Source: Candidatus Omnitrophota bacterium
Lineage (GTDB): Bacteria > Omnitrophota > Gorgyraeia > Zapsychrales > Fredricksoniimonadaceae
DNA length: 64,000 nt
Reading direction: 5' to 3'
Assembly: GCA_963828495.1 (NCBI GenBank)
Contig: CAWHFJ010000017.1
Span: 20,342 to 84,341 of the forward strand
Shown here: positions 1 to 64,000 of the stretch, piece after piece
Layout: the number at the start of each line of letters is the position of its first letter
How positions within the stretch are numbered: the stretch's first letter is position 1
Notes under the pieces: model-generated
Seen by the model: only the letters and a program-made list of their open reading frames with translations
Told to the model about the DNA's origin: nothing
The model's database searches: none
Program-made: the position numbers and the translations under genes

Positions 1-2
1 CT

Positions 3-296
3 ATCTGGGATTATGTGCGCAAGCATCATGGCTATGTCTGTTACTATACCGGGGTCGGGCTTGATTGCGTCAACCGCAGAAGCCCCTGGTATTGTGTCTT
101 TGACCACTATATCCCCGGCGATCCCAGCAAGGTGGTGCTTACTTCAGCCTTGGTCAATACCATGAAATCCGACCAAACCGAAGATGAATTCTGGGATAAT
201 GTCTTTCAGCTGGCTGACTATAAAAGAAAGCACAAAAAGTTCATCAAGAAATCCATCATCCATTGGTACCGTCTTTATCCGCTAAAGGGGAGATAA
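3..296 (+). CDS. HNH endonuclease-like protein, 5' end outside window
   Basis: The frame stays open to the window edge. CYYTG...FDHYIPGD...VLTSALVNTMKSD resembles the Cys/His...Asn HNH core. Confidence 0.45.
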   Translation: MWDYVRKHHGYVCYYTGVGLDCVNRRSPWYCVFDHYIPGDPSKVVLTSALVNTMKSDQTEDEFWDNVFQLADYKRKHKKFIKKSIIHWYRLYPLKGR

Positions 297-332
297 TTTG
301 ATTGACTTATGATCATTTCGGAGATTAAAATA

Positions 333-341
333 TGCTATACT
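333..341 (+). promoter_or_regulatory. Extended -10 promoter (TGcTATACT) upstream of hicB
   Basis: TGnTATACT lies 19 nt upstream of ATG 360. The same -10 flavour recurs at 31508, 37788 and 63265. Confidence 0.35.
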
Positions 342-359
342 TTTATTGAAAGGATAATC

Positions 360-662
360 ATGCAACCTATTGCAACAAGTTTACCAGTCGATTTTTATAA
401 AGAAGGCGGGCAATTTATTGCCTATTGTCCTGCTTTGGATATTTCGACTTGTGGAGATACTTTTGAAGAGGCTAAGAAAAATTTTAGTGAATTATTAGAT
501 GCTTTCGTTACTGAAACCACTAAAATGGGTACTCTGGAAGCAGTTCTATTAGAATGTGGTTGGGAAAAAGTAACTACTACTTCTACACTTGCTTGGGAAC
601 CTCCTATGAGGCAATTTATCGCAGAAACAGTGCAACAGGTTAATTTGCCGTGCCCCACCTAA
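360..662 (+). CDS. hicB: HicB-family antitoxin (UPF0150 fold)
   Basis: ATG 360 is preceded by AAAGGA. FIAYCPALDISTCGDTFEEAKKNFSELLDAF is typical of the HicB N-terminal domain. It overlaps the HicA-like gene by 13 nt. Confidence 0.7.
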   Translation: MQPIATSLPVDFYKEGGQFIAYCPALDISTCGDTFEEAKKNFSELLDAFVTETTKMGTLEAVLLECGWEKVTTTSTLAWEPPMRQFIAETVQQVNLPCPT

Positions 663-880
663 CTCCAATTGATTTTAAAACATTTCACAAATTTTTAATT
701 TATATTGGTTGTGTTTTTATTCGTAAACATGGCAGCCATTGCATATATAGTCGTTCAGACCTCAAGAGACCAATTGTTGTTCCTGAGAGAAAAGAAATTC
801 CCACTTTTGTTATTTTGAATAATTTGAGATTGCTCAATATCCCCAAAGAAAAATATTTAAAAATATTAGAACAGCTTTAA
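650..880 (+). CDS. hicA: HicA-family mRNA interferase toxin
   Basis: GTG start. RKHGSHCIY...PIVVPERKEIPTFVILNNLRLLNI matches the HicA (YcfA) GSH and basic beta-strand motifs. Confidence 0.7.
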   Translation: MPHLTPIDFKTFHKFLIYIGCVFIRKHGSHCIYSRSDLKRPIVVPERKEIPTFVILNNLRLLNIPKEKYLKILEQL

Positions 881-940
881 AATTGGCGTCCATAAATAAT
901 AGGAGGCATCGCCCTATTATTTGGCGTGTTATAATTCCTT

Positions 941-976
941 ACCAGCCACTGATTCGTTTATTGGCTGGTTTTTTAT
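941..976 (+). terminator. Rho-independent terminator
   Basis: ACCAGCCA (941-948) pairs with TGGCTGGT (962-969) and is followed by a T-run. Confidence 0.6.
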
Positions 977-980
977 TTCT

Positions 981-1034
981 GTAACTCTCCCATTGCAAGG
1001 GGTTTTTTTGGCGAAAGCGGCCCAAAACCCGATT
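981..1034 (+). repeat. Dispersed ~53-nt repeat, copy 1 (partner at 10517-10569)
   Basis: GTAACTCTCCCATTGCAAGGGGTTTTTTTGGCGAAAGCGGCCCAAAACCCGATT is roughly 80% identical by eye to the copy inside the island. Both follow a terminator T-run. Confidence 0.6.
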
Positions 1035-1088
1035 AAAATCACCGCCTTTGGCGGGGTCTTCGACATTCGGGGGAGAAAATAATCATTA

Positions 1089-1117
1089 TTGGAAAAAAAG
1101 TCTTATTTATGTATAAT
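1089..1117 (+). promoter_or_regulatory. Near-consensus sigma70 promoter; presumed native tRNA-Pro promoter now stranded at attL
   Basis: TTGGAA (1089-1094), 17-nt spacer, TATAAT (1112-1117). It sits 19 nt upstream of the truncated tRNA copy. Confidence 0.6.
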
Positions 1118-1135
1118 ACTTAATCTTTGACTTGG

Positions 1136-1176
1136 CGGGACGTAGCGCAGTTGGATTAGCGCACTTGAATGGGGTT
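1136..1176 (+). repeat. attL: 41-nt copy of the 5' half of tRNA-Pro(GGG)
   Basis: Identical to 12158-12198 (acceptor 5' strand through the anticodon loop). It diverges immediately afterwards, so it is not a functional tRNA. Confidence 0.9.
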
Positions 1177-1293
1177 GCTTCCAGGGCATTTTTACAACTT
1201 CTTTAAGCGCTGCAATTTATCGCATTCCTCGTCGACAAATAGCCATTTTTATTTTAACCTCTTAGAACGTCTTTTAACCTCTTTAGGCGCCAG

Positions 1294-1313
1294 ATGGACA
1301 CTTTTTGGACACT
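1294..1313 (+). promoter_or_regulatory. Putative integrase arm-type site (TGGACAC-TTTT-TGGACAC)
   Basis: ATGGACACTTTTTGGACACT is identical to 12066-12085. The heptamer doublet has 11-bp spacing. Confidence 0.5.
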
Positions 1314-1385
1314 AAAATTATGAAAAATATTTACACTACAAATTTCATTTTTGTATATAATGTAGTGTAAAAGGAGGGTTTTAAT

Positions 1386-1691
1386 ATGAGCGTTTTAAAA
1401 GGAATTCTTTCGGAAAGTCAGGAATATTATTTAAATATTAAGGATAAGATTAATCGTAAACTGTCTGATTTGCCTAAGGGAAGTATTAAGGAAAGAATTA
1501 TAGCGGGCAAGAAATATTATTATTTACAGCAGCGGATTTTAAACAAAATTGTTCACAAATATTTGGGTAAGCAAAAGCCGGAAGATTTAATTAAAAAATT
1601 ACAATTACGTAAATCCATGCGGAATGAATTAAAGAAAGTGGATGAAGCATTAAAATTGTTAAAGCGTAGCAGAGGGAGTGGCCGTGGATGA
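1386..1691 (+). CDS. Small basic coiled-coil protein, putative partner (antitoxin-like) of the downstream nucleotidyltransferase
   Basis: AAGGAGGG RBS. KGSIKERIIAGKKYYYLQQR motif. 14-nt overlap with the next gene. Confidence 0.45.
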   Translation: MSVLKGILSESQEYYLNIKDKINRKLSDLPKGSIKERIIAGKKYYYLQQRILNKIVHKYLGKQKPEDLIKKLQLRKSMRNELKKVDEALKLLKRSRGSGRG

Positions 1692-2370
1692 TATTATTTA
1701 TAAGATTCTTGAAGTGTTCAAAAAGAATAAACTGTTTGATGAAGGGGTTGAACTGATTGGAAGTTGGTCGTTTCTTCTTTACCAAAAACATTTGGATGCA
1801 CCTCAATTCCCTTTGAGGACACAAGACATTGATTTTCTTGTTCCTAATCCTTTTAAAGGTAAGGACCACCTTGGCCTTATTGATGAATTAATGGCTTTAG
1901 GCTTTCAAAAAGACTTTAGAAGAAATGGGTCGATATTTTTATATAATGCAGAATTGCTCATTGAATTTATAACTCCGGAAAAAGGGAGAGGAGTTGAGGA
2001 AGCAATTAATGTTAAGAAATTGGGACTAAGAGCAATACCATTAAGATTTGTGAGTTTATTGCTGGATGATCCAATAACCATTATAGACAACGGGATAGCA
2101 ATATTAGTGCCAAATCCTGTAAACTTTTGTCTTCATAAGCTTATAGTCTCGAGTCGACGTAGAAAATCTGAAAAGGCACTCAAAGATTTCCAACATGCGC
2201 TCTATACCTCAGCAATTGTGGAAAAAAAAGACCTATTAAAGCTGTTTGTAAGTTTACCGAAACCTTGGCAAAAATCTATTTTGAATGTTTTAGATAAATA
2301 CACCGATATTTTACCATTGGAAATTGACTATATAGAAGCCCTTAAGGTTACACTACAAATTATGAAATAA
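1678..2370 (+). CDS. Nucleotidyltransferase-fold protein (AbiEii/GSU2403-like)
   Basis: GTG start with a GGGAG RBS. GSWSF-x18-TQDIDFLV is the minimal NTase G[GS]...DxD signature. Confidence 0.55.
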   Translation: MAVDDIIYKILEVFKKNKLFDEGVELIGSWSFLLYQKHLDAPQFPLRTQDIDFLVPNPFKGKDHLGLIDELMALGFQKDFRRNGSIFLYNAELLIEFITPEKGRGVEEAINVKKLGLRAIPLRFVSLLLDDPITIIDNGIAILVPNPVNFCLHKLIVSSRRRKSEKALKDFQHALYTSAIVEKKDLLKLFVSLPKPWQKSILNVLDKYTDILPLEIDYIEALKVTLQIMK

Positions 2371-2542
2371 CAAAGTTTGTAGGGTAAAAGTCGGAGAGAA
2401 CCTGATTTGTAATGAGTTTTCGCCCTTTTTCCATTCCGTATGCCCTCCATGGAGTTGCGATAAAACCAGCTTTTACCGTCGGGGCACAAAAATTACCTCT
2501 TTAAACGTCTTTTAAGATTTTTTAACCACCTCGAATTTAAAA

Positions 2543-2560
2543 TGGACACAATTTGGACAC
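2543..2560 (+). promoter_or_regulatory. Third TGGACAC doublet (TGGACAC-AATT-TGGACAC)
   Basis: Same heptamer doublet and spacing as 1295-1312. It is preceded by the same ACCTCTTnnAACGTCTTTTAA box (2495-2515 versus 1257-1277). Confidence 0.4.
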
Positions 2561-2576
2561 CAAAAAGGGGGCCAAT

Positions 2577-2798
2577 ATGTTCACTACCAAACTAAGCGAC
2601 ATTCGTTTTGACCGAAAATCCAAGGCCATTTTATGGGTAGAAGCGGCGGTTTTTACGGTGATTTACGGGCTGATGTTTAAAACATGGTTGGTTACGGCTG
2701 GAATGGCCCTAGTGGCGACTTTCTTTATGAAGCAAGCCCCGGACACAGGCTTATATGGTGTATTGGATGAGTTTCTTATGGAGTCCTATATTCTTTAG
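2577..2798 (+). CDS. Small membrane protein (2 predicted TM helices)
   Basis: ATG 2577 with a GGGGG RBS. Hydrophobic stretches AILWVEAAVFTVIYGLMF and LVTAGMALVATFF. Confidence 0.4.
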   Translation: MFTTKLSDIRFDRKSKAILWVEAAVFTVIYGLMFKTWLVTAGMALVATFFMKQAPDTGLYGVLDEFLMESYIL

Positions 2799-2982
2799 CA
2801 TTGGTTTTGCTATTGCTGGATGGATTGGGGGCTTTGTTTTAGGTGGATGGGTGATCTTTAACGGAATTAAGCTTCATTGGAGGGACTTAAAACGCTCACA
2901 GGAAGATGAGAGCATAGAAACCTATGTCAATGCTGTGAATTGGAGGCAGAATTGGCATTTGGGGCCACAGAACATGAACTGA
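2755..2982 (+). CDS. Small membrane protein; overlaps the previous ORF by 44 nt (possibly one frameshifted gene)
   Basis: FFSIGFAIAGWIGGFVLGGWVIF is a TM segment. No recognisable family. Confidence 0.35.
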   Translation: MVYWMSFLWSPIFFSIGFAIAGWIGGFVLGGWVIFNGIKLHWRDLKRSQEDESIETYVNAVNWRQNWHLGPQNMN

Positions 2983-3093
2983 AGTAGTCTCTCGTTATAA
3001 TCAAACCAAATATTAAATCCTGTTTGTCAAAGCCTGTAATATTACAAGCATCCTTATTTTATTATCCCCAAAAATTATAATTTCCATAAATAA

Positions 3094-3120
3094 GGGAATA
3101 ACTTGTTAAAAGTTATTCCC
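3094..3120. promoter_or_regulatory. Perfect 11-bp inverted repeat (GGGAATAACTT-n5-AAGTTATTCCC), candidate operator
   Basis: Palindrome located 60 bp upstream of the -35 of the DeoR-family gene promoter. Confidence 0.4.
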
Positions 3121-3179
3121 CAAAAGTTAAAAATTGGCGCTCTCTTAATAGACTGATAAAGTTTACTCTCTAATTTTAC

Positions 3180-3207
3180 TTGACAGATTTTTACCCTCTG
3201 GTAATAT
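3180..3207 (+). promoter_or_regulatory. Sigma70-type promoter of the DeoR-family gene
   Basis: TTGACA (3180-3185), 16-nt spacer, TAATAT (3202-3207). Confidence 0.6.
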
Positions 3208-3234
3208 AGTCCCTTTAAGAGGGGTTGGAAGAAT

Positions 3235-4134
3235 ATGAAAACTAAAGACGAAATCTACGAGCGATACAAAAAAATATTGGAGGCTTTTACCCAAAAATCT
3301 GAATTGTCAAATCAGGATATTCAGGGAAGATTGGGGAATGTCACCGACAAGGTTCTTTGGCAAGATATTATGGCGCTGGAAAAAATGGGCCTAATACAGA
3401 GGTTCCGTGGTGGGGCAAGGTCAAATATATTTGCTGGAAAAAATACTGAATTTTATCGCCGTTTAGCTGAAAATCGGGAGGGCAAAGAAGTCATTGCTAG
3501 TAAGGCAATTGAAATATTTCTTAATAAAAATAAGACTGATTCAAAAATTTGTATTTTTTTGGATAGCGGATCAACAAACCTCATTTTATTTAAGGGAATC
3601 ATTAATGACCCATCTTTAAAAAATGTCGTCTTTAAAATTGTTAGCCATAACGTTACCTTCGCCCATGAATGTTGTCCAGAGAACATTTTACTGATCCTCT
3701 CCGGTGGTATATATTCAAGCCAAGATGAGTGTATGGTCGATAGAGCCGTGGAGATTTTTCCTAGTTATCCCGCAAGATTTGCTTTTCTATCGGCAAGTAA
3801 TTTGAGTTATACGGGAGGTCTCTTGGGCTACAATGCTGGTGAAAGTAAGGTTAAAAAAGCGATGATTCAAAATGCGGAGGAATTGGTCATATTAGCCGAC
3901 CACTCTAAATTCAGGTTTACAGGTGGAGAGTTAATTGCTAAATTTCAATGGTTTACCGACGGTGCCAAGGTTCTTAAGCTTGTTTCCAAGGAGGGGAATT
4001 TCTCTAAGCCAGTAAAAATAGTTACGGATGCTCATGAAAATAAAGCTGATATTTTAAAAGGATTTATTGATCTAGAAAAAGGTATAACGGAGGGAATCGT
4101 GGAAGAGTTTATTCTTTTTGCTCAGAAAAAATGA
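3235..4134 (+). CDS. DeoR/GlpR-family transcriptional regulator (wHTH plus DeoRC sugar-phosphate sensor domain)
   Basis: N-terminal SNQDIQGRLGNVTDKVLWQDIMALEKMGLIQRFRGGA HTH. C-terminal IFLDSGSTNL and LVILADHSKF motifs typical of DeoRC. Confidence 0.7.
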   Translation: MKTKDEIYERYKKILEAFTQKSELSNQDIQGRLGNVTDKVLWQDIMALEKMGLIQRFRGGARSNIFAGKNTEFYRRLAENREGKEVIASKAIEIFLNKNKTDSKICIFLDSGSTNLILFKGIINDPSLKNVVFKIVSHNVTFAHECCPENILLILSGGIYSSQDECMVDRAVEIFPSYPARFAFLSASNLSYTGGLLGYNAGESKVKKAMIQNAEELVILADHSKFRFTGGELIAKFQWFTDGAKVLKLVSKEGNFSKPVKIVTDAHENKADILKGFIDLEKGITEGIVEEFILFAQKK

Positions 4135-4379
4135 CTTTATATAAAGATGCGGTGTACATGGCTCGCGACCACATACACCGCTAAACGACAATCAGACCGG
4201 GTAGGCCTTATGCCGTTTTTTTTGCTGTTGGAAGTATAGCATTATAGGGTTCTGTCTTCAAGTCTGAAGAACAAAAAGGCTAATGCGCAGAAAGATGGAT
4301 CTTTTTTTGCGTTATAAATCTAAATTAGAACGGTAAAGGCAGGATTAATTTCTCAATTTAGCTTCATAAGGATTAATAA

Positions 4380-5516
4380 ATGATAAAAGAGGTAACCCGA
4401 TATATTAAAAAAGAAGTTGAACGTGAATTATGGGCTCGAGCGGCGGGTCGCTGTCAATTCGACGGTTGCAATAGGATTCTTTATAGATCTCCGGTAACTA
4501 AGGAACGAGTTAACATCGCAGAAAAAGCACATATTTATTCTTTTTCTGAACATGGCCCACGAGGATGGGGACCCTTTATTACAAATACAAACGCTTTGAA
4601 CAATATTTCAAACTTAATGTTAATGTGCCATGATTGCCATGAAAAAATTGATCAAGATGAGAAAGGGATCAGATATTCTGCCGGACTCTTACTAGAGTGG
4701 AAACTTAAACATGAACGACGTATAGAAATTGTTACATGTTTTGCTCCGGATAAAGAATCACATTTGGTTATATATGGTGCTAACATTGGAGAAGAAAAAT
4801 CTCCACTACAGGAAATGGCAGCGGTAGATGCAATGTTCTCTGATTGGTATCCGGCAGAAGAGAAGGCAATAAGCCTTTCAATGCATTGGGAACAAGAAGA
4901 TAGAAATGCAGAATATTGGGCAATGGAAAGGGACAATTTAAAAACGATTTTTGAGCGAAATATAATTCCTAAAATAAGGGAGAATAATCCGGCACATTTT
5001 TCTCTTTTCGCTTTTGCCCCTCAACCATTGCTTATTTATTTAGGGCATTTATTTACTGATAAAATACCTGTTAATGTCTATCAATTACATCGTGAGCCAA
5101 TTACATGGAAATGGCAGCCTCACCCTGAAGGTTTCGAGTATATTGTTAATCGGCCATCAGACACGAAGAATCAATCGGTTTTAATTATTTCTCTTAGTGG
5201 CAAAATTACCCGTGACCGTATTACTTCAATTATGGGAGATAATATCAGTATTTGGGAGCTCACTATAGAGAAACCCAATAACGATTTTTTGCAATCTCAA
5301 GCACAGTTATCAATGTTTCGAGTGGTTCTGCGTCGTCTTATGGTTGAGATAAAAGAAAAACATGGTCAACAGACAGTATTGCATATATTTCCTGCAATGC
5401 CTATTGCATGTGCTGTGGAATTTGGAAGAATTCGGATGCCTAAAGCAGATATGCCTTGGGTAATTTATGACCAGAACAATAAGGAAAAAACATTTATTAA
5501 AGCATTACAAATATAG
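4380..5516 (+). CDS. cap5: CBASS effector Cap5 (HNH endonuclease fused to a SAVED sensor domain)
   Basis: CQFDGC...KAHIYSF...NLMLMCHDCHEKID forms the HNH core with zinc knuckles. The C-terminal ~250 aa are SAVED-like (LFAFAPQPLLIYLGHLF...YQLHREP.TWKW). Confidence 0.75.
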   Translation: MIKEVTRYIKKEVERELWARAAGRCQFDGCNRILYRSPVTKERVNIAEKAHIYSFSEHGPRGWGPFITNTNALNNISNLMLMCHDCHEKIDQDEKGIRYSAGLLLEWKLKHERRIEIVTCFAPDKESHLVIYGANIGEEKSPLQEMAAVDAMFSDWYPAEEKAISLSMHWEQEDRNAEYWAMERDNLKTIFERNIIPKIRENNPAHFSLFAFAPQPLLIYLGHLFTDKIPVNVYQLHREPITWKWQPHPEGFEYIVNRPSDTKNQSVLIISLSGKITRDRITSIMGDNISIWELTIEKPNNDFLQSQAQLSMFRVVLRRLMVEIKEKHGQQTVLHIFPAMPIACAVEFGRIRMPKADMPWVIYDQNNKEKTFIKALQI

Positions 5517-5526
5517 GAGGACGGAA

Positions 5527-6729
5527 ATGAATGATCAACAGAAATCTTTACTTATAGAATCCATAGTCCAGTCTTTGGAATTGCCGGATTCTGCGTATGA
5601 AAAAGCAAAATCACGATATGAGGATATTGGTGAATGGTTTGGTCGTGATGAATCACAGTTTAAAGGTAATAAGCCTCATATTTTTCCTCAAGGATCATTT
5701 CGTTTAGGGACAGCCATTTATCCCATAGACAAAAGTGAACCGTATGATCTTGATTTAGCATGTGAGCTACAAGTAGGCATTACAAAAAGGCTGTACACAC
5801 AGCAGCTATTCAAATCGAAAATGGGTAAAGAAATTGAAGATTATCGTGTAGCAAAAGGCATTAAGGCTCCAAAAGAAGAAAAACATCGATGCTGGCGTCT
5901 TAATTATGCCGATGCGGTGAGTTTTCATATAGATGTAGTTCCTTGTATCCCCGCTGATGCATCTAGAATGAATTCAATTCTTGAATCAATGAGAAAATTT
6001 GGTGAAAATGAATTTGTGGCGGCGTCCGTATCAAAATTGACCGTTTCAATCACGGACGACCAACACCCACAATATCCCCAAATATGTGATCAATGGTATG
6101 TTAGTAACCCGGAGGGTTATGCAAAATGGTTTGAATTTCGGATGAAGCAAGCACAAAGATTTCTTAATGAAAAGGTGGCGCTTTTTAAAGCAGCAGACAT
6201 CGATAAATTACCGACTTTCATGTGGAAGACGCCATTGCAACGTTGCATACAGATATTAAAGAGGCATCGGGACATAATGTTTAGGGATCAATCTGAGTTA
6301 AAGCCAATTTCGGTTATTATCACCACGCTTGCTGCTAAAGCATATAGCGGCGAAACGGACTTAAATCAAGCGATGCGGACAATACTGGCGAAAATGGGGG
6401 AATTTGTAAATAGTGATTTTCCAAAAGTCCCAAACCCAGTGAATCCTGGTGGCGAAGATTTTGCAGAGAAATGGGCAACAGATCGTCGTCTGGAGGAAAA
6501 TTTTTGGGCTTGGCTTCAACAAGCGGAAAATGATTTTAAAGAAATTGGAGATACAATGGATACGGGTCTTATTACGGGACAAATTTCTAAAAAATATTCG
6601 GTCAATCTGAATGAATCAGGCTTGCGGAAGCGACTGGGACTGGCTGACCAGCCGACTGATGCGGCTTTAAAATATTCAGGGCCAATAGTTGTTACCTCTA
6701 AACCATCGGGAAGGCATTACAGTCTTTAG
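5527..6729 (+). CDS. CD-NTase (cGAS/DncV-like nucleotidyltransferase, SMODS)
   Basis: AGGAGG RBS overlaps the cap5 stop. GSFRLGT-x12-YDLDL plus SFHIDVVP gives the G[S]...DxD...D catalytic triad. Confidence 0.8.
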   Translation: MNDQQKSLLIESIVQSLELPDSAYEKAKSRYEDIGEWFGRDESQFKGNKPHIFPQGSFRLGTAIYPIDKSEPYDLDLACELQVGITKRLYTQQLFKSKMGKEIEDYRVAKGIKAPKEEKHRCWRLNYADAVSFHIDVVPCIPADASRMNSILESMRKFGENEFVAASVSKLTVSITDDQHPQYPQICDQWYVSNPEGYAKWFEFRMKQAQRFLNEKVALFKAADIDKLPTFMWKTPLQRCIQILKRHRDIMFRDQSELKPISVIITTLAAKAYSGETDLNQAMRTILAKMGEFVNSDFPKVPNPVNPGGEDFAEKWATDRRLEENFWAWLQQAENDFKEIGDTMDTGLITGQISKKYSVNLNESGLRKRLGLADQPTDAALKYSGPIVVTSKPSGRHYSL

Positions 6730-6732
6730 ACT

Positions 6733-7464
6733 ATGAAAACGTTGTCTCCTGATGAGAAGAAGTGGCTTAATATTCGATTTCCAGAACTAAAAATTAATGA
6801 AAGTGAGAATGGATACACGCTTGCGGGTAACCTCATCGTAGATATGTTTTTTGATGAGACTTCGGACGATAGATATGTTATTTTTCCTGACGTAAGCGTG
6901 CATTCTTCCGAATACTACATTAGCGATGTCTATCAGGTTTTGGTTGATTACAAGAATGGTTATTTTGTTCCAGCAGTGCAGGAAACGTCTGGACGTATAA
7001 AGGCATTTGCCCTGCGGAGAAACATTAAATCACCTGATTTACATATTAATGACGATGGTAAGCTCTGCTTATGCCCAAAACCATTAGAAAAGGTAAGGCT
7101 TAATGATACATATACTATCCAAGATTTTTTTACGATTTTATTGATCCCATTTCTTTATGCGCAGAGTTACTTCGAAAAATTTAATCGCTGGCCATGGAAG
7201 GACTACAGTCATTATGATCTTGGAATTTTAGAATGTTACGCTAATTGTCTCTCACAGGCTCGAGATAAGAAACAGTTTGTAGAAGAAACAGTGGACTCCT
7301 TGAGTCCAAAGAATCAAACCGTTATTCGTTCAGCAGATAGAATAACTAGACAGTCGGTTTGTTTCTGTAATTCTGGAAGCAAGTTTCGGCAGTGTCATCC
7401 TGAGGCTTGGAAAGTTGCGAAAAGGCTGAAGGAGGAAATCCAAGCTCTATATACTAAGGCTTAA
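6733..7464 (+). CDS. E2-only Cap2-like protein with a C-terminal SEC-C-type metal motif
   Basis: DLHINDDGKLCLCP resembles the UBC/E2 HxN...G.hCh active site. CFCNSGSKFRQCH is SEC-C-like. The gene starts 3 nt after the CD-NTase stop. Confidence 0.55.
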   Translation: MKTLSPDEKKWLNIRFPELKINESENGYTLAGNLIVDMFFDETSDDRYVIFPDVSVHSSEYYISDVYQVLVDYKNGYFVPAVQETSGRIKAFALRRNIKSPDLHINDDGKLCLCPKPLEKVRLNDTYTIQDFFTILLIPFLYAQSYFEKFNRWPWKDYSHYDLGILECYANCLSQARDKKQFVEETVDSLSPKNQTVIRSADRITRQSVCFCNSGSKFRQCHPEAWKVAKRLKEEIQALYTKA

Positions 7465-7547
7465 AAAATATATTAGAAAAATAATTCAAAATTTGGTGGC
7501 GCTTTTTTATTTGTAAACATAAGTCAGCTTTAGGTAGGATTGAGTCA

Positions 7548-7575
7548 TTGTTTTAATAAATATGCAACGTAATAT
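7548..7575 (+). promoter_or_regulatory. Putative promoter of the DUF6119 operon
   Basis: TTGTTT, 16-nt spacer, TAATAT. The -10 ends 8 nt before ATG 7584 and there is no Shine-Dalgarno sequence, so the transcript may be leaderless. Confidence 0.35.
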
Positions 7576-7583
7576 AAAAGATT

Positions 7584-9230
7584 ATGAGTAAAAGCCGTCC
7601 ATTTTCAATTTATCTTCTTAAGCCTGAGTTTAATGCAGGTAATGCTCTTAAGGATAATCATGGTCTTGACGTTTGTCATGAGGCTAGCGGTTTACCCGAG
7701 GGATCAATTTTATATGTCTTGGATAATTCACCCCATCCTCCATGGTGGAAATCCTATTTTCAAATTTCAAAAGATTTAACTCAGGTTACAAAAGGAGCTT
7801 TACTCTTTCTTTTAGTCAATGGCCGAACCTTTGCTCTTTCATTTGGTTATGTTCACCATCATCTGAAGGATATTTGTTATGAATATGATTTTGGATTAAG
7901 AGTAACGCTTAATAGTATAATTCCTAAATTTAAAAGCGCTGATACGCTAGATCCCGGTTCATCAAGAAGGCAAAGGACACAATTTCCGATTGAATCAGAT
8001 TTGACTTATTTCGATTTTGATAAAGATAGTACCATCATTAAAAGACTTACCGGAAAGGTTAAAGATGAATATAAGGAATTATTTAACTATGCTACAGGCT
8101 CGAGTAGTCTAAAGATAAACATTAATGTGCCACCTGCAAGACTCACAAGTATTTGCGAACGGCTTCTTTCTATTTATCAAAGTGAAGATTACAAGATTAA
8201 TTTTCCAGATATTCAAAATATTGAGCCCGTTAAAGACCCGACCATTATCGCGAGATTGAATGAAAAGTTGTTAGAGGCATTTAAAGGTAAAGATATCAAT
8301 CTTACTCTCGCTGTTCCTGACATCATAAATTATCATAGCAACGTTTACGCATGTTTTTCAGGTTCAGGAGGAGGAGATTTATCAAATGATGTTTCTATGG
8401 AGCATTATTATGCATATTTACAAAAGAATGAGATTAGTTTAAATGATATGGGAATAAATAATATAGAAAGTCACGACCTTGATTTGACTGATGACAATGC
8501 CCAAACACAAGAGAGCTTTAATGTTTTTAAGTGTATGATTTTTGATACGACATTAGATAATAATGATAATGTTTATCATTTATGCGATGGTAATTGGTAT
8601 AAGGTAGATAATAACTATATCAGAAAAATGAAGATTTTTCTTGATCCCTATTATGAAGATGTGCCCTTTCTTGCCTATAATCATGGCAATGAGGGGTGTT
8701 ACAATAAAGCTATTGCTACAACTGATAAGACGTATATTTGTCTTGATCAGAAAAATATTGGCCCGGAAGGTCAAAATCAGGTTGAGCCTTGCGATTTATA
8801 TAAATGTGTAAATAATCAAGCTTATTTTTATCACGTTAAGATTTCAACTAGATCGTCACAATTAAGTCATCTTTTTAATCAGGGAGTCAATGCTATTGAG
8901 TTAATTAAGTCAGAAGAAGAATCACGATGTAAACTGAAAGAATTGATCAAAAATGATTTGAATACAAATACTGAAAGTATTTATCTATCTCCTATAGATC
9001 AGCAGAAATATAAGGTCGTATTTGTTATTGTTACTCACAAAAATAAATCAAAGAAATCAGACAATTTTCCTCTTTTTTCGCGTATTAGCTTAATGCGAAG
9101 TCTTAAAGCTTTTAGAATAATGAGTGTTGATGCTGCTTATTGCTTTGCAGAAGATACAACCGTAAGGATTGCTGGAATGAAAAAGTCACGAAAATCTAAG
9201 AAAAGTCAATATGAAGAAAAAGTAGTATAA
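7584..9230 (+). CDS. TIGR04141/DUF6119-like sporadically distributed protein with a putative PD-(D/E)xK nuclease motif
   Basis: FSIYLLK N-terminus, FGLRVTLN, DGNWYKV, and C-terminal LD-x13-EPCDLY-x11-YHVK...LSHLFNQG. The layout matches my recollection of that family. Confidence 0.6.
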   Translation: MSKSRPFSIYLLKPEFNAGNALKDNHGLDVCHEASGLPEGSILYVLDNSPHPPWWKSYFQISKDLTQVTKGALLFLLVNGRTFALSFGYVHHHLKDICYEYDFGLRVTLNSIIPKFKSADTLDPGSSRRQRTQFPIESDLTYFDFDKDSTIIKRLTGKVKDEYKELFNYATGSSSLKININVPPARLTSICERLLSIYQSEDYKINFPDIQNIEPVKDPTIIARLNEKLLEAFKGKDINLTLAVPDIINYHSNVYACFSGSGGGDLSNDVSMEHYYAYLQKNEISLNDMGINNIESHDLDLTDDNAQTQESFNVFKCMIFDTTLDNNDNVYHLCDGNWYKVDNNYIRKMKIFLDPYYEDVPFLAYNHGNEGCYNKAIATTDKTYICLDQKNIGPEGQNQVEPCDLYKCVNNQAYFYHVKISTRSSQLSHLFNQGVNAIELIKSEEESRCKLKELIKNDLNTNTESIYLSPIDQQKYKVVFVIVTHKNKSKKSDNFPLFSRISLMRSLKAFRIMSVDAAYCFAEDTTVRIAGMKKSRKSKKSQYEEKVV

Positions 9231-9246
9231 AGTTGAAGAGGAGAAT

Positions 9247-9735
9247 ATGAAAAAACTAAATTGTTATTTGTCTCAGGCCATAACGTTACTACGACAATTT
9301 GATCAAACGGAAGTCGATGAATATCTTAAATTTTATGAGCATATTGAAAAATGTGTAAAGAAGAATCACAAAGTAAATATTTTTCATCCAATAAAAGAAG
9401 ACTCGATGATAAGTGCAAATGAGATATACTTGCGAGATTTGGCTGAGGTGGATAAGGCCGATTTTTTAGTTGCAGAGATTTCGGTTGTCTCTTGGGGTGT
9501 TGGACAAGAGTTAACTTATGCGATCATGAAAGGCAAGCCTATATTGGCTTTATATAACAATAAGTCTAGGTTCAAACTATCCGAAATGATATCGGGTTCG
9601 GGTTTAAGAATTCGTACATATAACGGAAAAGGCCTTGAATGGAAAGAGCAAATTGCAAGACACATTGCGGGGTTTATGCCGGAAGTAAAGCAATATTTTT
9701 ACCTTAGGGGGCGAGTATGCGCAAAGCCATTGTGA
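9247..9735 (+). CDS. DNPH1/Rcl-like protein (nucleoside 2-deoxyribosyltransferase superfamily N-glycosidase fold)
   Basis: ADFLVAEISVVSWGVGQELTYAIMKGKPILALYN...LSEMISGS parallels DNPH1 ADVVVAEVTQPSLGVGYELGRA...LSAMIRGA. GAGGAG RBS. Confidence 0.6.
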   Translation: MKKLNCYLSQAITLLRQFDQTEVDEYLKFYEHIEKCVKKNHKVNIFHPIKEDSMISANEIYLRDLAEVDKADFLVAEISVVSWGVGQELTYAIMKGKPILALYNNKSRFKLSEMISGSGLRIRTYNGKGLEWKEQIARHIAGFMPEVKQYFYLRGRVCAKPL

Positions 9736-10448
9736 AACAGAGACTATTAATAAGTATCCGGGGTCCCAAAGAAGCCATAGAAGCTTCTAAAGGTGGGGCT
9801 CATATCATTGATGTTGAATATCCTGCATCTGCATTGGGGACTCCATACCCTCTTAATATACAAACTGTTCGTAAGGCAATGCCTAAAAGGATACAGGTTG
9901 CAACAAATATAGGAGAAGAGCAATTAGTTCGTAGCTCTGCTTGCCAAGCAGCTTTAGGCGTGGCTCTTTCTGGCGCTGATATTATCAAAGCTGGATTAGC
10001 AAAATATTCATTTAAAGAAGCAAAATACGTAGGAGAAAATATCGTTAGAACTGTAAAGCATTGGTTCCCTGAAAAAAAAATTATTCCCGCTGTTTTTGCC
10101 GATAAAAATTTAAGGAAAATTTTTGATCCTTTAAAAGAAGGTCATAGGTTAGGGCATGCGATAAAGGCTGATGGTATTTTGATTGATACTTTCGATAAAT
10201 CTAAATCCAAGAATAGATTAATGGATCTGTTAACATATAAACAGATCGAAGAATTTGTTATAAATTGCCATTCATTGGAACTCGAAGCTTGGATAGCTGG
10301 GTCAATTAACAAAGAAGAGATCTTTGAACTCTGGAATACAGGAGTGGATGTTATTTGTATTCGTGGAGCGGCTTGTGAACAGACAGGAAAAGGGCGTTTC
10401 GGGGAAGTAAAGGCAAAAATTGTTACTGACCTTATTAGAATGAAATAA
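9717..10448 (+). CDS. MfnB-like / 4-HFC-P synthase family (ex-DUF556) TIM-barrel aldolase-fold protein
   Basis: GGAHIIDVEYP, SGADIIKAGL, LIDTFDKSK and WIAGSI...DVICIRGAAC are colinear with MfnB motifs. It overlaps the upstream gene by 19 nt. Confidence 0.7.
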   Translation: MRKAIVKQRLLISIRGPKEAIEASKGGAHIIDVEYPASALGTPYPLNIQTVRKAMPKRIQVATNIGEEQLVRSSACQAALGVALSGADIIKAGLAKYSFKEAKYVGENIVRTVKHWFPEKKIIPAVFADKNLRKIFDPLKEGHRLGHAIKADGILIDTFDKSKSKNRLMDLLTYKQIEEFVINCHSLELEAWIAGSINKEEIFELWNTGVDVICIRGAACEQTGKGRFGEVKAKIVTDLIRMK

Positions 10449-10463
10449 GGAACAGGCACAAAC

Positions 10464-10510
10464 CAGGCACAAACGAGGCACAGTTCTGTGCCCCGTTTTG
10501 TGCCTCTTCT
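10464..10510 (+). terminator. Two-helix hairpin terminator after the MfnB-like gene
   Basis: AGGCACAAA (10464-10472) pairs with TTTGTGCCT (10496-10504), and an inner CACA pairs with TGTG. A T-rich tail follows. AGGCACA occurs three times in tandem. Confidence 0.6.
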
Positions 10511-10516
10511 TTTGTC

Positions 10517-10620
10517 GTAACTCTCCTATTCGCAACGGTTTTTTGGGCGAGAAGCGCCCAAAATCGTTCAAGACCCCTCTCTCCCAACCATAAGTTAGTA
10601 GGGGAGACAGGGGTCTTGAA
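10517..10620 (+). repeat. Dispersed repeat copy 2 plus a 19-bp-stem hairpin
   Basis: 10517-10569 is homologous to 981-1034. It contains TTTTGGGCG-agaag-CGCCCAAAA. 10567-10585 pairs with 10602-10620 with one mismatch. Confidence 0.6.
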
Positions 10621-10629
10621 CTAAACCGT

Positions 10630-10870
10630 TGCTAATGGGAGGGTATAATTTAGGTGTGGTTAATGAGTATTTAGAAGTGTTCCAGTGTGAGGGGTAAAGA
10701 GGATAAGAGTAAGAGGGAGATTTAGGGATGGTTATAGGTTATATTGAATGATTGTTTTGGATTGTTGTCTGGGGGTGTTATTTAGGATTTTTTGAATTTG
10801 TTTGAGGGTTCTGGTTATTTTACTGATTTTGGTCTTATGTTGCGGTGGATAGGTTGATAATGTTTTTCTG
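10630..10870 (+). other. ~240-nt C-depleted (G/T/A-only) non-coding tract
   Basis: Only about ten C residues on the + strand by eye. No ORF of 60 aa or more on either strand. A TATAAT lies at 10644-10649. Confidence 0.5.
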
Positions 10871-11033
10871 CTTTGATCCGGCCATGCTGGAGCACTTGCA
10901 AAATGCTCCAGGCGTTGTGCCGGGACAAAATTTAAATTAACATTATAGGATTATGTGGTAGTATATTGATAATTCTGCTGATTCCCCGATCGGCATAATA
11001 GTCTAAATTCCCCCAGCAGTTAATCTTTTATGG

Positions 11034-11057
11034 ATTCCCGTTTTCGCGGGAATGACA
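11034..11057 (-). repeat. Small hairpin repeat (ATTCCCG-n6-CGGGAAT-GACA), inverted copy of the element at 52894-52918
   Basis: CGCGGGAATGACA is the reverse complement of TGTCATTCCCGCG at 52894-52906. Confidence 0.5.
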
Positions 11058-11078
11058 ATAGGTTGGGAGGATAAGCTT

Positions 11079-12167
11079 ATGGGCGTTTATCGAAAAGACA
11101 ACGTATTTTTTATTGACTATTATGTCAACGGCCGCCGCAGGAGAGAAAAAATCGGTACCAGCCGTAAGCTTGCTGAAACCGTCCTTGCCAAGCGAAAAGT
11201 CGATATTGCCGAGGGGAAATTCCTGGATATTCGCACCAGCAAAAAAATCAAGTTTGAGATCTTTGCCGATGAGTTTTTGAATCTTCATTCCAAGGTCAAT
11301 AAAAAAAGCTGGAAATCCGATCTCTACAATCTGCACAGTTTGGGTAAATATTTCGACGGTAAATATCTTTATGAAATTTCAGTCAAAGACATTGAAGGTT
11401 ATAAATCCGACCGCATAAAGTCCGCAGCGCCTGCCACCGTTAACCGCGAATTAGCCACCTTAAAAACAATGCTTAATAAAGCTGTTCTGTGGGGCAAGCT
11501 TAAAGAAAGCCCTGCCAGGCCGGTGAGTTTTTTAAGAGAGCCGAATGGCCGTATGCGTTTTTTGGAGCGTGAGGAGATTGTTAAAGTGCTTAGCCATTGC
11601 GATAAAAAGTTGCGGCCTATTTTGGTGCTTGCTTTGAATACCGGCATGCGCAGGGGAGAGATTTTTGGGCTGAAATGGCATGATATTGATGTCAAAAGGA
11701 ACATCATCACGCTTCTGGATACCAAGAATGGTGAAAAGCGGGAAGTATACATGAATGAACAGGTTAAGACTGCATTGATTCGTGTGCCCAGGAACCCCAA
11801 AAGCGCTTATATCTTTTGCGGACCTGACGGCAAACCTTATCGGGATATTCGCAAAAGCTTCTGGACAGCCCTGCGTAAATCTGGTATAAAAGATTTTCAC
11901 TTCCATGACCTCAGGCACACCTTTGCAAGCCAATTGGTCATGTCAGGTATTGATTTAAATACTGTAAGGGAATTGTTGGGGCATAAGGATTTGAGAATGA
12001 CATTACGCTATAGCCATCTGTCAGCCAGCCATAAGCAAAAGGCCGTGGATATTTTGGGTAAAAACATGGACACTTTTTGGACACTTGAGGGAAATCAGAA
12101 GAATCAGCAAAAATTAGATTTTTCACAACCTATTGAAAATAAAGAACTAATTAGGTCCGGGACGTAG
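11079..12167 (+). CDS. int: Tyrosine recombinase / phage-type integrase
   Basis: GGAGG RBS. ALNTGMRRGEI (Arg), FHFHDLRHTFAS (His-x-x-Arg), LLGHKDLRMTLRYSHL (His, catalytic Tyr). The stop codon lies inside the tRNA/att core. Confidence 0.9.
   Translation: MGVYRKDNVFFIDYYVNGRRRREKIGTSRKLAETVLAKRKVDIAEGKFLDIRTSKKIKFEIFADEFLNLHSKVNKKSWKSDLYNLHSLGKYFDGKYLYEISVKDIEGYKSDRIKSAAPATVNRELATLKTMLNKAVLWGKLKESPARPVSFLREPNGRMRFLEREEIVKVLSHCDKKLRPILVLALNTGMRRGEIFGLKWHDIDVKRNIITLLDTKNGEKREVYMNEQVKTALIRVPRNPKSAYIFCGPDGKPYRDIRKSFWTALRKSGIKDFHFHDLRHTFASQLVMSGIDLNTVRELLGHKDLRMTLRYSHLSASHKQKAVDILGKNMDTFWTLEGNQKNQQKLDFSQPIENKELIRSGT
12066..12085 (+). promoter_or_regulatory. Putative integrase arm-type site inside the int 3' end
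   Basis: ATGGACACTTTTTGGACACT is identical to 1294-1313. It lies 72 nt upstream of the attR core. Confidence 0.5.
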
Positions 12168-12235
12168 CGCAGTTGGATTAGCGCACTTGAATGGGGTTCA
12201 AGAGGCCGTGGGTTCAAGCCCCACCGTCCCGACCA
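12158..12235 (+). tRNA. tRNA-Pro (anticodon GGG), CCA encoded
   Basis: Manual cloverleaf: acceptor CGGGACG/CGTCCCG, D stem GCGC/GCGC, anticodon stem CTTGA/TCAAG with loop AUGGGGU (U33, GGG, G37), T arm GTGGG-TTCAAGC-CCCAC, then ACCA. Confidence 0.9.
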
Positions 12236-12259
12236 TTTTTCAAAAGGATGACAAAGATT

Positions 12260-12582
12260 ATGGATAAACCTTTTAAAGAACGCCGTAAACATCCGCGTAT
12301 TTACCGTAATTTTATTCTTTCTTATCATGAAAAGGGTAAATCAGCTCTGAAACATGAAGTCTCCCAGATCAATAATATCAGTCAAGGGGGCATGAATTTT
12401 GTATCGACACATCCTTTAAAGAGGGGACAATAGTGGTGCTTGATTTAAAAACTCCATTTATTGTGGATTCCATCCATCTGGAGGGGGTTGTTTTGGAAAG
12501 CAGGGAAAAAATCCCTGAAATGATTTATGAAATCCGGGTGCAATTTAACGATATTCCCGAGCAAGTGTTAGCATGTGCTTGA
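12260..12582 (+). pseudogene. PilZ-domain protein, reading frame interrupted near 12431 (assembly indel or pseudogene)
   Basis: RRKHPRIY and QINNISQGG are the PilZ RxxxR and D/NxSxxG motifs. The rest of the domain (VVLDLKTPF...YEIRVQFNDIPE) continues in another frame. Confidence 0.6.
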
Positions 12583-12628
12583 AAAAATAGAGAGTTATGG
12601 AAGAGCAGAGGAGAAACTTAAAGATCTT

Positions 12629-13922
12629 ATGGACTGCATTAATATAGGTTTGATCGGTTATGGGGTGGTGGGGCAGGGGGTGGTAAAATCCTTAAAAATC
12701 GCCGTAAATTTTTTAGGGATAAGTATAAAAAAGATTTTTTTATTAAGACCATTGCTGACCGCAGCATTCAGAAAAAAGCCTCTCCGGGCCTTGAAAATAC
12801 TTTATTGACAACGGACATCAATGCCGTTTTAAACGACCCGGACATTCATGTGGTCGTGGAATTAATCGGCGGCATGACCCCGGCCAAAGATATCATGCTG
12901 CAAGCGGTGCGTTGCGGTAAACATGTGGTCACGGCCAATAAAGAGCTTTTGGCCACTTGCGGCCAGGAATTGTTCCGGGAAGCCAATGCCAATAACCGCA
13001 TGATTTATTTTGAAGCGGCCGTCGGTGCAGGGATCCCCATCATCCGTACCATCACCGAAGGGGTGGCGGGCAATAAATTCAACGGTATTTACGGGATCAT
13101 CAACGGCACCTGTAATTTTATTTTAACCGAGATGTCCAACCGCAAGCTGACTTTTCAGGAAGCTTTAAAAGAAGCCCAGGAAAAAGGTTACGCGGAAAGA
13201 AACCCGACCCTGGATATCAGCGGGATGGACACCGCCCATAAATTGGCCGTGCTGGTTTTTTTGACCCAGGGAAAATTTGTCAGCGTTAATGATTTCCATG
13301 TGGAGGGCATCAACCATATTTCCCATGATGACATTGAATTCGCCTCGGCCCTTAATCTGGAGATCCGTTTATTGGCCATTGCCAAAAAAATCGGCAACGA
13401 GCTGGATGTGCGCGTCCACCCGACGTTGATTCCCAAAGACCATGGGTTAGCCACGGTCAATGGGGTGGACAATGCCATTTTCTTTGATTTGGACCCGATG
13501 GGAGACGTATTTATCGAAGGCCAGGGCGCGGGCCAGATGACGGCGGCTTCCGGGATCGTCAGTGATTTGATCAATTTAGGTATTCGCAAGGACGTACAAA
13601 TGCCGCGTGGATTTTTAACCCCACGGAAGAGCAGCAAAACGTTGTCTTAAGAAAAATCGACGCGGTGGAAACCAGGTTTTATTTTCGTTTTATGGTCATT
13701 GATAAACCCGGGGTATTGTCCATTATTACCGGTGTTTTGGGCCAGCATAATATCTCCATTGCGTCGGTCAATCAAAAGCAGGAAAACAAAGGTTCCACGG
13801 TGCCGGTGGTCATGTTGACGCACGTGGCCAACGAGCGTTCCGTGCGTGAAGCGCTGGAGCAAATCACCAATCTCGCGGTCATCCGCAGTAAACCCGTGGC
13901 CATACGCATGGAGAAACTCTAA
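12629..13922 (+). pseudogene. hom: Homoserine dehydrogenase, split over three frames (shifts near 12695 and 13590-13620)
   Basis: INIGLIGYGVVGQGVV NAD-binding fold, central catalytic region, and C-terminal ACT domain (RFYFRFMVIDKPGVLS). The first shift is in an A5 run. Confidence 0.8.
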
Positions 13923-14977
13923 TGCGTTGGACTGGGATCATTGATCATTATCGGGAATATTTGCCGGTTTCTGATAAGACGCCGGTGGTAACCTTATATG
14001 AAGGCCATACACCGCTTATTCCGGCGGAGTTTTTAAACAAGATCACCGGCCTGCAAACTTTCTTAAAATACGAAGGGTTAAATCCAACGGGTTCTTTTAA
14101 AGACCGCGGCATGACTATGGCGATTTCCAAGGCCCTGGAAAAGAAAGCCGAAGTGGTCATGTGCGCGTCCACCGGTAATACATCAGCGTCTGCGGCGGCT
14201 TATGCTGCCCGTGCGGGGATGAAATGTGTCGTGCTTATTCCCAATGGCAATATTGCCATGGGCAAGCTGTCCCAAGCCATGATCCATCAAGCGCAGGTTA
14301 TTGCCATTGAAGGCAATTTTGATGATGCGCTCAATTTAGTCAAAGATATTACTGCCCATTACCCGGTAGAATTAGTGAATTCTTTAAACCCGTTTCGTAT
14401 TGAAGGCCAGAAAACAGCGGCCTTTGAAATTTGTGATTTTTTAGGTGACGCCCCGGAATTTCATGCTATTCCCGTTGGTAATGCCGGCAATATCACCGCG
14501 TATTGGAAGGGTTATCAGGAATACCGTACGGCAGGCAAGTCAAAGACACGGCCTCACATGTTGGGTTTTCAGGCCGCGGGTGCGGCCCCGATTGTGCACA
14601 ACCGTATTATTGAAAAGCCTGAAACGATCGCCACGGCCATCCGTATCGGTAATCCGGCCAGTTGGAAATCTGCCGTTGAGGCCCGTGACCAATCCCATGG
14701 CTTGATTGATATGGTCACAGACGAAGAGATATTACAGGCTTATCATCAGTTGGCTGCTTTTGCAGGGGTCTTTGTGGAACCCGCTTCCGCAGCGGCGGTG
14801 GCAGGGATTATCAAGTTAGCGAAGGCCGGATATTTTAAAGGTCATTCCAAAGAACGTCTGGTGTGCACCATGACCGGGCATGGTCTTAAAGACCCTAAAA
14901 CGGCCATGCAGGATTTGCCTGAACCTAAAGTCATTAAGGCAGATAAAAAAGATGTCCTGAAGCTGATTGGTTTATGA
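13922..14977 (+). CDS. thrC: Threonine synthase
   Basis: NPTGSFKDRGMT PLP-lysine motif. Full-length 351 aa. Confidence 0.9.
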   Translation: MRWTGIIDHYREYLPVSDKTPVVTLYEGHTPLIPAEFLNKITGLQTFLKYEGLNPTGSFKDRGMTMAISKALEKKAEVVMCASTGNTSASAAAYAARAGMKCVVLIPNGNIAMGKLSQAMIHQAQVIAIEGNFDDALNLVKDITAHYPVELVNSLNPFRIEGQKTAAFEICDFLGDAPEFHAIPVGNAGNITAYWKGYQEYRTAGKSKTRPHMLGFQAAGAAPIVHNRIIEKPETIATAIRIGNPASWKSAVEARDQSHGLIDMVTDEEILQAYHQLAAFAGVFVEPASAAAVAGIIKLAKAGYFKGHSKERLVCTMTGHGLKDPKTAMQDLPEPKVIKADKKDVLKLIGL

Positions 14978-15588
14978 AAGTCAAAGTACTTATCACATGC
15001 GGGGCGACCTGGACTCCCATTGATGATGTGCGGGTGATCAGTAATATTTCCACCGGGGAAATGGGGCATTCTATAGCCCAGGCTTTCAAGCGGGCAGGTG
15101 CCAACGTCACGGTGATTGAAGGGCCGGTGACACATACCCTTTTGGCTCAGGGTATTAAGATTATCAAATACCGTTTTTTTGACCAATTAGCTAAACTTCT
15201 TAAGATAGAGCTGCGCAAAAAATACGTTATTATCATTCACGCGGCGGCTGTTTCCGATTTTAAGCTTCTGGGGGTCCGCAAAGGCAAAATAACATCCGGT
15301 CGTCCGTTGACATTGCGTTTAAAGGCGACCCCGAAGCTGATTGAGACTATTAAAGTTTTAAGTCCTGAAAGTTTTTTAGTAGGGTTTAAATTAGAGACCA
15401 GGCTAAGCCCTAAGAATATTTTTAAAATAGCCCGGCCTTTGTTTAATCAATCAGGCTGTGATGTGGTGGTGGCGAATACTTTAACAGGCGGCTATCGGGG
15501 TTATATTGTGAATGCGGATGGGGAAATTTTAGCTAAAGCCGCCGATAAAGAAAAACTTGCAAAAGCATTGGTAAAATTGGTGTCATGA
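14974..15588 (+). CDS. coaB: Phosphopantothenate-cysteine ligase (CoaB domain)
   Basis: VLITCGATWTPIDDVRVISNISTGEMG and AAAVSDF motifs of the DFP/CoaB family. Confidence 0.8.
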   Translation: MKVKVLITCGATWTPIDDVRVISNISTGEMGHSIAQAFKRAGANVTVIEGPVTHTLLAQGIKIIKYRFFDQLAKLLKIELRKKYVIIIHAAAVSDFKLLGVRKGKITSGRPLTLRLKATPKLIETIKVLSPESFLVGFKLETRLSPKNIFKIARPLFNQSGCDVVVANTLTGGYRGYIVNADGEILAKAADKEKLAKALVKLVS

Positions 15589-16796
15589 TGAAATACATTA
15601 TTCTTGTTCCGGATGGGTTGGCTGATGAGCCTTTAAAAGAATTAGGCGGGAAGACTCCTATGGAGGCGGCCAATACGCCTCATATGGATTATTTGGCAGA
15701 GCATGGTTTGTCTGCTTTGGTACAGACCATTCCTGATTCTCTACCGCCGGGCTCGGACATCGGTAATTTAGCTTTACTGGGTTATGACCCTAGAGAAAAT
15801 TTTTCAGGCCGGGCACCTTTGGAAGCGGCTAGTTTAGGGGTCAGGCTTGACGATGATGAGGTGGCGTTTCGCTGCAACCTGGTGACTGTTAAAGGCGGCA
15901 CTATGGTGGATTACAGCGCCGGGCATATATCATCGGATGAGGGCCAAAATCTTATTGAATATCTTCAGCGTGCGATTGATTGGCCGGATGTGCGTTTTTA
16001 TCCCGGCAAAAGTTATCGTCATTTGATGGTGCTGAAAACCATCAATATCGCCAACACCCTTCAGATCAAAACAACGCCGCCTCATGATATCATGGGACAA
16101 TCGATGAAAGCGTATTTACCTGTGGGGCCTCAAAGTGATCTTTTGTTAAAGCTCATTGGAAAATCTGAAAAACTTTTAGGGTCGCACCCGATCAATAAAT
16201 TACGCGAAACCGAAGGGCATAATCCGGCCAATATGATTTGGCTGTGGGGTCAGGGAGGCCATCCTAATCTGCCTTTATTTAAAGATCGTTATCATCTCAA
16301 AGGATCGATCATTTCGGCGGTGGATTTGGTCAATGGGATAGGCCGTTTGGCCGGTTTAGATATCATTGACGTTCCCGGCGCCAACGGCTATTACGACACC
16401 AATTATAAAGGTAAGGCCCAGTACGCGTTGAATTCTTTAAAAAAGCACGACTTTGTTTATGTCCATGTGGAAGCCACCGATGAGGCCGGTCACAATGGGG
16501 ATTGGAAAGCCAAAACAGCATGCTGTGAACGTTTCGACAAAGAAGTCGTCGGCACTGTCTTGGAATTTTTTAAAAACCCTCAAGGTGTCAGGATATTAGT
16601 TTGCCCTGATCATCCCACCCCGGTGTCTTTGCGTACGCATACGCGCACGCCGGTACCTTTTGTGATGTGGGGGGAAGGCATTCCCAGAGGTGAGGTTAAA
16701 AAATATTCAGAAAAAACGGCGTCCACGGCCGGTTGTAAATTTACAAGCGGTGAAGAGATGGTTAAATATTTTTTAAAGAAAGAGAGCACGAAATAG
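15585..16796 (+). CDS. Cofactor-independent phosphoglycerate mutase family (ApgM-like); in a threonine-operon context this is the proposed alternative homoserine kinase
   Basis: ILVPDGLADEP...KTPMEAANTPHMD and VHVEATDEAGH metalloenzyme motifs. Located between thrC/coaB and lysC. Confidence 0.75.
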   Translation: MMKYIILVPDGLADEPLKELGGKTPMEAANTPHMDYLAEHGLSALVQTIPDSLPPGSDIGNLALLGYDPRENFSGRAPLEAASLGVRLDDDEVAFRCNLVTVKGGTMVDYSAGHISSDEGQNLIEYLQRAIDWPDVRFYPGKSYRHLMVLKTINIANTLQIKTTPPHDIMGQSMKAYLPVGPQSDLLLKLIGKSEKLLGSHPINKLRETEGHNPANMIWLWGQGGHPNLPLFKDRYHLKGSIISAVDLVNGIGRLAGLDIIDVPGANGYYDTNYKGKAQYALNSLKKHDFVYVHVEATDEAGHNGDWKAKTACCERFDKEVVGTVLEFFKNPQGVRILVCPDHPTPVSLRTHTRTPVPFVMWGEGIPRGEVKKYSEKTASTAGCKFTSGEEMVKYFLKKESTK

Positions 16797-18020
16797 ATGG
16801 AAAAAGAAATCATTGTCCAAAAATTCGGCGGTTCTTCAGTGGCCAATATCGAGCGCATTAAGAATGTAGCCCAGCGGGTGGTTGCGTATAAGAACAAACA
16901 TACCGATATCGCGGTCGTGGTTTCCGCGCTGGGGGACACGACCGATGAACTGGAAGCGTTGGCCTTGCAATTAAGCCAGGACCCTCCGGAACGTGAAATG
17001 GACATGCTCTTGTCGACCGGTGAACAGATTTCCTGTGCGCTTCTGGCGATTGCCATCAAAGAGTTGGGTTACAACGCGGTGTCTTTTACCGGAAGTCAGG
17101 TCGGTATTAAGACGGATAGGACCCATACCAAAGCGCGTATTATCACCATCGACGGCAAGCGTATCAACAAAGCTTTCAGGGAAGATAAAATCGTGATTGT
17201 GGCGGGTTATCAGGGGGTAACAACTAATGATGAAATCACCACGTTAGGCCGCGGCGGATCGGACTTGACCGCCGTCGCATTGGCCAAAGCCTTGAAAGCC
17301 AAGGTGTGTGAAATTTATACTGATGTGGATGGTGTGTATACAACCGATCCGCGTATAGTCAAAGAAGCGCGCAAAATCAAAGCCATTACTTTTGATGAAA
17401 TGTTGGAATTGGCCTCTTTGGGCGCCCAGGTCATGCAGGCGCGTTCTATTGAAGTGGCCAAACGTTTTAATATCCCTTTACATGTCCGTTCAAGCTTCTC
17501 GAAGGAGGAAGGAACCATGATCGTTAAAGAAACCGAAAAAATGGAAGAAATTGCTGTTCGTGGAGTGACCTGTAATAAAAATGAGGCCAAGATCACCATC
17601 TGTTCCGTACCGGATAAGCCCGGTATCGCGGCCAAAATTTTTGAAGAAATTTCCAAACAGGGCATTAATGTGGACACGATTGTTCAGAATGTGCCTCATG
17701 ATAAATTGTCCGATATTTCTTTTACCGTCCCTAAGGGAGTTGTGAATAAAGCGATCAAGGCCACAACTGCCATCGGTCAAAAAATCGGTGCCGGCGAAGT
17801 TTTTGAAGATAAAAATATTGCCCGGGTCTCTATGGTGGGCTCCGGCATGCGTTCGCACAGCGGTATTGCCGCAAAAATGTTTAAGACCCTGGCCGATAAT
17901 CAAATCAATATTGAGATGATTTCTACGTCTGAAATTTCTGTTTCTTGTATTATCGCGCAGGATTCCGCCGATCGTGCGGTGAAGGCTTTGCATAAGGCGT
18001 TCAAATTGGAGCAGATATAA
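16797..18020 (+). CDS. lysC: Aspartate kinase
   Basis: VQKFGGSSV N-terminus, kinase core, and two C-terminal ACT domains. Confidence 0.9.
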   Translation: MEKEIIVQKFGGSSVANIERIKNVAQRVVAYKNKHTDIAVVVSALGDTTDELEALALQLSQDPPEREMDMLLSTGEQISCALLAIAIKELGYNAVSFTGSQVGIKTDRTHTKARIITIDGKRINKAFREDKIVIVAGYQGVTTNDEITTLGRGGSDLTAVALAKALKAKVCEIYTDVDGVYTTDPRIVKEARKIKAITFDEMLELASLGAQVMQARSIEVAKRFNIPLHVRSSFSKEEGTMIVKETEKMEEIAVRGVTCNKNEAKITICSVPDKPGIAAKIFEEISKQGINVDTIVQNVPHDKLSDISFTVPKGVVNKAIKATTAIGQKIGAGEVFEDKNIARVSMVGSGMRSHSGIAAKMFKTLADNQINIEMISTSEISVSCIIAQDSADRAVKALHKAFKLEQI

Positions 18021-19585
18021 TGTCTAAAATTATCATCTATGACACAACTCTCAGAGACGGTGCCCAGACCGAGGGGGTTTCTTATACCGTCAACGATAAA
18101 GTTAAAATCACGCACAAGCTGGATGAATTGGGTATTCATTACATTGAAGGCGGCTGGCCGGGCTCTAATCCCAAAGATAGAGAATATTTTGAGATCATGA
18201 AAACCCAAAAGCTTAAAAACGCCCAATTAACGGCATTCGGTTCTACCCGTCGGGCCAATACCAAGCCGGAAGATGACGTGAATCTTAAGGAATTAATCGC
18301 CAGCCAAACGCCGACGGTCACTATTTTCGGCAAGAGCTGGGATTTGCATGTGTTGGATGTTATCAAAACCACCTTGGACGAAAATTGTAAAATGATCCAG
18401 GAGTCCGTGGCTTTTTTAAAGAAAAATAAACGGCAAGTTTTTTATGATGCCGAACATTTTTTTGACGGCTACAAGCATAATGCCAAATATGCGTTAAAGA
18501 CCATCTTAGCGGCCCAAAACGCCGGCGCTGACTGTATTATTTTATGTGATACCAACGGGGGCTCTTTACCGGATGAAATTACTAAGATCGTCAAAGAGGT
18601 CAAAAGGAAAATTAAAAAGCCGTTGGGTATCCATACGCATAATGACCAGGGTGTGGCCGTGGCTAATGCACTTTCTGCCATTAATGCCGGATGTGTGCAG
18701 GTGCAAGGGACTTTTAACGGCTTGGGCGAGCGTTGCGGGAATGCGGATTTGTGCACGATCATAGCGATTCTGCATACAAAAATGAAGAAACAATCCATCC
18801 CTGAGCATAATATCAAGCTGTTAATGGACACAGCGTATTTTATCGGCGATGTCAGTAATTATACGTTGGCGGATAATCATCCCTTTATCGGGCATTCGGC
18901 TTTTGCCCATAAGGGAGGGGTCCATATTGATGCGATGCTTAAAAATCCGCTGGCCTATGAGCATGTGGCCCCTGATTCAGTCGGCAATCGTCGGCGTCTG
19001 TTGACCTCTGAGTTGGCCGGTAAAATGCCGATCATACTCAAAGCGCAGAAGATGAATATTGCTCTGGATAAAAATTCTCAGGTGGCTAAAGATATTATGA
19101 AAGAACTACAAGAGAAAGAATACCAGGGCTATCAATTTGAAGGCGCGGATGCTTCTTTTGAATTATTTATGAAACGCCGTTTGAAGTTGTATCAGCCTTT
19201 TTACCAGTTGGAAGGTTTTAAGGTGTTCACGGAGAAAAAAACGGATGGCTCTGTTATAGCTTCGGCGACCGTGAGGCTTAAGGTCAATGGTCACGATGAG
19301 ATGGCGACTATTGAAGGGCACGGGCCCGTTGAAGTTTTGGACCGTGCCTTGCGTACAGCGCTTAAGAAATTTTATCCCACCATCGCGGACATGCATTTAT
19401 CGGATTATAAAGTCCGTGTTTTGGATACTCAAGAGGGCACGGGGGCGCGTGTACGCGTATTGATTGAGTCCCGGGACCAGCACGGCAGTTGGACGACTGT
19501 GGGTGTGCACGAAAATGTCATTGAAGCCAGCTGGGAAGCCCTGGCGGACAGCATTGAGTATAAATTGTTGAAGGATAAGAAATAG
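18020..19585 (+). CDS. cimA: Citramalate synthase (LeuA-related)
   Basis: IYDTTLRDGAQTEGVSYTV and HTHNDQG motifs. The 521-aa length and C-terminal regulatory domain are typical of CimA. Confidence 0.8.
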   Translation: MSKIIIYDTTLRDGAQTEGVSYTVNDKVKITHKLDELGIHYIEGGWPGSNPKDREYFEIMKTQKLKNAQLTAFGSTRRANTKPEDDVNLKELIASQTPTVTIFGKSWDLHVLDVIKTTLDENCKMIQESVAFLKKNKRQVFYDAEHFFDGYKHNAKYALKTILAAQNAGADCIILCDTNGGSLPDEITKIVKEVKRKIKKPLGIHTHNDQGVAVANALSAINAGCVQVQGTFNGLGERCGNADLCTIIAILHTKMKKQSIPEHNIKLLMDTAYFIGDVSNYTLADNHPFIGHSAFAHKGGVHIDAMLKNPLAYEHVAPDSVGNRRRLLTSELAGKMPIILKAQKMNIALDKNSQVAKDIMKELQEKEYQGYQFEGADASFELFMKRRLKLYQPFYQLEGFKVFTEKKTDGSVIASATVRLKVNGHDEMATIEGHGPVEVLDRALRTALKKFYPTIADMHLSDYKVRVLDTQEGTGARVRVLIESRDQHGSWTTVGVHENVIEASWEALADSIEYKLLKDKK

Positions 19586-19642
19586 GGGACAGCGCCCTAT
19601 TTTTGCTTGTGTGGAAAATAGGGAGCAGCGCCCTATTTTTTT
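19580..19642 (+). terminator. Tandem pair of near-identical rho-independent terminators
   Basis: AAATAGGG-gacagcg-CCCTATTT (19580-19602) and AAAATAGGG-agcagcg-CCCTATTTT followed by a T-run (19615-19642). Confidence 0.7.
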
Positions 19643-19646
19643 AATT

Positions 19647-22279
19647 ATGGACCTATCTACAAAATATAATCCTCAAGAGACACAAGACAAGTGGCTGAAA
19701 TTTTGGAAAGATAAGAATATCTTTCACGCCAAAATCGATGTTCATCAGAAGCCATTTACCATTGTGATCCCGCCGCCGAATGTGACCGGTATTCTGCACA
19801 TGGGGCATGCGCTGAATAATGTTTTACAGGATATTATGGTCCGTTACAAACGTATGCATGGCGTCCCGACGCTTTGGATGCCGGGGACTGATCATGCGGG
19901 CATTGCTACCCAGAATGTGGTTGAGAAACAATTAGCCAAGGAAGGGAAATCCCGTCACGATATAGGCCGTGATGAATTTCTCAAACGTCTTTGGGCGTGG
20001 AAGAAGCAGTATGGGGACACGATCATTCATCAATTGGAAAAATTAGGTTCTTCCTGCGACTGGTCACGCACGCGTTTTACCATGGATGATGAGTACAGTG
20101 ATGCCGTCAATGAAGCGTTCATATTATTATACAATAAAGGTTTGATTTATAAGGGAGAGCGCATTATCAACTGGTGTCCGCGTTGCCAGACCGCGCTGTC
20201 AGATGAAGAGGCGGAACATAAAGAGAAAAATGGCAAGCTTTACCATATCAAATATCCTTTTAAAGATGAGCCTCATTATTTTATCATTGTCGCGACCACC
20301 CGTCCTGAGACGATGTTAGGCGATACAGCCGTTGCCGTTAATCCCCAAGATCCTCGCTATAGTCAATTTATCGGCCGGACACTTATTCTTCCTTTAATGA
20401 ATCGTGAAATCAAGATCATCGCAGATGAACTTGTGGCTGTGGATTTTGGTACGGGAGCGGTGAAGGTAACTCCGGCGCATGATCCTAATGACTTTACGAT
20501 GGGTCAACGCCATCTTCTGCCTGTGATTAACGTTATGCATCCGGATGCTAAAATCAACGAGCAGGGAGGTCCCTATAACGGTATGGATCGCTGGGACGCC
20601 CGCAAACGGATTTTGGCTGATTTAGAAGCTCTCGGATTACTTGAAAAAGTTGAAGACCATAAAAACGCGGTGGGTCATTGTTATCGCTGCGATACAGTGG
20701 TAGAACCTTATTTATCCAAACAATGGTTTGTAACAATGAAACCATTGGCTAAACCAGCTCTTGAAGCTGTGCAAAAAGGTAAAATTAAGATTCATCCGGC
20801 CCATTGGACCAAGGTTTATAACAATTGGATGGAAGATATTCACGATTGGTGCATTTCCCGTCAGATATGGTGGGGGCATCGTATTCCTGTGTGGTACGAC
20901 AAGGATGGCAATTGTTTTGTAGGAAAATCTGAGGCAGAAGTCAAGGCCCAGGCAAAAATCAAGCATGGCAAGTCGGTGAAACTCAAGCAAGATGAGGATG
21001 TGTTAGACACCTGGTTTTCTTCATGGCTTTGGCCTTTTGCCACTTTAGGGTGGCCTCAAAATAACGCGGATTTGAAATATTTTTATCCCACCAATACGTT
21101 GATGACGGCTTCTGAAATTTTATTCTTCTGGGTGGCGCGTATGATTATGGCAGGGTATGAATTTATGGGGGATAAGCCTTTTTCCGATGTGTTTATTCAT
21201 GGCACGGTGCGTGATGCTAAAGGACGCAAAATGTCAAAATCTTTAGGTAATGCCATTGATCCTTTGGAAATCATTGATGAATATGGGGCCGATGCCCTGC
21301 GTTTTAGCCTGATTGTCAATTCAGGGCAGGATATTTTTATTTCCAAAGAAAAATTTGAAATCGGACGTAATTTTGCCAATAAAATCTGGAATGCTTCGCG
21401 GCTGGTTTTTATGAATTGTGCGGACAGCCTATCCAAAGGGGATTATGAAAATTTAAGCCTCAATGAGCTCGATTTGCCTTCCCGTTGGATATTAGCCCAA
21501 TTTTACGATACTTTGGAAAAAGTCGGCTTGGCTATTGAGCAATTCCGTTATTCCGAGGCTGAAATTTTGATCCAGGACTTTTTCTGGGGGAATTATTGTG
21601 ATTGGTATTTGGAGTTGAGCAAAGCTAAATTTAATGACGTTCCTATTCAAAAAATCGCTCTTTTTATTCTCAAAAATTCTTTAAAAATGATGCATCCGTT
21701 CATACCGTTTGTGACAGAAGAAATTTATAGCAAAATGAATTCTCAGGATGAATGTCTGTCATTAGCCCAATGGCCGAAACATCAGAAAAAATTAATTGAT
21801 AATGAGGCGTCCGGGCAAATGCAGACAATTATTGATAGTGTTTGCGCTATTCGTAATATACGTACTCAATGGGGGATAAAGCCAAGACCAGCAGATTACG
21901 GTAGAAATACTGCCTCAAGATAAAGCGCAATGAAAAATTATTTAAAACTAACAGTGCCTATATTACGCATTTAGTTAAAGTGGCTTTAAGTATTAATGCT
22001 GAAGTCGCGACATCTGAAGATGCGGCGATTGCTTTAATCGGTACAACCAAGATTGTTGTGCCGTTAAAAGGGATTATTGATCTTGAAGTGGAAAAGAAGC
22101 GTAAGAGGGAAGAAATAGCTCAAAAACAAAAATCTGTGGAAAGTTTGCAAGCACGTTTGAATAACGAAGCGTTTGTCAGCAAAGCGCCTGAAGAAGTCAT
22201 CGCCAAAGAAAAAGAACGCTTGAATTCGTTAAGTCAAGAAGTCGCCGAACTTAAAAGTGTTTTATCTAATTTATCATGA
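19647..22279 (+). pseudogene. valS: Valyl-tRNA synthetase, with at least 2 frame changes between ~21880 and 21980
   Basis: PPPNVTGILHMGHA (HIGH) and KMSKSLGN (KMSKS). The C-terminal coiled coil (21980-22279) is in a different frame. QITVEILPQDKAQ is readable in the third frame. Confidence 0.85.
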
Positions 22280-23123
22280 AACCAGCATACATAAAAACAA
22301 TTGTTCATTTAGCCTTAGGTGAAGATATCGGCAAAGGGGACATTACAACCGATTTTTTAGTTCCTTCTCATGCCCATGCGCGTGCGCGTCTGGTTGCCCG
22401 TGCCGATGGCATTATCTGCGGTATTGATCTTGCCCGTGAAGTCTTTAAGACGTTGAATGCCAAAATTTGTTTCCGTGCCTTCATTCAAGACGGCCAGCGC
22501 GTGGCAAGAATGATGTGATTGCGGAAATTTCCGGTTCGGCCAGGGCTTTACTTTCGGGAGAGCGTGTCGCCATCAACCTATTGTCATTTTTATCAGGCAT
22601 TGCCACCCAAACCAGACGTTACGTGGATCAAGTGAAACCCTATAAAGTGGATATTATGGATACCCGCAAAACGACCCCTTTATTGCGTCAAATGGAACGT
22701 TACGCGGTACGCTGCGGCGGCGGTGTCAATCACCGGTTTAATCTCAATTATATGGTCATGATCAAGGACAATCATCTGATCTTTTGCCGTGGGCGGTCCA
22801 CGATTGAGATGATTAACGCTTTTAAGAAAAAATTTAATATACAACTTGAAGTTGAAGTGGACAATCTCAGCCAATTAAAAGAAATGCTCACCTCCAAGGC
22901 GGATATTATTTTGTTAGATAATATGACCCCCCAACAAATCAGGCAAGCGGTGAGATTGCGTAACAAAGCTAAAAGCCGCATTTTGCTGGAGGCTTCCGGC
23001 GGCATCACATTAAAAAATATCAGAAAGTACGCGGCCACCGGAGTTGAGCGTATTTCCGTAGGGGCCTTGACACATACGCGGCAAGTTTTGGATATTTCCA
23101 TGGAGTTTATACCCATTCCATGA
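22276..23123 (+). pseudogene. nadC: Nicotinate-nucleotide pyrophosphorylase (quinolinate phosphoribosyltransferase), frameshift near 22500
   Basis: LSGERVAINLLSFLSGIATQT and MIKDNH motifs. The N- and C-terminal parts are in different frames (GTGGCAAG where GTGGGCAAG is expected). Confidence 0.8.
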
Positions 23124-23566
23124 AAAAACATTATTTCTTAATAATTTTTTTTACATTAATATGGGCCCATCCTTTATGGGCCCAGCAAAAAGAAGACATT
23201 GATGAAGCCGACATAGCTTCCGGAGCTATTTTTGATGACAAGGCCCTGCTGGCAGGCTATGCCCAAAAATACGCGGATGAATCCAGGGACATTTTACTGG
23301 CCATGATCGCGGATGATTCACTGGGGACTTATAAATGTGCGGCCGCGGTGCGGGTGTTTAAAGAGAAATATGCCAATCAGGTTTTAAGCCGGGAAAAAGC
23401 CAATATTATTAGGATTTTAATCCGCCGTCTCAACCGCAGTGATTCTCCGTTTGTTCAGGTGGAGATCATGCATACGCTGGTGGTTTTGGACCGTTACCAG
23501 TATTTTGAAAGCATGGTCCCTGCTTTAATTCTGAAAGATGGACCATTACAATTCCGTGGTCAGTGA
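23120..23566 (+). CDS. Secreted hypothetical protein (signal peptide)
   Basis: MKKHYFLIIFFTLIWAHPLWAQQ signal peptide. It may continue into 23563-23802 through another frameshift. Confidence 0.4.
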   Translation: MKKHYFLIIFFTLIWAHPLWAQQKEDIDEADIASGAIFDDKALLAGYAQKYADESRDILLAMIADDSLGTYKCAAAVRVFKEKYANQVLSREKANIIRILIRRLNRSDSPFVQVEIMHTLVVLDRYQYFESMVPALILKDGPLQFRGQ

Positions 23567-23802
23567 CATGGCTTATGAAAGATGTGCAAACAATCATTAA
23601 AGACAGCTTGTATCCCAGAGAAGCGAGGATCGTATTCGATACCCTGCGCAAAATACTTTTTTTGTCCCGTAAGCGTTTGGGGAATATCACCGTCCCTAAT
23701 AAAAGATTGAAACAAAAATTGGAATTATTGCGCTGGTCCATCAGGATTTTAGGTACCCAGGAACTCAAACGCCTTCCATCGGAAGTCATTAATTTGTTAT
23801 AA
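23563..23802 (+). CDS. Hypothetical protein (possibly the C-terminal part of the previous gene)
   Basis: ORF only. No recognisable motif. Confidence 0.25.
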   Translation: MTWLMKDVQTIIKDSLYPREARIVFDTLRKILFLSRKRLGNITVPNKRLKQKLELLRWSIRILGTQELKRLPSEVINLL

Positions 23803-23823
23803 TTTTTGTTGAGGCGGGTCATC

Positions 23824-25693
23824 ATGAAGAATAATTCCCGTCATTGGTATCTTTGGGTATTCATCGCTATCCTATTATGCGGGTTTGCGCTGTATATCCC
23901 TTCCTTACACAGCAGGACTTTTTATTTTGATGATTATTTTTCCATTCAAAATAATGAAGTCATTAAGAAAATTGATATACCGAGAATTTTTAATGCTTTT
24001 AACACCAGATCTTTGGTGGGTTTAAGTTTTGCGTTAAATTACAGGTGGTGCGGCTTACATCCTGCCGGTTATCGATTAATCAATCTCCTGATCCATTGCT
24101 TTAATGCCTTCCTGGTTTATTGGCTGATAAAATCCACGTTGTATTTATATGCGGCACGAAAATCAGTATTTTTTTGCCGTTTGGAATGGCCCGCATTTTT
24201 TGCGTCGATGTTATTTTTATGCCATCCCATCCAAACAGAACCGGTTAATTTTATTACCCAGCGTTTTGTGTTGATGGGGACTTTTTTTTACCTGTTAACA
24301 TTGTGTTTTATACATTCAGTACAGATGTCAGATATCAAAAAAGATATCTGATCGCCAGTATGGCAGCGGCCATTGCCGCCATGTTTTGTAAAGAATTTGT
24401 GGTCACCTTGCCGTTAATGCTTGCTTTGTATGATTTTTATTTTTTAGATGCATTGGATGAACCATGGTGGAAGCGTTGCGCCGTTTATTACCATTTTTTA
24501 TCATAGCGCTTATTGTGCCTTTACTATTGTTAAGAACGCCCCGGAAGCGATAGGGGTTGCCGACATCGCAGATTCAATTTTATTCAAGCAAGCGACACCC
24601 AAATGTGAGAACCATATTGATATCACCAGGGCCCACGGCGGCATAGGCCGGAAACAATATTTTTTAACCGAATTAAATGTGGTGTGCACCTATGTCAGGC
24701 TGCTGTTTTTGCCGGTCAATCAGAATTTCGATTACGATTATCCTATATCATATCAAGTGGACAACAAGACAGTACTGTGCGGGGTATTTTTACTCTGCCT
24801 TTTAGCCCTGGCGGCAGTAACGTACAGGTCATACCGCATTATTTCATTTGGTATCCTGTGGTTTTTTATAGCTTTAAGTGTGGAATCGAGTTTTATTCCC
24901 ATCGGGCATGTCATAGCCGAATATCGTCTGTATTTGGCCAGCGTTGGTTTTGTTTTTTTGGTGATGACCTTGATTTATATGAGACAGGCGGATGTCAAGA
25001 AATTAAATATGATCGCGGCAGTCATTCTTATTGGTTTTTCAATTTTGACGTATCAAAGAAATAAAGTTTGGGAAAATGAAATTACTTTATGGAATGATGC
25101 TAGTTGAAAAATCTCCTCATAAAGCAAGTGCCTACAACAACCGGGGCTTTGTCTATTTCGAAGGAGGCAATTTGGCTCAAGCCATCGCTGACTCTACCAA
25201 GGCCATTGCCATAGACCCTCACTATGCAGGTGCCTATAACAGCCGCGGCTTTATGTACGACCAACAAGGTCATTTGACCATGGCCCTAGCTGACTATAAC
25301 AAGGCCATTGACATAGACCCTAATTATGCAGAGGCCTATAATAATCGGGGGAATACTTATTTTCGTTTAAATAATTTTTCTCAAGCTCTGGCTGACTACA
25401 CCAAGGCCATTGAAATCAATCCTAACTTGGCGCAGGCTTATAACAACCGCGGGCTTATTTATAAAAAACAAAATAACTTCACTCAAGCCATTGCTGACTA
25501 TACCAAGGCCATAGAAATAAACCCTGACTACGCAGATGCCTATAACAACCGCGGGAATGCCTATTGGCAGCAAAATAATTTGCCTCAAGCCATGGTTGAC
25601 TATACGAAGGCCATAGAAATAAATCCCGGGCATGTGCAGGCGCATATTAACCTCAAGAATGCTTATAGCCAACTACGCCAGGTTAGGCCCTAA
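23824..25693 (+). pseudogene. TMTC/PMT-like membrane glycosyltransferase with C-terminal TPR repeats, split into four frames
   Basis: Multi-TM N-terminal part (DDYFSIQNNE, HPIQTEPVNFI, DUF1736-like) followed by at least 5 TPR units (AYNNRG...A..DY.KAIEI.P). Frame changes near 24330, 24480 and 25100. Confidence 0.6.
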
Positions 25694-28600
25694 CCATTTT
25701 TCCACTACATCTTTGGACATTTTCTTACGACGGGCATAATCAATGACCTGGTCTTGGGCTATTTTGCCTATGGCAAAATATTTTGATTGGGGATGGGCAA
25801 AATAGAGGCCGCAGACAGCGGCGGTGGGAAACATGGCAAAGTTTTCGGTTAACGTAATGCCGGTATGTTGAGTCGCATCAAGGATTTTGAATAGGGTCGC
25901 TTTTTCGGTATGGTCCGGGCATGCGGGGTATCCCGGAGCCGGGCGGATGCTGCGATACTGACCTAACGCAATTTGCTCATCGCTTAAGTGTTCATCTTTG
26001 GCAAATCCCCATAACTCACGGCGTACTTTTTCATGCATGAGCTCGGCAAAGGCCTCAGCCAGGCGATCGCTGACCGCTTTGGCCATAATGCTTTTATAAT
26101 CGTCCAGGTCACCCTCAAACTCTTTGACCATTTTATCCAAACCAATGCCTGTGGTCACAGCAAACGCGCCGAGGTAATCTTTAATGCCGGAGGATTTGGG
26201 GGCAATATAATCCGCAAAGACAACAGCGGCTGGTCAGGTCTGACCATGACCTGTTGACGTAAATTACAAAGGGTAACCAATACTTCACGACGATTATCGT
26301 CCTTATAAAGTTCAATATCATCACCAACCGCGTTAGCAGGAAAGAAACCCACAACCCCGTTGGCGCCAAGACTTTTTTTCTTAATAATTTCATCTAAAAG
26401 GACATTCGCATCCGCATACACACGTTGGGCCTGGGCGCCACATACAGGGTCTTTGAGTATTTGAGGAAACTTGCCCTTAAGTTCCCAAACTAAAAAGAAG
26501 CAAGACCAGTCAATTTTTTGGCGGATCAAATTCAGGTCAAAATTCTTAAAAACTTTAACCCCCAGAAACGATGGGGGAGTGATGTCGGCTGTTTTCCAGT
26601 CAGTGACCAGGCCCTTGTGGCGGGCTTCTTGAATAGGAACAAATGTTTTAACAGATTGGCGTTGGGCATGTTCCCGGCGCAATTGTTCATATTCAGCCTG
26701 GGTTTTAGCTAATACATCTTTTTTTAATCGAGGTTCCATGAGACTTCGGCAAATGCCCACACATCGGGAAGCGTCCTTGCTATGGATGACAGGATGTTGA
26801 TAAGCCGGGGCTATTTTGACAGCTGTGTGCGCAGGGGACGTGGTTGCGCCTCCGATGAGAAGAGGGATAGTAAATCCCTGGCGCTGCATTTCGCCGGCCA
26901 CGTGCACCATTTCATCCAAAGAGGGGGTAATCAGCCCCGAGAGGGCGATCATATCTGCTTTGTGGAGTTTGGCTTCCTGAAGGATTTTTTCACAAGGCAC
27001 CATCACGCCTAAATCAATGATTTTAAAACCGTTGCAGGCCAATACAACGCCGACGATGTTCTTGCCGATATCATGCACATCGCCTTTCACCGTTGCCATC
27101 ACGATCGTTCCTGCAACTTTAGCATCCCGGTCTTTGGATTTTTCAATAAAAGGGCTCAAATAGGCCACTGATTTTTTCATGACCCGGGCGCTTTTAACAA
27201 CTTGCGGCAGAAACATTTTGCCGGCCCCGAACAGATCTCCGACTTTATTCATCCCCGCCATTAACGGGCCTTCAATGACATCTAAAGGACGCCCAGAGCG
27301 CCTTCGCGCTTCCTCGGTGTCATGGTCTATATACTCAACAATACCTTTAACTAAGGCATGGGACAGTCTTTGGTCTACAGGAAGACTGCGCCAGGAGAGG
27401 TCTTCGGTCTTTTTTTCTCCTTGAGATTTTACGGTTTGGGCAAAAGTAACCAGACGGTCGGTCGCATCCGGGCGGCGGTTAAATAAAACATCTTCAATAC
27501 GCTCTAAGAGATCGGGGGGAATTTGATCATAAATACCGATCATCCCCGCGTTGACAATGCCCATATTAAAACCCGCTTTGATCGCATGAAACAAAAAGGC
27601 AGAGTGCATGGCTTCACGCATAGGGTCATTGCCGCGAAAAGAAAAGGAAATATTCGATACCCCGCCGGAAACCAGACAGCCCGGGCAGCTGGCTTTAATG
27701 AGACTCGTGGCTTCAAAAAAATCTTTGGCATAATTATTGTGTTCTTCAATACCTGTGGCCACTGCAAAAATATTCGGGTCGAAAATAATGTCGTGGGGGG
27801 AAAAACCAATGTCTTTGGTCAATATTTTATAGGCCCTTTGACAGATGCTGACGCGTTTTTCGACTGTGTCCGCCTGGCCGTTTTCATCAAAAGCCATGAC
27901 TATGGCTGCCGCGCCATAATAGAGGACTTTCCTGGCTTGTTCTTTAAAAGAGGCCTCGCCTTCTTTGAGGCTGATAGAATTAACGATGCCCTTGCCTTGG
28001 ATACATTTAAGTCCTGCTTCAATGACTGACCATTTGGAAGAGTCGATCATGATGGGAACGCGGGCAATATCGGGTTCGCAGGCGATGAGGTTCAAAAAGG
28101 TGGTCATGGCCTCTGCGGAATTCAGCATAGCTTCATCCATGTTGACGTCAATGATCTGGGCGCCGTTTTCAACTTGTTGACGGGCGACCGCCAAAGCCTC
28201 ATCATATTTTCCGGCAATAATTAAACGGGCGAATTGTTTAGAGCCTGTGACGTTGGTTCGTTCGCCGACGTTAATAAAATTAGTGTCCTTGGTGACAATC
28301 AAAGGCTCAAGCCCGGAAAATGAACTCAATGGCCGAGGCTTGGGCAAATCCCTGGGGGGAAGCTTCTCAACAGCCAGAGCCATGGCTTGAATGTGTGCAG
28401 GGGTTGTTCCGCAACAGCCGCCGATAATATTGACTAATTTGCTTTGAGCAAATTCCTTCATAATGCCGGCCATTTCTTGAGCGCCCATATCATATTCACC
28501 GAAAGCATTGGGAAGCCCCGCATTAGGGTAACAACTGATAAAACAGTCGGCTATACGCGAAAGTTCGGCAATGTAGGCGCGCATATCTTGGGGGCCTAAG

Positions 28601-29299
28601 GCACAATTTAAACCGACAGCCAGAGGTTTAGCATGTTTAACAGAAATCCAAAAAGCTTCTGTGGTTTGCCCGGACAGGGTGCGGCCGGAAGCATCGGTGA
28701 TTGTCCCGGAAATAATCAGCGGCAGTTTGATGCCTATTTTTTCGCAGGCGGTTTCATAAGCAAAAATAGCGGCTTTCGCATTAAGGGTGTCAAAGATGGT
28801 TTCAATCAAAATGAGATCAACTCCGCCGTCAATCAGGCCTTTGAGTTGCTTCGGCATAAGCATTCACTAATTGGTCAAAATTAACAGCACGGAAAGCCGG
28901 GTTATTGACATCCGGTGAGATGGAAGCGGTCTTGGTGGTGGGGCCGATAGACCCGGCAACAAATCGCGGTTTATGAGGATTTTCTTTGGTGAAGTGTTCT
29001 GCCGTATTTTTAGCCAATTTCGCGGCGTTGAGGTTGAGTTCATAAACCAAATCTTCCATTTTGTAATCAGCCATGCTGATACGATTACTGTTGAAGGTGT
29101 TGGTTTCAATAATATCTGCGCCGGCTTTAAGGTACTGACTGTGGATGTCTTTGATAATTTGAGGCTGGGTCAAGGATAGGATGTCGCTATTGCCTTTAAT
29201 CTTGTATTGCTGGATCATCGTTCCCATAGCGCCATCGAGAATGAGAATGCGTTCTTCCAGAAGGTCATGTAAAATGTTGTAGGATTTTGAATAATTCAT
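25673..29299 (-). pseudogene. metH: Cobalamin-dependent methionine synthase, three frame segments (shifts near 26215 and 28850)
   Basis: Hcy-binding, pterin-binding, B12-binding ([10 protein letters not shown]) and AdoMet-activation ([12 protein letters not shown]) modules are colinear across ORFs 28829-29299, 26155-28863 and 25673-26158. Confidence 0.9.
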
Positions 29300-29433
29300 A
29301 ATTTAAAGGGTAAGTCAAACAAGAGGGGTTGTCAAACATTTTATACCCGAAAAAAATAATTAAAATTTATTCTTATTGTTTTCAATAAATTTGGTAATAT
29401 AATTAGTAATTAAACATTGAAAATTGGGTGGCT

Positions 29434-29808
29434 ATGAAACAGACATTATTGATTTTATTATTTTTAGTTGTTTTTGCATCCGGGTGCACTGTTTATCAAA
29501 TTGACTCCAAAGACACTTCCCAGGATTTTTATCCGCCTAAGACAAGCATCGATGATGTCGTTTATATGGAGAAAGTGGACAAACCCTATACCGAAATAGG
29601 CACAGTGACAGTCACGACCGAACGTAACCAAACCCTGAGTGATGTTTTACCTAAATTAAAACAGGAAGCTGCTGTGTTGGGAGCTGATGCTATTACGGAC
29701 CTTCAAGCCTCTTCAAGTGATCTGTGGAAAAAACTTAAGCCCCAACAACTTTTAGGCAATGCCTATATCCGCACCGATTACACTGCCAAAGCGATTGTTT
29801 GGAAATAA
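29434..29808 (+). CDS. Lipoprotein, unknown function
   Basis: Lipobox LVVFASGC after a hydrophobic signal. Confidence 0.5.
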   Translation: MKQTLLILLFLVVFASGCTVYQIDSKDTSQDFYPPKTSIDDVVYMEKVDKPYTEIGTVTVTTERNQTLSDVLPKLKQEAAVLGADAITDLQASSSDLWKKLKPQQLLGNAYIRTDYTAKAIVWK

Positions 29809-29820
29809 GGAAGTCAACGC

Positions 29821-30162
29821 ATGGTCATTCTCTATTTAGCTGTTGTCATCATAGCCCTTTATTTTGCCATAAAATTGTTGGCTCCTGAAATACGTAAACC
29901 CACCTTATCCATGGCTTCCTCCATTGCACCGCCGGCAGATAATGCCATTTTAAAAACAGAGAGATTGGAAATGATGGTGGAAGAAAAAAATAAAAGCATT
30001 GAACAGCTGCAGGAAGAATGTAAAGTTCTCCAGACCCAGGTACAGGATTTTGAAAAAGTCAAAACGCTGTTAGAAGAAGAAATTGAGCATTTAAAGGAAC
30101 AAAACCGCAGCATTAAATCAGGAGTACCCGCTGACCAGCCTAAAGACAATTCGATAGCATAA
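29821..30162 (+). CDS. Membrane-anchored coiled-coil protein
   Basis: N-terminal TM helix followed by a heptad-rich EEKNKSIEQLQEECKVLQTQVQDFEKVKTLLEEEIEHLKEQ segment. Confidence 0.4.
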   Translation: MVILYLAVVIIALYFAIKLLAPEIRKPTLSMASSIAPPADNAILKTERLEMMVEEKNKSIEQLQEECKVLQTQVQDFEKVKTLLEEEIEHLKEQNRSIKSGVPADQPKDNSIA

Positions 30163-30218
30163 ACAGCCCCGCTTGGGTCTTTAGACCCAAACGGCGGGGC
30201 CAATTGGGAGGAAGCTTT

Positions 30219-30779
30219 ATGATGCGTATTGGCCGTTTATTGCTTTTGTGTATGTTCGTTCTTGTACCATTTTCTTTAACCTATGCTCAACAGGAGTTCG
30301 GCATGAAATCAACCGTCGTTATTTTTGAAACAAATCAGGGGAACATCGAATTAACGTTATTCTCGGAAAAAGCCCCTAAAACCGTGGAGAATTTTGTCGG
30401 TTTAGTTAAAAAAGGCTATTACAATAATCTCATTTTTCATCGGGTCATTAAGAATTTTATGATCCAAGGAGGAGACCCCACCGGAACAGGGCGCGGGGGA
30501 GACAGTTTATGGGGAGGGACTTTTGCGGATGAAATTAATCCCAGCCTTGTCTTTGATGCCCCAGGCGTTTTAGCCATGGCTAACCGTGGTCCGGACACCA
30601 ATGGCAGCCAGTTTTTTATTACAACTGCGCCGACCCCGTGGTTAAATGGGCATCACACCATTTTTGGCAAGGTCACTCAGGGCTATGATATTGTGCAAAA
30701 GATTGAAAATACGCCAACAGGCCAGGATGACCGCCCCGTAGAAGATCAAAAAATTATTAAAGCTTATGTGAAAGAATGA
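30219..30779 (+). CDS. Peptidyl-prolyl cis-trans isomerase, cyclophilin type, secreted
   Basis: FHRVIKNFMIQGGDP and GSQFFITT motifs. N-terminal signal peptide. Confidence 0.85.
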   Translation: MMRIGRLLLLCMFVLVPFSLTYAQQEFGMKSTVVIFETNQGNIELTLFSEKAPKTVENFVGLVKKGYYNNLIFHRVIKNFMIQGGDPTGTGRGGDSLWGGTFADEINPSLVFDAPGVLAMANRGPDTNGSQFFITTAPTPWLNGHHTIFGKVTQGYDIVQKIENTPTGQDDRPVEDQKIIKAYVKE

Positions 30780-31488
30780 GTCAAAAGGCACGGCCTAATC
30801 TTGTTTTAGTTTTTTGCCTATTGGCAGCATGTTTTTTAGGAAGTGTCCATATATTGTACGCGCAAATCCTTCTCGGCCATGGCCAGTTTGCCAAATTCAC
30901 TGCTTCCAGCATTGACCCTTGTACCGGTACCACTTCATCACCTGCCCAGACGTGGGGGGCCAGCGCCATAGGGCAAACATGTGTGGGCGGTGCCCTATAT
31001 GCCGGCACGGGCTACGCTCCCCGCTTAATCCAGCACTCAGATACATGGTGACACCTAGCGGTTGTACGAATTCACCCACTCCGACGTGTTTGGGCGGCAC
31101 TGATAGTGTCATTAAGGCATGGGCGACAGGGAGCTATGCTAGTAACAGTACGTATGCAACGGATGTAACCAATGGACAGAACAATACCGGAGTCCTGGCT
31201 AATTTGTCACAGACAGGTGGGAATACCACACCCGTGGCCGCTTTTTGTTCAAGCATGCATTATGGGGGATATCACGACTGGTTTTTGCCTTCGAAGAATG
31301 AACTCCACTATGTACTTAATCTTAATAGTACTCAAAATGGCGGGAATTTGGGAGGATTTCAGCCGTTCAGCTATTGGGCGTCGACGGAGGACAGTGCCGG
31401 CTTCGCCTGGGTCCAGAACATCGGTGACGGCGAGGTCGGTGGCGTCAAAACGAACGGCGCCTACGTGCGTTGTGTCCGAATATATTGA
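30776..31488 (+). pseudogene. DUF1566 (Lcl C-terminal domain) secreted protein, frameshift near 31015
   Basis: Signal peptide in ORF 30776-31051. GGYHDWFLPSKNEL...YWASTE...AYVRCVR DUF1566 hallmarks in ORF 30919-31488. Confidence 0.6.
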
Positions 31489-31513
31489 CAAAACATTCAA
31501 AGTGTTGTATACT
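31485..31513 (+). promoter_or_regulatory. Consensus sigma70 promoter (TTGACA-17-TATACT)
   Basis: TTGACA 31485-31490, 17-nt spacer, TATACT 31508-31513. Confidence 0.7.
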
Positions 31514-31584
31514 TTGACTGTAAGTTGAAGGTCGATAGTGTTGTTCCCTGGACGAAGTGCGTTTAGGGGGTTTCAAGGACGAAG

Positions 31585-31623
31585 GCGTCCTTTATCTATT
31601 GGTAGATAAAGGGCGCTTTTTTT
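31585..31623 (+). terminator. Intrinsic terminator within the sigma-factor leader (or the 3' end of a ~100-nt sRNA)
   Basis: GCGTCCTTTATCTA-ttgg-TAGATAAAGGGCGC followed by T7. A competing GGACG-aagg-CGTCC hairpin lies at 31577-31590. Confidence 0.65.
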
Positions 31624-31645
31624 ATTAGCTAAATTGAGGGTTACA

Positions 31646-32161
31646 ATGTCTTTTGAAGAACTCATAGAAAGAATTACACCCAAACTAAAGGGGATCGTTT
31701 ATAAGATTCATACTTCTTCTGCCTTCTCTAAAGAAGACTTGTATCAAGAGGCTATTTTACAGCTTTGGGTTGATTATAATGATGGGAAGTTATCAGATAA
31801 AACAGACAGTTATGTTTTACAGAGCTGCTATTTTTATCTGAAGAATTATATGCGTACCCACCAAGATAAAGCATCTTTAACGAGTGTCAATATGCCTATT
31901 AATGAGGAAGGCTCCTCATTACAAGACGTTTTGTCAACGCCTCAAGAGGTATCTTCTGATGAAGAGCCTGATATAGATACTCTAATGGAAAAAGTCTTTA
32001 ATGATAGATTAAACCGGAAGGAAAAAGAGATCGCCTTTTTTTATCTTCAAGGATGGACCACACGGGAAATAGCCCAACGGCTGGGGATTTCCCATGTCAG
32101 TATAGTGAAATTAGAAGAAAAGATCCGGGAAAAGTGTAAAGAGTCAAAAAATTTTGTTTAA
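31646..32161 (+). CDS. Sigma-70 family (ECF-like) RNA polymerase sigma factor
   Basis: Region 2 (DLYQEAILQLW) and region 4 HTH (TTREIAQRLGISHVSIVKLEEKIREK). Confidence 0.75.
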   Translation: MSFEELIERITPKLKGIVYKIHTSSAFSKEDLYQEAILQLWVDYNDGKLSDKTDSYVLQSCYFYLKNYMRTHQDKASLTSVNMPINEEGSSLQDVLSTPQEVSSDEEPDIDTLMEKVFNDRLNRKEKEIAFFYLQGWTTREIAQRLGISHVSIVKLEEKIREKCKESKNFV

Positions 32162-32233
32162 AGTGGTTACCAAACCACGGTTTTCTTACTTGTATTGGTG
32201 TAAAGCACACGCACTGATGCGTAACTGACACTG

Positions 32234-32272
32234 GCGTCTTTCATTCAAGATTGAATGTAAGGCGCTTTTTTT
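32234..32272 (+). terminator. Intrinsic terminator after the sigma-factor gene, related in sequence to 31585-31623
   Basis: GCGTCTTTCATTCAA...TTGAATGTAAGGCGC followed by T7. Confidence 0.6.
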
Positions 32273-32335
32273 ATGGAAACGGCACAAATCTGAAATAGTT
32301 AAAAGGTTGCATTTATTAAGGAAGGAAGGTGTTGA

Positions 32336-34225
32336 ATGGCTACAGTAGATTTAACAAAACCGACAATCAAACCTACTCTTGGATTGGTGGGAGCTACGGT
32401 AAATGCTATGGCGCTCATCGCTCCGGGGGCATTTTTGTGGATTACGTATCAGTTGCAAGCATCAGCGACTGCACCGGACGGGAGCTCGGTCGCCAGTGAT
32501 ATTTGGGCGGGTATTATAGTAGCATTGGTCGTGGCTTTCTTATCTGCAATTTCTTATGCGGAGCTTGCCGGCATTTATCCGGAGGCGGGTTTTAAAAGTG
32601 TTTGTTATTTCGTGGAAAAGACTTTTACTAAACCAGCGGTCAAGAAAGCAGATGGATCTGTTGAAACGAAAGACTCTCCTTTTACCGGCAAGCGTTTTGC
32701 CAAGCTAATTACTGCATGGAGTGCGCATCTTTTCTATTGGGTGTATCCGGGCGTCATGGTGGCCATGATGGCTATGTTAATTGGCTACATATATACACAG
32801 TTTACCGGTAAAACCTTTACTAATCCTGAGCTTGTTGGTATTGGAGTAGTGTTTACATTTGTTTGTGCCTATATTGCGTATCGCGGGATCACCGGATCAA
32901 CCTTGACCTCTCTTTGGATCAATGGGATCCAGCTTGTTTCGCTTGTTATCTTTAGCGGGTTGGCCATTTGGTATCGTGTGGCAAATCCACAACATGCGGC
33001 AAATTGGTCGTTTACCGGTGCTTTTGATATTGTTCGTCCGCATTCGTTAATGGGCGTTATGGTCGAATCAACGATCGCTATATTAATTCTGGTTGGTTTT
33101 GAAAGCTGTACAGCACTTGCCGCAGAAACCAAAGAGCCTCAGAAAAACATTCCCAAAGCGATTATTTTGGCTTTAGTTATTCAGGGATTGTTTGCTTATT
33201 TGTTTGAATATTTTTGTACGGGATTAATGATCAGCGATAAGCTTGTTGGGACCGCTGCGGGAAAAGCAGTTATGGGGCTTGATGCCGCGGCTGCCTCGAG
33301 TGCGCCTATCGGCGATTTGGCAAAACTCTTAGGAGACAACTTATTAGGAGGGTTCGGGTTTGGTTTGATGATCACCATCGCCATTACCGTTGCCATCGCG
33401 ATCATCGGGACCACATTAAGCTGCATGAATACCGCTGTGCGCATCAGCTGTGCCATGGCCGAAGATAGAGAGTTCCCTGAATTATTAGGGTTTATGCATG
33501 GGGAGTTCAGCACGCCTCATGTGGCCATTTGGGTATTGGCCGTCATTTCCTCTATTATCGGGGGTATCGGTGTGTGGTCAGTCGTGGGCCTAACAGGTAT
33601 TACGTTGGCATCAAACCTGGGGACATTTATCCTTTACGGGATGACCTGTTTGACCGCTTTTATTGCTTTTAAGAAAAGAGTGGATTTTAATGTATTTAAA
33701 CATGGCTTTGTGCCTTTATTGGGGTTTTTTTCCAATATTATCATGGTCGCTGCCATTCTTTATTTGTACATCATCGGTAATAATGATGCCAAAAATGAGG
33801 CATGGATATGCTTTGGTATCGCCGGCGCATGGGCTTTTATAAGCTTGTTTTATGTCGCTGTGACAACCATGAACAAATCCTATCACTTAAAAATGGTCTC
33901 GGCCATTATCCGACCGGAATACCTTAATTTGGTGGTTGAAGCTCTGCGCCAGGAAGACTATATTATGGGCATGACAGTCACCAAGGTCAGAGGTTTTGGC
34001 CGGCAAAAAGGTAGTGCCCTTGGGGATATGGATCATGACACCATTAACTTTCTTCCCAAAGTGAAGGTGGATGTCGTGGTTAAAGAGTGGGATGTCCCTG
34101 CTGTTATGGATATTATTAGTGAAGGGGCGCGCACAGGCAATGTCGGTGACGGAAAAATTTTCGTTATCGATGCATCCCAAGCCAGGCGCATCCGTACCGC
34201 CGATGATGGCGTTTGGGCTATATAA
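32336..34225 (+). CDS. APC-family permease fused to a C-terminal P-II (GlnB-like) domain
   Basis: About 12 TM segments of amino-acid/polyamine permease type. The last ~110 aa are KMVSAIIRPE...VRGFGRQKG...GDGKIFVIDASQARRIRT, which is the P-II fold. Confidence 0.75.
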   Translation: MATVDLTKPTIKPTLGLVGATVNAMALIAPGAFLWITYQLQASATAPDGSSVASDIWAGIIVALVVAFLSAISYAELAGIYPEAGFKSVCYFVEKTFTKPAVKKADGSVETKDSPFTGKRFAKLITAWSAHLFYWVYPGVMVAMMAMLIGYIYTQFTGKTFTNPELVGIGVVFTFVCAYIAYRGITGSTLTSLWINGIQLVSLVIFSGLAIWYRVANPQHAANWSFTGAFDIVRPHSLMGVMVESTIAILILVGFESCTALAAETKEPQKNIPKAIILALVIQGLFAYLFEYFCTGLMISDKLVGTAAGKAVMGLDAAAASSAPIGDLAKLLGDNLLGGFGFGLMITIAITVAIAIIGTTLSCMNTAVRISCAMAEDREFPELLGFMHGEFSTPHVAIWVLAVISSIIGGIGVWSVVGLTGITLASNLGTFILYGMTCLTAFIAFKKRVDFNVFKHGFVPLLGFFSNIIMVAAILYLYIIGNNDAKNEAWICFGIAGAWAFISLFYVAVTTMNKSYHLKMVSAIIRPEYLNLVVEALRQEDYIMGMTVTKVRGFGRQKGSALGDMDHDTINFLPKVKVDVVVKEWDVPAVMDIISEGARTGNVGDGKIFVIDASQARRIRTADDGVWAI

Positions 34226-34294
34226 AATTTTCCTCCCTTATTTCCCTCCCCCTTGTGGGGAGGGTTAGGGAGGGGGGAAACAATGGAGGGTGCT

Positions 34295-34633
34295 ATGAAA
34301 AAAATAGAAGCGATCGTTCGACCGGCCAAAGTGGGTGATGTTTGTAAGATGTTGCATAAAGTCGGTCATCCCGGCTTAATGATCACCGAGATTGAAGGCC
34401 ATGGCAAACAAAAAGGCATGACCAAAACACTGCGCGGCAAGGAGTATACGATCGAATTTATGACTAAAACAAAGATTGACATTGTGGCCAAGGACGAGGA
34501 GGTAGAGAACCTGGTCCAGGCTATTCGCAAAGCGGCTTACACAGGTGAAGTCGGTGATGGAAAGATATTTATTTCATCTGTTGAGGACGCCATAAGAATT
34601 CGCACCGGAGAAAAGGGTTCCGTTGTGTTATAA
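34295..34633 (+). CDS. Nitrogen regulatory protein P-II
   Basis: MKKIEAIVRP...GHGKQKG...GKEY (T-loop Tyr)...GDGKIFISSVEDAIRIRTGE. An alternative start is at 34283. Confidence 0.85.
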   Translation: MKKIEAIVRPAKVGDVCKMLHKVGHPGLMITEIEGHGKQKGMTKTLRGKEYTIEFMTKTKIDIVAKDEEVENLVQAIRKAAYTGEVGDGKIFISSVEDAIRIRTGEKGSVVL

Positions 34634-34798
34634 GGATCAACGCCATGGTCAAGTCAGACAAAGGTGTTTTATTAAAAAAAATACAAAGGACCCTTCATCA
34701 AAGGAAGCTCAAGGGGCTTGAAGCATTAGTCCAGCGGTATTTTTTAATAATTAATAAGGCTATGAGGGGTGGGAAATAGCGAAAAGTACTGACAGACA

Positions 34799-36181
34799 CT
34801 ACTTTTGACTGTTTTTGAATTCCGCGACCAAGGCTTGTACGGTTTGTTTGGCGTCGCCAAAAATCATGCGGCAATTATCATAATAGAATAACTCATTTTC
34901 AATGCCGGCAAAACCGGTGGCCATGGAACGCTTGAGCACAAAAACGGTTTTAGCTTTGTCTGCGTTGATGATGGGCATGCCGTAAATGGGGCTTGATTTA
35001 TCGTGGCGTGAGGCGGGATTAACGACGTCATTGGCGCCTATAACAATCGCCACATCCACACTTTCCATCAAAGGATTAATGGCATCCATTTCCATTAACT
35101 GGTCATAAGAAATGTTCGCTTCGGCCAACAGGACATTCATGTGTCCGGGCATACGGCCTGCTACAGGGTGAATAGCATATTTGACATCACAGCCATTTTT
35201 TTCCAGAAATTCGCCTAATTCCCTCACCGCGTGCTGGGCCTGGGCCACGGCCAAACCATAACCCGGAATAATCACGACGGATTTAGCATTTTCCAAGATT
35301 AAAAAAGCATCTTCTACGGAAATGGATTTGGCTTCTTTCTTTTCTGCGGTCGCGCTTTTTTTAACCACACTGCCGAAAGCACCGAAGAGCACATTGGCAA
35401 TCGAACGGTTCATGGCTTTACACATAATAATACTTAAGATCATACCGTTAGCGCCGACCAAGGAACCCACGACAATCAAAAGGGTATTATGAATAACAAA
35501 ACCGGTCGTACAGGCCACCACCCCTGAATAGCTGTTTAAGACAGAAATGACCACCGGCATATCCGCACCGCCGATGGGTATGACCATAAAAATACCGAAA
35601 AAGCAAGACAATCCGAGAATCGCTAAAAACAGGTCATATCGGGACGGCTGCATAATAAACATAAGGCCAAGAATGAGAATCGCGGTAATTATGGCTGTGT
35701 TTAGCCATTTTTGGCCGGTAAATAAAATCGGTTTGCCGGGGACATTTCCGCTCAATTTACCCCAGGCAATAACACTGCCGGTAAATGTCAAGCCGCCGAT
35801 GACAATGGATAAATACAGGGTAATGGTATTGGTTAAATCAGTAGCGCCATTGACACGATAGGCTATCCAGCTGATAAAGACACTGGCCAAGGCCCCGCAA
35901 CCATGTAAAAGAGCGATCATTTCCGGCATCTGGGTCATGGCCGCTTTAAAAGCGACTAGAGCGCCTAAGCTTGCTCCGATAACAATGCCTATGAGAATCC
36001 ATTGAAAATTGATGATATGTCCGTTGACCAAGGTGGCCACGATGGCTAAAAACATCCCTGAGGCAGAGAGCATGTTCCCACGGCGGGCGCTGACAGGGGA
36101 GCCTAAGAATTTTAACCCGAAAGCAAATAAAACAGAACTGATGATGTAAATCAAATTCATGAGAGATTCATTATTCATCAA
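34799..36181 (-). CDS. pntB: NAD(P) transhydrogenase subunit beta
   Basis: Multi-TM N-terminal part and C-terminal dIII domain (PGYGLAVAQAQH, GANDVVNP). Confidence 0.9.
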   Translation of the reverse strand: MMNNESLMNLIYIISSVLFAFGLKFLGSPVSARRGNMLSASGMFLAIVATLVNGHIINFQWILIGIVIGASLGALVAFKAAMTQMPEMIALLHGCGALASVFISWIAYRVNGATDLTNTITLYLSIVIGGLTFTGSVIAWGKLSGNVPGKPILFTGQKWLNTAIITAILILGLMFIMQPSRYDLFLAILGLSCFFGIFMVIPIGGADMPVVISVLNSYSGVVACTTGFVIHNTLLIVVGSLVGANGMILSIIMCKAMNRSIANVLFGAFGSVVKKSATAEKKEAKSISVEDAFLILENAKSVVIIPGYGLAVAQAQHAVRELGEFLEKNGCDVKYAIHPVAGRMPGHMNVLLAEANISYDQLMEMDAINPLMESVDVAIVIGANDVVNPASRHDKSSPIYGMPIINADKAKTVFVLKRSMATGFAGIENELFYYDNCRMIFGDAKQTVQALVAEFKNSQK

Positions 36182-36480
36182 TTATCCCTTTTTCTTGAAC
36201 ATTTTAAGCATGCGTTCGGTGACTAAATAACCACCGACCACGTTAAATGTGGCCAAAGCCACTGCCGAGGTCCCTAAAATAATGGTCAAAGGGCTATTGG
36301 CTTGACGCCGGCGGAAATCAAGGCGCCGATAACGATAATCCCGCAAATAGCATTGGCTTCAGACATCAAAGGCGTATGCAAGAGCGGCGGCACGCGTGAA
36401 ATCAGCGCAAAGCCTAGAAAGACGGAGAGTACTAAAATAAAGAGTAGGTAGATTAATTCCATATTAATAATCTCCTTCAT
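36182..36480 (-). pseudogene. pntAB: NAD(P) transhydrogenase subunit alpha part 2, frameshift near 36290
   Basis: HTPLMSEANAICGIIVIGA sits in one frame and TIILGTSAVALATFNVVGGYLVTERMLKMFKKKG in another. Confidence 0.75.
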
Positions 36481-36558
36481 CCTGAGCGCAGCGAAGAATC
36501 TTTAGATTATCTAGATCGGCCTCAGATCCTCGGACATTGCTCCTGTCGTTTACATGGG

Positions 36559-37693
36559 TTATTTTATATTTTTTACCATTTCATTTATTACTTGCCCCTG
36601 ATGAGTGATCAGGGCGCCTTTGATGATTTCATCCTCAAGATTGATTTTAAACGTTTGACTGTCTTTGTCCCAGTATTCTTCAAGCAAATTATGTAAATTA
36701 GCAGAATACATCTGGCTGGCATGGACTGCGACACGTCCCGGAAGATTTCCCATACCTAATATGCGTACACCATTGGCAGTAACGACTTCTTCATTGACCT
36801 TGGAACCTTCCACATTGCCGCCGGATTCAACCGCCATATCCACGATAATGGTCCCTGGCTTCATCTGGGCAATCATGTCCTTGGTTAAAACTACCGGCGC
36901 CCGCCGGCCGAACAATTGGGCCGTGGTGATAATAACATCTGATTGGGCGCAAACACGGGCCATGCCTTGACGCTGTTTTTCCAATTGTTCAGGGGTCAAA
37001 GCTTTGGCATAACCTTGAGCGGTCTGGCCTGTTTCGCCTAAATCAATTTCGACGAATTTAGCTCCCAAAGACTGCACCTGTTCTTTGACCACCGCGCGGG
37101 TATCAAAAGCTTCAACACGGGCACCCAGACGTTTGGCGGTGGCAATCGCCTGTAAACCGGCGACACCGGCGCCGATGATAAAAACTTTGGCCGGGGCAAT
37201 AGTACCTGCCGGAGTCATGAGCATAGGAAATATTTTAGGCAAACGTTCGGCAGCTAAAATAACGGTCACATAACCGGCCAAATTCGCTTGAGAGCTTAAA
37301 GCATCCATTTTTTGGGCACGGGTGGTGCGCGGGATCATTTCCATACTAAAAGCGCTGATTTGATTTTGGGCCAAAGCCTGCACCAGGGCTTTTTCATTAA
37401 AAGGATCAAGGAAGCTGATATGAATGGCGCCTTTTTTAAAAAGGCTGACTTCTTCCGCAGGCGGTTTGCGCAGACGCAAGATGATGTCAGCAGAAGATAA
37501 TAGTGCTTTGCGGTTAGCTTCAATGCCGGCACCTGCTTTTTTATATTCTTCATCAGAAATGCCGATGGAAGCTCCTAAACCCGTTTCTATAATAACTTGG
37601 GCGCCTTTTTTGACCAAACGGTCCACGGAAGAGGGGATAAAAGCAACTCGTTGCTTCTGCGGGATACGTTTCTTTAGGTATGCCTATAATCAT
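36559..37693 (-). pseudogene. pntAA: NAD(P) transhydrogenase subunit alpha part 1, frameshift near 37650
   Basis: MIIGIPKETYPAE is encoded from ATG 37693 but is out of frame with the 355-aa body (GAGVAGLQAIATAKRLGA Rossmann motif). Confidence 0.8.
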
Positions 37694-37804
37694 GAACGAT
37701 ATTTTGCATTCAAGAGCCATCTAAGTCAAGGCTATTTTCATGAAATCCTCCAACAGTCCTACCAATTTGCTTTTTAATATAGATATATGGCATACTTACC
37801 TTAT

Positions 37805-40800
37805 ATGAAGAAGAATTTAAATTTAAGAAGTACTATAGTCCTTGGGCTTATTATTGCCTTTTTGGTTAATACGTTTGGGCCCTTGCCTTTGGCCCAAGCT
37901 CAGGATTTTCGTTTGCCTGCGCCCGGGGTGATGGTACATCTAAGTCCCGAGTTTAATCCTCCTATATTAAAAGGCATAAAGGTCCATCCTGATAATCCGT
38001 TTAGATTTGATTTCATTTTGGATAAAGGCGATAGCCAATTATCTAACGACGCCCTCAAAGATGAGTCCAGCAAGTTGATTAAGTATTTTCTGGCAAGCTT
38101 AACCATACCTGAAAAAGATTTGTGGGTCAATCTCTCACCTTACGAAAAAGACCGCATTATTCCTAATAGCTTTGGCCTTACCGAGATGGGCCGTGACCTA
38201 TTAGCCGAAGACTATATGCTCAAACAGATAACAGCTTCATTGATTTACCCGGAAGACGAGGTAGGCAAGAGGTTTTGGAAACGTATATACGAAGAAGCGG
38301 CAAAGAAATTTGGCACGACGAATATTCCCGTAAACACATTCAACAAAGTTTGGATTCTTCCTGAAAAAGCGGTGGTCTACGAAAATGCCAAAGCAGGAAC
38401 AGCGTATGTAGTGGAAAGCAAGTTAAAGGTGATGTTGGAGGAGGATTATTTATCGCTGTCGAAAAATACTTCAAGCCAACCTGGTGGCAGTTCTGACAGA
38501 CAGAACTGCCGCCAAGCCGGCTGCCAAGCAAACAAAGCTTTGAATCTGAAAGCACCCCAGGGGAACCACCTAAACGACGACCCCGACATCAATCGCTTAG
38601 GCTCCCAAATCATCCGTGAAATAGTCATTCCCCAACTGATCAAAGAAGTCAACGAAGGCAAAAACTTCGCCCAACTTCGGCAAGTCTACAATTCGCTCAT
38701 CTTAGCGACGTGGTACAAGAAGAAGATTAAGGACAGCATTTTGTCTCAGGTTTACGCAGATAAAAATAAAACGGCCGGGGTCAATACAGATGATCCTCAG
38801 GAGAAGCAGAAGATTTATGAGCGGTATCTCCAGGCGTTCAAGAAGGGCGTTTATAATTACATTAAAGAAGAGACATTGTTTGTCCCCGGCATGCCGAGTA
38901 AGGAACAGGGAATGTTGCCGAGGAAGTATTTTTCCGGCGGAGCCGTATTTATCGGTCGCGCGATGGACGCTGCCATGACTATTGCCGATAATATGGCCCC
39001 TGCTCTTATCGGGAATAGCCATAATTTGGCAATGATAACAGCAAATGCTGATCCTGTTGGCCAAACTCCGGCCGGGAAGGGCATTGGTTTAAAAACATAT
39101 CCTGTGAGGAATCTTAAGGCACGAGGAGGCCAGAAAACTTTTGAGGTAACTTTTAATAATAAGGAATACCGGGTGGAAGTCATACGTGGTGAGGAAGGGA
39201 AAGTATATTTTAATTTTTATAGAATATCGAATGATGCCCAGTATCTGGCAGGTTACATTTATACCTCACCTCTTGTTCGACATGTTTATTCAGCCATACG
39301 TGGCATAGAGGTAAAATCTAAATTTGCTGTACCGGGCATGGCGCGCTTTATGGTAAGTGTGTTTTTAGAACAAAACCCGAGAATAGAATATACTCATCCG
39401 GATTTGAGAAATGCCGCTTTAATGAGAATATTGATTAAGGATTTTGGCTTTTTACCGCCATCCGGAGCAAAACCCAATGCCTATTATTTAGAAGGTGACG
39501 ACGTGAACCCTGCGGCAATACAAAAATTGGGACTGCCGTCCGGGGTCATATCTAAGGGGCAAAGGGTCCTCATTTCAAGAAATGATTTTAACGGGTTATA
39601 CATAGGAGAGACCTATCCTAGCATTCAGGGACAATATGTGGTTACGGATGGCCCCTTGGATGCTTTAGCCGGCATGTCCGGCGCTACACCGCTTTATTTG
39701 GGATATGAGTTAAAGAGGGACCGGGCGATGAATATTGATGAAGAGTTGGCTAATCCGCGGATGACGAAAGAAGATGCGACAACGGTAACGGCGATCATGG
39801 CTCCGGATCTCTTGGGTAAATTCAACAGTGTAAGATACATACGGAATTTAAAATTGTCTAAAGCTCTTTCCAATTTTTTGTTACATGGCAATGAAACTGC
39901 GAAGGCTGCCTTGCAATATAATTTTGCCTTTAGGACCGCTGATGTGATGCTTTATTATATTTTATTAGAGGCCATAGGCCTTCCTTTAGATAAGGCCAGG
40001 AGTATGGGGTTTGAAAAATTGATGTTGTTATGGTGCCAATACGTAAGGACCGGAGATACTATCCTGGATACATATGGGAAGCTGTTTTCCATGGAAGAGC
40101 TTCATATGATGCTGGATTCCGGTGATAACTTTCCGATAGTCCCAAAGAGAAGCCTGATCGATAAAGGGATCTTGGAAGCAGAATTAATAAATCTGAAGGT
40201 TAAGACGATTCCCGAAGAAGATAGGCGGAATCGTGCGGAAATTTTATCCAATTTTAATTTACAAGCGGATGATTTAATATCACGTATGCCGTTATCATCA
40301 ATAGAACAACGGAAGGTGAAAGGCATTTTTGTTGCTGTTTCGAAAAGAATGTTCGCCTCGTATATATTGGAACGAAGGTATGGTTTGTACCCAACCGTTG
40401 AGCAAACGTTAGAAATTATCCAGGCGAAGAGCGTCATTCCTGTCCTTGTCAATTTGCGAGAGGTTTTTCGTGCAGGCAGTGATGCCAAAGAAACGGCCCA
40501 ATTCGAAGCGTTCCTGCTTAATTTCAACACTTATTTGCAGATGTGGGATGATTTTGGTGATTTGGCGGGTGATTACGGGGTTCAACCAAATTTGATCCTG
40601 TCCATCGCCAAGCAATATTATCCGGAAGAATTTGTAAGATTGGAGAGATGGCTTGCGCAGGGGAGAGTTATCGGGGGCCTCAAGAGTTTGAGAGAATTGC
40701 TCAACCTTATTCCTAACACTTATCGACGCTGGCTATCTGTTACGTACAGCTATTTTAAAGAAATTTTTATACCCAGACCAATAGTTTCATCGATGGCGAC

Positions 40801-41050
40801 GCTCTATGTGGCGTATTACATTTTATTGAATAAGGGCGGCGCAACAAAGGCTAATCAGGCAATGATGCCTGGCGGTATTGACCTTGCCCCTGCCGATAAA
40901 GTCTTACAATCTCAAAATGCCGGTGAAGGAATTAAATTCCATCTGGATCCAGCCATGCTAGCTCAACTGCAAAACGCCCCCGGTTTTATGCCGGTGATTA
41001 TCAATATCCAGCCGCTTAAAAGCCTTCCTGAATTTTTGGGGCTTAAATAG
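37805..41050 (+). CDS. Large secreted/anchored protein of unknown function (conserved N-module, divergent centre, C-terminal GGIDL...PVIINIQP motif)
   Basis: Signal/TM segment LGLIIAFLVNTFGPLPLAQA. The N-terminal ~200 aa are highly similar to the ORF at 63283-64000. An alternative start is at 37787. Confidence 0.7.
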   Translation: MKKNLNLRSTIVLGLIIAFLVNTFGPLPLAQAQDFRLPAPGVMVHLSPEFNPPILKGIKVHPDNPFRFDFILDKGDSQLSNDALKDESSKLIKYFLASLTIPEKDLWVNLSPYEKDRIIPNSFGLTEMGRDLLAEDYMLKQITASLIYPEDEVGKRFWKRIYEEAAKKFGTTNIPVNTFNKVWILPEKAVVYENAKAGTAYVVESKLKVMLEEDYLSLSKNTSSQPGGSSDRQNCRQAGCQANKALNLKAPQGNHLNDDPDINRLGSQIIREIVIPQLIKEVNEGKNFAQLRQVYNSLILATWYKKKIKDSILSQVYADKNKTAGVNTDDPQEKQKIYERYLQAFKKGVYNYIKEETLFVPGMPSKEQGMLPRKYFSGGAVFIGRAMDAAMTIADNMAPALIGNSHNLAMITANADPVGQTPAGKGIGLKTYPVRNLKARGGQKTFEVTFNNKEYRVEVIRGEEGKVYFNFYRISNDAQYLAGYIYTSPLVRHVYSAIRGIEVKSKFAVPGMARFMVSVFLEQNPRIEYTHPDLRNAALMRILIKDFGFLPPSGAKPNAYYLEGDDVNPAAIQKLGLPSGVISKGQRVLISRNDFNGLYIGETYPSIQGQYVVTDGPLDALAGMSGATPLYLGYELKRDRAMNIDEELANPRMTKEDATTVTAIMAPDLLGKFNSVRYIRNLKLSKALSNFLLHGNETAKAALQYNFAFRTADVMLYYILLEAIGLPLDKARSMGFEKLMLLWCQYVRTGDTILDTYGKLFSMEELHMMLDSGDNFPIVPKRSLIDKGILEAELINLKVKTIPEEDRRNRAEILSNFNLQADDLISRMPLSSIEQRKVKGIFVAVSKRMFASYILERRYGLYPTVEQTLEIIQAKSVIPVLVNLREVFRAGSDAKETAQFEAFLLNFNTYLQMWDDFGDLAGDYGVQPNLILSIAKQYYPEEFVRLERWLAQGRVIGGLKSLRELLNLIPNTYRRWLSVTYSYFKEIFIPRPIVSSMATLYVAYYILLNKGGATKANQAMMPGGIDLAPADKVLQSQNAGEGIKFHLDPAMLAQLQNAPGFMPVIINIQPLKSLPEFLGLK

Positions 41051-41154
41051 CAACTGTATTTTCCTTGTTTTATCTGATGGATTCGGTTAAAATCAATTTT
41101 TATTAAGAGATTGTTTCGCTTCGCTCGCAATGACACTGTAAAGAAAGGGTAAAC

Positions 41155-41787
41155 ATGTTTAAAGGTCAAAATATTTTTGGGATTATTGCTGCCGGCGGAT
41201 TCACCATGTATATCCTTATTCTTTGCTCGGTGCTTTCCATTGCCGTTATTATCGAACGCATGGTTTATTACACCCGTCGTTCGCGGCTTTCTAAGATCGA
41301 TTTAATGGACAATATCCGCAAAGAATGCAGCCGCGGCCAGGTGCTTAATGCCGTCGGCTTTTGCAAGAATATCGACACTCCGGCCGCCCGCGTTGTCTTG
41401 GCAGGCCTTAATCTTTACGGGCATGACGAAAAATTAATTTCTAATGCCATGGAACGGGAAATCACCGTGGAAACCATCAAACTGGAACGCTTCACAGGTA
41501 TTGTCGGCACCATCGGCGGTACGGCGGTTTATATCGGTCTTTTGGGTACGGTCATCGGTATTATGCGCGCCTTTGGCGATATTGCCAAAGCCGGCAGCGG
41601 CGGCATGGATGTGGTCACCGTCGGTATCGCGGAGGCTTTGGTGTGTACAGCCGCAGGCCTTTTGGTGGCCATTCCCGCCGTCATTTGCTTTAATTGGTTT
41701 ACCCGTAAAATTGACAACTTTATAGTGGATATGGAATTAGCCGCTTCCGAGTTGGTTGATTTAATATGCGTTAAAAAGGGCACATAG
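41155..41787 (+). CDS. exbB: MotA/TolQ/ExbB proton-channel family protein
   Basis: Three TM segments. GLLGTVIGIMRAF and IAEALVCTAAGL motifs. Confidence 0.8.
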   Translation: MFKGQNIFGIIAAGGFTMYILILCSVLSIAVIIERMVYYTRRSRLSKIDLMDNIRKECSRGQVLNAVGFCKNIDTPAARVVLAGLNLYGHDEKLISNAMEREITVETIKLERFTGIVGTIGGTAVYIGLLGTVIGIMRAFGDIAKAGSGGMDVVTVGIAEALVCTAAGLLVAIPAVICFNWFTRKIDNFIVDMELAASELVDLICVKKGT

Positions 41788-41797
41788 CCCCCAAGCC

Positions 41798-42217
41798 ATG
41801 ATCAGACGACAGCGTAATTCAAAGTTAATCGCCCAAATCAATATCGCTCCTTTTACGGACGTCATTTTAGTGCTATTGATTGTTTTCATGGTCACCACAC
41901 CGTTGATTTACCGCTCCAGCATCAAAATTGCCTTGCCGCAAGTTTCCAGTAATCAGCAACCTTTAGAGAGTAAAGACATTAATGTCAGCATTGCGGCTAA
42001 TGGTGAAGTTTATATGGAAGGACAGAAATACAATTTTAAGCTGGATTTAGATGTCTTTAGATTTAAATTAAAAAATATCAGTAAAACCTATCGAGACCCC
42101 GCGATTATCATTAATGGGGACCGTAATGTGAAATACGACTATGTGGTTCAGGTGATTGACGCTGCGTCCAAGGCGGGGATCAGACATTTGATTTTAGCAA
42201 CGGAGTTTAAGCGATAA
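41798..42217 (+). CDS. exbD: ExbD/TolR family protein
   Basis: INIAPFTDVILVLLIVFMV TM segment followed by a periplasmic domain. Confidence 0.8.
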   Translation: MIRRQRNSKLIAQINIAPFTDVILVLLIVFMVTTPLIYRSSIKIALPQVSSNQQPLESKDINVSIAANGEVYMEGQKYNFKLDLDVFRFKLKNISKTYRDPAIIINGDRNVKYDYVVQVIDAASKAGIRHLILATEFKR

Positions 42218-42229
42218 TGGATGCGCGCC

Positions 42230-42682
42230 TTAAGCAGAACTGTAAAGGGCGATTAAATGCTGCCTGGTTGCCTGGAGCCGTTGTATGAAGATATTGACCA
42301 GTCTTTTTAAAAATTCATAGCCAAACTCATTGTCATTCTTGCTTTTCTTTTTGAGTATTTCTCCGTCTATGACCAGCATTTCTGTTGCCTCCAGGGCCCG
42401 GGCGCTGAATTGACAGTGATAGGGAGGGATCATCCAAGACCAGCCTACAATATCGCCGGCCGTTAAAGTCTGTATGGAAAACGGTTTGCCTTCAGGGGAG
42501 AGCATTTCAATGGACACTTTACCTTTGATGATCAGAAAGAATTTGGAGGCCAGATCATTCTCTTTGACAATATATTCGTTGACCTTAAAAGTATCTTGAG
42601 CCATGTGCTGGGAAATGAATTTCAGGTGCTTGGGGTCCATCTCTTTAAAAAAAAGAAATTTATTTAAATCAATATCAACCAT
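42230..42682 (-). CDS. Cyclic nucleotide-binding domain protein
   Basis: FFLIIKGKVSIEM...GDIVGWSWM...SARALEATEMLVIDG is a cNMP-binding beta-barrel. Confidence 0.7.
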   Translation of the reverse strand: MVDIDLNKFLFFKEMDPKHLKFISQHMAQDTFKVNEYIVKENDLASKFFLIIKGKVSIEMLSPEGKPFSIQTLTAGDIVGWSWMIPPYHCQFSARALEATEMLVIDGEILKKKSKNDNEFGYEFLKRLVNIFIQRLQATRQHLIALYSSA

Positions 42683-42814
42683 AGAGCCCTCCTGAGATTT
42701 GATGTAATTAGGCGTAGTATACTCTTGGTTTTAAGGAAGGTCAAAAAAATATTATCTATTATTCGTTGCGTTTCAATGCCTATTTGATAATATAAATTAA
42801 AATTCTCCACACAG

Positions 42815-43861
42815 ATGAACTACCGAAACTTTTATCTTTCCAATGCCGATTTCGACCGATTCCTGGAAGTCTTGTCTTTGAGCTACCAGGTCTATGTCCC
42901 TGTCCAAAAAGATAAACAACGTTTTTATAAGAAATTTACTCCTCAAGAACCTGTGGCCGTCGGAGAAGTCCGTACTTTTGAACCCTTAAAGGCTTTTTTT
43001 ACCCGCGCACGGGAACTCGTCGCCCATAATTTCGATAAGGCAGTACCGCATCCTAAGCAGAAACCCATCGCCATCGTGGGGGCCAAGGCCTGCGATCTCA
43101 AAGGGTTTAAAATTCAGGATTATGTTTTTTCCGGACGTCATGGACAGGACACAGCGGATCCTTTATATGTGGCCAATCGACGGGACAATTTGATCATCAG
43201 CGCTGATTGTACCTGTGCCCTCGAGACTTGTTTTTGCCTGGCATTGGGGCTTATGCCGCACCCTGAAGAGGGGTTTGATATCAATCTTTCACCGGTTGAA
43301 AATGGATTTCTCCTCGAAAGCGCATCTGAAAAAGGACAAAGTCTCATCGAAAAGAATTTAAGCCTTTTTACACAAGCGAGGAATGAGCATTTTAGTCAGC
43401 GGGAAAGCGTGCGTACCAAGACAGCCGCCCAAGTCACAGAAAATCTAAAAGTCCATGAGGTCCCTCATCAGGACCGTTTTGAGGGCATTATTAAAAGAAA
43501 TTTTGAATCAGAAATCTGGAAGGAAGAGGCTAAAACATGTGTGGAGTGCGGGGCGTGCACTATTATTTGTCCGACATGTCATTGCTTTCTTCTTTATGAC
43601 CAAAAAAACCAGACCGACATGGCCCGCTTACGTGTTTGGGATTCTTGCATGATCAAGGATTACGCGCGGGTTGCGGGCGGCGGGAACCCTAGATCTCAAC
43701 TGTGGAAAAGACTACGCAACCGTTTCGATAAAAAATTTGATTTTTTCCCGAAAGTGGCCCAAGTTTATGCCTGTACGGGATGCGGCCGTTGCATCACGGC
43801 CTGCCCGGCAAAAATAGATATCCGTCGTGTCCTTCGCAAGTTGGTGAACAGCCATGTGTGA
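42815..43861 (+). CDS. 4Fe-4S protein, AsrA / sulfhydrogenase-beta-like
   Basis: CVECGACTIICPTCHCF and CTGCGRCITACP cluster motifs. N-terminal region typical of AsrA/HydB-type proteins. Confidence 0.6.
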   Translation: MNYRNFYLSNADFDRFLEVLSLSYQVYVPVQKDKQRFYKKFTPQEPVAVGEVRTFEPLKAFFTRARELVAHNFDKAVPHPKQKPIAIVGAKACDLKGFKIQDYVFSGRHGQDTADPLYVANRRDNLIISADCTCALETCFCLALGLMPHPEEGFDINLSPVENGFLLESASEKGQSLIEKNLSLFTQARNEHFSQRESVRTKTAAQVTENLKVHEVPHQDRFEGIIKRNFESEIWKEEAKTCVECGACTIICPTCHCFLLYDQKNQTDMARLRVWDSCMIKDYARVAGGGNPRSQLWKRLRNRFDKKFDFFPKVAQVYACTGCGRCITACPAKIDIRRVLRKLVNSHV

Positions 43862-44672
43862 AAATATTTACCGGCCTATCAAAGCACAGGTACTGGAGGT
43901 CATTACCGAGACGCCCAGCATTAAGACGATTCGTTTTAGGCCCCACGAACCGATGAGTTTTAAAACCGGGCAATTTTTTTCGGTTACAGTCCCAGGTATC
44001 GGTGAGGCGCCCTTTACGCCATCCTCAAGAGCTTCAGTCCAGGATGTGTTTGAAGTCAGTGTCATGCGCGTGGGCAAGTTGACCCGTGCCATTCATGAAC
44101 TGAAAGCCGGTGATACGATCGGTGTGCGCGGTCCGATGGGCAACGGCTATCCTCTTGATTATTTCCGGGGTAAGGAGATCCTCGTTATGGGCGGCGGGTG
44201 CGGGTTTGCCCCTTTAAGAAGTCTTATGTATTCTCTTTTTGATCTTAGCGGACAGTTTAAACAGTTGTATTTTCGTGGTGGTTGCAAAAACCCCGCTGAG
44301 TTTCTTTACCGGCGGGAGATTGAAAGTTGGTATGACCGTAGTGATCTTAATATGCAGTTGACAGTTGACAAAGGTGATGAGACCTGGAAGGGGAATGTCG
44401 GGTTGGTTCTTAATATCCTTGATACCGTACAAATCGACTATAAGAGCGGTGTGGCCATTGTTTGCGGTCCGCCGGTCATGATGAAGTTTGGCACTAAAAA
44501 ATTGCTGGAGATGGGTTTTCAGGAAGATCATATTTACCTTTCCATGGAAAAGAACATGTCGTGCGGCATCGGCAAATGCGGACATTGCCGCATCGGCACG
44601 TATTATGCCTGCAAAGACGGTCCGGTTTTTACCTATTCTAAGATCAAGGATTTTCCGGAGATCTGGGATTAA
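43854..44672 (+). CDS. FAD/NAD(P)H oxidoreductase with C-terminal 2Fe-2S, AsrB / sulfhydrogenase-gamma / PyrK-like
   Basis: FNR-like fold (GQFFSVTVPG, MGGGCGFAP) and CGIGKCGHCRIG. Confidence 0.7.
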   Translation: MCENIYRPIKAQVLEVITETPSIKTIRFRPHEPMSFKTGQFFSVTVPGIGEAPFTPSSRASVQDVFEVSVMRVGKLTRAIHELKAGDTIGVRGPMGNGYPLDYFRGKEILVMGGGCGFAPLRSLMYSLFDLSGQFKQLYFRGGCKNPAEFLYRREIESWYDRSDLNMQLTVDKGDETWKGNVGLVLNILDTVQIDYKSGVAIVCGPPVMMKFGTKKLLEMGFQEDHIYLSMEKNMSCGIGKCGHCRIGTYYACKDGPVFTYSKIKDFPEIWD

Positions 44673-44674
44673 AT

Positions 44675-45238
44675 ATGAGTACAAGCGCTCAACAATCGCA
44701 CCAGGGACAGATGAACACATCACCTGTGAAAGCTCCGGATAAGCGCCTGTATATTGACCTTGATATCTGCTCGACGAGTTGTGAAAAATGCACGGTGGCA
44801 TGCAGCTATTATTATCATCAGCAAAAACCCACCAATAACGGCATCGTTTCTGTCAAGGAATTGGCTACTTATGCGGTTGTCTGCCGCCGTTGTGAAGAGC
44901 CGCATTGCGTCAATGCCTGCCCCAAGGATGCTCTTTCTCAGCAGAAAGAAAAGAATAAATTATTGGTCCGCCATTATATGCGTTGCGTCAGTTGCAAAAC
45001 TTGTTCGCATGCGTGCCCTTATGGGACGATTTATCCGGAGCATGTACCGTACTTGATCCATAATTGTGATTTTTGCCTGGATCGTCGGGATAAACAGGAT
45101 GAGCCGGTATGTATTAAATCTTGTCCTTATGGCGCCTTGGGCCTCAAGCCGGCGGATGAAGAGCTCGGGCCCGATACCTTTTTGGTAGGGGACAACATTA
45201 TTGTGCACTGCAAACATTGGGAGTGGGAAAAGGCGTGA
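44675..45238 (+). CDS. Multi-cluster 4Fe-4S ferredoxin (HycB-like)
   Basis: Four Cys clusters: CSTSCEKCTVAC, CRRCEEPHCVNACP, CVSCKTCSHACP, CDFC...CIKSCP. Confidence 0.75.
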   Translation: MSTSAQQSHQGQMNTSPVKAPDKRLYIDLDICSTSCEKCTVACSYYYHQQKPTNNGIVSVKELATYAVVCRRCEEPHCVNACPKDALSQQKEKNKLLVRHYMRCVSCKTCSHACPYGTIYPEHVPYLIHNCDFCLDRRDKQDEPVCIKSCPYGALGLKPADEELGPDTFLVGDNIIVHCKHWEWEKA

Positions 45239-46158
45239 ACTATTTAATCACTTTTTTTGTTTTTGGATTTTTTGTGACGGCTCTGGCAGGGCTGATTGCC
45301 AGCTGGATTGACCGTAAAGTGACCGCAAGGGTGCAATATCGCGTGGGACCGCCTTTACTGCAACCGCTTATTGATCTGGTGAAACTTTCAGGAAAAGAAC
45401 TTTTAATTCCCCAGACCGCTGCAAGAACGACTTTTCTGATAGCGCCGGTCATGGGTCTTTCAAGCGTGATTTTAGTCTCAACGCTTTTATGGATGAATGA
45501 CCTTCATTGTGGCCAGAGTTTTCTCGGCGATCTGATTGCAGCCATTTATCTGCTCGTAATCCCGTCTATTAGTATTATGATGGGTGGTTTTGCTTCAGGC
45601 AATCCATTGGCGTCCCTCGGCGCATCAAGGGAAATGAAACTGGTCTTAAGTTATGAATTGCCTTTTGTGTTAGCTGTGATGGTGGCCGTTATTAAATCAG
45701 GATTTGCTATCCGCATCGGCGATATTTTGATGTTTCAAGCGCACCACGGTGCCATTATAGGCAGTCTATCCGGGTTTTTGGCCTTTCTGGTGGTTATCTT
45801 TTGCGTGCAGGCTAAACTTGGGTTAGTACCGTTTGATATGCCTGAGGCGGAAACGGAGATTATCAGTGGGCCTTTACTGGAATACTCCGGGCCGGGATTG
45901 GCGATTTATAAACTCATGAAGAATATGCTGCTTTTTGTCCTGCCGTTTTTTGTCATGATTCTGTTTTTGGGGGGATGGTCATTGGACGGTGTCGGTGTTT
46001 GGTTAGGACTTTTGAAATATATAGGGCTCGTGGCGTTAATCACGGTTATCCGTAACACTAATGCACGGCTGCGTATCGATCAGGCGATGCGGTTTTTTTG
46101 GGGTATACTGACGGAATTGGCCGCGATCGCCGTACTGCTGGCATTGATGGGGAAATAA
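45217..46158 (+). CDS. NuoH/HycD/MbhM-like membrane subunit
   Basis: DRKVTARVQYRVGPP motif and about 8 TM segments. An alternative GTG start at 45235 overlaps the upstream stop. Confidence 0.8.
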   Translation: MGVGKGVNYLITFFVFGFFVTALAGLIASWIDRKVTARVQYRVGPPLLQPLIDLVKLSGKELLIPQTAARTTFLIAPVMGLSSVILVSTLLWMNDLHCGQSFLGDLIAAIYLLVIPSISIMMGGFASGNPLASLGASREMKLVLSYELPFVLAVMVAVIKSGFAIRIGDILMFQAHHGAIIGSLSGFLAFLVVIFCVQAKLGLVPFDMPEAETEIISGPLLEYSGPGLAIYKLMKNMLLFVLPFFVMILFLGGWSLDGVGVWLGLLKYIGLVALITVIRNTNARLRIDQAMRFFWGILTELAAIAVLLALMGK

Positions 46159-46159
46159 A

Positions 46160-46609
46160 ATGGGCATTAAAATGCGGGCGTTGTTGAAATCACCTTGGAT
46201 TTTTCACATGTCGACGGGTAGTTGCAACAACTGTGACATTGAATTTTTGGATTGCCTGACGCCGCGTTTTGATGTTGAGCGCTTCGGCATGCTTTTGGCC
46301 GGCAGCATCAAACATGCGGACGTCCTCTTGGTAACCGGGGCCGCGACCCGCCAGTGTGTTCCCAAAATCAAGCGGGTCTATGAACAGATGCCCAAGCCCT
46401 GTTTTGTGGTGGCTATCGGCGAGTGCTCGCTTTCCAGAGGGCTTTATATCCAAAGTTATAATTGCCCGATGCCGATAGACAAGATTATTCCGGTGGATGT
46501 GTATATTCCGGGCTGTCCTCCTAAGCCAGAAGCGATTATTGCAGGTATAATGAAACTTATTGATAAAACTGGGGCAGATCATCGGGTGGCCGATAAGGCA
46601 GGAGAATAA
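46160..46609 (+). CDS. Group-4 [NiFe] hydrogenase small subunit (NuoB/MbhJ-like)
   Basis: GSCNNCD, GECS and PGCPP cysteines for the proximal 4Fe-4S cluster. Confidence 0.85.
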   Translation: MGIKMRALLKSPWIFHMSTGSCNNCDIEFLDCLTPRFDVERFGMLLAGSIKHADVLLVTGAATRQCVPKIKRVYEQMPKPCFVVAIGECSLSRGLYIQSYNCPMPIDKIIPVDVYIPGCPPKPEAIIAGIMKLIDKTGADHRVADKAGE

Positions 46610-46634
46610 AGTAAGTCGGACATTGTGTTTTCTT

Positions 46635-46733
46635 CGAAGGTAGTAGAAGGCTGATTTGGCATGGTCCACCTTCGCTGAGATGGCTGTGGCAAATCAGCCT
46701 GGAGACTAGCGAAGCCGCATCGCTGGATGCGGC
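46635..46733 (+). other. Structured non-coding insert within the hydrogenase operon (interleaved helices plus hairpin)
   Basis: CGAAGGT 46635-41 pairs with ACCTTCG 46668-74. AGGCTGATTTG 46648-58 pairs with CAAATCAGCCT 46690-700. GCCGCATC-gctg-GATGCGGC lies at 46714-33. Confidence 0.45.
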
Positions 46734-46813
46734 GAGCGTGCCTGAGAAGGAAATACAATGGCCGAATACCTGTTCATCCTTCATGAGTGCTTCTTTTATG
46801 GTAGAGAGAAATT

Positions 46814-47287
46814 ATGACACGTGAAGAGGTATTAAATAGCCTACGCGAAAAGTTCAAGGGCGATATCAAGAACTTCTTGGAACGCTCGCCGAAGAGGGTT
46901 TATATCGAAATTGATTCAAATGCCCTTGTTCCTTTCGCGACGTACATTTTTAAAGACTTAGGGGCGCGTTTTAATACCGCATCCGGCCTGGATACCCGTC
47001 ACCATTTTGAGATTTTGTATCATTTTACATTGGAAGCATTAGACATGATCGTTTCGTTAAGGGTGATCCTGCCAAGGGATAAATTGGAAATCGCGTCGTT
47101 GACCTGTGTTTTTCAAGGGGCTAACTGGATTGAACGTGAGATCAATGAAATGTTGGGGATCAAATTTACCGGCCATCCGAACCTGCGCCGTTTGCTCTTG
47201 CCGGAAGATTGGCCGGAAGGTGTTTATCCGCTGAGGCGGGATTATAAAGAGTGGGACCCGAATGCTATTCGGGATAGAGGTGTATAA
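46814..47287 (+). CDS. NuoC/MbhK-like subunit
   Basis: FEILYHF...ANWIEREINEMLGIKFTGHP motif. Confidence 0.85.
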   Translation: MTREEVLNSLREKFKGDIKNFLERSPKRVYIEIDSNALVPFATYIFKDLGARFNTASGLDTRHHFEILYHFTLEALDMIVSLRVILPRDKLEIASLTCVFQGANWIEREINEMLGIKFTGHPNLRRLLLPEDWPEGVYPLRRDYKEWDPNAIRDRGV

Positions 47288-47289
47288 GC

Positions 47290-48474
47290 ATGGCTAAAAC
47301 CATTGTACCTATCGGGCCGTATCATCCACTACAGGAAGAACCGGAATTTTTTACTTTGACGGTAGAGGGGGAGACGGTTGTAGCCGTTGACGCCGCTGTG
47401 GGATATAATCACCGCGGGGTTGAGAAACTTTCAGAGATGAAGACCTTTGACCAGTCTACCTTTGTCATTGAACGCATCTGCGGGATTTGCTCCACCAGCC
47501 ATCCTTTTGCCTATACTCAGGCGATAGAGGACATTTTTCCCATAGAGGTCACCGAGCGGGCGAAATATATCCGGATGATCATCGCTGAAGGCGAGCGTAT
47601 CCATTCACATCTTCTATGGCTGGGATTAGCCGGACATTTTTTGGGTTACAACACGGTTTTTATGTGGGCCTGGAAGCTGCGTGAGGAAATTCTGGATGTG
47701 ATGGAAATCCTTTCAGGCAACCGTAATAATTATGCGATGTTTAAACCGGGCGGTGTCCGGCGTGACTTCCATGCAGAGGAAATTCCTGTTGTCCTGAAGA
47801 AAATACGTTCGATTGTCCCAACACTTGAGATGTTAAAAAAAGCGGTGACGGACGATCCTGTGCTTCACGCCCGTACGAAGGGTGTCGGAGTCCTTAGCTA
47901 TGAAGAGGCTGTCAATTTTTGTGCTCTTGGCCCCACGGCCAGGGCCTCAGGGGTTGCGCACGATGTGAGGAAGGATTCTCCTTATGCGGCGTACGCTAGT
48001 GTCCCTTGGGAAATGATTGTGTGTAAAAATGGCGATGTATTTGACAAACTGGCGCTTAGGATCATGGAAACTTTCGAGTCGATTAAGATCGTAACCTATT
48101 GCCTTGAGCATTTGCCGGATGGTCCTATTGATTTGGGCCTTAAGGACGTTCCCGCGGGTGAAGGGATCAGCCATATAGAAGCGCCGCGCGGGGAGTGTTT
48201 TCATTATGTGCTTAGCGACGGTACGAACCGTCCGGCGCGCCACAAGGTCAGGGCCCCGACTTTTATGAATCTCCCGACCTATCAGGCCACGATCGTCGGC
48301 GAAACGATTTCAGATGCGACCATTATCCTGGCAGCCATCGATCCTTGCTATTGCTGCACGGACAGGATGGCGGTGCGCGACGTTAAGGGTCGAAAAATGT
48401 ATGACGGCGAAGATCTCATCCGCCTGTCCCAGGAAAAGACCGCAAAAATCAGGAATAAAATGGGTGTGAAATGA
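47290..48474 (+). CDS. Group-4 [NiFe] hydrogenase large subunit (NuoD/MbhL/EchE-like)
   Basis: RICGICSTSH (N-terminal) and DPCYCCTDR (C-terminal). All four Ni-Fe cysteine ligands are present. Confidence 0.9.
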   Translation: MAKTIVPIGPYHPLQEEPEFFTLTVEGETVVAVDAAVGYNHRGVEKLSEMKTFDQSTFVIERICGICSTSHPFAYTQAIEDIFPIEVTERAKYIRMIIAEGERIHSHLLWLGLAGHFLGYNTVFMWAWKLREEILDVMEILSGNRNNYAMFKPGGVRRDFHAEEIPVVLKKIRSIVPTLEMLKKAVTDDPVLHARTKGVGVLSYEEAVNFCALGPTARASGVAHDVRKDSPYAAYASVPWEMIVCKNGDVFDKLALRIMETFESIKIVTYCLEHLPDGPIDLGLKDVPAGEGISHIEAPRGECFHYVLSDGTNRPARHKVRAPTFMNLPTYQATIVGETISDATIILAAIDPCYCCTDRMAVRDVKGRKMYDGEDLIRLSQEKTAKIRNKMGVK

Positions 48475-50126
48475 GTTCACCGGGCGCTCTATTTAAATTC
48501 AGTCATCTCTCTTTTTTTATAGGGACTTTTATTGTTTTCTTTTCCCTGCTTATCTTGCTTTATTCGTTAGGGGCCATGCGCGGGCAAAAAGGCCTTATGC
48601 GTTATTATTTTTATCTTGTATTGACGTCTTTGACGGCGCTGGGGGCGGTGTTTGCCAATCATCTGATACTCTTTCTTGTTTTTTGGGGTTTCATGGGGCT
48701 CCTTTTATATCTTCTTGTCAGTTTTGGTCAAAAGGAAAGGACCCCTCAAACAGCCAAGAAGGCTTTGATTATCCTGGTAGGCACAGATGCCTTTATGATA
48801 TTGGGTATGGCTATTGTATGGAAGCTGACAGGTTCCTGGCGCATGGATGCCATTCATATTGCTTTGAGAACGCCGCTTGCGGCGGTAGCGTATCTTTGTT
48901 TTGTCTCGGCAGCTTTTGCTAAAGCCGGTGCCATGCCTTTTCATACATGGATTCCCGACACGGCTGAAGATGCCCCGGCGTCGGTGACTGCTTTTTTACC
49001 GGCGGCCCTGGACAAGCTTTTGGGTATTTATTTTCTGGTCCGGGTATCGATGGACCTTTTTCAAATGAATGCGGCTATGAGTACATTTCTAATGGGCATA
49101 GGGAGTTTGACGATTATTTGTGCGGTGATGATGGCCCTTATCCAGCATGATCTTAAGAAGCTTTTGGGTTATCACGCAATCAGTCAGGTCGGCTACACGG
49201 TACTTGGCATCGGCACCGGCAATCCCGTCGGCATTGCCGGAGGCCTATTTCATATGCTTAATAATGCTGTTTATAAATCATGCCTTTTTCTTTCCGCAGG
49301 AGCTGTAGAAAAGAAAACCGGAACAACGGACCTCGATAAGCTGGGAGGGCTCTCCAAAACCATGCCGGTGGTTTATGTGTCTTTTTTAATCGCATCACTG
49401 GCCATTTCCGGTGTTCCGCCATTGAATGGATTTGCTTCCAAATGGATGATTTATTTAGGCGTTATTGAAACGGGCAGGCAGGGGAATCATTTGTGGATTG
49501 TATGGCTTGTGGCTGCAATGTTCGGCAGCGCCATGACGCTGGCCAGTTTTATGAAACTGGTACATGCCGTATTTTTAGGTCAGCCTTCTGCAGAGAGGAC
49601 ACTATCGGCCGGCGGAAAAGACAAAACGCCTATGACCATGGGATTTCCGATTGTTCTGTTGGCCGGCCTTTGTGTTCTCTTCGGTATTTTTGCCAGGCAA
49701 ATTCCTTTAGGGCTTTTTATCTGCCCAAGTCTAAAACAGCACGTGGCTTTCTCTGGGACATGGAGTGCGGGTGTGGCCACTATTTTAATTATTTTGGGGT
49801 TGCTTGTCGGATTTGTTATCTATCTTTTGGGCATGGCCGGAAAATCAAGGACAACAGCCCCATTTGTCGGCGGAGAAACCTTAAAGGAACATCCTGAAAT
49901 GAGGATGTCAGGAACGGAATTCTACCAGACTGTTGGGGATATAGGTCTGCTAAAGAGGATTTATGCATTGGCCCAAGAAAAGGTCTTTGATATTTATGAG
50001 TTAGGCCTTAAGGGTGCACAAAAGCTTTATGGGATCTTACGTTTTCTTCATAACGGCATCTTGCCGACGTATCTGGCCTGGTGTCTTTTAGGCATGATCG
50101 CGCTTTTTTATATTTTGTTAAAGTGA
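48471..50126 (+). CDS. Antiporter-like subunit (MrpD/NuoL/MbhH-like)
   Basis: AMPFHTWIPDTAEDAP, LLGYHAISQVGY and SGVPPLNGFASKW motifs. Confidence 0.8.
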   Translation: MSSPGALFKFSHLSFFIGTFIVFFSLLILLYSLGAMRGQKGLMRYYFYLVLTSLTALGAVFANHLILFLVFWGFMGLLLYLLVSFGQKERTPQTAKKALIILVGTDAFMILGMAIVWKLTGSWRMDAIHIALRTPLAAVAYLCFVSAAFAKAGAMPFHTWIPDTAEDAPASVTAFLPAALDKLLGIYFLVRVSMDLFQMNAAMSTFLMGIGSLTIICAVMMALIQHDLKKLLGYHAISQVGYTVLGIGTGNPVGIAGGLFHMLNNAVYKSCLFLSAGAVEKKTGTTDLDKLGGLSKTMPVVYVSFLIASLAISGVPPLNGFASKWMIYLGVIETGRQGNHLWIVWLVAAMFGSAMTLASFMKLVHAVFLGQPSAERTLSAGGKDKTPMTMGFPIVLLAGLCVLFGIFARQIPLGLFICPSLKQHVAFSGTWSAGVATILIILGLLVGFVIYLLGMAGKSRTTAPFVGGETLKEHPEMRMSGTEFYQTVGDIGLLKRIYALAQEKVFDIYELGLKGAQKLYGILRFLHNGILPTYLAWCLLGMIALFYILLK

Positions 50127-50130
50127 GACT

Positions 50131-50649
50131 ATGACTGTACTCTATTTTCTTTTGATTTTTATGATTGTGGCGGCCATCATGGCCATTGAACTGGAAGACC
50201 TCATTTCCTCCGTTGTGGCGATCTTTGCGGCCGGACTTGCGCTGTGTATGACATTTACCGTGCTTAAGGCCCCGGATGTGGCCATTATGCAGTTGATCGT
50301 CGAACCTTTGGCCCTGCTGGTCTTGATCAAAGCGACATTACGCAGGGACTTGCCGTTTTCCTTGTCGGGCAGATGGTATATCAATACGTTTATTTACGCG
50401 GCTTTTTTTATTACACTTTTTGTCGTGGCTTTAAAATGCTTTAAAGACCTTTCGCCTTTCGGTCATCCTTTGATGAAAAACATAGCGTTGCTGGGAGCGG
50501 GTTTGTATAAAACAGGGGAAGTCAATTTAGTTTCGGCCGTGATATTAAAATATCGCATTTTTGATTCGTTCGGGGAAGCCGCCATATTATTCGTCGCTGT
50601 TATAGCGGTTTTGACTATCCTAAGGCCTAAAGGGAAAAAGCATGAATAA
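50131..50649 (+). CDS. MbhD/MbhE-like (DUF4040 plus MnhB-related) membrane subunit
   Basis: N-terminal DUF4040-like TM helices. C-terminal NLVSAVILKYRIFDSFGEA motif. Confidence 0.6.
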   Translation: MTVLYFLLIFMIVAAIMAIELEDLISSVVAIFAAGLALCMTFTVLKAPDVAIMQLIVEPLALLVLIKATLRRDLPFSLSGRWYINTFIYAAFFITLFVVALKCFKDLSPFGHPLMKNIALLGAGLYKTGEVNLVSAVILKYRIFDSFGEAAILFVAVIAVLTILRPKGKKHE

Positions 50650-51091
50650 GCAAGAACCGGGGATGTCATTGATTGTGCAGACGGCCACGAGGCTTAGCGT
50701 CGGCTTTGTTTTATTATACGGGATTAACATTGTTATCCGGGGGCACGTCTTACCCGGAGGAGGGTTTGTCGGCGGTATTATCATTGCGCTCACCTTTATT
50801 AACCTTATGTTGGCCTATGGCAGGAAAGCCGGTTTAAAAAAGTTGCCCAGGCTGGTCGCGTTATTTTTTACGACCAGAGGGATCCTTGTGCTTTTTAGTC
50901 TTGTACTTTTGTCCTTTGTCGTCGGGTATTTAGCGTTGGATTTTATTTCCAAGGGCGACCCGTTTAGTCTTTATAACACGGGGATAATATCTTTTGGGCC
51001 CGTAGAAATTGCCTTAAAGGCGGCCACAGGGGTATTTGCCATTTTTTCCGTTGTCTTACTTTTGCAGTATAAAGAAGAGGACCAGGATTAG
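50642..51091 (+). CDS. MnhB/MrpB-like subunit
   Basis: RGHVLPGGGFVGGIIIAL motif. Confidence 0.65.
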   Translation: MNKQEPGMSLIVQTATRLSVGFVLLYGINIVIRGHVLPGGGFVGGIIIALTFINLMLAYGRKAGLKKLPRLVALFFTTRGILVLFSLVLLSFVVGYLALDFISKGDPFSLYNTGIISFGPVEIALKAATGVFAIFSVVLLLQYKEEDQD

Positions 51092-51102
51092 GGGGAATTT
51101 GC

Positions 51103-51387
51103 ATGACAGCCTATTTGCTTTGCCTGATATTGTTTGGACTTGGGCTTTATTGTATTTTGCGCAAACGCAACATCATCAAAATGATCATCGGGGTTGTTAT
51201 TGCGCAATATGCCGTTAATTTATTTTTTGTGTTGATATCTTATACCGATCCTATTCCTCAGGCCGTAGTGCTGACTTCGATCGTCGTTGGCCTGTCTCTG
51301 GTCATTGTATTGATTGCTTTGGCCATACGCATTTATGAAAAGTACGGGACTTTTGACATCACCCAAATCAAGGATTTAAGAGAATGA
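51103..51387 (+). CDS. MnhC/MrpC/NuoK-like subunit
   Basis: 94 aa, 3 TM segments, NIIKMIIGVVIAQYAVNLFFV. Confidence 0.7.
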   Translation: MTAYLLCLILFGLGLYCILRKRNIIKMIIGVVIAQYAVNLFFVLISYTDPIPQAVVLTSIVVGLSLVIVLIALAIRIYEKYGTFDITQIKDLRE

Positions 51388-52889
51388 TGTCCGCTGCCAA
51401 TCTACTTTGTCTTTTTATTGTTATCCCCTTGGCCGGAGGGTTTTTGATCACCTGGGTCGGAAACCGTGACCAGAGATTTGCCGCTTACTTAACAAGGGTC
51501 TTGACCTTAGGCCAGCTTTTGACCGCCGTTGGTTTACTGGTTGTCGTCAACCGTCATGGTATTCTGGTCTACTCGACAGGCATTGGAAAATCAACCATGG
51601 GGATTTCGCTGGTGCTGGATGGATTGTCGGTATTTATGAGTGTCATCGTGAGTCTCATGGCATTTTTGATCGCCATCTATTCTGTGGATTATATTGACAG
51701 ATTCACCTCAACCTGGAAATTCTACGCCTTATTTCTTTTTATGATAGCGGGTATGAACGGCGTTATTATGACCGGCGACATATTTAATCTTTATGTTTTT
51801 CTTGAAATAACCTCTGTGGCGACCATCGCCTTAATCGCTTTTGGGGTTGAGCGCTACCAATTTGAAGCCGCCTTTAAGTATGCGATCTTAAGTGTCATGG
51901 GTTCATTTTTTATCCTGTTGGCCATTGCGCTTTTGTATAGCTTTACTTCTACGTTAAACATGGCGCAAATGGCTTATGTCTTTGCCCATTCCGGTAAAAC
52001 TAACATTGGTATGATGATCAGTGTTTTGTTGATCATGGGATTTGGACTGAAGGCAGCACTTGTCCCTTTTCATGCTTGGTTGCCGGATGCTCATCCGTCG
52101 GCGCCGGCACCGGTTTCGGCCATGCTCTCAGGGGTGCTGATCAAAGCTCTGGGGTTTTATACGCTATGCCGGATTTTTTATAATGTGATCGGAGTGACCC
52201 CGGATATTTTAGGGATATTTATGTTTTTAGGCGCGGTGTCTATGCTTGTCGGAGGACTTTTAGCTATAGGCCAGTGGGACATTAAGCGCCTTTTGGCTTG
52301 CTCGTCTATCAGTCAGATGGGCTATATTTTTTTAGGTATAGGTCTGGCAACACCTCTGGGGATTTTGGGGGCCATTTTCCATGTTTTTAACCATTCGATG
52401 ATCAAGTCACTTTTGTTCTTGAATGCCGGTGCTGTGGAATATGCGACGGGTACACGCGATCTTAAGAAGCTTGGCGGACTGAATCACAAAATGCCGGTCA
52501 CAGGGATAACTCAATTTATAGGCACTATGTCTGTGTCAGGAGTGCCTCCGTTTAACGGATTTTTTAGCAAGCTCATCATTATTATCGCTGCTGTTCAAGC
52601 AGGAAGGTTAGGGTATGCCTTTTGTGCGGTCGTGGCCAGTTTGTTAACATTAGGCGCGCTGATGAAGGTGGTCAGGTATGGTTTTCGCGGGCCTTTAAAG
52701 GCAGAACTGGCGCATATTAAGGAAGTCCCGATAGGCATGCGTCTTCCTATGGAAGTTTTGGCGTTAGGTTGTGTGTTAGGAGGCTGCCTGCTTATTCCCG
52801 GAATCAGGGAGTTGTTCTTAGGTCAGGCCATCAATGTGATTCTTAACGGAAAGAATTACATGCATTTAGTTTTGCAGCATTTTGTTTAA
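51384..52889 (+). CDS. Second antiporter-like subunit (MrpD/NuoM/N-like)
   Basis: LVPFHAWLPDAHPSAPAPVSAMLSG, SQMGYIF and SGVPPFNGFFSK motifs. Confidence 0.8.
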   Translation: MMSAANLLCLFIVIPLAGGFLITWVGNRDQRFAAYLTRVLTLGQLLTAVGLLVVVNRHGILVYSTGIGKSTMGISLVLDGLSVFMSVIVSLMAFLIAIYSVDYIDRFTSTWKFYALFLFMIAGMNGVIMTGDIFNLYVFLEITSVATIALIAFGVERYQFEAAFKYAILSVMGSFFILLAIALLYSFTSTLNMAQMAYVFAHSGKTNIGMMISVLLIMGFGLKAALVPFHAWLPDAHPSAPAPVSAMLSGVLIKALGFYTLCRIFYNVIGVTPDILGIFMFLGAVSMLVGGLLAIGQWDIKRLLACSSISQMGYIFLGIGLATPLGILGAIFHVFNHSMIKSLLFLNAGAVEYATGTRDLKKLGGLNHKMPVTGITQFIGTMSVSGVPPFNGFFSKLIIIIAAVQAGRLGYAFCAVVASLLTLGALMKVVRYGFRGPLKAELAHIKEVPIGMRLPMEVLALGCVLGGCLLIPGIRELFLGQAINVILNGKNYMHLVLQHFV

Positions 52890-52893
52890 TTTT

Positions 52894-52918
52894 TGTCATT
52901 CCCGCGCAAGCGGGAATC
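52894..52918 (+). repeat. Small hairpin repeat TGTCATTCCCGC-gcaa-GCGGGAATC between mrpD-like and mrpE-like genes
   Basis: 8-bp stem with a GCAA loop. It shares TGTCATTCCCGCG with the inverted copy at 11034-11057. Confidence 0.55.
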
Positions 52919-52926
52919 TAATTCAT

Positions 52927-53421
52927 ATGAAGAAAGTTGTTTTATTTATCATCAGTCTTTTGACGTGGGCCTGTTTAGATTGGCCGATGACACTATGGTC
53001 TCTGGCGATTGGGGCCATGGCTTCCGTTGTTGTGGTCTATGTTGTCGGAGACCTTTGTCTGGAACATCCGGAGGTTTGGCAGCAGCCCAAGAGATATTTT
53101 TACTATTTTTCTTTGTATTTGCCTGCGGTCGTTTGGGAAATGACCAAGGCCAATATAGATGCCGCAGGGCGTATTCTGCATCCGAGGCTTTCTCTGCGTC
53201 CGGGAATTGTTAAAGTCAAAACGACTTTAAAGAATGACATTGCCTTGACCGCTTTGGCCAACTCGATTTCCTATATGCCGGGGCTGATTGTCGTTGACAT
53301 TGATAAAGATGACGGGTTTCTGTATGTCCACTGGAATGATGTCAAGGCCACAGATATAGAAACAGCAACCAAAATCATTGTTGAACGGTTTGAAAAGATT
53401 TTATTGAAAGTTTTTTATTAG
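52927..53421 (+). CDS. MnhE/MrpE-like subunit
   Basis: Two N-terminal TM segments plus a soluble domain (LTPGLIVVDID-like YMPGLIVVDIDKDDGFLYVHW). Confidence 0.7.
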   Translation: MKKVVLFIISLLTWACLDWPMTLWSLAIGAMASVVVVYVVGDLCLEHPEVWQQPKRYFYYFSLYLPAVVWEMTKANIDAAGRILHPRLSLRPGIVKVKTTLKNDIALTALANSISYMPGLIVVDIDKDDGFLYVHWNDVKATDIETATKIIVERFEKILLKVFY

Positions 53422-53467
53422 CCCCGCCTGTTGTTAGCAACAAAGCAGCGGGGCCCAGTTGGGGGAG

Positions 53468-53749
53468 ATGTACATGCATCTTTATCCGGAGTTTGTCAGC
53501 CACGCTTTCCGCATCATACTTTTAGCTGCCATGATGTGTCTGTTTCGAATCATTAAGGGGCCAAGCACGGCAGACAGGGTGGTCGCTGTTCATATTTTAG
53601 GCGTCATGATGGTAGGTATTTGCGCTTTGTTGGCGTTGGGTACCGGGCATTCCTGGTATATCGATATCGGTATTGCCTGGGGCTTGCAGGCGTTTATCTG
53701 CATCCTAGCGCTGTCTAAGAATTTGGAAGGGAAGGGCATTGATGATTAA
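53468..53749 (+). CDS. MnhF/MrpF-like subunit
   Basis: FRIIKGPSTADRVVAV motif. Confidence 0.75.
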   Translation: MYMHLYPEFVSHAFRIILLAAMMCLFRIIKGPSTADRVVAVHILGVMMVGICALLALGTGHSWYIDIGIAWGLQAFICILALSKNLEGKGIDD

Positions 53750-54071
53750 TACGTTGGGGTTCATTTTTATAGGCATTGGGCTTAGCTTTGATGTTATAGG
53801 CTGCGTGGGGCTGGTTCGTTTGCCGGATGTTTATAATCGTCTGCAGGCCGCGATTAAATGCGTGACCATAGGGACAAGCAATATTCTTTTAGGTGTGTTA
53901 TTAATAGAAGGATTTAATTCTACGGGTATGAAAATTTTAGTTTGTACGGTTTTCTTGATTTTTACGGCACCGGTTGCCGCGCACGCGCTTTTACGAGGCG
54001 CACGTCGCTCCGGAGTAAAAATGTGTCAAGAAAGCATTGTGGACCAATACGAGTCCGATAACGAGTCATAG
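53739..54071 (+). CDS. MnhG/MrpG-like subunit
   Basis: GCVGLVRLPDVYNRLQA and APVAAHALLRGA motifs. Confidence 0.75.
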   Translation: MMINTLGFIFIGIGLSFDVIGCVGLVRLPDVYNRLQAAIKCVTIGTSNILLGVLLIEGFNSTGMKILVCTVFLIFTAPVAAHALLRGARRSGVKMCQESIVDQYESDNES

Positions 54072-54075
54072 GATT

Positions 54076-54687
54076 ATGTTACCATTACCTAAATTACGAG
54101 AACTCAAGGAAGCCATCAAGGCGCTTATTGTGGGCCCGTATACTTCCAAATTCCCTAAAGAACCGCATAAACCCCATCCCAATTTTAGGGGACAGCCGAA
54201 GTTTAATGATAAAAAATGTGTCGGCTGTCTGGCGTGCGAGGAAGTCTGTCCCGTGGCGGCCATTGCCCATAAGGACACCATCGAAGACCAACAAGTGCCT
54301 AAACGCTTGATGATTCATTACACCGATATCTGTATCTTTTGCGGCCAATGTGAGGCGGCATGCATAGCTGATCATCTGGGCATCAAACTGTCCAATGACT
54401 GGGAACTTTCTTTTTTTGACCGCAAGCGCTCGTACGAGACCATTGAAAAGGAAATACAGCTTTGTGAAGTGTGCGGTAAGACAATTGCCTGCAAAGACCA
54501 TCTGAAGTGGATCGCCGAAAAAATAGGGGAACTGAGCTACTCAAATCCCAGCCTTTACTTGTCCCGTCTGCAAGACCTTGAGCTCATCGATAAGAATTTA
54601 TTAAGTTCTTTTAAAGACCAGGGCCGTTCGGACCGCACAAAAATCCTATGCGCCTACTGCCGCCGATCTACAACTTTAACAAGGTAG
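54076..54687 (+). CDS. NuoI/MbhN/HycF-like 2x[4Fe-4S] subunit
   Basis: CVGCLACEEVCP and CIFCGQCEAAC motifs. The ORF could start at 54037. Confidence 0.75.
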   Translation: MLPLPKLRELKEAIKALIVGPYTSKFPKEPHKPHPNFRGQPKFNDKKCVGCLACEEVCPVAAIAHKDTIEDQQVPKRLMIHYTDICIFCGQCEAACIADHLGIKLSNDWELSFFDRKRSYETIEKEIQLCEVCGKTIACKDHLKWIAEKIGELSYSNPSLYLSRLQDLELIDKNLLSSFKDQGRSDRTKILCAYCRRSTTLTR

Positions 54688-55106
54688 TCATCGTTGGCAT
54701 TGGCCATCCCTTGCGCGGCGACGATGCTTTGGGCCCATGTCTGGTTAAGCGGCTGGAGGGACATACGGACGCTCTTTGTATCGACGCGGGAAGTGCCCCG
54801 GAGAATTATCTGGGGAAAATTATCAAGGCATCGCCTGATGTGGTCCTTTTCATTGACGCGGTTGACTTCAACCAAGAGCCGGGGTATTATAAAATTTTAG
54901 AGCAGGAAGAGATTTTAAAGACCGGTTTTACGACCCATGATCTTTCACCGAGGATGCTGATTGAATATTTGGCCACCGAGACCAAGGCAAAGATATATCT
55001 GTTGGGGATTCAGCCTAAAGACTTAGGGATAGGCCAAGAGCTTTCTCTCCCTGTTCAAAAGACTTTAAATGAATTGGAAGGACTCTTATGCATGAAACCC
55101 ACCTGA
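54648..55106 (+). CDS. hycI: Hydrogenase maturation endopeptidase (HycI/HyaD family)
   Basis: VVIVGIGHPLRGDDALG and IDAVD motifs. Confidence 0.8.
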   Translation: MRLLPPIYNFNKVVIVGIGHPLRGDDALGPCLVKRLEGHTDALCIDAGSAPENYLGKIIKASPDVVLFIDAVDFNQEPGYYKILEQEEILKTGFTTHDLSPRMLIEYLATETKAKIYLLGIQPKDLGIGQELSLPVQKTLNELEGLLCMKPT

Positions 55107-55330
55107 TCGAGCCTATTATCAAAGGGATACTGGAACACGCCAAGAAGGAATCTGCCCGAACAGTCACTAAGGTCCATCTTAAGGTGGGAGTTTTGACGGG
55201 GGTTAAAGAAGAATCTTTTAAAGAAACCTTTCGCGTACTGGCTCAAGGAACGATGCTGGAAAATACCCGTTTGGAATTGACCTTTTTCCCCGGGACAAGG
55301 GTCGAAGTCATTTCGTTTGATATTGAATAA
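55088..55330 (+). CDS. Truncated HypA-like protein lacking the zinc (CxxC...CxxC) module
   Basis: MHETHLIEPIIKGILEHA...VHLKVGVLTGV aligns with the HypA N-terminal Ni-binding domain. It ends at 80 aa with no cysteines. Confidence 0.55.
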   Translation: MHETHLIEPIIKGILEHAKKESARTVTKVHLKVGVLTGVKEESFKETFRVLAQGTMLENTRLELTFFPGTRVEVISFDIE

Positions 55331-55340
55331 TGCTTAAGTT

Positions 55341-55895
55341 ATGATGGGAGCACCTATGATGCCTATTGGTCCTTTGATGATTGAGCACCGTTTGATCGAA
55401 CGGATGATTGCTTTGCTGAAAAAAGAATCCGCCCGGATTCGTTCCACAGGGCAGGTTAATGTGGAATTTATCCTTTCCGCGGTTGATTTTATACGGACTT
55501 ATGCCGATCATTGCCATCACGGCAAAGAGGAGAACATCCTTTTTCGAGACTTGAAAAAGAAAGCATTGTCAGATCAACATGCCTGGGTCTTAAAAGACCT
55601 GGAAGAAGAGCATGTGAAAGGCCGTCAGGTCGTTGCTGATCTTGTTGCTGCCCGGGAGGGGTATCTTAAGGGGGATAAAACCGCCATCGATGAAATCGCC
55701 CGTCTCATGGACGTCCTGGTCCAGTTTTACCCGAAACATATTGAAAAAGAAGACAAACATTTCTTCATCCCTTGCATGGCGTATTTTACCAAACAAGAAC
55801 AAGCCGCCATGTTAACCGAATGTTTCGAGTTCGACCGCCAAATGATCCACGAGAAATACGCGCAAGCTGTCCGGCAACTAGAAGAAAGGGGATAA
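55341..55895 (+). CDS. Hemerythrin-like (HHE cation-binding) domain protein
   Basis: IEHRLIERM, HCHHGKEENILF and HIEKEDKHFF His/Glu motifs. Confidence 0.65.
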   Translation: MMGAPMMPIGPLMIEHRLIERMIALLKKESARIRSTGQVNVEFILSAVDFIRTYADHCHHGKEENILFRDLKKKALSDQHAWVLKDLEEEHVKGRQVVADLVAAREGYLKGDKTAIDEIARLMDVLVQFYPKHIEKEDKHFFIPCMAYFTKQEQAAMLTECFEFDRQMIHEKYAQAVRQLEERG

Positions 55896-55898
55896 CCT

Positions 55899-56066
55899 AT
55901 GGATAAATATCGCTGCAGTATTTGCGGGTATATTTACGACCCTAAAGAAGGGGATCCCGAGGGGAATATCAAGCCACAAACAGCTTTCGAGGTCCTCCCT
56001 GAAGACTGGCAGTGCCCGCAGTGCCATGCTCCCAAGAGCCTGTTTGAAAAAGTTTCAATCGATTGA
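55899..56066 (+). CDS. Rubredoxin
   Basis: 55 aa, not in the supplied ORF track. [12 protein letters not shown]...[11 protein letters not shown] carries the two CxxCG/CPxC knuckles. Confidence 0.85.
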
Positions 56067-56390
56067 TTCAACGATAAATTCCCGGCCGATGGCTGTCGCC
56101 TCACCTAAAGTGTGGCATTGGGGACATTCCAGAGATTTTTTGGGACGTTCAAACAGATTGCCGCAGGAAGGACATTTTAACTTTACGGGGATGAAATTCA
56201 CAACAATGGTTGCACCTTCCACAGGGGTTCCTTCAGCTAAAGCTTCAAAATGAAGACGTACAGATTCTTCGTCCATACCCAGCCCTAAACCCACCTTCAG
56301 GTTAATAGAACGGACATGTTGGATATTTTTTTCAGCGGCTTGGGCGCAAATTTGGCGGATGGCGCCTTGGATTATATGGCTCTCATGCAT
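56055..56390 (-). CDS. hypA: Hydrogenase nickel insertion protein HypA
   Basis: MHE N-terminus plus CPSCG...CPQCH zinc site. Confidence 0.85.
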
Positions 56391-56727
56391 TTTTACGGCT
56401 TGGCTCTTGACCGGTTCTTTTAAGGGAAGGGGTGGCTTGTTCGAGTTCCATATAAAGACATTTTTTGGGGCATAATTCTACACAAGACTTGCAGTTGACA
56501 CATTTGAAATGGTCCATAGACCAGACTTTTTCTTTAATGGATGTAAAAATAGCATCGGCAGGGCAACGTCTCATGCAGATGCCGCAGTAAATACATCCTG
56601 GCAAATCAATCACGATCTTGCCGCGCGCACCTGTGAAGGCCGTGCGTTTAACGGAAGGATAACGGCGGGTGGAGGGCTTTTTCCCTAAAGTTTTTAAAAT
56701 TGTAGATGTCATTTTAGCTACAGGCAT
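56383..56727 (-). CDS. echF: Ech-type hydrogenase 2x[4Fe-4S] subunit (EchF/NuoI-like)
   Basis: CIYCGICMRRCP and CVNCKSCVELCP motifs. Confidence 0.75.
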   Translation of the reverse strand: MPVAKMTSTILKTLGKKPSTRRYPSVKRTAFTGARGKIVIDLPGCIYCGICMRRCPADAIFTSIKEKVWSMDHFKCVNCKSCVELCPKKCLYMELEQATPSLKRTGQEPSRKNA

Positions 56728-56730
56728 AAA

Positions 56731-57810
56731 CTATCTTTCCGCACAACTGATACAAGGATCAATGGTTAAAACAAGGATCGGCACATCCGCCAGTTGGCAT
56801 CCGCCTAATATTTTAAGCAGCGGAGGCAGGTTGGCGAAGGTCGGGGTCCTGACCCTGAAACGTTTTAAGAATTTTGTCCCGTCAGCTTTGACGTAATAAA
56901 CAACTTCACCCCGAGGTTGTTCGGCGCGGGCAAAGTATTCTCCTTTAGGAAAACCCACCACTTTGGATTCCAGAGGCCCGTCAGGTATCTTGGCGGCGGC
57001 GTCTCTAATTAAGCGGCAGGATTCGAATAATTCCTTGACGCGTACCACACAACGTCCGTAGCTATCGCAAGTATTCTCAACCACAGGGGTAAAATTCAAT
57101 TCCTTGTAAGCCGCGTAACCGCTCATACGCACATCATAGGCAACACCGCTGGCACGAAGCATGGGACCAACGGCGCCTAACTTATAGGCATCTTCTTTGG
57201 AAAGAATGCCAACTCCCTTCAGGCGTGATTTGACCGAAGAATCTTTGAGAAACACATCGGCGCATTCGTGCATCTGGGCTTCGATGTCTTTTAATTCATT
57301 AAGAACATCTTTTAATTTATCCGCGCTGATATCCCGGCGGACACCGCCTATTTTGCTCGCGCCAAAAATGACACGCCCGCCTGTGGTTTCTTCGATAATA
57401 TCCAAAATGTGCTCGCGGATGCGCCAGCTATTCATAAAAAGGGCCTCAAAACCAAAAGCATCCGCCGTTAGCCCCAGCCATAGCAGGTGACTGTGGATAC
57501 GGGAAAATTCGGACCAGATCACACGCAGGTATTGCGCACGGGGAGGCACTTCAATATTCATGACCCCTTCAATGGCCAAACAGTAGGTTAGCCCGTGAAT
57601 AAAGCTGCAAATACCGCACACACGGTCAGCAATGTGAACAAAATCCGTGAATTCTTTCTTTTCAATCAGTTTTTCCAAGCCCCGATGCACAAACCCGATT
57701 CGGGGGATGACATCAACGACTTTTTCGTCTTCACAGACAAGATCTAAATGGATCGGCTCCGGCAAGACCGGATGTTGAGGGCCAAAAGGGATGATCGTTT
57801 GTTTACCCAT
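56731..57810 (-). CDS. echE: Ech-type [NiFe] hydrogenase large subunit
   Basis: RVCGICSFIH and DPCISCAER Ni-Fe ligand motifs. 359 aa. Confidence 0.9.
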   Translation of the reverse strand: MGKQTIIPFGPQHPVLPEPIHLDLVCEDEKVVDVIPRIGFVHRGLEKLIEKKEFTDFVHIADRVCGICSFIHGLTYCLAIEGVMNIEVPPRAQYLRVIWSEFSRIHSHLLWLGLTADAFGFEALFMNSWRIREHILDIIEETTGGRVIFGASKIGGVRRDISADKLKDVLNELKDIEAQMHECADVFLKDSSVKSRLKGVGILSKEDAYKLGAVGPMLRASGVAYDVRMSGYAAYKELNFTPVVENTCDSYGRCVVRVKELFESCRLIRDAAAKIPDGPLESKVVGFPKGEYFARAEQPRGEVVYYVKADGTKFLKRFRVRTPTFANLPPLLKILGGCQLADVPILVLTIDPCISCAER

Positions 57811-57815
57811 ATATT

Positions 57816-58169
57816 TTATTCCCGCTTAGCTTCAGTATTAAACGGCGTTTTAACGGCCGTTGTATAAAAGTTGCCTTTATAATCAATGGCATTGCCTTTG
57901 ATATTAATGCCAAATAAATCATGCAGTTCATTTTCATAGCCGAACGCGCCGAAATAAACATCCGTAATGGACGGGACTTCGACGTCAATAGAGGGCAGGA
58001 TAATACGTAGCGTCACTAAATCATGGTCTTTGCCAAAGCCATAACTTAATTCCAATTGTTCTAATTTGGCCGCACAGATCTGCACGAGCCGCCAGTTGCC
58101 GGCCATGAATTCTTTGGCCTTAGCAACCAGTTCTTCTATTTTTATTTCAACGATTTCTTGTTTTCCCAT
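57816..58169 (-). CDS. echD: Ech-type hydrogenase subunit D (short NuoC-like)
   Basis: GAFGYENELHDLFGINIKGN resembles the NuoC core. Position in echABCDEF order. Confidence 0.65.
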   Translation of the reverse strand: MGKQEIVEIKIEELVAKAKEFMAGNWRLVQICAAKLEQLELSYGFGKDHDLVTLRIILPSIDVEVPSITDVYFGAFGYENELHDLFGINIKGNAIDYKGNFYTTAVKTPFNTEAKRE

Positions 58170-58174
58170 CGTGT

Positions 58175-58624
58175 TTACCTTTTAGCAGCTTTTTTGTCCT
58201 GTTGCCGCTGGGCATGTTTTTCTTCCAGGACAGCCAACGCTTGAACAACACCGCTGATAATATTTTCAGGTTTAGCCGCGCAGCCGGGCACGTAAACATC
58301 CACAGGTATGGCTTTGTCTACACCGCCGATAATATTGTAACACTCTGCGAAAATCCCGCCGCTTAACGCGCAGGTGCCTATGGCCACCACTACTTTAGGC
58401 TCAGGCATCTGGTTATAAATATTTTCTACCACGCTTTTACTTTGTTCGTTGATAGACCCGGTAATAAGGAAAATATCCGCATGTTTGGGGTTTCCGGTGT
58501 TGATAATCCCAAAACGCTCAATGTCGTACATAGGCGTCAAACAGGCCAGGACCTCAATATCGCAGCCATTGCAACTTGAGCCGTCGTAGTGGATAACCCA
58601 TGGTGATTTTTGTAAAAATGACAT
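58175..58624 (-). CDS. echC: Ech-type hydrogenase small subunit (NuoB-like)
   Basis: GSSCNGCD, GTCALSGG and PGCAAKPE motifs. Confidence 0.85.
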   Translation of the reverse strand: MSFLQKSPWVIHYDGSSCNGCDIEVLACLTPMYDIERFGIINTGNPKHADIFLITGSINEQSKSVVENIYNQMPEPKVVVAIGTCALSGGIFAECYNIIGGVDKAIPVDVYVPGCAAKPENIISGVVQALAVLEEKHAQRQQDKKAAKR

Positions 58625-58630
58625 AATGAC

Positions 58631-59482
58631 CTATTTCAACAATGATAAAACCGCGATATTGCCCATACCGAAAATATATGTCGATATCCATGCGGCTTTT
58701 AAAACCGTTTGCCAACGCAGACGGGCAAATGTATTGTCTACAAGGACAACCAGAAAAAATACGGCGCATTCCACCGCAAGACCTAACCAGATATTATTAG
58801 GGAAAAAGAGAAGAATAATCCCTAAAATTAAAACAAGTTCAAACCAATGCGCAATCTCTAAAAGGGCAAGCGTCGGTCCTGAAAATTCTGTGGTAATGCC
58901 TTTGACCAACTCCTGATGAGCATGATGCGACATGGACAGGTCAAAAGGGGACTTGCGCATCTTGATCGGCAGGATAAACAAAAAGCCGATAAATATCCCC
59001 GGCAGTTGCAGCAGGAGCGGTTTGCCCGAAGATATAATATGAAATACGTTAAAACTATGTGTGGTCATATACATGCCTATGGCGGTTATGATCAGCATGG
59101 GTTCATACGCCATCATTTGAATCAATTCCCGTTCAGCGCCGACGTAGGCATAAGGGGAAGATGTCCTGTAGGCGCCTAAAATAAAGAATACACCGGCCAA
59201 AGCAAAGGCAAACACCACTAAAAGTAAATCTCCGCCGCAAAAGAACAAAGCGCCGGTCAATATCAAGAATAGCAGATGAAAAATGATGAAAAGATTCTGG
59301 GCTTTGCGGACAACTAAATTCTCTTTGGAAAAAAGCTTACCCACATCATAAAACGGCTGTAGGATGGGAGGGCCGATACGGCTTTGCATCCGGGCGGTGA
59401 TAATACGGTCCAAACCCGCCAGAAGACCGCCTGCGATAGGAGCTAAAATTAAATAAGAAATAAAAATTAAAGGTGTATTCAT
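58631..59482 (-). CDS. echB: Ech-type hydrogenase membrane subunit B (NuoH-like)
   Basis: DRIITARMQSRIGPP motif and a multi-TM body. Confidence 0.8.
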   Translation of the reverse strand: MNTPLIFISYLILAPIAGGLLAGLDRIITARMQSRIGPPILQPFYDVGKLFSKENLVVRKAQNLFIIFHLLFLILTGALFFCGGDLLLVVFAFALAGVFFILGAYRTSSPYAYVGAERELIQMMAYEPMLIITAIGMYMTTHSFNVFHIISSGKPLLLQLPGIFIGFLFILPIKMRKSPFDLSMSHHAHQELVKGITTEFSGPTLALLEIAHWFELVLILGIILLFFPNNIWLGLAVECAVFFLVVLVDNTFARLRWQTVLKAAWISTYIFGMGNIAVLSLLK

Positions 59483-61364
59483 CTAAATAATAAAAGCACT
59501 AACATAACGATTAATAAAAAACAAGATATACGTAAACCCCACGGATATAATTTTTTTTCCGCAAAAAATTCTTCCAACATATAATTCTGCATGGTGTAGG
59601 GCCTTGAATTGCCCAAAGAATCTTTAAACGTGCCGATGGTGTCGGTATTGGCGCCGCCTAAATAGGGAGCGACACGCTTGGTGTTACGGTCAAAATTAAT
59701 GGATATAAGCGGGAAAAGCAAAATAAGTCCAAGCATAAGCAACATAATTGTTATATTGCCGCTACTCATACTTACCGAGACACCGTAATGGCCCAACAAA
59801 TATGGTTCAATATAATAGGTAGATATCCAGGGAAAGAAGGCACAGGCAACAACTGTCAAGAAGGCTAAAGTATTCAGAGAGAAAAATTCTTCACCGGAGA
59901 CATTTTTTTCTTCTCCTGTGGGAGGATCAATAGCTAAAAGCAGTTTGCCCATCCATTTAACCCAGAAAAATAGGTTTGCGGCGCCGCCAAAAGCGACTAA
60001 TACAGCTAAAAGCGGGCTGACATCCACCAGCGCTTTTAATACGGCCCATTTGCTGATAAGCATTCCAAACGGAGCTAAAAACATCCCGGCCATGCCGATC
60101 AGCATCAAGGTGGCCATGGTCGGCATGCTCGTGATTAAGCCTTCCATCATTTCAATTTCGCGGCTACCTTTGCGATGCTCCACACTACCGACACACAAGA
60201 ATAAAAGCCCTTTAGCCACGGCATGGAAGATAATCAATAGAATACCTGCCCAGACAGCCTGTGCCGTCCCAATGCCGGCGCATAAAATCACCAACCCCAG
60301 GTTGGCGATGGTGGAATAGGCTAATACACGCTTGGCATTGTTTTCTGTGATGGCGATCAAAGAAGCAATCAAGAATGTTACAGCACCGATAAGGGCTATG
60401 ACCAGCCCCATATAAGAACCCTGCAGGATAGAAGAAAAGCGCAAAACAAGATAAACGCCTGCCTTAACCATGGTGCTGGAATGCAACAAGGCTGAAACCG
60501 GAGTAGGGGCAACCATGGCGCCCAAAAGCCAGTCGCAAAACGGCAACTGGGCAGCTTTGGTCAAGCCCGCAATGGACATCAAGGCCACAGGCGCCAAAGC
60601 CGCGAACTTGGATATCACAAAGAGTTTATCCATCTCTATTGTACCTACGGAACAAATCAAAATATAAAGGGCCATAACAAATCCAAGTCCTCCAAGAAGA
60701 TTGACTTCAAGGGCCCTAAAGGCGTTTCGAGTTGCTTCTTCGGTGCGGGTGTACCCTATTAATAGGAAGGAACAGGCGGTGGTCACCTCCCAGAAGAAAT
60801 ACAGCCAAATTAGGTTATTGGCAAATACCACGCCAAACATAGCGGACAAAAATACGAATAATAGCAAGAAAAAGAATGGTCTACGGTCTGGCTGGTCTGA
60901 TGATGGTGCTGAAAATCTTTCATGTACCCAATGGCAAAGATGCAGATAAGGGTGCCGATAATACCTATAATAAGGGCCATAATGGCGGAAAATTGGTCAA
61001 TAAAGAGATTATTCTGGGCTTCAATATGATGTCCTGAAAAGAACTCAAGGAAAATCATGGTGAGAATCTGGAAAAGGACCAATCCGACAACCAACGGACG
61101 TTTGTGCTTGATACCCTGGATGATAAGATATAGGGAAAGAAGGCCCTCAAGAACGAAAATGAGCTTATCCGCCCAAATGGTATGGGCCGGAAAATACAAA
61201 CCACCGCCTTTAATGACCCCGAAGGCACAAACTACAGAAACCACTCCAATGACAGCCGAAGCTATTTTTACCAACCAATGGCGTAAGGCGTCTTGGGGGC
61301 AAAGGTAAATACCAACGGCTGCAATGGCGGGAAATACAATAAGAAAAGCAATTTCTGATAACAT
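59479..61364 (-). pseudogene. echA: Ech-type hydrogenase membrane subunit A (NuoL-like), frameshift near 60870 in an A5/T5 run
   Basis: ORFs 60810-61364 and 59479-60867 are colinear with one NuoL/HycC-like protein (LPFCDWLLGAMVAPTPVSALLHS). Confidence 0.75.
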
Positions 61365-61502
61365 AGGAGGTCATTATACACAAATTAAACTCTATGGCAA
61401 ATTGTTTTAGACAATTTATCTGCGGGCGTGGCCTGTCTTGGCCTTGATATTTTGGTAAATAATTGGTAGACGCCACCATTTATTTTGTTAATATATGAGC
61501 CT

Positions 61503-62849
61503 ATGTTCCCAACACCACAAAGACCCTTACGTGTAGCCGTTGTCGGAGCCGGTCCTGCCGGTTTTTATACGGCAGATACCCTTTTTAAACAAAATATACC
61601 TGTTAAGGTGGATCTATTTGAAAAGTTACCGGCGCCTTTCGGTCTTGTGCGTTATGGGGTGGCCCCTGATCATCAAATGATCAAAAATGTGATTAAAGTT
61701 TTTGAACAAACCGCTGTCAGATAAAAGATTTTCCTATTTTGGCAACGTGACCATAGGCCGTGATATCAGTGTTTTCGAGCTAAAAAAGTTTTATGATGCG
61801 ACTGTTTTTTGTTACGGGGCAGAAATAGACAGGCATTTAGGCATTAAAGGGGAAGATTTAAAAGGCGGTTATACGGCCTCCCAATTTATCGGCTGGTATA
61901 ACGGCCATCCGCGATTTAGGGACTGCTCATTTGATTTTTCCCATGAGGTGGCTGTTATCATGGGGCAGGGGAACGTGGCCATTGATATTGCCCGTATTTT
62001 GTGTTGCAGTAAGGAAGAATTGGCCAAAACCGATATTTCTCAGCATGCTTTGGATATTTTAGCCGAAAGTAAGATAAAACAAGTGCATGTTTACGGACGC
62101 CGTGCAGCTGTTTATGCGGCTTTTAGTCCTGCGGAAATCAAAGAAATGGCACAATTGGCGGATTGTTGTCCGTTTGTGTCTTCAAAGACTTAGAACTTTC
62201 TCCCGGCTCCTGGAAGGAATTGGAAGACCATGCCAATGTTTTTCGTAAGAAAAATCTTGAAATTTTAAAATCGTTCTCGACTTTTGACTGTAGTAAGTAT
62301 CAAAAGAAATTTATTTTGCATTTTAACAGGACCCCGGTGGAGATTATTGGCGCCTCTCGAGTAGAAAAAGTCAGCTTTGAGATCAACCATGAGGGCAAAC
62401 CAACCGGTCAATATGAAGAAATCGACTGCGGGGCCTTTTTTACCAGCATCGGCCAGGTAGGCATGCCTATGGAAGGGGTGCCTTTTTTGCATCAAAAGGG
62501 AATAGTGCCTAACCGTCAGGGACGTGTTTTGGGCGGGGAAGGGGCTATTAAGGGTTGGTATGTTTCCGGGTGGATTGGCCATGGGGCCAGTGGTCTTATC
62601 GGGACTAATAAACTACTTGCCCAAGAGACAGTCCATTCTTTAATGGAAGACCTGCAGGGTTTGTCTGTTTGTGAAAAACCCGATACTGAGGAGCCCATTA
62701 ACTTGCTTAAAGAGCGCGGGGTTACTCCGGTGACCTTTATTGATTGGAAAAAGATAGATGCTTATGAAATTATGATGGGCCTAAGTTTGGGTAAACCCAG
62801 GGAAAAAGTGACTAGAATTTCGAAAATGATCTCTTTAGCCCGGCATTAA
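61503..62849 (+). pseudogene. FprA/adrenodoxin-reductase-type NADPH:ferredoxin oxidoreductase, three frame segments
   Basis: [15 protein letters not shown]...[12 protein letters not shown], then GQGNVAIDIARIL, then WYVSGWIGHGASGLIGTN, across ORFs 61485, 61702 and 62163. Confidence 0.7.
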
Positions 62850-63003
62850 ATCGCTAACGAAAATGGGGATGATGGGGAGTTAAAAAAAAAGAGTTGAAAA
62901 AAGTACTGGATTTTTAAACAAAATATGTTATATTAGAATTCACTAATCTAACCCAAGATACGGGGAAAAATTCCCCATGGGTGCTTTAAGGAGGTATATT
63001 CCT

Positions 63004-63096
63004 ATGAACGGACCACATAACCAAGAATCAAATCAGAAGGCCCAACAGGAAGAAGAAGCGACATTTGCCTGGGATGAGGCCAATGTTTTAATCTAA
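63004..63096 (+). CDS. Candidate 30-aa acidic small protein
   Basis: AAGGAGG lies 7 nt upstream of the ATG. A GC hairpin plus T-run terminator follows (63121-63152). No homology is recognisable. Confidence 0.3.
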   Translation: MNGPHNQESNQKAQQEEEATFAWDEANVLI

Positions 63097-63190
63097 ATTC
63101 CTCTAAATTGGGTATTTTAAGGGCTTAGCCTAAGGGCTTAAGCCCTTTTTTTTGTCTTTTCCTTGTCAATATCCTTCCAAAATCAATATT

Positions 63191-63245
63191 TTTCCTAAAT
63201 TTTTCCAGAATTTGACCCAAATTTGTCCTAAATTTGCCCTAAATT
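63191..63245 (+). repeat. Five tandem 11-bp units (consensus TKnCCTAAATT) upstream of the paralog promoter
   Basis: tttcctaaatt / tttccagaatt / tgacccaaatt / tgtcctaaatt / tgccctaaatt, in exact 11-bp register. Confidence 0.7.
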
Positions 63246-63282
63246 GGATGTATATAGATATATATGCTATACTTTTATGATG

Positions 63283-64000
63283 ATGAAAAAGTTTATTTTA
63301 TCCCTTACCATCTTGTGTTTTATCATAACAAGCGTATTGGGGACATGTCCTGTTTATGCCCAGGAGGGTTTTATTTTGCCCGCACCCGGGGTGATGGTCC
63401 ATTTAAGCCCCGAGTTTAATCCTCCGATATTAAAAGGCATCAAAATCCATTCGGATAATCCTTTCCGTTTCGATTTTATCTTAGATCAAGGCGATACGCC
63501 AACCAGGGGAAACGATGACCAAGAATTACGAACGGAAGCCAATAAATTGATCAAATACTTCCTAGCCAGCCTAACGATTCCTGAGAAAGATTTGTGGGTT
63601 AATTTATCTCCCTATGAAAAGAACCGTATTGTTCCGGAAGCCTTTGGTCAGACCGAAATGGGCCGGGATTTGCTCGCGGAAGACTACATGCTCAAGCAAA
63701 TAACAGCTTCTTTGATATATCCGGAAGATGAAATAGGTAAGAAATTCTGGAAAAGGGTGTATGAGGAGGCTCAAAAGAAGTTTGGAACGACCAATGTCCC
63801 GGTCAATACGTTTAATAAGGTATGGATAGTGCCTGAAAAGGCGGTGGTGTATGAAAATGCCCAAGCAGGCACAGCATATGTGGTGGAAACTAAGCTTAAA
63901 GTCATGCTTGAGCAGGATTATTTAGCCCTCGAAAAGAGGGGGGCGACGAATCGAACCAACGTCAACCGAGTGTCAAAGCCTAGGCTCTCAAATCGTCCGC
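63283..64000 (+). CDS. Paralog of the 37805-41050 protein, 3' end outside window
   Basis: MKKFILSL signal, then LPAPGVMVHLSPEFNPPILKGIKIHSDNPFRFDFILDQGD... nearly identical to the N-module of the 1087-aa protein. ATGs also occur at 63277 and 63280. A frame change is possible at the G6 run 63938-63943. Confidence 0.7.
   Translation, partial: MKKFILSLTILCFIITSVLGTCPVYAQEGFILPAPGVMVHLSPEFNPPILKGIKIHSDNPFRFDFILDQGDTPTRGNDDQELRTEANKLIKYFLASLTIPEKDLWVNLSPYEKNRIVPEAFGQTEMGRDLLAEDYMLKQITASLIYPEDEIGKKFWKRVYEEAQKKFGTTNVPVNTFNKVWIVPEKAVVYENAQAGTAYVVETKLKVMLEQDYLALEKRGATNRTNVNRVSKPRLSNRP

Follow-up and report, generated by a model that had tools for sequence, protein, structure and literature searches.

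We analyzed a 64,000-nt stretch of DNA (the window) and found it likely that positions 1177-12198 constitute an 11-kb integrative defence island, which was inserted by its own integrase at the anticodon-loop region of a tRNA-Pro(GGG) gene with 5'-half polarity, carries a promoter embedded in the integrase gene (int) and is, or was until recently, mobile.

The tRNA-Pro(GGG) repeat and the empty site

We called tRNAs with ARAGORN and Rfam and obtained a single tRNA, the intact tRNA-Pro(GGG) at positions 12158-12235 of the + strand (62.3 bits); beyond it, Rfam gave no further match. A repeat search detected an exact 41-nt direct repeat, in which positions 1136-1176 are identical to positions 12158-12198 at a spacing of 11,022 nt. 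By our own arithmetic, the expectation for a 41-mer repeat arising by chance in 64 kb is ~1e-15. The repeat corresponds to nt 1-41 of the tRNA, namely the acceptor 5' strand, the D arm, the anticodon 5' stem, the 7-nt loop ATGGGGT and one further base; in other words, the identity block stops one base past the anticodon loop. The right copy (+ strand) is the attR core, and the left copy (+ strand), which gave no tRNA call, is the attL core. The island thus has the intact tRNA on one side and, on the other, a terminal piece of that tRNA in the same orientation; the repeat search and tRNA calls agree with the initial annotation, which had described the repeat as the first 41 nt of the intact tRNA, present twice 11,022 bp apart.

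The native tRNA-Pro(GGG) promoter was located at positions 1089-1117 (+ strand), with a –35 element TTGGAA (1089-1094), a spacer of 17 nt and a –10 element TATAAT (1112-1117). With 10/12 matches, it was the top site of the region in the promoter scan. We found the corresponding empty site in a metagenome relative (L083/L084) with a syntenic flank of ~91% identity. There, a promoter region 97% identical to window positions 1076-1176 directly abuts an identical tRNA (78/78 nt), followed by the same flank; both promoter hexamers are identical, with 18 nt between the promoter and the intact tRNA, and the two flanks are joined precisely, to the base. The left flank (positions 1-1075) was not common to the empty-site contig L084. 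Because the promoter abuts the intact tRNA in the empty site, the 11,022-bp insertion, its 5'-half polarity and the stranding of the native promoter are all real. The att block covers the 5' part of the tRNA. Upstream lies the displaced native fragment, which still adjoins the native promoter, just as the tRNA 5' end does in the empty site. The comparison with relatives lacking the insert, which the initial annotation had proposed, therefore bore out its claims that the element contributes the tRNA 5' half and that a near-consensus promoter was left before the truncated copy.

The native promoter is now at the distal attL junction and is oriented into the island. We detected no terminator after the displaced fragment, or between the promoter and the co-oriented cargo (terminator scan; fold z = 0.58), so that read-in of the stranded host promoter to the cargo is plausible.

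The host of the island belongs to Candidatus Omnitrophota. In other Omnitrophota genomes, the same chromosomal site is filled by elements of the same geometry (L085, L087, L088, L092 and L093), the occupant in L085 being an integrative and conjugative element (ICE) with T4SS genes, and in L082 the site holds a decayed int relic. One chromosomal site was thus observed in four states: empty, defence island, ICE and relic.

Integrase, arm-type sites, cargo and mobility

The integrase is a 362-aa tyrosine recombinase encoded at positions 11079-12167 of the + strand (the ORF is also open from 11052), with matches to PF00589 (3e-35) and phrog_1. The catalytic set R191, K216, H276, R279, H302 and Y311 is complete and invariant in the family alignment (A1). 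As the initial annotation had stated, and as the ORF coordinates confirm, int adjoins the intact tRNA and its TAG stop (12165-12167) lies inside the repeated core; the final 10 nt of int overlap tRNA nt 1-10. The int ORF is intact in the integrated state, and the attP is not placed within it as in the suicidal type of integrase.

The motif TGGACAC-N4-TGGACAC occurred three times in the window (at 1295, 2543 and 12067, all on the + strand), against 0.26 expected, which upholds the earlier mention of matching arm sites. The P' arm-type pair (1295-1312) lies 119 nt inside the left end. The P pair (12067-12084) lies within the int ORF, 91 nt upstream of tRNA +1, and encodes the conserved integrase motif MDTFWT. 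A second arm-like pair, TGGACACAATTTGGACAC (2543-2560), was found by the repeat search in a duplicate of the P' arm segment. The same paired layout was present in the independent islands L003, L004 and L091; L058 and L108 showed it too, built on a different motif. Arm-type site pairs thus flank the core on both sides, one of them inside the int ORF.

All cargo lies on the + strand. A two-gene module, consisting of a 101-aa ORF and a PF12281 nucleotidyltransferase (1386-2370; Pfam), is bracketed by the duplicated arm-like segment of ~60 bp (1257-1313 and 2495-2561). According to domain searches, a DeoR/GlpR-like regulator (3235-4134) follows. The operon at 4380-7464 (Pfam and PADLOC) is a type II (E2-only) CBASS operon and combines a Cap5-like HNH-SAVED effector (4380-5516; PADLOC 2.6e-149), a CD-NTase (5467-6729; PADLOC cyclase 3.6e-118) and an E2-like protein (6733-7464; PADLOC 1.5e-32); the CD-NTase, the E2-like Cap2 and the SAVED-fused effector all stand in this single operon. 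Domain searches further assigned a TIGR04141/DUF6119 protein (7584-9230), a nucleoside 2-deoxyribosyltransferase-like protein (9247-9735) and a 4-HFC-P-synthase-like protein (9717-10448). We asked whether the orientation of the cargo reflects an adaptation to 5' polarity and rejected this idea, as all-plus cargo is also present in 3/5 islands of the 3' type.

Between the cargo and int lies a non-coding gap of 630 bp (10449-11078), the position at which relatives carry an HTH_17 Xis-like gene; such a gene was present beside int in 8/8 relatives. No HTH_17 homologue was detected in the window by tblastn, and no plausible small ORF was found upstream of int. The gap contains an extended imperfect hairpin (10520-10644) as well as a stretch depleted in C (~10640-10850). 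The attP junction of the island had no match among viral contigs. In the assembly L174, the right end of the island is 99.9% identical and the tRNA 78/78 identical, whereas the flank is only 90.5% identical, the drop occurring at the tRNA, which also supports the right copy of the repeat as the 5' half supplied by the element. A 99.9% island end beside a 90.5% flank points to recent mobility; for L174, an assembler mis-join of strains at the 78-nt tRNA is possible in principle and would make this sign of mobility weaker, whereas the evidence for insertion would be unaffected by it. We infer that the island is mobile now or was so recently, despite the absent Xis-like gene. The suggestion in the initial annotation that the element is still excisable thus has a mixed outcome: the family's Xis-like gene is missing, but the identity break in L174 speaks for recent mobility.

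Polarity of the integrase clade and a candidate promoter within int

We examined polarity in 80 relatives, out of roughly 6,000 homologues, counting a tRNA when it lay at most 400 bp from the 3' end of int. A tRNA was counted for 60/80 relatives, and it was on the same strand as int in 24 and on the opposite strand in 36. The 5' type forms a coherent clade among these relatives, and all of the further close homologues that we fetched (8/8) had 5' polarity. Repeats of the tRNA 5' half were also found in independent islands, namely L003 (nt 1-43, one mismatch), L004, L058 (nt 1-40) and L091 (nt 1-39); the mismatch in L003, at nt 30, would place the crossover 3' of nt 30. Moreover, the viral contig L108 corresponds to a free attP, in which int is followed by only tRNA nt 1 to ~43, with arm repeats around, and the same geometry was seen in at least 12 other genomes. 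Members of the 3' type in the same protein family have repeats that start at tRNA nt ~30 and reach the 3' end (L023, L038, L045, L060 and L064). The repeats and gene orders indicate that 5'-half polarity is the rule in this integrase clade. The initial annotation had called the polarity unusual; it is indeed on record as rare (PMC6563490, PMC8371274, PMC5495485), but it is documented and hence not unprecedented, and within this clade it is the norm (24/60, 8/8).

It had also been claimed that no good promoter precedes the intact tRNA. The consensus promoter scan listed no + strand site at positions 11123-12300, and none within 90 nt of the tRNA. A weak TTCACA-18-ACTAAT beside the tRNA was noticed by eye; it is without the conserved A2 and was not relied on. 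However, a sigma-70-like motif, TGGACA-17-TGgTATAAA, is present in the codons of int, 267 nt upstream of tRNA +1 (11862-11890, + strand), with a –35 element TGGACA (11862-11867), an upstream TG (11882-11883) and a –10 element TATAAA (11885-11890); this –10 element ends in A, and the site is missing from the list of the consensus scan. We scored the motif over the 12 hexamer positions plus one for the upstream TG (maximum 13). It was present in the same register, with a spacer of 17 and a score of 10-11, in 15/15 close relatives of the 5' type, whereas only 2/33 relatives of the 3' type had a score of 9 or more. In all close relatives, 266-270 nt separate the –10 element from the tRNA.

The codons at the motif point in the same direction. 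The Ile codon in the –10 element was ATA in 14/14 sequences, compared with 29% elsewhere in the same genes, the codon before it ended in T in 13/14 sequences, and the Thr codon at the motif was ACA in 11/12 sequences, compared with 32% elsewhere, although these counts are not independent trials because the 15 motif-bearing sequences are phylogenetically related. The encoded residues differ (FWT, FFT, FLS, FLT, FLK, FLQ, FST), whereas the –35-like hexamer is unchanged. In the L082 relic, in which int is dead, exactly the promoter segment and the tRNA-proximal tail are retained. Distant relatives of the 5' type are without the embedded motif; some of them have a promoter in the spacer between int and the tRNA, and some have neither. 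These results suggest that the tRNA is probably not promoterless and that a replacement promoter probably lies within the integrase gene. The claim that no good promoter precedes the tRNA thus holds for the scanned interval but overlooks this conserved promoter-like element, and the further claim that tRNA-Pro(GGG) expression must depend on int read-through probably does not hold.

Competing explanations and known systems

The sequences show an attP in which the 3' end of int runs into tRNA nt 1-41. On integration, the host promoter stayed with the host 5' half at the left junction, far from int, and next to int an identical tRNA was rebuilt from the element 5' half and the host 3' half. Under the explanation that we favor, the rebuilt tRNA would be transcribed from the sigma-70-type promoter within int and matured by RNase P, with read-through from int or cargo as a secondary source, and the stranded host promoter would feed the co-oriented cargo. 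Alternatively, the rebuilt tRNA might have no promoter of its own and be expressed only by read-through from an int promoter (candidate TTAACA-16-TAGTAT, 10937-10964) or from the cargo, the motif in int being a coding by-product. The 90 nt next to the tRNA hold no consensus promoter, and int, all cargo and the tRNA share one orientation; both observations are compatible with this possibility, as is the statement that in archaeal pTN3-type elements the integrase promoter drives the rebuilt tRNA (PMC8371274). We nevertheless consider it unlikely: the synonymous codons are fixed at the motif, as with ATA, the hexamers stay while the amino acids vary, the motif is missing from the 3'-type relatives, where the native promoter is kept, and it is kept in the relic with a dead int.

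The relic, in which no element genes are left, also weighs against the idea that the embedded promoter, though real, works for the element, reading in the excised circle through attP to the genes of the left end (from 1386 on), with the stranded host promoter as its substitute after integration. In attP, the motif would indeed be upstream of the core and of co-oriented left-end ORFs, with no terminator found after the core, but the motif is confined to the 5' type, though the 3'-type relatives share the int-proximal attP layout, and we regard this idea as quite improbable. An element-serving role would be compatible with a tRNA role. As for the assembly, the right flank has 1-nt indels that are specific to the window and disrupt PilZ and hom, so the assembly is not error-free, and the repeat or a junction could be a chimeric join at the tRNA sequence. 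Such an artefact is extremely improbable, given that the attR junction is also present in the independent assembly L174, that the geometry recurs in other genomes (at least 12), that the attL junction has the arm site expected of attP, and that the empty site agrees with both flanks to the base.

Textbook tRNA-targeting elements swap the 3' end of the gene, so that the host promoter keeps driving the tRNA, and 5'-end cases are regarded as curiosities. For the broader proposal, we see about even chances: a large bacterial integrase clade, common in Omnitrophota and in further uncultured phyla, would always have 5'-half polarity and a sigma-70 promoter in the codons of the catalytic domain, and decay would leave a permanent tRNA promoter, as in L082. 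If this is true, mobile elements durably rewire tRNA gene expression. The 5' polarity marks a whole widespread integrase clade, and island-finding software must cope with both polarities; the case also bears on how mobile genetic elements change tRNA expression. The question of how the rebuilt tRNA is expressed would have a concrete and testable answer in a promoter overlapping the integrase reading frame. A stretch of 300 nt is coding sequence, putative promoter, recombinase arm site and tRNA leader at once, a compact natural example.

Zhao and Williams 2002 (J Bacteriol 184:859) is cited in PMC6563490 as an earlier bacterial case in which an element recombines with the 5'-distal portion of a tRNA gene. 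As far as the citing paper describes that element, it has the same polarity as the island here; the differences are that the polarity is clade-wide here and that int overlaps tRNA +1 to +10. The classical anticodon-loop integrators (symmetric sublocation; Williams 2002, as described in PMC8371274) likewise have a tyrosine integrase, an identity block ending at the anticodon loop and int beside attP. Relative to that description, the block is mirror-imaged here (nt 1-41 versus about nt 30-76), and therefore the promoter side of the gene is the side replaced. The dusA-specific islands (Farrugia et al. 2015, PMC4482086) are bacterial and likewise put element sequence in place of the 5' end of the gene that they target, with putative –35/–10 elements upstream before and after integration. 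They differ in their protein-coding target and integrase family, and no promoter in the integrase ORF is reported for them (PMC4482086). The pTN3/TKV4-type integrases of Thermococcales (Cossu et al. 2017, PMC5495485; PMC8371274) also have a 41-bp att in common with the tRNA 5' half, and their rebuilt tRNA likewise no longer follows its original promoter and depends on the element side for expression, as it would here. Those archaeal 'suicidal' integrases have attP within the int ORF, so that integration splits int, whereas the enzyme described here is bacterial and lambda-like, has arm-type sites and is encoded by a gene that is intact in both states.

Origin of the two tRNA halves

The single tRNA gene in the window, tRNA-Pro(GGG) (12158–12235, + strand), has its nucleotides 1–41 repeated exactly 11,022 nt upstream, at 1136–1176; the repeat spans the acceptor 5' strand, the D arm, the anticodon 5' stem, the loop ATGGGGT and one more base. 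A tyrosine recombinase gene (int, 11079–12167, 362 aa), preceded by a GGAGGA ribosome-binding site, ends with a TAG stop at tRNA nucleotides 8–10. The top promoter match of the region was TTGGAA-17-TATAAT (1089–1117), and a scan of the region found no consensus match immediately 5' of the intact tRNA. The repeat search, tRNA and ORF calls and promoter scan confirmed every feature that the initial annotation had listed as seen.

We scanned metagenome contigs with an anticodon-spanning 30-mer, which returned four contigs. In the empty-site relatives L083 and L084, the counterpart of window 1076–1176 is 97% identical with both promoter hexamers unaltered, and the promoter segment is directly joined to a tRNA identical to that of the window (78/78 nt); the flank after the tRNA is approximately 91% identical and syntenic to window 12158–24280. 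This layout establishes the insertion and its polarity: 1089–1117 is the native tRNA-Pro(GGG) promoter, 1136–1176 is the displaced host tRNA 5' half, and the functional gene owes its 5' half (12158–12198) to the element. The initial annotation had proposed exactly this polarity and a stranded promoter, and the comparison with insert-free relatives that it recommended bears the proposal out. The G+C content is 35–39% in the island versus 46–49% in the right flank.

The sequence TGGACAC-N4-TGGACAC was observed three times in the window (0.26 expected). One copy (12067–12084) lies inside int, 91 nt before the tRNA, and encodes the conserved MDTFWT motif; another (1295–1312) is found 119 nt in from the left end. 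The islands in L003, L004 and L091 carry it at the same two places, and L058 and L108 show an equivalent paired layout with other motifs, as would be expected of arm-type integrase binding sites, for which these pairs are candidates. A P' arm segment (ACCTCTT..AACGTCTTTTAA .. ATGGACACnnnTTGGACAC; 1257–1313) is duplicated 1.24 kb inward, at 2495–2561. Its copies flank a module of the 101-aa ORF and a nucleotidyltransferase gene, and inverted repeats (1330–1370 and 2348–2388) likewise lie on either side of this module; the module and arm copies may be a tandem array remnant or a captured module.

The left flank (1–1075, 38% G+C) contains a HicA-like toxin gene (650–880) and small ORFs, and nothing equivalent precedes the promoter in L084, an empty-site contig; sequence 5' of tRNA-Pro(GGG) is itself variable. 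Just 5' of the native promoter, 981–1027 is ~77–86% identical to intra-island 10517–10563 (47–49 nt).

A promoter-like motif within int

The initial annotation had held that the intact tRNA lacks a good promoter and must depend on int read-through. The first part stands for the adjoining sequence, as neither the window nor its closest relatives have a promoter-like sequence in the 90 nt next to the tRNA; the second is put in doubt by a conserved promoter-like motif inside int. Aligning the window, the ICE-bearing contig L085 and the decayed relic L082 revealed TGGACA-17-TGgTATAAA at 11862–11890. We scored such motifs out of a maximum of 13, with one point for each of the 12 hexamer positions and one for a TG upstream. 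All 15 close 5'-type sequences, in which the element replaces the tRNA 5' half (the window, L001–L004, L008, L068, L085 and L087–L093), carry the motif in the same register with a spacer of 17 and a score of 10–11, and only 2 of 33 relatives of the classical 3' type score at least 9 at any point of the segment. In all close 5'-type sequences, the –10 element lies 266–270 nt from the tRNA.

Codon choice at the motif was also fixed. Over the –35 element the encoded residues differ (FWT, FFT, FLS, FLT, FLK, FLQ, FST), yet the hexamer remains TTGACA-like. The Ile codon of the –10 element is ATA in 14/14 sequences (29% elsewhere in the same genes), the codon before it has T as its third base in 13/14, and the Thr codon at the motif is ACA in 11/12 (32% elsewhere). 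In the L082 relic, the reading frame is destroyed and 190 nt are missing, yet the motif and the tRNA-proximal tail are still present; no native promoter copy was found there within 859 bp. On these sequence patterns, we consider it somewhat more likely than not that int contains an element-supplied promoter, which would free tRNA expression from int regulation. Several distant 5'-type elements (L053, L058, L057, L024, L031, L016) have a good –35/–10 pair 7–16 nt before the tRNA.

Polarity across the integrase family

In 60 of 80 genome loci encoding integrase relatives, the int 3' end lies no more than 400 bp from a tRNA, which is on the int strand (5' type) in 24 and on the opposite strand (3' type) in 36. 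Repeats confirm both types, covering tRNA nucleotides 1–43 in L003, 1 to ~38 in L004, 1–40 in L058 and 1–39 in L091 (5' type), and starting at nucleotide 29–35 and running to the 3' end in the 3'-type loci L023, L038, L045, L060 and L064. In a rough neighbour-joining tree, the window falls inside a coherent 5'-type clade, and smaller 5'-type clusters are dispersed among 3' types, which suggests that polarity switched repeatedly in the family. All eight further close homologues were of the 5' type, with the tRNA starting –10 to +13 nt from the int stop. The viral contig L108 represents a free form, with int followed by nucleotides 1 to ~43 only of a tRNA(CAT) and arm-like repeats on both sides.

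Several individual loci deserve mention. In L003, the rebuilt tRNA-Arg(TCG) (11087–11163) has G at nucleotide 30, so that the anticodon stem contains a G-A mispair, and the displaced host fragment (1075–1117) has a pairing T; the crossover must therefore lie 3' of nucleotide 30, and the element-borne half may slightly damage the tRNA. In L010 and L018, a 5'-type integrase lies 5' of the tRNA (1141–1212 and 11086–11162, respectively) and a tRNA 3'-half repeat lies 3–5 kb downstream (4132–4174 and 15942–15988), so that two elements seem to use one tRNA gene from both sides. A 47% identical 5'-type integrase beside tRNA-Leu (L005, 10001–11139), whose contig carries the label of a Methanosarcinaceae archaeon MAG, reflects either cross-domain spread or mis-binning. 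In L068, the first 16 nt of tRNA-Lys recur (1075–1090) within the tail of a truncated int, 66 nt 5' of the real tRNA. L091 has a 9.6-kb 5'-type island (1494–11192) in tRNA-Leu(CAA), which stands second in a tRNA gene cluster, with satellite-like cargo (Toprim/DUF5906 primase and terminase small subunit).

Cargo, states of the site and comparison with known systems

All 10 island ORFs are on the + strand: the 101-aa ORF, the PF12281 nucleotidyltransferase, a DeoR-like regulator, a type II CBASS operon (HNH-SAVED effector, CD-NTase and E2), a TIGR04141/DUF6119 protein, deoxyribosyltransferase-like and 4-HFC-P-synthase-like proteins, and the integrase. Since this cargo is co-oriented and no terminator was found between it and the stranded host promoter (1089–1117), read-in is plausible, although such co-orientation also occurs outside 5'-type islands and is not specific to them. 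A 630-bp non-coding gap 5' of int (10449–11078), where relatives have xis, contains a long imperfect hairpin (10520–10644) and a ~200-nt + strand stretch nearly without C (GC skew up to 0.94 at 10650–10850); it had no Rfam match.

The initial annotation had suggested that the element is still excisable. In its favor, contig L174 from an independent assembly is 99.9% identical to the window over the right 1.4 kb of the island and 100% over the tRNA, but only 90.5% over the flank, a pattern pointing to recent transfer of the element, unless either assembly was mis-joined at the tRNA; against it, an HTH_17 Xis-like gene, which lies beside or near int in 8/8 relatives, is missing from the island.

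The nearest integrases are annotated as Candidatus Omnitrophota, and the order int, tRNA-Pro(GGG), PilZ, hom, thrC recurs with different cargo in the Omnitrophota MAGs L085, L087, L088, L092 and L093. The L085 element (flank ~72% identical to that of the window) carries T4SS genes and is therefore an ICE, and the L082 relic retains only int aa 246–280 and 347–362, frameshifted. The same chromosomal site is thus found in four states: empty (L083/L084), defence island (window, L174), ICE (L085) and decayed relic (L082). 3' of the tRNA, the PilZ-domain and homoserine dehydrogenase genes (12261–13922) are broken by 1-nt indels at ~12423, 12570, 12684 and 13604; these are absent from L174 and from L083, whose copies of the two genes are intact, and the genes are either real pseudogenes or affected by assembly errors.

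Recombination with the tRNA 5'-distal part is described as 'considerably less frequent' in PMC6563490, which cites Zhao and Williams 2002 and Thermococcales elements. In pTN3, a 41-bp att lies in the tRNA-Leu 5' half and the rebuilt tRNA, parted from its original promoter, is expressed from the integrase side, an arrangement seldom seen in bacteria (PMC8371274, PMC5495485); the island int is not split, so its enzyme differs from that of pTN3. Islands that target dusA exchange the 5' end of that protein-coding gene and show putative promoters after integration (PMC4482086), and the Islander filters admit tDNAs with a 5' fragment lying upstream (PMC4383910). The finding is real and its main point was rightly read, but it belongs to a rare but documented class. 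Beyond the published accounts compared, the present analysis adds 5'-type polarity throughout one integrase clade, evidence for a putative promoter embedded in the integrase ORF, and a single chromosomal site in empty, defence-island, ICE and decayed-relic states.
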